A stretch of DNA of 54,552 nt, counting the filler, from Bipalium vagum (taxonomy: Eukaryota), in the NCBI GenBank assembly GCA_037834085.1. It is 3 parts of 3 records of this genome, joined end to end, with 100 filler letters (N's around TTAATTAATTAA, not from the genome) between each part and the next. Parts side by side here need not be neighbours in the genome. Positions count along the whole stretch, not along the records: positions 34,983 to 54,552 come from JBBMKC010272455.1; 2 more parts are not named here. One strand, written 5' to 3'. Made by a program: the position numbers and the translations under genes. Positions within the stretch are counted from its first letter, which is position 1; every line of letters begins with the position of its first letter. Shown piece after piece: positions 1 to 54,552 of this stretch. The notes under the pieces were generated by a model. The model saw only the letters and a program-made list of their open reading frames with translations, was not told the DNA's origin and searched no databases.

Positions 1-74
1 TTAAGTATTTTATTTTTTATTGGATTAATAAAATTTTTGAAACTATGAGTGACTTCATTGAAATAGCTGCTAAC

Positions 75-1842
75 AACGATGATTAGTCAAAAAGTTCCCA
101 GACAAATGAAAAAATTTTATTTTTATTAATGTTAAAAACATTTTTACGATATTAATAAAAACGAAAATTTTAAGTTTGTGTTGAAATTGTCTGGTAATTT
201 TCAGCAATTTCTGTTGTTTGAGGAGACTCGTTGGCCTTTCACCATGATCTCTTACGCTGAACATTTTTGTACAAAATCCATTTTTTTCATCACCCGTGAT
301 GAGATTCTTCAAAAATGGATTGATCTGATCACGCTCTAACAGCATATCGCAGATAGTGATTCTTTGCATTAAATGACTTTCCTTTATTTCATGTGGAATC
401 CAGATATCGAGCTTCTTTGCGTATCCAGCTTTCTAGATGTTGCTAACAGCAGTTTTGAATATTTTTAGTTGCATGTCGATAAATTTCAATGAAATCCTCA
501 TCTTAACTTTCTATTGACCTTCCATAACGGATAGCTTCATTAATCGTCAAACTTTCGGAAGGAAATTTGCTATACCAATTCTGGCACTTGTGTTTTGTTA
601 CTACAACAGTATCATATACTTCGAGTATTTTTCTATGCGAATGTGCTGCATTTTTACCTTTGTTAAAATAAAATAGAACAATATGCCGCCATAAAAATTT
701 AAACAAGCTAAATGAAATAATGAATTTAAACAATGTTAGAATTACTCAATATTATTAAAAATAATATGCAATTGAGATTCATTACATTCATAAATTCGTA
801 TAAAGTTACTAAACATACGTGTGACCAAAAACCGAAAGGCCTTTCGGGACAACGAAATATTTTATTAACTAGTTGCCAGGGCAAAAATTTTAAATGAAAA
901 ATTTCGAAATTAGGTGTAACATCAAATTTTTAACTATACTTGATTGGAAGCCCATGGTAATTATTAATGCGGTACAATGCTTTACGGGAGCTCGTCACCT
1001 TGTAGAGCAGTAGTTTAAAAATGGATAATAAGCTTTATTGAAGGAAAAAAACTCTTGGTGGGTTGCTCACAATTAGGAAAACCCATCATTGAAAGAAGTC
1101 CAGAAAAGGTAAAGTTTGTGCAAACTCTAGTTGAGAAAAACTGTCGTGTCACTATTGACCAAGTGGTAAAGAAGTTCAAATATCACGTGGTTCAGTATTT
1201 GCAATTCTTAAAAAACCTTGAATATGAATAAACTAACAATTCGGTTGGTTCCAAGAGCTTTTAGTGAAAAATAAACTAAATCAAAAGGTTAAGTGTTCTT
1301 TAGTAATGTTCAAAAAATTGAAACAAACGAGAATAATTTTTTGAGATAAGACTTGGATTTACCAGAATGATCCTGAGAACAAAATCCAATCACCACAGCA
1401 GAGTCCAAAGGGATCAAGTTTAAGAAAGAAAGATTTCGAAAAAAGGTTTTGGCTAAACATTTTCGGCTTGCACAGGAAATTATTCTAATTGATTTTTTAA
1501 AGAACAAAAAACTGTTACTATTAGGTGTTATCAAAGCATTTTAAAAAGTTAAAAATTGCAAAGAACTTCAAGAATGGCAGCACAACCAGATTTTTGCATT
1601 TTCTTCAGGACAATGCACCACAAACTCTGCATGAAGTACCAGAAATCTTTTGGGTACATTGCAATTGTGTATCCCTCTATAATCTGCTAATAGCCCAGAT
1701 TTCGTTCAATCGGGTTTGTTCATGTTCCCAAAATTTGAAAAACAGCTGAAAGACAATGATGGAGCTTAAGTAGAAAAATAATTTTTATTTTTATAAATAA
1801 ACCTTTTAAATTTGTCTGAGAACTTTTTCACTAATTCTGGTA
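75..1842 (+). mobile_element. Decayed mariner (DD34D) transposon with both TIRs; hosts a second nested mariner
   Basis: Inverted termini: 75-107 aacgatgattagtcaaaaagttcccagacaaat vs reverse complement of 1810-1842 taccagaattagtgaaaaagttctcagacaaat (27/33 identical). Frameshifted transposase remnants at ~894-1750: MKNFEIRCNIKFL, KLTIRLVPR (WVP motif), LHFLQDNAPQ (HDNA motif). Confidence 0.75.
190..859 (-). mobile_element. 3'-truncated mariner transposase remnant inserted antisense inside the 75-1842 element
   Basis: ORF 503-733 RHIVLFYFNKGKNAAHSHRKILEVY...CQNWYSKF...YGRS (mariner HTH); WIPHE motif near 390; ORF 70-369 PFLKNLITGDEK (first catalytic Asp). TIR-like end at ~820-859 contains a perfect palindrome ccgaaaggcctttcgg (832-847). 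Confidence 0.75.
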
Positions 1843-2022
1843 TTTAATTACACAAACTAATAATAAAAAAATAATTAGTATTAATAATAAAAATATCTAG
1901 TTGCGTGATAAAAATAGTAAATGAAAGATCTTATTGATTGATAGGAATAAATGTATATCAAAAATGTTCAAAAATGTATCAAAAAAGTCAATTGTTTATT
2001 TTTAAAATGAGAACGACAGAGT

Positions 2023-2890
2023 TACTAGGGTAATTGAAAATTTCCCAGACCGGCAGTAAAAAAACAAATTTATTGTTTAAGAAAAAATTTATTCATCAAA
2101 ATATTTTCCCAAAAGCTCAATGATTTTGTTCGAGTAGTTCTCCAACTTATTTATCTTATCTCGAAAATTATTTCCTGGAATCCATTTAAAATACTCACTT
2201 AAAACTGCTATATCTTTATCACCTGAAGAACACCGCTTGTCACGTAGAAACTTTTTTAGATTTGATAAATATTGGAAATCAAGCGGTGCCAGATTTGATG
2301 AATATGGCAGATGTTCCAGTAAGGTAATCCCTTCAATTTGACCATTGCAACAGCGCATTTGTGAGCTGGAGAATTATCTTGATAAAACATGATATTTTTC
2401 TTGGCAAAGCCAGATATTTTTTCACCAATTTTTGATTCAAACGGTGTGCATAAGATACATGTATTATTTTTTACAGATTTTAAGATAATCAATTACCAAA
2501 ATTCCTATAGAATTTCAAAAACCAAATACCATAACCATTTTCGAGGATTTCGTCCAGGTTGGATGTTTTGGAACTGAGCAGCCAAACTCAATCCCCTCTG
2601 TATTTTGATGTCTCACTAGAGGATTCATAATGGTAAATCTCAGTTTCATCAATTGTTACAAAGCGATCTTTGAAATCGTTTTTATTCCTTAGAAATAGAG
2701 TCAAATGTTGAATAAATAGATTAACTCGAAGTTCTTTATGATCAACATTTAACAAATGCGGCACCCAGCTTGCCATTAGCTTTCTGTAGTCTAATTCCTA
2801 CTTCAAAATGTAAAGCATTCGTCAATTTGAGATATGCGTATCCTCAAAGATTTAAATAAAAGTCAATCGATAATCATTTATTGCCATTAT
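2023..2890 (-). mobile_element. Decayed mariner transposon (catalytic region and one TIR)
   Basis: ORFs 2588-2776 (ASWVPHLL, FVTIDETEIYHY), 2256-2492 (FYQDNSPAH) and 2089-2358 (HLPYSSNLAPLDF = YSPDLAP motif) are collinear. TIR-like tactagggtaattgaaaatttcccagac at 2023. Confidence 0.85.
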
Positions 2891-2899
2891 GATTAGGAA

Positions 2900-3500
2900 C
2901 CCAAAATCCAGAGAGTAAAATTAGTAAAAAAATAATTTGCTTAGAAATCTGAAAATTCATACTTTAGTCACTGTTGAAAAATGCATGCATAGTGATTCTT
3001 TACCTACTTGGCAGGATAATTCATACTGGGTAGCAAGAGATGAATACTCACCAACAATTGCCAGAAAGAAATCAGACATGAAGTTTCATATAATTGTTCC
3101 AATTTTAGTAGTAATTTCAGCTTTCCTGTTTTATAGCGTAATTAATCTATTAATTCTCAACTTGGATTCACTTTAAACGATCTTGGATATCAAAAGACAT
3201 TTAGACTTCATATGCATGACAATGTTTATCCCTATGTGGCTGTCAAAACACAGGTCTTCTGTGGAAAACATGGAATTAAAATTCTAAGGTCTCACTTCCC
3301 ACTTTACTCTCCATATTTGAGTTTATTGGATGGTCTTGTGTTCAGATATATATGAAATTTGACAGGAGAAAATATATTCTCTCTCAAAATATCCAGCAGA
3401 TTTCATGAAAAAGAAAATTTAAAAATTGAAGCTATCTACAGAGTTCGAAAACATGAAAAATCACCTTCATGAGATAATTCAGAAACATAAATATTATATC
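2900..3500 (+). mobile_element. Mariner-like transposase remnant (family also present at ~43.6-44.4 kb)
   Basis: LVTVEK..., MHDNVYPY, FPLYSPYLSLLD motifs. aaacgatcttggatatcaaaag (3176) and atcagacatgaagtttcatata (3071) recur as reverse complements at ~43900 and ~44005. Boundaries approximate. Confidence 0.6.
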
Positions 3501-5653
3501 TAACTGCTTGCACATTCCATCTACAAACTATAAAAAGTGGATTTTTTATTTTATAAATTTTCATCAAATGAGGTAGTTGTAGTTTTAAATACCTATTTTT
3601 GTTTAATTTTAAGAATACTACACTTTAGCAGAAAACGATAAAAATGCTTCTATTATTCAATTATGATAGATTATTGGTTAAGATTGGTAAAGTCGAACTA
3701 AAATTCGCAACGGTTCAAATTTTATGCAATTATTATTTTACACTGCTATCAAATGGGACAATTACGTGGATATTGTCGAAAAATGTTTCTAGTTATATTT
3801 TAAATGTATAAGAAAGGAAGTACCCATAGTAAGCAAGTCTAATATCCAGAAGATAATAATAATAACAGCTGTTGCCAAGCCAAACTCAGAAAATAATTTC
3901 AATGATTTGTTCCACTTTTTTATAGTTTTCAAGTGGTATTAAGTTCTGCTTTTTTAAAACATCCTATTATTTATAGTTTTAAGACTGAATCAAAGGTGGC
4001 ACTCCACGCGTTTTTTAATTAGTCTACAATTTATGCTTTATTAAGAGAACTTGCATATTAAACGATTTGCTGAAAGGTCAGTCCATGTACGAAATTAATT
4101 TAAAGAATTTGGAGTACTATGTATTGTATAAGTTCTGATATTTAATTTTCTAATGTTTTGTGAAAATGATTGAAAATCAAAATATAGAAATGTTCTGAAG
4201 TCTTGAAATATTTTAACATTTTACAGTCGCTGCAAAGTTCAGAGCAGAATTGTTAGGGGGGGATCAACTGAAATTAGCAGATGGCGAGGATCCTTTTTAT
4301 CATAAATCTTAATTAATCTCTTGTGTTTTCTCTTTTTTATCTTTAAATAATTATAACCTTTGAGAAGATCGATTGATAAGTACAAATATTAGCACATTAG
4401 TTCTATTAAAATTTCTTACTTGAGAGACATTGAAAATCCTGTTGCATGTTGTCTAAAACGAAAATAATAAGAATAAATTACTTACGCTAAGACGATAAAT
4501 CTTGCACTCAGATTTCCCACGAAAATAAATTCTTCTAATCATTAATTCTTCCGACGATAAATTTTGAACCAAGTCTTCCAATAAACTCCTTAAAATCAAT
4601 TCTTCTAATAAATTTTCTTTTGTATAAAAACATTCTTTTCCTTCGGCAAATTTCTCAAATTAAATCCTCACCTTATATAGAAGTTCAGATTAGAAGGGTA
4701 CAATTATATCAATAATGAGAATTAGTACATACATTTTTCAATAAATTATTAATTATTATCTCGACGAGAAAAATTGTTATTTTTACAAGATTTTAAATTA
4801 TTATTATCAATAATTAATTATTATTCTTTTAATTAATTTATTGTTATAGACCCTTTTATTTTTTTACTATTATTATTATTACCAATAAAATTTTAAGTTA
4901 TTAAGGATTTTATTTTCAGATACGAATAAAGGAAGATGTGAAAATATTTATATTATATAAATGTATTAAATGCAATATTTTTGTCTAAGATGCTAAGTTA
5001 ATAAGGATGTACTTTATGGTAATATACAATGGAAACTGTGACATTTTTTCTGTTTAACTTAACCATGTATTTTCTGAACGAAATAAAATTCTAATTAATC
5101 CTTATATTTCGTACTAAAACAATCAATTGGACAAAAAAATTTCATCCATCGATTTCCAACTGTTTTTTTCAGTTGATCGCTACTTTACTTTGTCAAACTT
5201 CAGTAAAGGATCCATTAAAAACTCAGCGATTTTGAGCCAATGAATGAAATGAGTGACACTTGTATAAACGATTGAGCAAAGATTAAACAAAGGAAAAATT
5301 ATTAAAACTTAAATCGATCCATTGTTTAAGAATTATAATAAATTTATTAAGTGACAATTAAAATCGTTAAATTATAGAATCCATTAATCAGGAATTTACC
5401 GTTTACATTATTATTGGGTTACTTTTGGTTGAATCGATCTTAAAAGAGATGCGAAAGTTCATTCTCCAACATTTTCAGAGAAAATGCATTATTTTTCCTG
5501 TTAGAAAATCAAATTTGAAAATCTTTTAAAACTATTAATATAAACAACAAAATAGCGTTTAATTTGAGAAAGCTTCTTAATATCCCTACATACTGCTATA
5601 AACTTTAAATTGTCTTAATAAATAAAATAATAATGAAAATAATTTTAATTTAC

Positions 5654-6457
5654 TTGGCAAGCTCCTCATTTGGCTGTAAATTGTTGAGGCTACTTAGATT
5701 GTTCCCGTGACAAATTTTTAAGATTTCATTGCTTTTCACTTGACGGAATTCATCGACCTTTTCCAAATATTTTACATCTGTAAAAATGCCATCAGTATTT
5801 AAGATCAAAAAGTTGTGGTAAAAACTGTTAAATGTCGAATTCTTTGTATGATCTTGATTTGATGAAACATCCAATATGTGATCAGGAATTCTCATCTTTT
5901 TATGAACGGTCGTGGAAAACTGAAGCTCATAATTGTTATTTATTGGGAAAATTGTACTGAAACTCTGAAATAAATACAAGCATAATTTCCTAAACATAAA
6001 TTTGAAAACTAAACCATAACAAATTTAAACAAATGATGTTATAATTTCATATATGAACTATTTTCAATAAATTAATTTAAGCTTTCTCGCGTGAAATTAA
6101 CATGTTATTAAACTTTTAAATTCCTTTTTCAATAAATAGGAAAATGGAGTGTTAACTTTTTAAAAAAAACCCTCAAATTTATTTGTATCTAACTGTATTA
6201 TAATAATTAAATATGAATAGATATTATTTATACCTGCATTAAGGGATTCTTTGAATGTTTTGGAGTGATTTAAACGTAAAATGTTGATGTCCTTTATTAA
6301 AAAGATTGATATAACTTTTCCACATATAATTATTAATAATATGATCAAGTTTGAAATAATTAACAATTAAATCAATTAAGATATCTGCGTCGCTATCCTG
6401 AACTTCTGAAGAAAAACCTTTAGGTTCTTCACTCTGTTTAACGCCATCTACACCCAT
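5654..6457 (-). CDS. Partial multi-exon gene, possibly mitochondrial fission factor (Mff/Tango11)-like
   Basis: Open exon 5964-5654 bounded by tttcag acceptor and gtaaat donor. It contains YELQFSTTVHKKMRIPDHI, which aligns ungapped to the Mff N-terminal repeat YEMEYTEGISQRMRVPEKL. Candidate start exon MGVDGVKQSEEPKG at 6457. Full splicing path and C-terminal TM anchor not resolved. Confidence 0.4.
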
Positions 6458-7238
6458 ACAAATAACATACAACAATTTTTTATTATGAAAGAAAAATAAT
6501 AGATTCAACAATAAACTTTTATTGACAAAAAATAATTATTTGCACAAATGTCAAATGTTCCAACAAATATCGTTTCCCGTTAATCAACTGCAACTAATGT
6601 CAAAAATTATCCAAATTGATTCTAAAGTAAAACACTAATTTATTAGATCACCAAAAACTATACAAAAACTCAAAATGAATAGATAATATAAACAATAAAA
6701 ATCAATCGATAATTCAAAGTGTAAAAACACCAATTATAACAAAAATGAATTAATTAGTCAAAAAATAAATAAGAATCACCAAAAAGTTATGAGAATAAAA
6801 AACGTAAATTGATCATAAAATTAAAAATAAAGTGAAGAATGCTTACCAATTTTTCAGAATTCAAACAACGCTTGGGTGTTAATTTGACTAGTCTAAAGAC
6901 GGCCGAACTCAAATATTTTGGATAATATTTTCGAAGTTAGTTTTAGTTTATCTTGATTGTCCAAAATAACCAAATATATACATATTTGTTTTGATGCTCT
7001 TAGTGTATTAAAACAAATCATGGAAATTTCTGTCTGATTTTCATTACTTTTTTTATTCATCACAATTTCAATTCCGATTTTTTTAATGAACTCCATTAAT
7101 TTCTCTTTAATTTTTGATAATAATTTTTCCAAAAATCATTTCAAGGCATTTCATCCGTTTTCATAATTTCCATCCTCAAAGTTTTTGAATTATTTATTAT
7201 AAATATTTATAACTACGTGGAAATATATTTTTAAATAT

Positions 7239-7917
7239 TTAGTAAAAGTAAGAATTTATATAATGTAAGCCCAGCATTTTTTTAATTAATTTTGAATTAT
7301 TCTTTTAAAATATAATGTTAAAATGTAAAAAATAGTATTTAAATGACGACACAAGATTACCAGTTTTGACTTTTTAAGGTTAAGGTGGATAATGATCTTG
7401 TTTGGATATTTTAACACTACTGATATAAAACTTTATAAAACACAGAAATTTCAAATTATGATTACATAAATACCATTTAAGAACAAAATGTTTTGGTTTG
7501 TAAAGTTTATAACTCTGTTCTTCTCTTCATAATTGTTTAAATCACTTATTTCTCATTAATATAAAATACCTTTGGTGATTCTTTAAGATTTATATACTAT
7601 TATTTGGCAACTATAACAAATAATATTTTCCATCATATTAGACCATTAAGGTTTAACCGCTTATTAATTTTGTTAATTTAGTAATTTTAGTTTTTGTTAA
7701 TTTGATATTTTTTATATTCACTGCTTTGTGTGGGAATACCGTCTACATATGCAACAGGTCATATACTCTATGGAGATTTTACCTCAATTGTTTTAAAATA
7801 AAAGGGACGAAACTGCGTCACCACTGAATTCAACCGTACTCCTTGGTCAATCATGAATATGTCTGGAACCACTAATATAACATTATTTATAACTTTCATG
7901 TTGGTTCTCATCTTCAT
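7239..7917 (-). CDS. Putative small-exon orphan gene (unknown product)
   Basis: Frame-consistent GT-AG chain: 7917-7783, 7742-7722, 7596-7570, 7519-7474, 7419-7361, 7301-7239, with introns of 40, 125, 50, 54 and 59 nt. No recognisable domain; acceptors were chosen to keep frame. Confidence 0.25.
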
Positions 7918-10700
7918 ATCAAAATTATTGCTGTTAATAAAGAAATTTATAACTTTCTACTTTTTTATGAACTTATATTTATTCTAGATGAGTATTTTTA
8001 ATTTAACATTAAATAAACTACTTTTCTTTTTAAAATATTTTGAAAAATTGTGTTTAATTTTTGTTAAGAGTTTTTTGTTTAAGAGACAAACAAAACAAAC
8101 AAAAAGAAAGTAATATTTTATCATTTGTATAATAATTTATTTCTTTCTTTGTGCCTCCTACAAGACTTTAATACAAATAAATATAACACGAGCCATTTGA
8201 TAATTAAGAATACATTACTCCTGAAATATTAAGCATTATTTTTTTTAATTATTATTATTGAATCTATTATTATTAATAAAATTATTATTAATTCTAAAAG
8301 ATGTCATTTTTTAATTAAATTTTTTCAGGAAGAAATTTCTACAAAATTTCTCTAACAATACCATGTTGACTTTTTATTTCCGATGGGAAAAACCAGAAAC
8401 TCAGTCGTTTTTAATCAAATCATTCTCATATTGAATTAAGCAGACTGTTTTCAAAAATAGCAGCAAACATGATTTTATTGAAAAATATTTATCCTTTCCA
8501 TTTTCTCCTATTCTAACATCCTTTATTCATAGTTTCAATAATTGAAAATGAAATTGTTGAAAACAATTGATGATTTTCAGTGCTAAAATCGTTGTTTAAA
8601 AATATTATATTGCTGGCTATTGAATGTCTATTAACTGACCTTAGTTTTACTTATTTGACTCATATGGCTTAATAAAATAATAATAATAATAAGTTCCTAA
8701 AAGTGACTAGTTTTAAGTCAAAAATATCGATATTGCGCTTTTAGGTTACTCAACAAAATGAATATAACTATCAGAAGGATTTATGGAGTGTAGTTCGGAA
8801 CTATAAAAAAATAAAACCAAATGAAAACAAATCGATTAATGTCAAATATTTTTATTTGTAAAAATGAGTTTTAACATTCAAATTTTAAATGATAATTCAT
8901 AAATTACAAACAAAAAGAGAAATAGGGAAAATAAGAAAACAAAAGCAAAGGTAATCCTATTTATTATTAGTATTATTGCAGCAGAAATTGTTGGAACTGA
9001 AAGAGCAGCTTTGGCAAAAGTTTCAATTATGTATAGTTAACTATTGATATAAAAATAAAATGTACCTTAAAATATTTAAATATACATTAAACTTTAAAAA
9101 TAAAATTAAAATTATTTTAAAATTTTAATTAATTAATTTTAATAATAACCTTTCAGAATTAATCTAAAAAATAAAATTTTCTCAAAATAGATATAGAAAT
9201 TGGAAAAGGTAATCTAACTATTTAACTTATATTTTTCTTAAAATTATTGTTACTAGAATTTTTTATTTTCATCTCTTAATATATGCATATATATAAGGTT
9301 TTCGTGAGACTCAAGTCGCATTTTACTAGATAACTCTTTGTCTATCAAATGCTAGACTTTAGCTTGTAACCAAACAATAGCGATTTATTTATTATTAACA
9401 TTTGCTTTACTTATGTCTCATTTATACTAATCGATTGAGGGATAGTCTTTAATAGTCGATTGTAATATGAAATTGAATATGACTATAAAAGATTCAAATA
9501 CGATTCACAAATAAGAATCAACACAAAATTCATTGAGATTCAAATATATTTGTATTTCCACAAAATGCAAACTTAAAAAGTTTAGTTAACCAAAAAGAAA
9601 AATCTCTCACTTCGAAGGTAAGTTAAGAGTATCTCTAATAAAAACACATTTCATCAACAAATTCGGTGCAACTACAAGCAAAACGCAAAAAACAAATAAG
9701 AAAATATTAACTACTTGAATCGAGTAGCTCTTATCGATTCTAACCTTATTCTTAAGCAACTATCACAGTAACACTCACACTAAGATTATCGGGAAATATG
9801 AGTTCATCGCTCCAAGCTTCACAAGGTTTAAGGTGATTCGCTTGAGTGCGAATTTTGTCATAGTTTACCGAATTAAATATTATTATTTTGACTCTTAAAA
9901 ATCTTTATTTATCTATCATTACTTGTAGCCTATTCTTCAATACTTTATGAGGTAAATCTGTCATTTATTTTTATTCATTTCTTCTAACACTTTATTTATT
10001 ATAGAACTTTTTAAGAATATATTATCTAAATTAATTATATATTTATTCATTTTAAATCATTCCGAAAGATTGCATAAAATAAGGAGAAATAATAGATCAC
10101 TGAATAAAATAAGTCACTTATTAAATAAAGTCAAATTATTTTAAAACAAATTAAATAAAATAACCACAAATTAAAATTTTAAAAATCAAATAAAAATGTT
10201 CATCAGAGTATATAAAACTTCCATGAGCTTCTTTATGTTCTTTGTCGAGCGGAATGTTGTCTCAATCTTCAATTGTAATATAAAATTAGCTTAATAAATA
10301 ATTAACTAATTAACTAAGTAATTAATAATAAAAATAAGTTAATCTATTAAAAAATTTCAACAATAATTTAAAATCAGTAAAAGAAATTAAACTTTAAATT
10401 TTTCTAAAAATATTAAATTTATGAAAAATAATATCAATGAATCATATCAGTTCTTTGATTTTAATATTAATGACTATTGAATAATAAAATATTTACAATG
10501 TAATATTAAGTATATTTCAAGATTTGAAAATTTAATATAACAAACTTTACTGAACGTATATTGATTGCACATCTTTTTAATCAAAACTCAAAATGTTATA
10601 TTTATAATTCTCTTTGTTTAAATACTTTAGTTATTTAAATAACTTCTATATAAACATTACAGGTTATTTTAAATAAATTAATTATATCTTAATTAGCAAT

Positions 10701-13030
10701 ATGGCAAATGCTGCTCAAGCTACTCTTCCAATTAACAAAGTGATAATGGTTGGATCAGGTGGAGTTGGGAAAAGTGCATTAACTTTACAGTTTATGTATG
10801 AGGAAGTAAGTTTTAATTATTTAACAATTGAAATAATTGATATAATATTTCAGTTTGTTGAAGATTATGAGCCAACTAAAGCAGATTCTTATCGTAAAAA
10901 AATTATGTTTGACGGTGAGGAAGTTCAAATAGATATTCTCGACACTGCAGGTAATTGACAATATTTAGTTACTTGTTTTATTTTGCTTTAGGTCAAGAAG
11001 ATTACGTTGGAATCCGTGATCACTATTTCCGAACAGGAGAAGGTTTTATGTGCGTGTTTTCTATCACTGATCATGCGTCTTTGGAAGCTGCATCGGAATT
11101 TAGGTACTGTGACTTTCGTTGAATCTTATAATTCATTGATAAATTAACAAATGATGAATATTTTTAGTAATTTTAAATCGTTGATTTTCAATTTTTAGTA
11201 TACATTATTGTTATTGAGCACAGTTAGCACATCAAACTATGCTTGTTAATATATTTCTTGTTAACAAATGTCTACGATATGAACGTAATCAACATAAACC
11301 GAAATCAATCGATATTTTATCTTAGATGTGTCTAATTTTTTGGTCGATAAAAAAACAGGAAAATGTTACGTCATTGATATTATTATTGATCTGTTTTGAT
11401 CGGTCAATCCACATTTATCTTCAATCAAGTCTATGTCAACACTAATAAACTTATATTATCAAAGATCAACATTGATCTTTGTAAGGCTACTGTTGTGGTA
11501 TTATTTCAGACATAAATTGAAAAATCACAATCAATTCTGATTGGTTTTTAATAAAGCTCAGTTGAAAAAATTCTATTGATTGTGCTATTAAGCTCAAAAC
11601 ATTGTCTGTTTTAGTGAGGTAACAAAACTTTAAAATGTTTGTGGAATGGAAAAAGATTAATGAGTTAACGCTTATATGAAGTATAAGAGCACCAGAGTTT
11701 CAATTCCCAGTTGAAATTTTTTTAAAAAATCGATTCGTTTCAAATTTCCAGTTTGTCAGTCGAGTTTGTGTCAATATTAAAAAAAATACCGGAAGAGTGT
11801 CGGATTAGTAATCTATAATTTTTGTAAATTCTGTTATAGAATTAGTCAGTTCGGTTTTTTGGTTCCACAAGTAAAGAAATATTAATTATGTCTAAATGAG
11901 AATTTGTATTTCAAATGAATTGGCATATCTGACTAACTGTTTTTAGGAAAAATCGATGTTTAAATATTTCATTGATTTATTTTATAAATTATCGACCATA
12001 ATTAAATATTATTATATAAAATCAATGAAATCTATTCTTATTGAAATTAATAAGTATTTTAAAAAGCGATTTCCATTTGACTTTTTATAATATTGATGTT
12101 TTGATGTCTACATTCACTGATTGACCTGATCTTTGTTTCGTTTGAATATCCTTAGATAACCAATCAGTTTTTGTATAGATTTCAGATAAATTAATTTTCT
12201 GTGGAATTGATAACAGTTTAAATTTGAATGACATTTTTGGGGTTTCAGTTTACACTTTTAAGCTTCAATATTTTTATTTATTTCCGTTCCTATGTTTTAT
12301 CTTTAATTCTTCTTCATATTTCTGATAATAATTGATTATTTCTAATGTTTTTGATAAATATTTAAATTACGATAATTTTTATTGATTTTTTTGTTGTTAA
12401 TAATAATTTAGTTATTTATCTCATTATATTATTTCATTGTTTATCGACCGAATATTTTTCTATATTTGATAATTATTCTTTACTCCTTCCTGGTTTATTT
12501 TTATTCTTTTCCTTTGTTTATTTTAATTAGTTACAGTGTGATTACTAGTTAATTTTTTTCTGTGCACCTTGTTGCTGCGCACTGTATCACTTGTAAAATT
12601 TTCTCGTTTTTCCTTGTGTGTGAACACATCGTTCTCAATTCCGAACTGTCCTTTTGAATAATCGTCCTCTTATTTTTTTTACTGTTTTTAAAAACGGTAC
12701 AAATGGTTATTATCTTCAATAATAGTTATTCTTTTCAGAGATCAAATATTGCGTGTAAAATCCAACGAAAGTGTTCCGTTCATTTTAGTGGGTAACAAGA
12801 TAGATTTACAATCGCAAAGAGTTGTCACTGCCGAAGAAGCAGCGGGTTTGGCGGCCAAATGGAACGTGCAATATATCGAAACGTCAGCCAAAACCAAAGA
12901 GAATGTGGATAGAGTGTATTTTCAGTTGATGAGAGACATCCAGGCCCACAAAAAAGAAAAGGATCCTACTGTTAATGGAAAAGTCAAAAAGCCAGGAAAA
13001 AGAAAAAAGTTTAAATGCTCCATTTTGTAA
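10701..13030 (+). CDS. Ral: Ras-related GTPase Ral (201 aa, 4 coding exons)
   Basis: Exons 10701-10805, 10854-10950, 10992-11103, 12739-13030 (606 nt, all GT-AG). [13 protein letters not shown] (G1), Ral-specific effector loop [26 protein letters not shown], polybasic tail and CaaX CSIL. Confidence 0.97.
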
Positions 13031-14150
13031 GAGAGAAAGTGAGAAAGCAAAGAGGACAAAAGAGAGAATGGGGCTGAGAGATGAAGAGATTGTAAACATC
13101 AAATGTGTGAAAAATATACTGATGTAAAAGTTTCTGCTTCTGTTTTTTTGCTTTGTTATTGAATATTATTGATTTTTTTTTCATTAAGAATTATTTGTTT
13201 ATATTAATTATTGATCATTAATAATAATAATTGATTATTTATATTCTAATTAATTATTATTTACTAATATTATTGTAATTGATTAAGTTTATTAACAAAA
13301 TTATTGGTTATTAATTTATAATTTATATTGATTATTTTATAATTAATGATCATTGATTATTATTATATTTATTATTATCATCATCATCAGTACTGTTATT
13401 GATAAGTGATTGTTTTCTTTCGATTTATTGACTATTTTTGTTAAACAATCACGGACCTCGGATCCTTTGACGTTTGTCTCTTTTGTCTATGACAATTAAT
13501 TTTCCTTTGACATTGCACGAGTTTTTGTTTTGATCTTTAAAAATTCGTTCTTTTTTAATTCAGAATTTTGTTTGACATCAGTTCTGTTTTTCCCTCATTT
13601 TTCGAGAACCATTGAAATTGAACAAAACGGGAAATGTACACGCGAAACATGTGAACTCTGTGAGTATGACTTGTAAACGATTTTTCGTTATTTCTTGTCA
13701 AAAATATCCTTTCTCTAGTTTCTCAAGGGGTCAGTTTTGTGGATAATTTACGTTTTGTTTTTCAATTTTTGTGGTCAATGTCATTTGAGAGCTTTCACTC
13801 GATGTTTTATAATTTCTGTAGCTTCTATTGTTTTGTGCGTGTGTGTCGATAAGTGAGTGCTCGCGCACATGTATGTATCTAATTTATAAGTATATTTTGC
13901 CAAGAAAGAATGTTATCGAGATGATAGATTTGATAAATAAAAAATATCGACATTTTGGTTTTCCATAATTGAGGAATTGACATTTCTGTCAATTTTATTT
14001 TAGTTTTCCCTTTTTAAAATTGTGCGAGTTCAAGGCAACTTTGATTGTGGTTTAAAATAAAATAATGACCAAATGGTTATCTTAACTTTTCTTCAGTATG
14101 ATAATTTTGGTGGATTTTAATTTGCTTCTATTTGATAATAAAATTTTATT

Positions 14151-14620
14151 TACAGGCTGTGTAAAAAGTAATCAAAATTTTAAAATATGATATTGTTAAA
14201 TATACTTAATGTAACAGTAAACTTTGGACATAATAAAATTCATTATTAAGAATTAATATCAACAGAAAATCCAATAATACTAATACAATGTTGTAATCGA
14301 AGATAAAAAGAACTCAGCATTTTTACATTTTTTGTTAGTTTTTAGCTGGTTCTTCGATTGCATCTGTCAGATCTTTTAGCTTTTTTTGTTTTCTTTTATA
14401 AACCTTTGTCTAAATATTCTCAAGAAAAAAACATTGAGGAAAGATCTGGTGATCTCGTAGAGTAATGGAATGGTCATGCTTCCAAATTCACTTTCGGTTA
14501 AATATGGTGTAAAAAAATTTATAACTTCAAACGAGTTCAATCATGTTGAAAAATTATTTTTGATCTTGTTCTCTGAAAATTATTTGCTGTTTAAAAATTT
14601 TATCAAATTTTGTATAGAAT
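14151..14620 (-). mobile_element. Tc1/mariner-superfamily (maT/rosa-like) 3' remnant
   Basis: Minus-strand YSTRSPDLS..FFL*EYL..KVYKRKQKKLKDLTDAIEE resembles the WPPRSPDLxPxDFFLWGYLK.KVY motif. TIR-like tacaggctgtgtaaaaagt at 14151. Confidence 0.5.
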
Positions 14621-16099
14621 TTGAAGCTGTTAATAAGTCTGAAAAAAATGTACATTTTTTATATTTAATGATTATATTAACTTTATAAAAAAAATTAAAT
14701 GGTTTCATAAAATTTCACAAATCCTATTTTTATATAAAATAAAATTTAAAAATTAAATGTTTTGTGATTTAAAATTTGATGCTATTTCTAGAGCTAGGAT
14801 TTTTTGGTGAATAAAGAAAGCAAAAAGATGGAATGTGATTTTGAATTTATTTTAATAACATTACCTTATTCAAACATTTGATTGATATTTGACCCTTTAC
14901 TGTTTTATTGATTTTTCAGACATTTTTTGTGATTTCTGTTATTAGTGTTATTGTAAATTGTTATAAGTGTAATTAAGTTTTATTGTGATTGTTTTGATTC
15001 ATTTTAGGGTGCGAAGTAATAGTGATCTGTGTAGCTGTGTAAGTAAAGCTAACAAAACATTAAAAGTGAGCAGTTATTGAAGTTCGAGCTAAAGTTAATT
15101 ATTTCTAATAAGAAAAATAGTAACATATTCTTGAAAGTGCTTATTTCAAGATTTTTTAATGCAAGAAACAAATTCATTTGAATAAACATATTCCTCGTTC
15201 ACGACCTCACAAACTCGATTTAATGCATGTGCAATACATTTTTCGTGCTTTAAATTAGAATTTTCAGGTTCGACATAGCTAATTACATGTAAGAAACTTG
15301 GTTGGTAAGTAATATCCACAAACGATCATATTCTACGCCTTCTGGCCACAATGAAACACATGCATTATTGAAACTTTGTATTATATTTCAATTTTCTATT
15401 TTGTTCAGCAAGTATGATTTCCAAAACATAAGTTTAATTTTCTGTCCCTTTAAGGGTACGACTAATATATTTAAAAACATACTTGCTCTGCCTATTAATA
15501 GTTTCATCATGGATAATATAAACTGGGTTGTCAGCCGCTTTGGTAAATGTTTATTTTAGTTGAAATGAAATATTTTTAATTTTTTTCGATATTTATGTCT
15601 TTTATTAATTTAAGATTAATGTAATAAAAAAAATTTTGTGCGGAAAATATTTTATAATATAAGAAAATTAATTTAAAAATTATAAATTTTATATATATAT
15701 GTATTTGTTTTATTAGGTTATTTAAAATATATATAATATTTTAAGTATATTAATTTTTTCTTTAATTTGTGAAATTTTTAAAATTTTTAGATTCTCCTGA
15801 GCCTCATGATCCTTATGATTCAATGGTTGCCACTCAATAAGAAAAATAAATCATTTATTGAAATAATCAAATTCTTTGGTGTTGAGAATTAAAATTACAA
15901 TATACATTTATCTAATTTTTTTAACACTTGATGCGAATTTTTTGTTTATCAAACTGGATTGACTGAAAATGAATTATTAACTTTTATTAATTTTGTAAAA
16001 ATATAAAATTTATGTGATAAAATTTAATTACAATCGTTTTTGATCAAAGAATTGATTGGGACTGGATATATTTGGCATTCATTACATTCTGATTCTTGT

Positions 16100-16270
16100 T
16101 GTCTATCGACCTTGAAGACGAAGCCTTTGAGAGTTTTTTCAAATAATTCTGACTCAAAGGCTGTTATCAGTTGAAAGTGGTGCTAATTATTCTTTTCTGG
16201 TGTGTAGCCAAAAGTTTATTTTCATTTGGCTCAAGCGTGGTATCAACTTTATAAAGGAGAAAAGGAACAA
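16100..16270 (+). mobile_element. Possible MULE (Mutator-like) transposase remnant
   Basis: KVYFHLAQAWYQ resembles the MULE C-x-F-H-L-x-Q-A-W motif; surrounding frame is broken. Confidence 0.3.
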
Positions 16271-17142
16271 TTCATTTCATCACCCGACAAATATTGTCTC
16301 ACAATCAACACCAGTTTTACAAACGCCTTTATCAAGAGTACCCCCTTCCTTCAATCCTATCAACACAACTTTAATATAACTACCAATGGACATTTTCAAC
16401 AAATTTGATACCTTCCATTCCTCAATTTCTTAACCCACATAATATTCCAAATCTTATAACCCAAGCGCTCAAATATCTGATGGAGGATTTCTCTCAAATG
16501 TGAATTGTATCCAACTTTGGTCATTTGTGGGTCAGATAAAAATAATATCTATTGAAATTTTTCTTACCTTTCATATTATAGAAATATATAAATAATATTA
16601 TGTCTCTAAGATCCCACCATAGTACCGGAATCATAAGATAATAAATTAATTTAATAATAATATTGTAGTCACTATCCCGATAATCCTGCCAATGACTGTT
16701 GGTGGAGCCAGTAACTTTAAGATAACTACTAGAGTAAAAAATGCGCTAGGTTTTATTTGCTGCATTACATGAAATTAAGTAGAAACAAAGATTGTTGTGA
16801 CTGGACACTTAAAGATAGTAATCGAGAACATAGAAAAAAGAAAATTAAATCAACAGGCGCTGCATAATCAATTTTTGATAAGGCTACTTTTTATCGGTCA
16901 ATACAATTTGAGAAACGTGGAAAATGGAAATCATAAAGAAATCAGTTGACGTCAAAAGATCGTGATATCAAGGTAAGGTATTTTGTCTGTCATAAATCGT
17001 TCGTTTCTTGAAAGAAACATATCTCAGGCATTTTTCGAGGTCGTCAGGTCCCGCTGTTTCACGTTGTCGCTGTTATTGGTTCTTTACAAAAATTAATCTT
17101 TCATACGTTATTCACATACTTGTCAACTTCCATTTCTGCCAA

Positions 17143-17318
17143 TTAGACATCCGTGTCGTTTTGAATATTTTCGTCATCACCGTCTCCGGAGGCCAGAGGA
17201 ATCGCCGGTTCTTTAGTTTCTTCGTAGACATTTTCAGTATATTTCTTTTTTTTTTGAGATCGCATCTTTTACTTTTCGATAACGATGCCAATAAATGAAT
17301 ACAGTGCACCCCATCGAT
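17143..17318 (-). CDS. Isolated terminal exon encoding a membrane-protein cytoplasmic tail (frameshift at an A10 run)
   Basis: Acceptor caacag at 17319-21. SMGCTVFIYWHRYRKVKDAISKK, then (removing one A from the 10-A run at 17246-17255) KKYTENVYEETKEPAIPLASGDGDDENIQNDTDV*. Locally higher GC; next to an assembly gap. Confidence 0.45.
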
Positions 17319-17402
17319 CTGTTGTCATAAAAGAAGATGAAATCAAAATCAATAATGTTCGATAAATTTATCATCGATTGAAATTGAATCCTGTTTAATT
17401 TT

Positions 17403-17502
17403 NNNNNNNNNNNNNNNNNNNNNNNNNNNNNNNNNNNNNNNNNNNNTTAATTAATTAANNNNNNNNNNNNNNNNNNNNNNNNNNNNNNNNNNNNNNNNNN
17501 NN
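17403..17502. other. Artificial scaffold joint (N44-TTAATTAATTAA-N44)
   Basis: Exactly 100 bp with a central 12-mer giving stops in all six frames; an identical structure occurs at 34883-34982. Confidence 0.95.
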
Positions 17503-18100
17503 TCAACCGTTGAGACCTAAGATACATTTACGCTCCGACCTTTAAAATCCTTTTTATCCATCAACTTAGGATCTTAACATGTTTATGAACAGTTTACTTT
17601 AGTCATAGTATCATTGAAAAAACAGGTTTTTAAGGAAAAGTCTTGAAATTTTAAATGGACTTCCCTATCTTCATTCAGTTGTGATCTTTTCGAATGGTTC
17701 TGAAATCGATTTCAAAATACCCAAGTTACACACGGACATCATAATATTAAAAGGCGAACAGAATAGTCTGAAGAACAGATTTTTGTATTTGGACTTCAAC
17801 CGGTTTGTAATATAATTTAAGTCTTAGAGGCTTTTAAAAATCAAAGGAATGCCACTATCAGTATTTTTGAACAGTCCTGTGACCAATGAAAATTGAATTC
17901 TTAATTGATGTAAAGATCTTATAGCATTTATAATTTTTACATCTCCACTTATCTTTTTCACTTTCAGTTCTAAAGGTTTGGCACAAAATTGACATTTTTA
18001 TGGAGTTGTTTAAAATATTTCGGTCAAACAAAAGTCTGATACACTGGCTTTCATCTAAAAAATTTTTCAATTCATATAAGGATGAAAATATCTAAATTGT
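17503..18100 (-). mobile_element. Merlin (IS1016/IS1595-like) transposase remnant
   Basis: ORF 17858-18070 DESQCIRLLFDRNIL...KWRCKNYKCYKIFTSIKNSIF matches the Merlin N-terminal Zn-ribbon pattern. Downstream PKLMDKKDFKGRSVNVS*V resembles the ESKFGKRKY.RGR.V.G.WV motif. Runs into the gap. Confidence 0.6.
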
Positions 18101-18805
18101 CTTACCTACATTCTATTTCATAAAATAATACCAAAATTAGTATATTATTTATGTATTTTACAATTAAATTTTAAAAATGTTAGTTACTTGATTTAAATAG
18201 TTATTTTAAAAAAATTTTCCAGGCATCTCAACTATAATAAATCTCAATTTGTTTTTTGTAATAAATAAATAAGGATATGATACAAACAATTCAAAAACTT
18301 TATTTAATTAATACAAAGATTTTGATATAATTATTTCATATTTTTTTATTTATATATACAAAGAGAAATTTCATTTTCATTTTGTCCAGTTTTTTGTTTG
18401 CTACAGTATATATAAAATAAGAACTTTAATAAGTATAATATAAAAATATCTTTATAAAATTAATATTTGATATCACAAAAAATGAAATAAGATATCAAAA
18501 TAAAACTTTTTTATTTTATTTTTAATTTAAATAATTCTTATTTCTTACATTTTCAATTAAACCATGCAAATATTAATACCATTTACAAATTCTTTAAATT
18601 CAAATATTGCCAATTAAAAATTATAGTTTTATAATTTAGAAATACCTCTCATAAATGGAAGGAAATTAAAAATTATTTGTAATTGATTAATGAAAATTTA
18701 TTCATATGTAAATGTTCGTGTTTTAAGTAATCAATTAATTATATAAATTAATAAATCTTTTTGATATTTTTTGACGTTAAATATTAATTTAAATTTATTA
18801 AGAAA

Positions 18806-21800
18806 ATGGATTTTAAAAAATTTGTTTCTGGTGCAAGTACTGCATTAAATAGAGCTGTACAAGTGAGATTATTTACTATAAGAACATGTCATATAGCATA
18901 TTTTAATTAGAAAACTGAAGAAACATTTTTACAAGCGGAAAAAACCGAATATGATCCATATTTTATTGATTTAGCTAGGAAATGTGATCAAACTCAAACA
19001 TGGACTGAAAATATTATAAAAGACATCGAGGTTTTTGCAGAACCAAATCCAGGTAATAATAATTTATTTTAATATTTGCATTTCTTCTATTATTAAATTA
19101 ATTATATTTTCAGTTTTTAAGTTCGGTTAGTATTTATCATTATTTGTGACCTTGCCGCGCTTTTTTATAAAACAATTATGCTATATTTTATTACTAATTA
19201 ATATTTTGAAATGCAGTGAATTTATAATTATGGAAAATCGAAAGTATTTATTTTTCAAAATGGAAAATAAGAAATTTTAATTTTAATTTGAAAATATTCT
19301 AGTAGAAATTTTAACATTTTTAATTTTAACCATTCGAAAAAAATTACACCAGTCTTCGATGATAATAATTTAGCATTTCACAATACATACAAGCTTGATA
19401 ACATTGATCAGATTTGTAATCTCTTATCTTTAAGATATGATTTTACAATGTATATATCAATGTATGATTCTAAGTACCAAAATAAAGGTTACCATTCCAA
19501 ATTTTAATTATAACAACTTATGTCTATGTATTATCGTGATTGAGGTTTCCTGATATGGATTATATTATTACTGGGGTAATATAAACATCTTATGAACAGT
19601 TAAAAGTAAACACTGAATTATTTTTATTTTTTCGAATGCATCTTTGGCTGCTTGCTATTGTGATGTTTTCCAAAATTGTTTTTTTACAATTATCGAATAA
19701 AGAATTTAATAGAATTATTATTTGAACATATAATTACATTGTAACAGTTTTTTTGAGGAATATTCCTGATTCATATTTCCTTGGTTTTGTCAATTTTAAT
19801 TTTTTTTGTTAAGATCTCACATTTGCAATTTTATTGTTATTTTTAGTCTTTAATAGGTTCAACCGAAAGAGAAAAAAAATTAAAATTGTACGAAGCGACT
19901 TTCTCAAGATTAATTTGGTAATTAATTTTAGAAGTTTTGACGAAATATTTTGTTTTGAAGAAATATTTTGTTTTGACATATCCATTATTTGAACTTATCT
20001 AGTGTTTGACATGGTGTATTTGGAAAATTCATTTTTCCTTTTGATATAATTGGTTAAGTGACTTCGAACTTGTTTATAGTTACACTTGAAATCATCGAAT
20101 TTAATAAATTTTCAAGGATCAATTACTGATATAGTAATTAAACTAAAAAGATTACCAAATTTTACATTTATTGGAATGATCGTTTCTGCTCATTCCATTT
20201 CGTGAATCTTTTTTAAAAGATCTAATACAGTAACAAAAATTGTTTTATTTCAATGTTTGGAATAAATTAACTAATGTTTTCTAGCCAATCGAGTGGAATA
20301 CTTAGTAAACGAAAAACTTGATAGGAAACAAACTGAGCGGATGAATGCGGCCGAAGAACTTGGAAATACATTGATGAAAGCTGGTGGAGAAATTGGCCTG
20401 GAATCTGCATATGGTAATTATTTTCAAATTCGTGATGCTGTCTAGGAAATAATAAAATAATTGGTTATCAATTTAGTATTGAGTTAAATCATTTTAATAG
20501 AAATAACTAATTTTAATTATTTTAATTCGTTATAAAAATAATTTATTAAATTATATTTAGTGTAAATCTGAGTGTCCAAAATCTATTGGTTGATCATTTT
20601 AAATTAAACATTGATCATTGAATTTTTATTTTGAATTAATATTAATTTGTACAAAATTTAAAATTTTGATTGTAACAGAAATTTCCTACTTTGATTTTCA
20701 TATTTGGCTTAGTGAGAGAAAAAAGTATGATAAAATTAGGAAATCTACTCTGTAATTGTATAATTTTATGAATTAAAATTAAACCAAAATCTTAAAATTT
20801 TGACTGAATTAGTATTTATATCTCTTAGGATGGAATATGTCAGATCGAGGTTCAATAGAGTAACATTAAGACTTGAATTAAATTGCAAGAAATAAATTTC
20901 ATATTTTTTGATGTAATGATTTTTCTAATTAAGAGTAAGAATAATTTTTTAAACCTATTCTATTCTATGAAGACTTAACACTTGTTTTTTGTTCTACTTT
21001 ATCTAAGTCTCAATGAGGAGATTAAGTAAATTCAAAATACGTTTATGGTATTTTTCTTTAATGAAATGTGTTCTTCAAGGGAAACTTTATAAAAATTTAT
21101 ATTATAAATCATTATCTAAAGACTGAGGAGATCTTATATAAAAAGATGTTTTATATTTACTTTTTAATGACTTAATGTAAATATTATTTTAAATCTAGAA
21201 AAATGCAGAACTATAAATTTGTGGGCAGTTATGGAAAATACACCTTGCACAACTATTAACAAATAAAATATGGAAAATTTTGTTCTAATTACAAAAGAGA
21301 TCATGACTTATTTTTAGTCATTTCAAAATTATTGTAAAATTAAAAATGCTAGACTTTTTAAATAAATATAAAATTATAACAGTTTTTGGAGATTTATCTT
21401 TTCTCCTATTTATTTTCATCGTATATTTATTAATATAATTGTATTGATAGGATAGCACACATGAATATAATTTATTTATTCTGTTGGTGTTTGGAATTGC
21501 AAAATTTATTATCAATAATTCCATAAAATTATGTTAAATGATTATTTGTACATGAACCGACCGAAGTCACATTTTCTAAAAAAATTTTTGATTAATTTCT
21601 GTATTTTTTAAATTAAGTATTCAGGCAAATAAATTCTTATAAATTTCTTAAATTTAAGGAAAGGAATTTTAGAATCGCTTATTCATTTTCAAATAAATAA
21701 TTTAAAGTGTTACAGATTTATTTTTAAAATGTTAAGTATCATAAATATTAAATAAATTAGATTTTTACTAAATCTAATTTATTTTTATATCTTTATTTGA

Positions 21801-24800
21801 TCTTTAATATATTACTATAAAAATTTTTAACAAGTAATCTTATATTTGTAGAAATATTTATTATTAATTTTTCTAATAACATTAACTATAATATTGGGTT
21901 ATCAAGCACGGATTTTGTAGTTAATATTATTGCCAAATTTGATAACTAATTATTTTGACATTGGGTTAATATTTTAACATTCAATTTTTTAAGTCGGTAA
22001 ATTATAATATTTTTATGCTTCAATAATTTTGAACTTTGACAGTTTAATTTTTAATTTAAATATTTTGTAAAATTCTGAATGGTGGAAATTATTGGTTCGA
22101 TTATTGATTGACAATGACGAGTATATATATATTTCGATTATTATTATCAGAAATATTATTATTTCGATTATACATTCGATTATTTCCACTGATTATTGAT
22201 TCGAACTAAATAATAATTTCCACCATTCAGAATTTTACAAAATTAAATTAAAATTTAAACCGTCATTTAGATAATTAAAGTGTGTTGTTTTAAATATGAT
22301 TGACTGTTGATAAACTGATAATAGGTCGAAATATATTTCATGATAATAAGTGTTTGTTCAAAATTATTGAAATGCGTCTATTTAAAAAAAATTTATATTT
22401 TTTGATATATATATATATATATATATATAAACATAAAAGCAGACGATATCAAATTGATTCATCATATTTTGCACAGATAATTTTGACATCATAAAAAAGT
22501 CAAGTATTCTCTTAGAATTTGGCTATTGAAAATAGTGCGATTTGCCGACTGATGTATTCTAGGACATTATGTAATTGTTAAGACCGATATATGGTGGAAT
22601 AGTCGTATCCATGGCTAAAAACCAAGTTTACGATAATATATGAGTTTCAAAATTTTCGATAACCAATAAACGGTTTGGCTCTTTCTAGATGACCGTGTAC
22701 ATCAACTGCGGATGAAAACGGATATTGGGCAAAGAACATGGATTACGTGAATCGAAATTTAAGTGCTCGAGACCTTACCATATACTACGTATTTGTAAAA
22801 TGATTTCTTAAAATATTTCTGAGGATTAAACCAGAATAATTAAAAAATTTTTTTTATTACGACTTTGTACAATTATTCTTTGTAAAATATGCGAGTTGAC
22901 ACAATCTTAAAAAGTTATTTGAATTTGGATTTTTTACAAATTTCAAAATTTTTATTAATTCAAATGTTTTAATAATGAAAAATAGATTTAGGTATATGTG
23001 AAATGAATCAATATTGTTTCATATTAGTTAATTTTGTGTGAAATTTATAACATCGAATTTTGATATAAGGTTGTATTATTTTAGAACTTTACATATGCAA
23101 ATTTGTTGACGTAATTAAATACATTAATGATTACACGCAAATAAGTTTTATCTAAATTGTATAGCACAAAAATATGACATTTTTTAATATTGGAAAAATT
23201 ATAATTATATTATTTTGTTTATAATACATAAAAAGAAATATATATAATAAATGTCTATATTTTACGTGTATTGAACTCGAAATAAATAACTATAAAAATG
23301 TTAAATTTATTGTCTAATAACACTTTTAATGATTTCAATTAATAATTTGTTTTATTATAATTTTGAAATATCAGAATATTACTAAATCATAAAAATAAAT
23401 GCTTGACTTACAAATGGAATTAGACTAAATTTTCCATTAACAAGATTTCAATACCTTCATATTTACTTATTCTAACCTATAGAATCATAAGTGACACCGA
23501 AAATCGATACATATTTCTAAATTCAACTTTACATGTTTAATATTTAAAAATTCAATAAATCTGTTTGTGTAAAATCAATTAGTATTAGTACGTTGGAAAA
23601 TGATTTCTTACTGATCACATTTGTATACTAGGCAAAGCTTTAATGAAAGCCGGTCAATCTGAAATTTATATTGGAAGGGCAAAAAAACAACTCGGACAGA
23701 AAATAATTACAAGCTATGTTGCCACGCTTAAATCGTTTCTGAACACTGATTTAAAGACCGTAAATGTGAGAATTGTTGTTTCTTTGTTTTCTTTTTTCTT
23801 TGTTTTTAAAAAATATAATTTTTTCTCAATATAATTTTACTTAAAAATAATTTTCATAGTTTTAAAATATATTTCTAACATTTAATATTGATTTTAAAAA
23901 GTTCATTTTTTAATTATTAATGAAACTAATGTTACTATTTATCTTACGGTTTATTTACATATATTAGTCACCTAAAACTGTTTTCATTCTTTTTTCTTTT
24001 TTAGACTGAAAGAAAAACTTTGGAAAATCTTCGATTAGATCTGGATCTTGCTAAAAATAAAGTCAAAAAAGCTAAAAGTGATCAATCAATCCAAATCGTT
24101 GGAATATATTCTTTTCATTAATTGTTCATGTTTTTTTCAATAGGCCGAATCTGAATTAAAGAAAGCTCAAGGTGATTTCGATGATCAATTAGTAATTGCA
24201 AAATTACATCTTGAGGGGATTAAATCTATTCATGTTAGTTCAAAAATCACCTAATGATAATTATTTAAAAATATCAATTTAAAATTTTGTAATTTATGCA
24301 ATAATTTTTCATTTCTTTAGAACAAAAGTATTGAGAAAATAACACAGTTATTTTTATTAATGTAATTAAATACAATTTCTTTTTCTGCCTTTCCTGAAAC
24401 CATTAATGAAAGAAGCTCACTGACATCAGTATTATTGTATTTCAAATATTCACTACAAATTAATTATCCAATTTTCCTTGATTATTTTTGCAAACTTTCT
24501 TTAAGCCGATTTTTTATATTTTTATCGACTGGAGATTGATTATGAATTAATTATTCAATTAGCTTTCTGAATTTGAGAAATACTTTAGATATTTTTCAAA
24601 AATAAGAGCATTCAGAAAAAAAATCTCTAAAATAAAAAAAAGTTTAAAAATAATTAATTCAATAAAGATAAGTAATTCAATGATAATGTCATTGTCCAAT
24701 ACTGTTATACATATTAAAATGAAACATAAAAGAAGAAAAATATTTTACTGGAAAAGTAATAACTATTCTTTATCTTGTATCAGGTCGAAAGAAAAGTATA

Positions 24801-26480
24801 GAATCTTTTTCGTACTTATAAACACAAAAATTAAACATTCCATATATGGTTTTAATTCAATAACACGTCCTTTGTTTTATTATAATTCCTCTCATTTTAA
24901 TTTGCAATACAAGTGCAATTTTTTTTGTAAAATGTTATGATTTTCAAGATAAAAATGGATTTTTTGGTACAAATTTTTAGGAAAAAATTCCTTCCTGTTT
25001 AATATGTGAAGTGCTTATTTTACTTCAGTTTAGTTTTGAAAAAGTATTGTACAAAATTATAACTTCCGAATTGATTGTTTTTCGATTTATTTAGGCAGTG
25101 ATGGAAGTGATCGTAACAGTGTTGCAATTAATTAACTCATTTTTGTATCTGATAAAGTTAGTAAAAATAAAACTGTAACCTTTACAAAAACGTAAAGGTT
25201 ATAGTTAAATTTTTAAAAATTTGTTAAAAAGTTTTAACATTCAATTATTATTAATATAAATCAATATTTTCACAATTTTCTGATTTTTTCAGATATCGCA
25301 AAATATTTCGATAATCGTGTTAGAAATTTCAATAATTTGCTTTACGTGCATAGTTGAATCAAGATTCAATATTCTCAAGAGTTTCGTAATTTCTATTTCC
25401 GCATTTTGTAGGCAATTATCGCGATTATTATTGAAATTATTGATATCAAAACGATAATAGAAATGATTCAATTGGAATAGTTTGCTCCAAATGATGAAAC
25501 TCTGAATAATTGAATCTTGACTTAGTTGTAAATGTAAAGCTAGATTATAGAAAGTTACTAGACAATTATTGCAATATGTTTCCTAATCTGAACAAATCAG
25601 TAAATCGGTAAATTATTGATAATAATTTAATGTAATAAATTTTGGAATTTCTCTGTCAACCAAAATTTATTTTACAAACAATAAAAGTATCACTTTTACC
25701 ATTATCACTATTCATAACTTGCCAACTTCTAAGTTAATCAGTTTTTATCACCTGAAAATTCATTCTCATAAATTTTTTTTCATGAATTCTTCAGCATTAA
25801 AGTTTTTCTATAATCTGGAAATTTTTCTCCTCGATATTCTTTTTTAAAATCATACATAACTTAATAAAAAACCCTCTTAGAAATAAAATATAATCATCTT
25901 AGACCAAGAATTCCTTATAATAATTATCACTTTCTAAGTTGCAAAATAAATGAATTAGAATTAAAAAAATGTTCAACATAATTTATGATAATGATTCCTG
26001 GACAACCTGAGAAAAATATTGTATCGTGTTTAGTTTAAATATGGATTTTAAGGTTTATACGGTTTATAAGAAATTTTCTTTAATACGTAATTATTTTGAA
26101 TCTATAAAAAGTAATTATATAAAAACTAATTTTTATAATTACTTGTTAATTCCATCATTATTTATCATCATTTTTTCATTTCAACATAAAATTCGATTAT
26201 CACTGAATTTTATTTCACAATTCTTTTTGTTACACAAACTCAAAATTTATTAAACTCGTTTGACTGTGTTTTTAACAAATAAGAAATTATTTAATTCAAA
26301 ATCAAATTAATTATTCATCATTTTCAGAATCAACATTTCGAAGCATTTAAGAATATTCTTAAAGAACAAAAAGAATATTATGCAGAGTGTCTTAAAATTA
26401 TGCAGGACCTGACTAACGACTTAAGTAAGCAAAATTAAAAAGAAATAACAAGACTGACTTCAATATTTTCAGATTTGTAA
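18806..26480 (+). CDS. SH3GLB1: Endophilin B (SH3GLB1/Bif-1-like), N-BAR domain only, 249 aa, 8 coding exons
   Basis: Exons 18806-18862, 18911-19052, 20285-20413, 23632-23765, 24005-24097, 24144-24233, 26328-26424, 26473-26480 (750 nt, all GT-AG, in frame). MDFKKF..ALNRAVQKTEE..QAEKTEYD, WTENI, EPNP, EKLDRK, SAYGKALMKAG, ERKTLENLRLDLDLAKNKVKKAK, LEGI, YYAEC are collinear with endophilin B1. Not visible as a whole in the ORF track. Confidence 0.95.
22037..22265. repeat. Fold-back/MITE-like inverted repeat in endophilin intron 3
   Basis: attttgtaaaattctgaatggtggaaattatt (22062-22093) is the perfect reverse complement of 22212-22243; arms extend imperfectly to ~55 bp. The spacer has repeated ttcgatta motifs. 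Confidence 0.85.
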
Positions 26481-26509
26481 CGAACACGAACCTCCTATTC
26501 ATTTTTATC

Positions 26510-26515
26510 AATAAA
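26510..26515 (+). terminator. Candidate polyadenylation signal of endophilin B
   Basis: AATAAA about 30 nt after the TAA at 26480. Weak evidence because the background is AT-rich. Confidence 0.3.
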
Positions 26516-27668
26516 GTGCCAATTTGTGATTTGATTATTGATTGGCTGTTACTGGTGATAGTATAGTATTTATATAACGAATACTTTATTCTGCAGTTAT
26601 ATTTGACTTTGCTTTCATTATTAATATTAATATTATTATTGAGAATTAGACTGGTTTAAATGAAAATCTTGCAAACATTTGGTGATTTTTCTAATTAATT
26701 ATCAGGTTTTTCTATTGGGTTTCTGTCTAAAATATTTATTTGTGGAGAACATAATTTTCATTTTTTAAATTCTTTGTGGCTAAAGTTTATGAATAAAAAT
26801 AAATTTAACAAACTTAGTTTTCAATAAAAAATTAATTGTTTAAGGAAATGGACAATTATGGAAAAATTATTTACTTAATTGCCATTGTCTCAGCAACAAA
26901 AATGAGGGAAAGAAATGAAGGGATTTTATTTTCTAATTTAACTATTTTGTTGATATTTTAAAATCTATTCAGATAAAATAAATATTTTACGAGTCTTAAT
27001 TATTTTCGAAAGATTAGCATTGTCTTATAAGTTTCTAATCATGACATTTTGGAGACCTTAAAAAAATTTTAAATTTTGATTTTAATTTTTTTTACTGTCA
27101 AACCTTGTTAATTCGAAAAAAGCTGTAAGTCCCAAAAGACATCCTATTAGTTTATTATTTGTCGGTTAAATCAAAACTCGGATGATTCATTAAAAATTCT
27201 TTTCCATACTTATTTTAATTAGTTTTTTCTTACTATGAATTCTATGATGAATTCAATCATCCATAATTATTAAGATGTCACAAGGTCTTTATTTTAAAAA
27301 TGAAAAAAGAAAACGAAAATATTTCCCCCTTTTATTATAAAAAATAGAAAATATTTTATTATTATTACGAATGTTATGAATTGATTTTATAATATTATAT
27401 TAATTTTGTTATAATATTTTTATAAGGTTAAAATAAAACAAATAAATCATTAAAAACCTATTAAGATAAATTAACATTAATTATCTATTATGTGTTATAA
27501 AATTATAAGTGAATAGAAAGAAAAATTTTAAAATTGAAGAATCATTTATTTCAATAAATTACATTTAAATTATAGAGATCATTACCTAATTTATAATCAA
27601 CAAAATATCTATTTCAAGCCGTTCTGCGAACAATATTTATCTGTTAACAATGAATAAAAATTATAATT

Positions 27669-30600
27669 TTAATCTGGGTCCTAAAAAAATATATTCTATT
27701 AGGCAGTATTCACAAAATATAAATTTACCAAGGTTCTCGAACCAAAGGATGAATTCGGTCTTTTAGAATTTTGACTAAGCTTTGTTATTTCATTTTGTAT
27801 TAAGGATTCCAGTTTTTGTTTTCTTTCATCTTCACTTAATTTACTTGACTAAAATTAAATTGAATAACGAGAATTGGTTATTGAGAATTCAAAAAATAAT
27901 AATAATAAATAACAAGAAAAATTAAAAAAGCACACCATTGTTAAAGTTTTCAAAATGACACCCATGGCTTCTCTACTACTGGATTTAGATTTTTCTAAGT
28001 TTTCTAAATTGATTAGCACTGAATCAATTTTAGAAACAATACATCTTGTGTTATTATCCATATGATCTACACGTCTATTTAGTGATCGATAATCTTCCAT
28101 AGAAACAGATTGACTTAATAATTTATTTTCTTCAGCAGTTTTTTTCATCATTTCATTTTTTTCAATTTTGTTATTTATGGAATTCTGAAGAGAAAAAGAT
28201 TGAAAAATATTTTAAAAATACAATGATAATAAATAAATAATAATATTAAAAACAAAAATTATTCGTTTTTTATTTTAAGAAAAATTATTTTATGTTAAAA
28301 ATCATTCTAACGAAACGAGAAAAAATTAAAAATGTATTGATTTTGTTTTAGATAATCACCATCTTTATTATTAATCATTAGTAACTTATTTTGTAGGAAA
28401 TTAGATTATTTATTATTACTGTACAAATGTTACAAAGAAATGTTAATGTCAGTGGCAAATATTCAATTGTAAGAAAAATAAAAATAGGAGAATACTTTTC
28501 TTATGTTTTATTTCTAATACTATTATATAATAGTATTATATTAAAAGTAACGAGACTGGATTATTTATAATGATGTATAGTCAATATTTAATAAAGAAGA
28601 TTCTTCACAAATATTTAACAGAAAATTTTAATTTTTTAAATCACAAGAGTCCATAAATGGTGAAATACTTAATTGTTCACAGTGTAATTTAAGATGTGTT
28701 TTACCAGGCTATTATAGTATGTCAATGCTTAAATATCTATGATTAGAATATTTATCAATAATAAAAGTAGTTATTATTTTTTAATGATATATACAACACA
28801 AACCCTTATCCTTTTAGTCAAGGGGTCGGGAAAAACGTTAACGAACGAAGAAATCGTCTAATTAAAATATAAAAGAAATGATTTTTTTAAATCTGAAATT
28901 TATTAGGTAGATCAGAAGGTGTCATAAGAAATCTGAAAAAAACTCGTTAATCACGATGTCAGAAAAGGATCAAAGGATAACTAAAAAATAACTTTTTACC
29001 AGAAATGTTAGATTTAATATGAAGCGACAAAGATTAGATTAAGTGCAATCCAAATAAAGAATAAATGTTTATTGCCAGTTACCAAACTACACTTTACTAA
29101 CCTATTGCGCAAAGATAAGCATATTAAATGGAAGAAAATGATAGGAAAGCCGAAGCTAACAAAGAAATACAAAGACTTGGTTGGGCTAGGAAATATTCGC
29201 ATTTCAAAGATGAGTGAAGTCCGCACGGTAATCTACCTCGAAATATTTTGCCAATGGTCGCCAATATGATACTGTTTTTCAATTACGAAGAGCAATTGAT
29301 GAATATTTGTTTAAAATTGATAAAGAAGTTATTCTAAAACTTATTTTATAAATGCCTAAAGTCTAAAAGTCTAAGTAAAATATATTGAGTATAAGTATAA
29401 TCTTTGGTGCGTACAATTGAATATTTCACCAAATTTGTTACTTTAACATTACTTTTTGTATAAATTCAGTTTGATTTAAATATACAGTGCTGAAAAAGAC
29501 ATGTGCATACCCGAATAATACTACATAATATATATGTAGTAATATTAGTTTTGATGATTAATGATTACCTTTATAAAAAATCGATAACGATTTTGTCTAA
29601 ACTAGCCTATTTTAAATTTTCTAATAAATGACAGGAGCGCATAAATTAACTATGGATGAACGTACAAGTGATGGTGCTGGATGAACTTGGAATAAGCTAT
29701 CTTCAAATTGCGAAAAAACTCAAAGTTGCTGACAGAACATTCACTAGAATTATGAAGAAAGTACATGAAATAGGTACTGTGAAAGACAAAGTTAAATCAA
29801 GTAGACCAAAAAATATTCGATTAAAGAAAAATGTGCCTTAGCCCACACAGGTCTCAAAAATCGACGTCCAACATCTTCTGAACTAAAAATGGAATCTAAC
29901 AATTACTATTGAGTTTCTGTAACAGAAGAAACCGTGAGAAATATTCACCCTAAGTATGGATTGAGCGGCTGGCTGTGTGGCTGTCAGAAAGCTATTGTTG
30001 CCAGAGACTAATCGCAAGAAGAAAATAGCTTTCGCTCTCTACCACTTGTCTACCACCAATGGACGCACTTTCTTAGGAGTGATGAGAGATCGTTCAAATT
30101 ATTTCAAAATGAAAAGTTCTTACCAGTATGTATCAATTCAACAGCGACATTTGGAGGAGGCTCAATCATGGTGTAGGGGTGCATGTCCTTGGCTGGAGTT
30201 GATCGCCTCTTCCACTGCATAGAGCTTATGAATCAATATTTGTATATAGATGTTCTGAAGAATCAAATGTTGCCATCGACAAGAGATTTATTGGGGCGTA
30301 ATAAACCATTTATCTTTCAGCTCGAAAATGCTCCAAGTCATAAGGCTAAACTGGTCACTGACTTTCTTGCTCGCACACATGTGGAAGTTTTGGATTAGCC
30401 AGTCCAAAGCCCAGACCTAAATCCCATTGAGCACCTATGGAATATTCTCTTTAAAAAGGTACACGGAAAAAAACCAAGGAGTCTAGAGTAATTATTTAAT
30501 GAGTTAAAAAATGTTTGGCAGCTCATCACTTTTGAGGAAACCCGCAACTTGATGGAGTTCATACCACGACGTGTACGAGCAGTTATTGAACCCAAAGGTC

Positions 30601-33600
30601 TGCAAACCAAATATTGACGGTTGCATGTGAAATTCTAGTTTTTATATATACCAATATTAAACTTGTTTGAATATTTTTGTATAAAAATAAATAAATATCA
30701 AGTTTTCCATTATTTTGTTATATTATTTGGGCAGGGACATGGGTTTTTTCAACACAATGTTTTGGAATTTCCTACATATCTTTTATTAAAAAAAACATTA
30801 TGTAATATGAATAAATACAAATGTAGTTTGATTTTATCAAAATTAAAATTTTTTAGAGGTGCGTACAATTAAATATTTACCACTGTATATATTTGTATAA
30901 TGGTATAAGTAAAAGATAAAAGATTATTAAAAGATTACAATAATAAATATATAACACAATATACAATAATTCACATTATTTCTATATAATACATACGAAA
31001 TAGGTAAAATATGTATTATTTTAATTCTTTAATTGTATTTCTTATTAATTCATTACAAAATACATTTTTTATGATTTTAAAACTGAAAATTCAAAAATAT
31101 TTCACTTTATTTAAAGTAAAAAGAACCTTAACCTTCATATCTTCTAATTCTTTTTCCATTATCATTTGCTCCTTTTCATCTATAAATCTGTTGCCATCAG
31201 TGTCATATTTCGCAAAGACGGATTCAATTTCTGTATCGCTGTAACCTCGTCTACAAAGATTTTATTAAAATAAAAATTTTCAAATTATTTATTTATATTA
31301 TTATTAATTGTCATTAAATATGAAATTTCTGACTTTGATTTTATACTTTAATTTACCTTTTCAAAAAACTAAATGTAATTATTTCAAAAAAGCTTCAGAA
31401 CCATCTAGAACAGTTATCCCATAAAATAACATTTTTAAAGTTTCAATAGATATTATTAATGCAAGACAAAATTCACTAATAAAGATTAAATATATCATTT
31501 TGACAGACAAAAGCCCAATACTGTGTAATTTTTTGATTCCACTTTTATACTAATTTGAAGATCTGGAGTTTAATAAACTTCGCCAGTTCCTTGTGAAGAG
31601 CTTCTTCAAACATGTGACTTATTGCAGATAATTATTGGTATTTTCTGTTTGGGTTATTAAATAAGATTCACTTTTAATTCATTCTTCTTTTTGAAAAACT
31701 GGTCGTCAAATGGTTTTTTAAAAGTGACTTACAATTTTCAATCCGTTTATTTATTTGACTTTCCAATAGTTCGTAAGGGTCGATTTGAAGAGCTACGTAT
31801 ATACATTATTCCTATAAACTGGATGTTGTTGGATGGTGGACTTCAGTGACTAATTGAAAAAATGAATTCAACAGATCTTTATCAAACATGGATACCCTTC
31901 CGCAGTAGGGTTGATATTTGAGGTTAGTGTAATCTGATTTGAACTTTCATTCCATTCAAAATAGTGAAATGATTATTTTCCAAACTTTTGGTGATTTCTC
32001 TGAAACTTATTCTACTTTCACGATATTCAAATTCTTCAAAAGTCCGATAGTTCAATGAAACATTGTGTTTTTCTTATTCCAGTCTTATTGACAAATTTAA
32101 CATGAGTACTTCTTATGATTCACGAATTATTTAATTACCTATTTAAATGACAGGCATGCAAAAATGTAGATATATATGATAAAATTAGATTGATTAAACA
32201 GATGAAATAATCCGGGTGCAATTCACTAAAAAATTAAGTAGCCTGTCTTTATTAAAATGAATATACTAAATTAAAAAGGTAAATTTCCTGAAATGTTAAA
32301 CTTAAAATATAAGAATTCATGTTTCAATATAATCACCTCTTACAATTCCCATTTTAGTCGTTTGGAAATTCATTAAAGTTTTTTATGATTTTTTAATTAT
32401 GTCCGAAAGAACTGTTTTAAATTCAAAGATGAATATTATACATTCTATCATTAAAATGAATTTACCCCAATTTTTTTAAAAACTACTTTTAGTATTGAAA
32501 GATAGATTTCCTTGGCCCATTTCTAAATTTTCGAGTTTCTCTTTATATAGATTTAAAAACAATGGATTTTCCAATGCTTACATTACAGTTATATGAACAT
32601 TAATCAGAATATTTTAGTCAATCTTTTGTGCTTACAATTTCATCTCTGTTTTCCATTCATTGAAATCCATCACTCCGTCATTATTAATATCAGCATTTCT
32701 TAATGCGTTTTGTATATCAATTATTTTTTCTTTTTTCAGGTGTAATTTTTTGAGAATTATTTCAGTTCTCTGAAATTAAACTATGTTATAGAGAGGAATG
32801 TAAATAATTTATTAAATTAACAAATCATTTAAATTTAAAGGACACAATACTGTTAATTATGGTATATTATTATAATTTAATGATGAGGTACAAAATTTTC
32901 TTGTACTACTGAAATTCATAATATTTTCAGATTTATATATTTATAAAAAAAACTTAGTTTTGGCTTAAATATTGTCCATTTATCAATAGGTGTAATATCA
33001 TTAAAATCGTTCACACCAGTTTGAGTCAGCTCAAGTTGAGGAACTAATAAGGGTTCGCAAACATGAAGAAACCTTTGACATCGTAAAAGCATTAAGGAAT
33101 TGACTTGGATATCAGATTAATTTGAATTAGTTTCACTTGTTAGGTAAAAGATCCAGTGTTTAAAGGCAAGTGTTTTAAAATAATAAAATCTATTGAAGAA
33201 TCAATGTTGTTGAGAGATTTTCAGATTTTTATGGATCAGATTTTGACCTCAACCATTCACCAATATCTTCACGCCATGGAAAACGTTAATGCATTTTGGT
33301 TTAAATTCTTAAAAGTGAAATTCTGTTATCCGTTCAGTCTTAATAATAAACTCGTTGCATCTTATAATGATAAATGTTTAAAAGAAATTGAAAAATGATA
33401 TTGAAAATTCACATGAAAATATCGATATCCCTTTTTATAAAGAGTCTTCGTCGGTTCAGTATTATTACAATAAGATATGTTATATACCGCGAGTCACTTA
33501 TGTATCGTATATCAACATTATTGACAAATTATCATGTACTGCTTCAAGAAAAAAACGTATTTCTTCAAGACAATATATGAAAACATTATAGCAAAACACC

Positions 33601-34825
33601 TAAATGAGGTTTTATACAAAACAATCAATTATCCAGCATATTCTCAATCTATCTTTCATCTCGATAAATGTCTTCAATATTTAAATGAAATAAAAGTAAA
33701 AAATAGAAAAAAAATTAGTGCAATATATTTTATACCTAAAGAAATTTTACGAAATCGACTATGAAAAGATAAAAGAAAATTATAGACAATAACAAAAGAA
33801 TATAAATATTATAACAAAATGTTTCCTTTATAAATGGAAAATATTTACAAAACTCCATTATACATGGAAAGACTTCATAAATTGAAATTATGAAAATGTG
33901 TCATATAGGGTAATTTACTTTTGATAAAATAACCCAGAACTTTTAAACTAAATTAACCTCTTTAAGGTAATCAGCAATTTCGAATTCATTTTTTTTGCTT
34001 GCCATTTCTTCTTTGACGTCTGAGTAAGTATCAGTGATGATTGCCAAAAACATATTGAATAAGACGAAAAACACAAAAAAAACATAGAAAACGAAATAGA
34101 TCGGTCCAAGTATTCTATGAGCCATTTCTAATTGTGCAAAATCAAAATCGCCCAATATTATTCGGAAAAGCGTATAGCTGAAATAATACTAAATAAATAT
34201 TTATTATTTTTAAATTAAGACATTTTATTAAAGGATTATTACTTCAACTATGTGACCTGAAAAGGTATTTATATGATTCTGAAAGATTTTCACTTATTTA
34301 ATCAATAGTATTATATTTTCCCATCATTAGAAATATTTTCGTAATATACAATCAGTATTTATGTATCAGAATTTAAAATTGATATAATACATTATTTATT
34401 ATTATTTGATTAATATTATAGAGATTTTTAGAATATCTTAACATTTATCTTAACTCCAAATATTTTAAAATTAATTTTTAATATAATAATTATAATTTAT
34501 TTTAATAATCTTAGAAATAATTATATGATGAATTTTTTGAATTGTGAAAAATGTCATCTTAAAATGAGATAATGAAAATTATATCCTTATAAAATTAGAT
34601 AACATGAAATATATTTCTATTTATATTAATGAAGAAATGTTACATGCAGTTTTCCATTTTACTAAAATCTGCAACTTGGGATCCAAAAATTAAATATCCC
34701 AATTGAGAGAAAGCCACAAATATTATGGAAAACATTATTGTGAAACCTGCTAAGTCTTTCGAACATTTACTTAATGTTGAACTTAGTTGGGCCATTGTTT
34801 TGTTAAAGCTGATATATTTAAAAAT
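27669..34825 (-). CDS. PKD2: Polycystin-2 / TRPP (PKD2/PKD2L-like) cation channel, 3' half (S4-S5 linker to C-terminus)
   Basis: Exons 34825-34644, 34177-33958, 32769-32636, 31250-31133, 28184-27936, 27848-27729, 27680-27669, in frame with [32 protein letters not shown]; pore [10 protein letters not shown]; S6 [21 protein letters not shown]; EF-hand loops [12 protein letters not shown] and [12 protein letters not shown]; coiled coil RRVDHMD...IVSKIDSVL. 5' exons not found in the window. Confidence 0.95.
28450..30885 (+). mobile_element. Tc3/Tc1-like element with IR/DR termini, interrupted by a younger Tc1
   Basis: Outer ends cagtggcaaatattcaattgta (28450) and tacaattaaatatttaccactg-TA (30885). 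Inner repeats of the same motif at ~28658 and ~29406. GKTLTNEEI Tc3-like N-terminus at ~28830; broken ORF. Confidence 0.7.
29485..30757 (+). mobile_element. Tc1 (DD34E) transposon, near full length, pseudogenised
   Basis: TA-cagtgctgaaaaagacatgtgc left TIR and gggacatgggttttttcaacac right TIR. ORFs 29656-30398 give [53 protein letters not shown]. Confidence 0.9.
31450..32130 (-). mobile_element. Highly decayed mariner remnant in a PKD2 intron
   Basis: [20 protein letters not shown] and [10 protein letters not shown] resemble WVPHELSE.Q...R.E.C.SLL and DN..R..QWL. Boundaries approximate. Confidence 0.5.
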
Positions 34826-34882
34826 CTGAAATGAAAATTATATTAAAAAATCAAATTTAATAATTAATGAATTTAATCATTA

Positions 34883-34982
34883 NNNNNNNNNNNNNNNNNN
34901 NNNNNNNNNNNNNNNNNNNNNNNNNNTTAATTAATTAANNNNNNNNNNNNNNNNNNNNNNNNNNNNNNNNNNNNNNNNNNNN
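34883..34982. other. Artificial scaffold joint (N44-TTAATTAATTAA-N44)
   Basis: Same 100-bp linker structure as 17403-17502; falls immediately upstream of the first visible PKD2 exon. Confidence 0.95.
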
Positions 34983-35400
34983 CAACTAAACTTTGATATC
35001 GAAATAAATCTATTCTAATTTATTTTATATTATGAAAATTCTATACTGATCCTCTATGTTCTTTTTCTTCTATATACTTATTTAATTTTCCTATATTTAA
35101 AAAAAGTGTATTTCTAATTTCTTCTTTCAAATTTATTTTTTCTGGTTTAGAATAATATGAAGATGTTAATCCTTGTTTATCTTCAGAAATATCTCTTTCA
35201 TAATTATATTGTATTAATATCTTATATTTAAATTTATTATATAATTTTAAATATTTTTTTAATATTTCCATTAATTCATTTTTAAAATTATGAATATTTT
35301 TGTTATCAGTTTCTATGGTTAATTCAATTTCATTATATTTAAAATTATCAATATTATAAACATATTTTTTAAATTCATCACGAAAGATTTCTTTATTATA
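34983..35400 (-). mobile_element. Maverick/Polinton pPolB N-terminal region fragment (second copy)
   Basis: ORF 35041-35271 ends YIEEKEHRGSV*NFHNIK*IRIDLFRYQSL, resembling the IE....RGSGW.F..I..L.I...Y.PL motif of Maverick PolB N-termini. Confidence 0.55.
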
Positions 35401-35768
35401 TTATATGTTAATCGTTCTTTATGATTTTTTGATTTTAAATGACTTATTAATCCAGTGTTTGTCTGAAATTTCTTTCATAGATTTCATATTTAAATTTCAT
35501 TTTTTGTCTCTTTTATATGTTGTTTTTTAAAATATTTTTTATAGTTATGGACGTAGAGCACGAAACAAAATTAGTATAAAAGTCAATAAAAATAAATTGA
35601 TTATTGGATATAAAAAAGCGGTATATATTATTATTTTATTAATTATTTTTATTATTTCTATTTATATTTAAATAATAAATTCATTCTTTTTCATATTTTT
35701 TTAATTGTTTACAGTGAATAAGGGCATTGTCGTTTCTACTTTTAGTAATTCAATAAAATTAAAAAAAA

Positions 35769-35926
35769 TTTAAAAAGATCATAAGACATAATAAAATAAA
35801 AACATTTATAGAATTACAACTACAACAGGGTTTGTTGATTTTACTGAAGATCATTCCTTACTAACAGTAGAAGTGAAATAAATTAAACCTAGTGAATTAG
35901 GAATATGTACAACAGAATTATAGCAT
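35769..35926 (+). pseudogene. Intein/Hint-domain (block B, TxxH) fragment
   Basis: FKKIIRHNKI / NIYRITTTTGFVDFTEDHSLLTVEVK*IKPSELGICTTEL*H; TEDH at 35843-35854. Matches the I.T..G.V.VT.DH.L....IK..EL.IG pattern of Hint block B. One frameshift and two stops. Confidence 0.6.
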
Positions 35927-37680
35927 ATTCTTTATCAGAAATATTTAATTTATTAACCATGGAATAAAATTTTTCTTTTGATAATAATTCTACTTTAATA
36001 AATTTTCAAAAATATCTAAAATATTCATATGGATAAATTTTTTAATTTATTTATTAAATTTTATTTTAAATATTTAGATTTGAAATGTTTTCATTTAAAT
36101 TTATTTCCTTTGATAATTCTTTTATTATTAATCAAAAGTCATCCAGATCCATTGTGAAAATATATTGATATAGATTTGATGTACCTGATTTAAGATTACC
36201 ATATACATGAGCAGGTCCTAAATGGTCATGATCAATTAATATATTCATAAGATGATTTCTAAATGGACCTTCAATGTTCCTCTTATAAAAATGACAAATA
36301 TTATATTCTTTAAAATGTTCTTTTTCTTCTTCAGTTAAATTATATGGAATATTTATTCTCAATGTATTGTGAGAATATTATTCGATATTTATTAATCAAT
36401 TACAAAATTTTTTTATACAATTTTTTCCTTTAAATAATAATTGATATATATATATATATATATTGCTGACTTATTTAAGATACAAAAATCATAATGTTTA
36501 TTATAGTCAGATTTATTTATATTTATTGATAAACATATTTCAAAATTAAATAATTCTTGATTTTCTTTTTTTTGTTAAATTATATCTAATTTCTTCATTT
36601 ATCCCTGCTTTAAAATCTTTAATTAAAAAATAATGATCTTCATGAAATAATAAAATTGCTCCACATATATTATTTATATTTTGTGAAGAAATATGTAATG
36701 GATATGTTCACCATGATTTTCTTAATTATAGTATTTTTATCAATACCTTCAATCATAAATAAATTTATTTTCAAAATATTTTCTTTTCCAAATTTATTGA
36801 TATTATTTATTTTTATTGGTAATCTTCTTTATTATATTTTAATTTATTTTCATATTATTTATCCCATGTTAATCTTTCTTTATGACAGGGAATTTTATTA
36901 TGCTTTAAAAAAGTTTACCATAAAAAATATTTTTTATCTTGATTCTGAATGTTGATTATTGAATGAGATTTAAAAGGTAATGGAGCCAATGTTCTTTATC
37001 ATAAAATTATTTCATCAATTGAAAGAACTAAATGAGAAAAACCATCAATTATCTATTCAGACTTTTTCAATTTTGGTCATATGTCTTCCATTTCTTCTAA
37101 ATTTAATATAATATTTTCTGTTGATGATTGAATGTTATTTATTGTTAATATTGTTCCAACACACAAGAACTTTTTAAAGTGAAATATCCAGAATCAGTTG
37201 GATGATAAAATTTAATATTTAAATTTAATCATAATTTAAATGTTTTGAAACATCTTCCCTCCTGAATATAATTGAACATTAAATCTTTAATTTTAGGAAT
37301 GAAATTACTTAAATAGTCTCTTAGATCATTTCCTTCATATTCTTCTTTTTAAATTAAGAAATCTTTCGAAGAATTATAAATTTTTTCATGAAGTGTAATA
37401 TTATTTTTATTATTATAATCACTTAAATTTTGATGAGAAATTTGTTGACTTCGATTGTTTTGATTATCGAGATTGTTTGAATTATCTCCACAATATTTTT
37501 ATGAGTTATTTTTGCCGCAACTGTATTAAAAATATCTTCACAAAAAATACATTGTTTATTTGGTGGTTGTACATTATTTTATTTATAAATATGTGATTTG
37601 GATTTTTTGTGAGAAATTAAACGTGTGAGTGTTCTGCAATTTTTTGACAAATATCACAATAACTTTTTCAGGTTTTTAGT
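35925..37680 (-). mobile_element. Maverick/Polinton protein-primed DNA polymerase B pseudogene (N-terminal zinc fingers to exonuclease region, with internal deletions)
   Basis: Collinear motifs across broken frames: YCDICQK..LISHKKSKSH; CIFCEDIF; LPFKSHSIINIQNQDKKYFLW; LPIKINNINKFGKEN; YPLHIS..HYFLIKDF; EEKEHFKEYNICHF..DHDHLGPAHVYGNL; IFHNGSG; IYPYEYF..LSKEKFYS..ISDKEY. Confidence 0.85.
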
Positions 37681-38401
37681 TTTTAAAAAAATTTAACTTT
37701 TTTGATTTTTAAATGTTTTTTAGTTTTTAGGAATTCTGTTTGAAAAAAAATTTTAACTTTTATGTACTTTAACTGTTTTTAGAAAATAAAAAATTATTGA
37801 TTTAGACACATTAGTAATTTCTTTTCATTAAATTTAAAATTGTCAGTTGCTTTGTATTTATTAAAATATATAAGATCATTGTATATATTTGTAATTCTAA
37901 TTCATTTTTTAATATTCAAATTTTGTAATAAAATTTATTAAAAATTGTAAATCTTTTTTGTATTGAAATGAATGTTAAATGTTATATTTTGATTGGTAAA
38001 TATTTCATAATATTTAATTTGTGGAATGTTTTCATTTATTTTGAAGAGCTCTTTATTTTTTATATGGCTTAGATTAGTTCTGATGTTTTTGATTTATATA
38101 AATTTGAGTGAATGTTGAAAATCTAATAAAAGCAAAATTATGAAAATGTAAAAGATTAAAAAGGTTCTATATAAATTTAAATTTCATTTATTTGTTAAAA
38201 AATTAGAAAATATTTTTGTAATTTAAAATAATTTTTAAAAATAATATAATAATAATAACAATAATAATATTATTATTATTTAAATTTATTATTTCAAAAG
38301 AAATTTGTCAATATTTACATTAGATATGTAGTTAAAATGGTCTTAATTGATTAGTAAATGCGCAAACGAAAGAAAAGTAAGTTCAAATAATAATAAAATA
38401 A

Positions 38402-38407
38402 TATAAA
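38402..38407 (+). promoter_or_regulatory. Candidate TATA box of the MMP gene
   Basis: TATAAA 40 nt upstream of ATG 38442; AT-rich context lowers specificity. Confidence 0.35.
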
Positions 38408-38441
38408 TAGTGAATTGAAAATGAAGAAAAATTAAAAAAAA

Positions 38442-40487
38442 ATGAAAATTGAATTTCTATTAATTTCACTTTTATTTTGTAAGTTTTTTTACTTTTTGAA
38501 AGGATTTTAAAATTTTTTTTCAGATTGCTCTGTTAACACTTTTAAGCCCAGTGGGTATAGAGATGCGGAAAAGTATTTGAAGATGTTCTATAAAATCGAC
38601 ATAGCAAATGGAAACATAGAACAATCAATTAANNNNNNNNNNNNNNNNNNNNNNNNNNNNNNNNNNNNNNNNNNNNNNNNNNNNNNNNNNNNNNNNNNNN
38701 NNNNNNNNNNNNNNNNNNNNNNNNNNNNNNNNNNNNNNNNNNNNNNNNNNNNNNNNNNNNNNNNNNNNNNNNNNNNNNNNNNNNNTCCAGGCTTCTGCTG
38801 GTATTGAGGCTAACGGCGTCTTATCGGATGAAGTAATGGCTTATATGAATAAGCCTCGCTGTGGAGTGACCGATGATCCTAAAATATCAAAGAGATACGG
38901 TAAAAGTGACGAAAATATATATATATATATATTTAACATATCGTTTTCTAGTTGCCTCAAATACAAAATGGCAACAAGGAGTCACTTACAGATATTATAT
39001 TCACTTAGACTGGTTACCACGAACAATGAGCATATCCCAAATAAGGTTCAGTGATAACATAATATTTTAATAATGAATCTTACAATTTATAGGAGAGCAA
39101 TTTCAGTCGCCTTTGGCTACTGGTCGAAAGCATCAAATATTGGTTTTGCAGAATCTCCTTCTACATCAGGCTGCAAATTTTCTTTGAGTTTTGTTAGCAA
39201 AAATCATAACATTTACGATGTCCATAACAATTTCACACCTAGGCCTGACCATTCTACCATTGATAATGTCCCAGGAGGTTTGTATTGCACTTTATTTAAT
39301 TGTTTTACGTTTTACTACCCGTACTGATTCTTTTCAAAAATAGCTGTGCTGGCTCATGCGTATTTTCCAACAAACGGAAATGTACACTTCGATAATGCTG
39401 AGACATGGACTGAGGGTCAGAAGAGTGGGATAAATCTTAGGCTTGTAGCTGCCCATGAAATAGGACACGCCCTCGGACTAGGTCACAGTTCCGATTACAC
39501 AGCTTTAATGGCTGCCTTTTACAGTGGATATGTTTCTGAGCAAGATTTCAAATTGCCAGATGATGATACCAAAGGCATTCAAAGTCTGTATGGAGCAAGA
39601 GGAAAGAGAAGGTTGTTCTTCAAATCTCACAAGCTCGGAAAAGTTCATTCGAAATTTTGCAAAACAAAGAGCATAGATTCAATTTTCGAATGTAAGAAGG
39701 AAATGAGTTCAGTTTGGTATTAAATAGATAAATGTCTTAGTTTCTGATGGGAAATATTACGTCATCGCCGACGGTCACTTATTCCGATTGAATGGAACAA
39801 AACTAGACGAAAGCTTCGAGCCCGCGAAGGCCGACAAGCATTTCAAAAATGTCGATTCAATGTTCTATGATAAGCGAGGAAAACGACTTATTATATTTAA
39901 GGGTACTAAATAATAATTATTTTATTTTATCCTTATTTTATTTGTGTTTTCATATATTGCAGGACAAAGAGTTCTGTCCGTATTTGGAAATGATGTCCAT
40001 AATCTTAAGACGGAGGTATTGAATATCACTGGTCATGGAGCATATCTCGGAAGGAGTTCCGCTGCTTTCATAAGAGAAGAATCTGAAGATAAAGATCTTC
40101 AATACTTTTGGATTATTCAAGTTGACTGTAAATACTGCTTAATGACATCATTGTTATTTATTAGGATCACAAAGTCATCTCTGGTGAACTGTGGAAGAAT
40201 AAAGTGATATTTGGTAGAAGAACTCAAAAATTATCCGACATTGTAGAAGTGAGTAAAGGAGTCAAATTGCCAAAAACCATCGATGCAGCAATTATAGCTG
40301 GAAAGAAAGACAAATTAAGATTATATATCTTTGTGGGAAATAGGTAAAGAGATTACTATAAATTGTAAAATCTTAAAATGTTTTCAGTTACTATGTTGGC
40401 CTGCCCAGAGGAAGAAAAGAATCCAAATATTTTATTCCAGCAGAATATCCACAGCCTTATAAAAGAATTCTGAACTGTGGAAAATAA
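38442..40487 (+). CDS. Secreted matrix metalloproteinase (M10A) with signal peptide, pro-domain, catalytic domain and divergent hemopexin domain
   Basis: Exons 38442-38478, 38524-(gap 38633-38785)-38899, 38952-39045, 39093-39277, 39344-39691, 39741-39902, 39963-40120, 40165-40343, 40388-40487. Signal [14 protein letters not shown], cysteine switch [33 protein letters not shown], Met-turn [18 protein letters not shown], hemopexin C..IDSIF/VDSMF/IDAAI..C. Confidence 0.95.
38633..38785. other. Assembly gap (153 N) inside the MMP pro-domain
   Basis: Plain N run without linker. Flanks EQSI(K) and FQASAG are only a few residues apart in MMP pro-domains, so the gap probably holds mostly an intron. 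Confidence 0.9.
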
Positions 40488-40599
40488 AGAATTCTATTTG
40501 AGTCAAACCGTCAAATGTGAAAATTGATTTATAAATGTTTTCCGATATCTTCCATTTTTAATTTAATATTTGTGAAGATAAAATATTACTCTTTGCATC

Positions 40600-40915
40600 A
40601 AGAGGTCCCATGTTCATAATTTAGTGTTTTATCTAACACGTCAGAAATTACCAAGAAATTAAATTATTTATTTTTAAATTATCAGATGTATCCTTTTTTA
40701 ATTTCTTTGATTCCAAAACTTGATTCAATTCTTCTAATTATGAATCTTTAATTTTTTTGGTTGACCTGGGCGTTCCATATTTTTGAGATCATAATTGCCT
40801 GTTTTGAATCGCTTAAATCAGCGTTCTGATCATCATACAGATTTTTTGCAACGGTTTTCTTTACATTTAATAATAACAGCAAATAATGCCGAAAATTTTT
40901 TTTCGTTGGCTCATA
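40600..40915 (-). mobile_element. Mos1-like mariner N-terminal remnant
   Basis: R*FKRFKTGNYDLKNMERPGQPK matches the WFRRFKSGDFDV.DKERPGQPK motif. Confidence 0.6.
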
Positions 40916-41640
40916 TATTTAACGTTTTGAAATTTGAAATTTTTTGACAATTTAAAATGTACCTTTGAATAATTTGATTAAAAAAAATTTCTAAAATGAT
41001 AAAATAATAATAATATTATATATATAATTAGGTATTAGATTCATATGAAATAATTAATGAGATAAACCATATCTTTGACTATATTTATTTAAATGTTGAT
41101 GATGGCCAATTAACAATTTTATTCACAAATTTTAAAGAAAAATTTATGAAAAATAATATAGAAAACATAGAAATTTTTTTAGTAAATGAAAACAAATTAA
41201 TTGTACTTCAGAATAAGATCTTATTCTTGAAGGCATTATTCCTGAAGTTCCCAAGGAATAAAATTATTTAGAAATATTGGTCAAAATCGATAAAGAAATA
41301 TTTTTAAGGATATCAATTTAGAAGATGTGAAAAATTGTCTTGCGACAATTAAAAAAATGTCACATTAAATTGAAATGAGAATCAGAAAGCCGACTCATGA
41401 TCTTTGTAGTCCAATAAGTATTAGAGAAATTAAAAATAATTTCAAAAAGAAATTATATGGCCATGCTAAAGAAGAAGGGTAACGATTATACCAAAGACTA
41501 TGTCAATGTATTAAAAAGAGGTTTTCGTCTTGGAAAGGCACATTCGGAAATATTTAAATATAGTATTTCGATTTATTTTATCAAAAAACATTTTACAATT
41601 ATTGAAAATATATTTAACAAAATTTTATCTGATATATTTA

Positions 41641-41931
41641 TTATATGATCTCCAATTTTGAACTTTGGATTTATTGATAAAGGATTATTATTTTTGCGAG
41701 AATTAATTTTAACTTGTATACTTTCTGAATTTTCAACAATCAGAGAACATTATTTTGTTCTTTAAATCTAATGAAAAAAAATCTTAATAATATTAAAATT
41801 TGCAAAATTTAATTTATGTAAACAAAAGGTAACCTTCAAAATTTTAACCAAAAAATTCTTATATGATCTCCAATTTTGAACTTTGGTTTTATTGATAAAG
41901 GATTATTATTTTTGCAAGAATTAATTATAAC
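41641..41931. repeat. ~73-bp direct repeat, 218-bp period
   Basis: ttatatgatctccaattttgaactttgg(a/t)tttattgataaaggattattatttttgc(g/a)agaattaatt(t/a)taac at 41641 and 41859; duplicates the integrase KFKIGDH segment. Confidence 0.9.
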
Positions 41932-42200
41932 TTTTCTGGATTTTCACTTGCTTCTTGAGGAGAAATGCCAATTGAACTATGAATTTTGTTGTTATAAAAT
42001 TAATTAAATTGGGTAATAAATGATTCCATTTTCTGTTTCCTTATTCTATAATTTTTTTTAGAATTTTCTTTAATCTTTCGATGACTACAACTTTTCCTTC
42101 ATTCTTTGTTGAGTAAATTTCTATTTCATTATCATCACAGAAATCTTCAAATATTTCAAGAGATTTTAATTTCTTTTTCTTTAATTTTTGGGGATTCAAT
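41641..42200 (-). mobile_element. Maverick/Polinton retroviral-like integrase pseudogene (C-terminal half)
   Basis: FEDFCDDNEIEIYSTKNEGKVVVIERLKKILKK (catalytic E in IER), KWNHLLPNLIN, YNNKIHSSIGISPQEASE, KPKFKIGDHIRI: collinear Maverick integrase motifs. Confidence 0.8.
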
Positions 42201-43619
42201 ATGTAATTTTGTAATTATCGATTTGATTACTAAAAGTTAATTTTTTATTAATATTTTATTTAATATTTTAAATTATTTAATATTAATTTTTTAAAATTTT
42301 ATTATATTTTATGTATTTTATTCTTAAAATTTTTATTATAATTTAATCTATTTATCTTCTGTTTAAAATTCCCACAATGCGAATTAAATGTTTATATTCC
42401 AGATCAAAAGTACCTTTTTATTTCGAGTTCAAATGCTCATAATTTTCAGTTATATATTTTATTTGAATAATATCCTTCCCAAAACGTTCTACAGATAGGA
42501 AAATTATAATAGGTTTTCATTCTTATACCGTAAATTATAATTATTTAAAATCATTTATATTATATCATATTTAATTTTCTTATAACTCAATAGATAACGA
42601 TGTCCTCCAATAAAATCAATGATTAAAATTTTAAAATGTTCAATTCAAGATTTATAATTTCATTATATTTTCAAAATATTAATAATAGTGCTCGAAAACA
42701 TTATCAGTCACCAATGTTTGGTACTTCTATAACAGAAATTCACTGAACTTTAACTTGTAAAAGTAACCACCAGCATATTATTTGATAAACCCAGAATCAA
42801 ATCAATAAAACAAAATAATCTCACTCAAGCATGATTTAAACAATAACCATTTTATTACTTTCTAAACTATACTTTAAAAAGCTGACCAAGTTTTATGTAG
42901 AATTATTTTTTGTTTCTCCAAAATTTTAAGCAGAAATATGAAACACAGACATTGTAACGATTTCCAGAAGCGGTACGTAAAATGTTTCACAGTTGTTATC
43001 ATCCATGAAACTGATTGAACATTCTAATCATTAAAGTGGTTCAGTACATGTAATAAAACGTTTTGATGTTTTCTCTGCGGAGAAGTCTAGAATTTGATTT
43101 AGTGATGCTATTCGGAATACGGAAACGGTACTCTCATTTCATAAAATGTAAATGGGGTTTAGTAAAGTGTCAATGAAATTTTACATTAAATATTTTCTAG
43201 AGTAAATTGGAATTTTCTCCGCAAAAATAATTCTTTGGGACAATGATTTCTTGAAATTTTATAATATAAATAAAAAATATCGTAATTTAAATAGCGATTT
43301 ATTTTATAATTATTTTGCAGTCATAAATTTTGGTGTCCCATAAAAAATGACCGTTTGTGATATATCAAAATTAAAATTTACTTATTATAAAACTTTATTT
43401 GTTGTATTAAAAATTACACAGCTTGATTATTAAAATACTAAGATTAACTTTATAGATATTTGTTTTAATATTCATTTTAGCGCTCAATTAAAATAACTAA
43501 AATTTATGAAACTCGTGTAGTTCTTTTAAATTATTGCAGAAGATAGATGAATCCACCAAGTTAATGTTTTTTACAAAATTAATAATATATGGTATTTAAA
43601 ACTACAGACCTTTAAAAAT

Positions 43620-44400
43620 TCAAAATTTCGAGCAGAATAAATATATAGTTATACAAATATTAGCAGTTAGATGTAATCACATCACTTGAATGTTGTCATT
43701 TTATGATTTTTACCAGATTTTAGGACGGATAATTAATTCGTTTTTTTCTCTTGTTAAATTCCATGTTTCTGAATACAAACCTGTCCAGTAAATTCATATC
43801 TGAAGAGTAATATGATTGCTTTGAATTTTAATTTCATGTTTTTCACAAAAGATCTTTCATAACAACCATATGTCATGCTTGAATTCTAAATGTCCAATTC
43901 TTTTGATATCCAAGATCGTTTGATAAAAGCTACTTAACGTTCAGCATTAATAGATTGGTCAGGCTCTAAAACTTGAAAGCGGAAATCACTAAAATTGCAC
44001 AATTATATGAAACTTCATATCTGATATTGTTCTTCTGGTAAATGGTGGTCCGTCATCATCTGTCGCCACTCAGTATAAATAATCCTGTCGAGAAGGTTAT
44101 TAATTACTTCAAAATCATTTTTCGTAAACGACCACAGTAAGAATTTTTAGATTTCCAATCGAATTTTGTGCTAGTTTTATTCTCCGTACCTTACAACTCT
44201 CTATTATTCGATGAGGAATTAACCTTACGTTAGCGCAATTAAATGAACACAAACAGTTTTTTCAGACACGATTCGGTATACTGAACTAAGGCTGAGATTA
44301 TTAAGTACAGAGATTTCTCTAATATCACTTTCTGAAGTAGCAGTAACTTTATTGACTTTTAATTTTCAGAAAATTTTCAAATGTGATGTTTGTTAAACAT
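43620..44400 (-). mobile_element. Mariner-like remnant, same family as 2900-3500
   Basis: A 22-nt exact reverse-complement match and several near matches to 2940-3290. Boundaries approximate. Confidence 0.6.
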
Positions 44401-44699
44401 CCTATAATAATAACAATTATTATAATTATAATATAATTATCATAATTATAATAAATTTTGGAAACGATATACAGATTTAAGTTTAATTTCCAAAAGGACT
44501 AAGATATTTCAGATGATCACGAGAAATTAAGTTAACATTATCTGCTCTTGAAGTAAAAAATAATCTTCTATTAAAAAGTTTAGCATATGAAATATTAAAA
44601 AATAATAAAATAAATAATAAATAAAAACGACGAACACTTCATAAACATGTTAAATGTTTAATTAAAATTTTGCCACAACCAAAAAAATTAACCGAGACT

Positions 44700-45100
44700 A
44701 ATCTTAGAAAATGTTGAAAGAGTTTTATTGTTCAGGGTTGAGAAAGGCATTTGTATTCATTTCCGACACTGCCGTACACAATTCGGAGCCCTAGCCAGAA
44801 ACGTATTTCAATTTTTGCAGCTATAAAGGGAAATGTTAAAGAAAAAAGAATTCCAGATCGAAATACATATAGATTTTTATTTGCAAAAAAATATTCGTCA
44901 AACCAGCATTCATCATCTGTTACAAGAGAGAAATTTGGTAGGATATTTATAAATTTCAATTGGGTTTAGAAGTGTATTCAGTTGGATTTTAACAAGCAAC
45001 GGGAATTTTGTTACTCGACTTTTCAGCAGGTACCATAACGATGGGTAATTAGTTTCTGTACAATTTTACCTTTTCTCGCTAAACTTCATGTAAATGTCGA
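44700..45100 (-). mobile_element. Mariner-like transposase remnant
   Basis: ORF 44732-44959 LVTDDECWF (cf. IVTGDEKW) with an upstream VPAE (WVP-like) segment. Confidence 0.4.
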
Positions 45101-45984
45101 CGTTAATAAATAAAATTCAAGGTACCTTGATAAAACAAAAAATTATACATGTTATTTAGTTGGAATGCAAATTGTTGAAATTTCAAAATCATTAAGAAAT
45201 TTATTTTAATTATAATACTAATGTTAATAATATTTTTGCCTTGCAACCAAACCGACATAAGATACCGAAATTTCACTACGAAACTTTTCTTTTCAATAAT
45301 TACTTTTTTAATATTATAATTAGTTTTTGGTTTATTAAATATTACTTAATTTTTTCATTCGATGAAATGTATAAAGAGTCAACGTTATATTTTATAATGT
45401 TTAATATATATATATTAATACTATATTAATTAATAATATATTATTAACAGTAAAAAATAATTATATAATAATGAAAAAATTCTATTGATTTCAACACTTA
45501 ATTTTTAATATATGTTTTATATTCTAATTAAGACAATTTGAAAAAAGATTATCTTCATCATAAATGGTAGTTAGTAAGTAGTAAAGAAATCATAAATTTC
45601 AATAAAAAAAATTAAATTGATTTTTATGTGTTTATTTGAAAAAAGTTTACATTTTGATTTTAGATTTATTAACAGAAAAAAATTATTTAATAATTAAAAT
45701 TATTAGAATGATTTAAATGAAAAGTTAAAACAAAAGAGAAACTCAATAACTACTTTATTTGGTTTTAAATATTTATTAAAAATTAAATAATTAATGAAAA
45801 ATTAAAAAATATGCAAAGAATATGGAAATATATTTTAAAAAATCCTAGCCCTAATTATTATAATTGGATTAAAAGAAATTATTTATACTATTTTTTTTAT
45901 TATTTTATATTATATAAATAATGATGCGTAAAAAAGATTTTGATACCATGAGTTTTGATAGATTTTTATATCGAGACCAGAAAA

Positions 45985-46284
45985 ATGAAATTTAAATGTG
46001 AAATCTATGAAAGGAAGTTTCAAACAAAAACTAAATTACTAAGGCATTAAAAATCAAAAAATCAAAAATGATTTTTGTAAAAAATAATGACAAACATTAT
46101 AATAAATATTTATGAAAGCAACTACCAAAATATAAAATTAAGTCTTGATTTTAATAAAGGAATCTTTCATAATGAATTTAATAAAATTGATTATAATATT
46201 GAAGATAGTAAAATTGAATTAACTGAAAACACTAATGACACAAACATTCACAATAATTTAAATAACAGTTATTATTACAATGTG
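45985..46284 (+). pseudogene. Degenerate zinc-finger ORF start, probably another Maverick-type fragment
   Basis: MKFKCEIYERKFQTKTKLLRH*KSKNQ resembles the finger at the start of the pPolB remnant (..LISHKKSKSH). Followed by Asn/Ile-rich ORF 46087-46290; cut by the Tc1 at 46285. Confidence 0.35.
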
Positions 46285-47618
46285 TACTGATCATCATAAT
46301 TTTTCAAACAGGATATAATTTAATATTACACAAGATTATACTGTTTAATTGTTTTCAAATTGTGTCTACATGATAGAAGTAGTTTTGAAAGCTGCGAATA
46401 TCATGTTTCCCATGCAATATTTGTTATGTACTGTAAATAAAATGACAGGTAAAAAATGAATATTTTTAAAAAATTCATAATTTTTTCATTTATTACGAAC
46501 ATGTTATTTGTTATACAAGGAACCTATTTTAATAAAATTGTACATAAACGTCTAAGACTTTTAAAAAATTGTGATTTTTGTACGTTGGGATTGATTAATG
46601 TTTTTGTTTCATTGACATTTTGAAATTGAGGACCGTCGTAGACTTGGTCTGAAATTAATTCCCAAATGTCTTCGGCAATGTTCAGATCAGTACTTTTAGC
46701 TAGCCAACTTAAAATCTTCATATCACTGGATTTCATAAGTTCTTTAACTTTGGCGTATTTGTGAATAGGGGAATTATCTTCTTGTAGCTCAAGATCTGTG
46801 CCAAAATTTAATTTAAAAATTGGCACAATACTTGACTTTAACAGCTCTATATTAAAGTTTTTGTAAAAAAAATCTGGGCCATCCAGACTAAAACGTTTTT
46901 TGTCAGTGAAAACAGTTTTTTCCTATACATTTTCACTAACCCAGGTACTTAATTTAAAAAATCGGTCTCCCTTATGTTTCTTACTTAGATAACACAGATA
47001 TTGTGCTTTTTCATACCTCATTTCACTTCCTTTAATGTGCCTTTGAATAGTCGATAAAGAAATATTCAAATTACACTCAATTTTTAATTTATTTGCATTT
47101 ATCTTACTATATTTATCTTTCAACTTGCCTATTACTCTTTTCATACTCAACCTCTGTCGTTTATTTATTGTAAACTTTGATCCACGTTTCTTACAGATAT
47201 TCTTCTTTAGATATCTACATAAACTAATTGCTGAGTTTCTTGTTATTTTTATAATTTTACCCTATTTAAACTTAATTTAATTCATCTTTCTTTAAAGCCA
47301 AGGCTTGAATTGCTAAAATTTAAAAACATATATCATGCACAAATAAGAAATAATTGCATAACGTTTAATAAAATATTAGGAAATGCTTAATAATTAACTG
47401 TTTGAAAAATTATGCTTTAATTTAAAATGTAGACTTTAACCCAATCATTATTTATATTATTATTTAAATATCATTTAAACAATTAATATTTCTAATATAA
47501 TGAAAGATATATTACTTTGAAGTAATGCATAATACCCTTGAACTTGACATTATACATAACTAAAATTATTTAAAAGGAATATAAATAATTATGTGGTGAA
47601 AAATTATGACGGTCAGTA
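46285..47618 (-). mobile_element. Tc1/Tc3-like (DD34E) transposon with both TIRs, internally deleted
   Basis: tactgatcatcataatttttca (46285) vs tgaaaaattatgacggtcagta (ends 47618), TA at both ends. ORFs 46923-47150 (ISLSTIQRH), VFTDKKRFSLDGPD and 46524-46826 (QEDNSPIH, WLAKSTDLNIAEDIW). Confidence 0.9.
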
Positions 47619-49099
47619 TATATATTATTTATAATGAATACAGTAAATATATTAATATATTAAATATATGAATATATTAATATTATTAGTATCTATATTA
47701 AGGTAATAAAATTATAATCATAATAATATTATTATTAATTTTCTATTTTATTTTTTATTTCAACAAATTAAAAAGGCTTTACAAAAGAGATATCACATAA
47801 TTTTCTAAACATTGAATTTCAAAGCTTAAATGTTTAAATTCTTAACAAATAGCTCTGAAAATTCCCAAAAAAAATTTAACAAAAGGCTAATTTTTTAATA
47901 TAATAGTATTAATTTATATAAAAAAAAGATAAATAATAATATTATAATAAATATTATTATTACTTGTTTTTTTAGTATTTTATTATATTTTTCATCATGC
48001 ATATCTTACTTTTAAAATATTTATGTATATAATTTTTGTTATTCTTACTGGCTTCAACTTTAAGATTGATTAATCAATTCCATCCTGTCATTCCATATGG
48101 TGGTATTTATTAAAGTGGATTCACCTATGCAAATCATTATTCACCACCGGAACTTTGTTACAAGTTCCATAATAACAATATTTACTAAGAAAATCTCTGG
48201 CTTATGACTCGCAGTCATTCAAACATTAATTAGAAATTTTTAATGAAATGATTTTTAATTCAAATTAAACTAAACCCTGAAAATTATATATATATAATTT
48301 AATAAAATAATCTTTAACGATTTTATCATATGTTCATATTCTATTTAGTAACTCGTAAATATAAAAAGATCTCATTCAAATATTTGTTTAATTTAGGTGT
48401 AAATTTAATTTAATTTGGATAAATTCAAACAATTTTATAATGAGGCCCAAGCACGATGATTACTTAAAAGTTTTAGAAAATCGATTTCTTTATTTTCGTT
48501 TTCCATCTTTGATTAATATTTTCACTATTATTGATAAATTCTAGACAAATCGAGATAGACTTAAATAAGACCATTCACAAAAGTTGTTTAAATTGATAAT
48601 AAATCCCGAACGATAAATCTCAATGACTATTAGTTTACTTTGCATGGTTCTCAATGCGAAGACAATAAGTCAGACCTGCCATTGATCAGAATATTTGTTT
48701 TGAATTTCACTTTCCCTAATGAGAAATGTGAATCAACTTCATTTATATATAATAATAAATCAAAGGTTTTGATAATTATTTTCTAATTACTTCTAATTCG
48801 ATATAGGACGGAGAGTCAATTATTTATTTTAGTTATTTTCTTAGTTTACTTGAAAATATTTTATTATTAATATATGACAACAAAATCTAATTATAGTAAC
48901 GAAAGATTTTAACGATTTAAACAAATTATTTCAATTTTTAATTATTATGGTTTTCGATATGAAATTATCTAAATTATTGTTCTTGCTCTTATTATATAAG
49001 AAAAGGGTCATAACTACACAGTTTATTGTTTTTATCAATAAATCGATGTTTTGAATACTTCTTCATAAAAATATCATTGCTTAAAACATATTCGTTCAA

Positions 49100-49950
49100 G
49101 AGTTTATACTATTAATTTGGTAAATTTCTAGTGTCAGGTTTTCAATGAATTTAATGACCACCATTAATGAAAAAATTGAAGGCGTTTTGGTTTCGTTTTT
49201 TGAAATTTTTGGTAAATACAGCATTGAAAAACTATTTTTCTCAAAATATGTGATTCGAGTCACTTTCAAGTCTCTACAAAACATTTTTTATAGTAGACTA
49301 CGAAAAGACGTCACGTGGTTCCAAATCAGACTATGAGGTCGATGTGTCATTAATTGGTGCTTCCACTCTAAGAATAAGCGATGGTTTTGTTGCTTATATG
49401 AACAGTGGCATTATCATGGTAAAGAATAACAAAAAGCTTAAAGATATTTTTTCTCCTTTCATTTTTTCTACATAATTAGTAATTATTAATTACCTTAAAG
49501 GTATAAGCATTTTTCGCAACCGTAGTTAGTGTGTAGGAAAGTGAATTGTTTCGCTGGAACATATTTGACATAATCAAGTTCCCGATGAACTTCTATAAAC
49601 TTTTTAATTTTAAATTTTACAACCTGCTTCCTTAATCATTTCCAAAGAAAGCAGTTGGTAAAGTGGAATTTTCATTGAAAATTATTATGAAACAATCCGC
49701 ATATCCCAAGTTCTTTCTAAATACCCTAAAGCCTAAACAATATTTATTTTTAAAAAAAGATGAGTGATGGACATTTCAGATATTTACTCTGAAATTAAAT
49801 ACCACTATGAAGGACGTCATTAATGCAATTATTAATATTATTGCGATCTAATCTAAATACACAATATTTGGACGGCGAGAGGTGACGAGACGACAGTGGA
49901 TGGTATGATGGTATTACTACGAGTCCAATTGAAACATAATACGCAGACTA
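49100..49950 (-). mobile_element. Decayed mariner remnant
   Basis: ILYHDNATVH followed by THRPHS.DLEPRD (cf. HPPYSPDLAPCD). Boundaries approximate. Confidence 0.6.
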
Positions 49951-50699
49951 AATATAATAACTTTCTAGTACATCTTTAAGTTCAAAAATATAATATAAAA
50001 TTAATTCTAAAAATTAAGAAAGAAAGAATATTCACAAGAATTAAATACATGTGGAAACGGACAGAAAAAACATGTCAAAACGCCTGACTTTGTGATCTAA
50101 ATTCACAAGTCTTACAAAACCAAGTTTCTATAAAAAAGCAAATATATTTACATTTATTACTTAAGTAATAATAATTTTAATAAAAAATTATATTATTATT
50201 TTTCTATTGGCCTCATTAGCTAAAAATTGGGTTTTATTTAATAATAATGAAATATTATTTAAAATTTTGGTATTATTAATCAAAAAGTTTTTTTGCAAAT
50301 CTGTAAAGGTAATCTAGAACTTATTGTCTTCCAATATAGTTTTCCTTTATTCTAGATTCCATTTTCTAATTTCCTTTTGTTAATAATTTGAGAAAATTTT
50401 AATTAAGCTCGTCGATCGGTTCTTCGCGATGGATGGTTGTGTTTTTATCCAAACCAAATCCCAATCAAAATGACAACCTGTATCAATAAACTTTATGAGT
50501 GTCATGGAATCAACTTTAAACAAACCATAATTTAACAATTATCAATAGAACCGTCGTTCTTGCCGTAACAATCAACACTAAAGATTATTATTATGGTTTT
50601 TAAAATAAGTCTTCATTTTTTATCATAAAAAATATCTTCAGTTGATGTAAAAAGTGAAAATCTGTTGGTAAGTTTGAACCATAATCATCTGCTCCATTG

Positions 50700-51240
50700 A
50701 TAGAATTATGAAATGTTTGTGCTGAGCAGATGATACTAATTTTTAGTAATTTTTTCTAGAAAGAAGGTTTATCGTCTGCCTCACCTGTTGATTGACTAAA
50801 AACAATTTACGGAGTTAGTGCATCTTACAGATTTATAGAGAGCGCTTAGCGTCCGGAAGGAAATCACTTGAAGGTGACCCAAATTATTGGGCATCAATCA
50901 CAGTAGCTTCATATGAATTTGTTTCTCGTATGTAGCCCTTGTCGGATAAAGACCGACGAAAAATCAAAGATGAAATGGAAGAAGTTACTTGTTATTCATT
51001 GGGTACTCTGCAGTGAGTTATCCATGATCACATGAGATCGAGCAAAGTTAGTTCAAAATGTGTGTCCAGACTACTGACAGAGAAATAGAAGGCTTCTGAG
51101 TACAACAATCAGTGATTGGCATTGAGTATGTTGGAGAAGTTAGGGATCTTATTTGTTCACATATTTTTACCGTTGTTGAGACTCATTCGTCACATAACAT
51201 GCCAAAACGTGCCAGTCAATCATGACGTACCTTCTATAAT
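50700..51240 (+). mobile_element. Decayed mariner N-terminal remnant
   Basis: SLGTLQ*VIHDH, KVSSKCVSRLLTEK (cf. KVSARWVPRLLT), IFTVVET (cf. IVTGDET). Confidence 0.55.
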
Positions 51241-52181
51241 GAAATATTACTAAAAATTTCGAAAAATATAATTAAATAATTTTAGGATGACATGCTACTG
51301 ATTAAAACTCAGTAGTTGCTCCTAAAATAATATTTTTAAAATTTATTTAATTAATTTGAATTAATAATTAAAATACATATTTTTAAATTAGCCAGCATGT
51401 TATTTAAATTTTATTTTTCGCCAAAAATTGTATTTACAGAAGGTTATAAGATAGAACTCGAACCTCAACAATTAGAATATTTAAACTAATCGTATATTTC
51501 ATACTTATTTTTTAAGTGCAAGAATGTATTTAAATATCTTATTTTGTAGCCTTAATGTATATTTTCAATAATTATCATTTCGGTAATTTTTTAATGTTAA
51601 AGTATATAAAATTTTACAAGAAAAAATTATTAATCAAGGATTTAATTAAAATTAAAATTTTAAAATATTCAAATAATGCAGTTAAACAATTTTGTTGAAA
51701 TTTATTAAAAATTATGAGAAAAATGATTTTACATTAATATTTTCTATTTAATACTTTTGCCAGTGGACAATAAAATGACTTAGAAATCAGTGTTCGTTAC
51801 TTGAGAGATTTTTAATTTATTTAATAAAATTATAAATTATTCTGGTTACTGATTCTCTCGCTTTCATATAGTTATAAATCCAGATATTACTAAATTTATT
51901 CAATTTAACTAACTTAATTACTGATCATTAATTTAAATTCATGTCCATAATTACTAGAGAATGTACCATAAAATTTCTTCTGCTGTTTGATCATTCATTA
52001 TTTAATTAATAATGTAATTTTAGATTTGATAAATTTTTATGACAGAAACTTTCAGTTTATATTAAGGGTCAAGATGGAGGCTGCAAAAAATATAATATAA
52101 ATTTTTAGCCTGACATTTTAAAAATCTGTTAATTTAACAAAAACCAAAGAATTCACAACAAGATCACAACAAGATCACATC

Positions 52182-53886
52182 TATGTGGTGTGCTCAATAA
52201 GTAGTGAGCCTATAATAAGTAGAGGTTAATGTAAATTTAAAAATATTATAATTATATAAAGTACATATTATAGGTAAATGTGAGATATTTGTTTTAATAT
52301 ATTATTTTATATTTATCAGGTAAATTGCGTTTTTTATGTCTTTAGGAAATTTACAATATCGGAACGTCATTTGTTTCCTCCATTTGAAGAAAAAAAAGTA
52401 AAGAAGAAATTCAAAAGGAATTAAATGATGTTTACGGTGAGCAAAGTACTTCATGGGCTACAACAAAACGATGGTACAATGAATTTAAAGCTGGAAGAAC
52501 TTCCGTAGTGGATGTAGAAACATCCGGAAGACCATAAGAAATCAGCAAAAAAAATAACGAAAAACCTACATAAAAATATACAAAATGAAAGAAGAAGCAC
52601 AAGAAGAGAGCTCACTGTGCGTTTAAATGTTAGAAAAGGTACTATTCAGTTATTATTGGCAAGCAGTGACATCAGAAAGTTGTGCTCACGATTCGTGCCA
52701 CGTTTTCTAACTGCTTATATCCAAGCTCAACGTTTGGAGTATTGCCAACAGAATCTGAAAACTTTACAACGTACTGGGGACCAAATACTAGATAACATCA
52801 TCACGATGGAGTCTAGAAGAAAATAAAAAGAAAGAAAACTTCCAAGAGACCAGTTCAAGAAAGATGAATATAATCACACAAAAAAGCCATTATGTTCTCC
52901 TTTTTTTGGATGCTAATGGCGTGATTTTCAAAGATTTTTAATGAAACACGTGTTCGTCTCAATAGCGAATACTATAAATAAATTTTTTTAATCATACACA
53001 CATACATCTGTATCAAGTACAGAAGTAGAGACAATTATTTACAACGAGTAAATGTCATATTCACATAGTCTCTAGGTGATGGCAGTGTGACGAATCCTGG
53101 AGTCCCAAAAAACACTAGATATAAAATTTAATACACGTTAGGGGTCGGAACAAATCACTCTGTGCACCATTGAGAGTAAATTGATCTCTGCCCCCCATTG
53201 AAGTCAATACCCGCCAATGGAGGACAGGAAAAACACCAAACGCAAACCACAATCAAGGGATAAAATATATATAGAGAACACATATAAACACATACTATTG
53301 AAAGTTGAGAGTACAATAATCGTAGGATATATCAAGAACGGAACTGTGCACGAAGACGAGATTGTAATAAGATTGAGGATTTAGAGTATACAGAGAAAAA
53401 TAATAACAAGATAATGACAAGTTGGATAATAATGATAAGATTATATATATACAAGCAATATTGTCAACCTTGTGCGACAAGTTAGGACACTGAGAAGGAA
53501 GAACCGAGTCTCTTGTATTATCTGCATGACAACGCATCTATTCACACTAATGGATTTTCAACAACAGCAATTAAGGATTGTGGCTTGATTTTGCTCCCAC
53601 ATCCTCCATACAGTCTACACTTGGTTCCTTCCAATTTCTTTTTGTTGAAACAACTCAAGTGGGAACTAAGAGATAAAAACTTTTCATCAAAAGACAATTT
53701 GCAGTAGACTGTCACTGATTATCTGAACGACAAATCTCCCGATTTCTTCCAAAATGACTTCTCGCAACTTGTCACTCACTGGAAAAAATGTGTTGACGTT
53801 TCTGTGAACTATATTGAAAAATAATTACCTGTACATATGCATTGTTATTAATAAAAATTTTTTTTCGTTATCATTTCTTATCGGCT
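52182..53886 (+). mobile_element. Mariner transposon split by a ~484-bp insertion
   Basis: EIQKELNDVYGEQSTSWATTKRWYNEFKAGRTS..SGRP; RKLCSRFVPRFLT; NSEYY|C..VRQVRTLRRK; YLHDNASIHT; HPPYSLHLVPSNFFL. Left TIR-like tatgtggtgtgctcaataagt; right TIR mostly lost. Confidence 0.85.
52975..53458. mobile_element. Unclassified non-coding insertion within the mariner
   Basis: Removing it rejoins GAATAC-TA-TTGT (E-Y-Y-C). Flanked by TA(T) on both sides; no evident TIRs or poly(A). Confidence 0.55.
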
Positions 53887-54552
53887 CTGTATTTGACCTT
53901 TTCCGAATATTGTGAGAGTTGATGATCATAATTATTGTACATTTTCCATAATTGTATTGATCTCGGCTTGCTTGTATCCTAATATCTGGGTTTTAGATAG
54001 TTTTGATTTATGATTCTTCGGTTACAATTATAAAGATCGTGTAACCATGGTTAAATAAGAAGATAAAGGTTTTGATTCGGTAATCAGGATTTCGTTTTAT
54101 GTTATTCAGTCAAGTGCAAGGGAGGATTTCTTGATCTTGAATCGTTACCAAGAGTTTAATAGAAAATCTTTGATAATATAAAACTTCAATATTTTAAAGT
54201 ACCAAATGAAGGTAAAGTAAACATTTGATTATATTTTAACTCATTTATTTCTACTTTCATTTGAGTATCACCAGAGTTATATATGACCAAGACAAAAGGA
54301 AAAAAAGAAAGTGAAGCTATTGAAATTATTTTGCATGTTTTCTGGATTTTTAAAATTTCAGATTATTTGATAAAAAAATAAATAAGATTGATGAATAAAT
54401 TGTTTTGCGATGTTATTTCCCTTTAGAAATAGTAAATAACAGTCACTACTAACAACAAGTCCTCTCCATTAAACACTCCTTCTTTAATTTTATGACATAG
54501 TATTCCATTAATATTTATTGCCATTAATAAACTAATATTTGTATTTTTATTG

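What the first reader, a model, noticed from the sequence alone, without database searches (positions are those of the whole stretch)
35769..35926. Intein/Hint-like fragment abutting a Maverick polymerase in an animal genome
Seen: IIRH...IYRITTTTGFVDFTEDHSLL...IKPSELGI on the plus strand, joined tail-to-tail to the minus-strand pPolB remnant at ~35925. Established: TxxH is the block B motif of inteins/Hint domains; true inteins are not known in animal host genes but occur in large DNA viruses. Inference: intact members of this Maverick or endogenous-virus family may encode an intein- or Hint-containing protein, i.e. protein splicing or autoprocessing in an animal virus-like transposon. This is the most unusual signal in the window, but only ~50 decayed codons are visible.
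Basis: partly seen in the sequence, partly recalled or inferred. Interest (0 to 1): 0.75.

Follow-up and report, generated by a model that had tools for sequence, protein, structure and literature searches.

The report
Dead giant-virus intein in Maverick remnant
A short broken piece of a self-splicing protein element (intein) of the kind found in giant-virus DNA polymerases sits fused between two broken polymerase genes of a virus-like Maverick transposon in an animal genome, which hints, without showing it, that these transposons once carried an intein.

Summary
Window 35769-35926 (+) encodes about 52 codons, with one frameshift and two stops, of a true intein: strands before and after the block B TxxH motif. 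Of 49 phmmer hits, 39 are family-B polymerases with an intein at the YGD|TDS site and none is Hedgehog-like. A natural relative folds as an intein. The piece joins, with a 5-base overlap, a decayed Maverick/Polinton protein-primed polymerase with an Endonuclease VII domain on the opposite strand; a second such remnant lies on its other side. Block A, blocks F/G, the endonuclease and both exteins are absent, so it cannot splice and its host gene is not shown. No Polinton-borne relative was found: 0 of 160 loci, 0 of 18 Polinton-type loci, in collections that hold few animal Mavericks. From its position I infer a Maverick carrier (0.55; in the polymerase D|TDS motif 0.35); the rival is a scrap of an endogenised large DNA virus (0.33). 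Known intein family, new setting, carrier unproven.

The parts
35769..35794 (+). Upstream piece of the intein fragment (IIRH), in another frame than the main piece
   Evidence: Translation; I-R-H is nearly invariant just before the matched stretch in 23 natural inteins; gapped tblastn matches start at 35753-35780
35795..35926 (+). Main intein fragment, about positions 73-115 of a giant-virus-type PolB intein, with the block B (N3) TxxH motif; two in-frame stops
   Evidence: block B His at about intein position 92
35922..36968 (-). Decayed Maverick/Polinton protein-primed DNA polymerase, remnant 1: profile positions 264-392, 498-617 (Endonuclease VII region) and 678-721 of 1262; ends at the join with the intein piece, about 400 residues before motif C
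   Evidence: Profile of 13 Polinton-type pPolBs: 11.6-29.5 bits against at most 8.2 in 15 shuffled windows; motif C at residue 1062-1202 in the 11 full-length relatives that show DTDS there
36969..37790 (-). Probable 5' part of remnant 1 with zinc-finger-like CxxC/HxxH pieces and a 57-base direct repeat pair (37664-37780)
   Evidence: Read by eye from six-frame translation; repeat; no profile hit, so weaker than the other parts
35506..35768 (.). AT-rich spacer with no trace of intein block A or of an N-extein: the left break of the intein island
   Evidence: Upstream-only score 12.5 against 10.4-14.7 in 25 shuffles; no clear match to the flank of the third copy
34987..35505 (-). Decayed pPolB remnant 2: zinc-finger start and N-terminal region (profile positions 74-249)
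   Evidence: 20.6 bits; 35418-35504 is 87.5% identical to 45981-46068
41854..42148 (-). Separate remnant of a Maverick-type RVE integrase (shows that Maverick debris is common here)
   Evidence: tblastn with Polinton integrases, E 3e-5 and 7e-4; queries are rve+chromo
45943..46260 (+). Third remnant of the pPolB zinc-finger start

Best explanation
SHOWN: the stretch is a dead, roughly 160-base island from the N-terminal splicing half of a canonical intein of the giant-virus PolB family (Ser first, Asn last, Thr as first C-extein residue in its relatives). In intact relatives the block B Thr/His helps the first acyl shift and the intein cuts itself out and rejoins the polymerase's catalytic D|TDS motif (established chemistry; PMC549080, first third read). 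Here only block B and its neighbouring strands remain, broken by a frameshift and stops, so nothing can splice. SHOWN: it is fused between two decayed Maverick pPolB pieces. INFERRED: it came from the Maverick family itself. A homing intein of a co-infecting large DNA virus invaded a Maverick gene, most plausibly the D|TDS motif C of pPolB, which is the same target tripeptide this family uses; the element integrated in the germline, and later inversion and deletion left the piece head-down against codon ~721 of the polymerase. My split: in pPolB motif C 0.35, in another or stand-alone Maverick gene 0.20.
For: Family: 39 of 49 phmmer hits are family-B polymerases with an intein at YGD|TDS; 17 of 23 natural relatives match Pfam Intein_splicing and none the Hedgehog Hint family; one folds at pLDDT 90.9 with archaeal and phage inteins as best matches, E 3.7e-10, and giant-virus polymerases as the first ranks in BFVD; the fragment covers model residues 67-109 with T83/H86. 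Carrier: no gap between intein and pPolB, 5-base overlap; pPolB remnants on both sides and two more Maverick remnants in the window; no trace of an RNA-primed PolB extein anywhere in 54.5 kb (best 4.7 bits); same AT-rich decay as the pPolB (2 stops in 44 codons against 3 in 121 and 9 in 128). The family changes hosts and sites: a phage PolB at YTD|TDS, topoisomerase II-type D|TDG sites, an XRN nuclease, a divergent PolB (L101). 15 of 16 Polinton-type loci show an empty xxD|TDS-type motif C. PMC11161782 (passage) already suggests that nuclease insertions in polinton pPolB stem from intein invasions.
Against: No relative was found in a protein-primed polymerase: 0 of the best 80 of 495 viral loci, 0 of the best 80 of 521 metagenome loci (33 of 64 parts scanned), 0 of the best 120 of 3893 proteins carry PF03175, no intein domain in 18 Polinton-type loci (best 7.6 bits), and three junction patterns gave only chance hits or none in IMG/VR (the YGD versions of these patterns match 49, 65 and 28 of 80 known loci). 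The intein lies on the strand opposite to both pPolB pieces, so the motif C version needs an inversion plus a deletion. The hairpin at the join is chance-level (12.7% of positions in the element have one). The tree cannot place the fragment (quick tree, no starred group). The join has no read support: one run holds the stretch and may be the assembly's own.
Confidence: 0.55

Rival explanations
1. The piece is a scrap of the intein-bearing RNA-primed DNA polymerase of an endogenised large DNA virus (Nucleocytoviricota or a herpes-like virus). It came to lie in a Maverick remnant by recombination, during co-infection or later in a repeat-rich region; Mavericks never used it.
For: Every relative with a visible host gene is in a large-virus or phage enzyme. 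L101 shows the same intein in a divergent, frameshifted PolB flanked by a CA repeat. A near-complete mimivirus-like genome integrated in Hydra is cited in 10.1101/299784 (passage). Opposite strand needs no inversion in this reading.
Against: No extein or other large-virus polymerase trace in the window. Maverick remnants cover well under a tenth of the window, so a foreign scrap landing flush between two of them is unlikely unless the two were linked at capture (inference).
Confidence: 0.33
2. The intein piece is real but the neighbourhood is an assembly chimera of collapsed repeats or of contaminating viral DNA.
For: Runs of N lie close to the left end of the composite; the upstream exons of the neighbouring PKD2-like gene were not found; only one run holds the stretch.
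Against: The piece is decayed like its neighbours, unlike a live contaminating virus; the window carries spliced animal genes (Ras-family, PKD channel, matrixin).
Confidence: 0.07
3. The piece derives from a host Hedgehog/Hint autoprocessing gene, or is a chance match in AT-rich DNA.
For: The fragment alone matches no curated profile.
Against: 50-65% identity to viral PolB inteins in single-stretch hits; no PF01079 match among 29 hits scanned or 23 relatives; no Hedgehog structure in the listed fold matches; shuffles score far lower.
Confidence: 0.03

Closest known systems
Mimivirus PolB (R322) intein and the giant-virus PolB intein family at the YGD|TDS site (Ogata et al. 2005, PMC549080; BFVD matches from Megavirus, Heterosigma akashiwo virus 01, Klosneuvirus, Marseillevirus, Pithovirus, Pandoravirus)
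   Same: Block B region with T and H, 55-67% identity over about 40 residues to the nearest environmental members; relatives have Ser1, terminal Asn and Thr+1.
   Different: Only about a fifth of the intein survives, with stops and a frameshift; no extein; it lies in an animal nuclear genome inside Maverick debris, not in a giant-virus gene. The Mimivirus sequence itself was not aligned here.
Polinton/Maverick pPolB with an inserted HNH/Endonuclease VII domain (Jeong et al. 2023, PMC10748475; Krupovic et al. 2024, PMC11161782)
   Same: The flanking remnant matches pPolB with Endonuclease_7, whose intact relatives lie beside rve integrase, A32 ATPase and double jelly-roll capsid genes.
   Different: Those papers describe bare nuclease insertions; no splicing domain is mentioned (0 hits for intein or Hint in the main text of PMC10748475; one sentence in PMC11161782). 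A Hint-bearing Maverick would be the missing direct case.
Hedgehog Hint (Hog) autoprocessing domain of animals
   Same: Same fold and TxxH motif (recalled).
   Different: No sequence or profile match to it in the fragment's relatives; viral context.

Membership tests
Canonical intein, giant-virus PolB (YGD|TDS) family | Block B (N3) TxxH with the family's flanking sequence | tested here: met
   TEDH aligns to invariant T83/H86 of 23 natural inteins; 49 phmmer hits
Canonical intein, giant-virus PolB (YGD|TDS) family | Hint fold | tested here: met
   Tested on a natural relative (L056), not on the fragment: pLDDT 90.9, best PDB matches are inteins; the fragment maps to its residues 67-109
Canonical intein, giant-virus PolB (YGD|TDS) family | Block A with Ser/Cys at position 1 | tested here: not met
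   Absent from this copy: upstream score within shuffle range. Loss by breakage; says nothing on the ancestor
Canonical intein, giant-virus PolB (YGD|TDS) family | Blocks F/G with terminal Asn and Ser/Thr/Cys at +1; LAGLIDADG endonuclease or its remains | tested here: not met
   No C-terminal intein or C-extein signal in the window (best 4.7 bits)
Canonical intein, giant-virus PolB (YGD|TDS) family | In-frame insertion in a host gene (extein identified) | tested here: inconclusive
   Both ends are breakpoints; opposite strand to the pPolB pieces; no genome held to look for other copies
Canonical intein, giant-virus PolB (YGD|TDS) family | Protein splicing activity | not testable with these tools
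   Needs an intact natural copy and a bench assay; this copy cannot splice
Polinton/Maverick element (the flanking remnant) | Protein-primed PolB | tested here: met
   Collinear profile hits 11.6-29.5 bits against <=8.2 in 15 shuffles; direct Pfam scan of the decayed frames found nothing
Polinton/Maverick element (the flanking remnant) | RVE integrase, ATPase, capsid and protease genes in the same element | tested here: inconclusive
   An integrase remnant lies 4 kb away beyond a host gene; no ATPase, capsid or protease match at E<=0.003
Polinton/Maverick element (the flanking remnant) | Terminal inverted repeats and target-site duplication | tested here: not met
   No long inverted repeat bounding the composite; no AGTAGT-type end motif (recalled motif) in 33500-39500
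Hedgehog Hint/Hog domain | Match to PF01079 and a Hedge/sterol-recognition context | tested here: not met

The most novel reading that the evidence does not exclude
A Maverick/Polinton family resident in an animal germline carried a true self-splicing, once homing, intein of giant-virus origin in the catalytic D|TDS motif of its protein-primed polymerase. Intact copies in this genome or its relatives would then make a polymerase precursor that must splice in animal cells, and would be direct proof that inteins moved from giant viruses into Polintons.
Probability: 0.35. Interest if true: 0.8.

Novelty: new variant of a known kind. Interest (0 to 1): 0.5.

Why it matters
Inteins of this family are well known from giant viruses. 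I found no report of one in a Maverick/Polinton or in animal nuclear DNA (searches; main-text term searches; the library lacks most subscription papers). If the carrier is the Maverick, it makes the proposed intein origin of pPolB insertions (PMC11161782) directly testable, marks gene flow from giant viruses to animal Mavericks, and puts protein splicing into a germline-resident animal element. If the carrier is a large virus, it is a small fossil of an otherwise unseen infection of this animal lineage. The copy in this window is dead either way.

Tried and rejected
Direct profile scans of the fragment: nothing in Pfam, NCBIfam or PDB sequences. Word-index protein searches with the fragment and with pPolB remnant 2: no hits. 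Locus search and phage tblastn with the decayed pPolB pieces: nothing; intact Polinton relatives were reached through a recalled Endonuclease VII motif (16 loci, of which L178 and L181 were dropped as not Polinton-like and L177 is fragmented). Atlas: no useful hit for the Endonuclease VII piece (best 0.76); a natural relative gave intein clusters only. Cluster look-ups for 20 relatives gave no animal source names. Tree of 91 short segments: unresolved. The one-residue longer spacer before the last His is shared with 17 of 154 relatives from scattered virus types, so it marks no donor. The hairpin at the join was first read as a fold-back signal, then rejected as chance. A tblastn hit at 6968-7117 (E 0.004) is low-complexity and outside the intein. 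My early reading that the element is in an intron of the PKD2-like gene is not established: the upstream exons were not found. Sequencing runs: one holder, no RNA holder listed. Supplement searches of PMC8502044 and PMC10748475 found no intein motif, but control pPolB motifs were not found either, so they say nothing; sequence files that I could not see may bear on the claim. L043 was left unclassified.

Full report
1. The observation. Alone it matches nothing in Pfam, NCBIfam or PDB sequences. Two searches that did not depend on any chosen profile identify it. Among 50,697 phage records its single hit (E 3e-3) lies in an intein of a family-B polymerase at a YTD|TDS site. Among 1.84 billion proteins it has 49 hits at E<=0.001: 39 are family-B polymerases or pieces with an intein at the YGD|TDS site, 6 are short intein pieces with no visible host gene, 1 is an intein in an XRN nuclease, 1 in a topoisomerase II, and 2 are repeat-rich proteins that I count as noise (in some double-intein polymerases the best stretch is the other intein).

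2. Which intein. The best 80 of 495 IMG/VR loci gave 77 YGD|TDS inteins by pattern, one more found later (L056), one topoisomerase II-type and one unclassified. The best 80 of 521 metagenome loci gave 73, plus frameshifted L101, plus 6 topoisomerase II-type rows of which 5 are near-identical (that scan covered 33 of 64 parts). Of the best 120 of 3893 long proteins, 119 carry PF00136 and none PF03175. Of 23 short natural relatives, 17 match Pfam Intein_splicing and none the Hedgehog Hint family. One of them folds at pLDDT 90.9; its best PDB matches are archaeal and phage inteins (E 3.7e-10) and its best BFVD matches are polymerases of Pithovirus, Marseillevirus, Megavirus, Heterosigma akashiwo virus and Klosneuvirus. 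The fragment aligns to residues 67-109 of that model, with the invariant T83 and H86 (partly circular, as these relatives were found with the fragment). This is the family described for Mimivirus PolB: Ser first, Asn last, Thr at +1, Thr and His in motif N3 (PMC549080, first third read; that N3 equals block B is recalled). No subgroup can be named: the quick tree of 91 segments leaves the fragment in no starred group.

3. What is missing. A frameshift-aware alignment places the main piece at intein positions 73-115 (score 70.3; 25 shuffles 11.5-18.2) and finds nothing for block A or an N-extein upstream (12.5; shuffles 10.4-14.7). Profiles of the N-extein, C-extein and C-terminal intein half score at most 4.7 bits anywhere in the window. 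The piece is an island with a break at each end. It cannot splice.

4. The surroundings. A recalled Endonuclease VII motif fetched 16 IMG/VR loci; 13 hold long polymerases, and in the loci scanned by Pfam they lie beside rve integrase, A32 ATPase or double jelly-roll capsid genes. Their profile finds collinear pieces on the - strand from 36968 to 35922 (positions 264-392, 498-617, 678-721 of 1262) and a second start from 35505 to 34987 (74-249), at 11.6-29.5 bits against at most 8.2 in 15 shuffled windows. So the intein piece abuts codon ~721 of a Maverick-type pPolB with a 5-base overlap, about 400 residues before motif C, and has another pPolB piece about 260 bases to its other side. An integrase remnant (41854-42148) and a third pPolB start (45943-46260, 87.5% identical core) show that Maverick debris is common here. 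Host genes are animal-like and spliced: Ras family, PKD channel, matrixin; the names Ral, PKD2 and endophilin B are my recalled readings. The upstream exons of the PKD gene were not found, so 'intronic' is not established. No terminal repeats bound the composite.

5. How it most likely arose. Shown: family, breakage, context. Inferred: carrier. For a Maverick carrier speak the flush join, pPolB on both sides, the lack of any large-virus extein, like decay, and the family's loose site choice: phage YTD|TDS, topoisomerase II D|TDG, XRN, and the divergent PolB of L101. Polinton pPolBs offer the same D|TDS target, empty in 15 of 16 loci (L170 has a variant motif). A review passage states that intein site specificity is relaxed in giant viruses (10.1101/299784), and PMC11161782 suggests that nuclease insertions in polinton pPolB come from intein invasions (passage). 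Against: no Polinton-borne relative in any collection. No intein domain in 18 Polinton-type loci (best 7.6 bits); three junction patterns gave 7 chance hits, 2 chance hits and none in IMG/VR, while their YGD versions match 49, 65 and 28 of 80 known loci. These collections hold few animal Mavericks, so the blank is weak. The opposite strand demands an inversion for the motif C version; the hairpin at the join is no evidence for one (12.7% by chance). I put the Maverick carrier at 0.55 (motif C 0.35, other gene 0.20), an endogenised large DNA virus at 0.33, chimera at 0.07, host Hint or chance at 0.03. These odds are judgement from position and base rates, not a computed result.

6. Literature. 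Searches: (listings and abstract starts). 'Hint domain' with 'Maverick' gave 0 papers. Passages read: PMC11161782, PMC12220804, 10.1101/299784 (63), PMC8502044 (intein 0, Hint 0), PMC3671162, PMC10748475 (intein 0, HNH and VSR insertions in pPolB described), 10.1101/214536 (100), PMC10120064. Term searches with no passage: 10.1101/2024.03.25.586562 (66), PMC4760082, PMC8097293. Supplement searches of two papers failed their positive controls and carry no weight; sequence files that I could not see may bear on the claim. I found no report of an intein in a Maverick or in animal nuclear DNA in these searches; subscription papers are mostly not covered.

7. Verdict. A real, dead fragment of a known giant-virus intein family in a new setting. 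It works like nothing now; its ancestor worked like the Mimivirus PolB intein. It cannot be filed as a functional intein (blocks A, F, G not met in this copy) nor as proof of an intein-bearing Maverick. No genome was held and no read support for the join was obtained, so the carrier and a possible assembly error stay open. One genome-wide search would settle the carrier. Interest 0.5; 0.8 if the motif C reading is right.

Noticed in passing
L101 620-5144 (metagenome contig): Divergent RNA-primed family-B polymerase (54% GC), frameshifted, with a full intein of the same family at YGD|TDS, an endonuclease-like middle, and a CA repeat at the contig end. Virus type and host not established; possibly a large virus outside the classic giant viruses.
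   Followed up: partly
window 41618-42148: Maverick-type RVE integrase remnant on the - strand with an internal 118-base duplication (85% identical).
   Followed up: partly
window 45943-46260 (+): Third remnant of the pPolB zinc-finger start, 87.5% identical over 88 bases to 35418-35504.
   Followed up: partly
window 27855-34810 (-): PKD-channel gene whose exons stop at 34810; no upstream exons were found between there and the window end, so the gene may be truncated, split by the Maverick debris or misassembled.
   Followed up: partly
window 22037-22265: Self-complementary stretch, 74% identical to its own reverse complement over 242 columns; perhaps a decayed MITE.
   Followed up: no
window 35531-35671 (+): 46-codon stop-free stretch with a hydrophobic run in the spacer before the intein piece; may be the tail of a small membrane-protein gene or low-complexity DNA.
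   Followed up: no
L019, L124, L135, L140, L143, L144, L146; P0030, P0050, P0053: The same intein family sits in topoisomerase II-type genes (D|TDG, D|CDG) and in an XRN nuclease, i.e. at non-allelic sites.
   Followed up: partly
window 70-432, 29650-30614, 46524-47261, 52388-53821: Several Tc1/mariner-type transposase remnants (DDE_3 confirmed for 46527-46922; the others read by eye).
   Followed up: no
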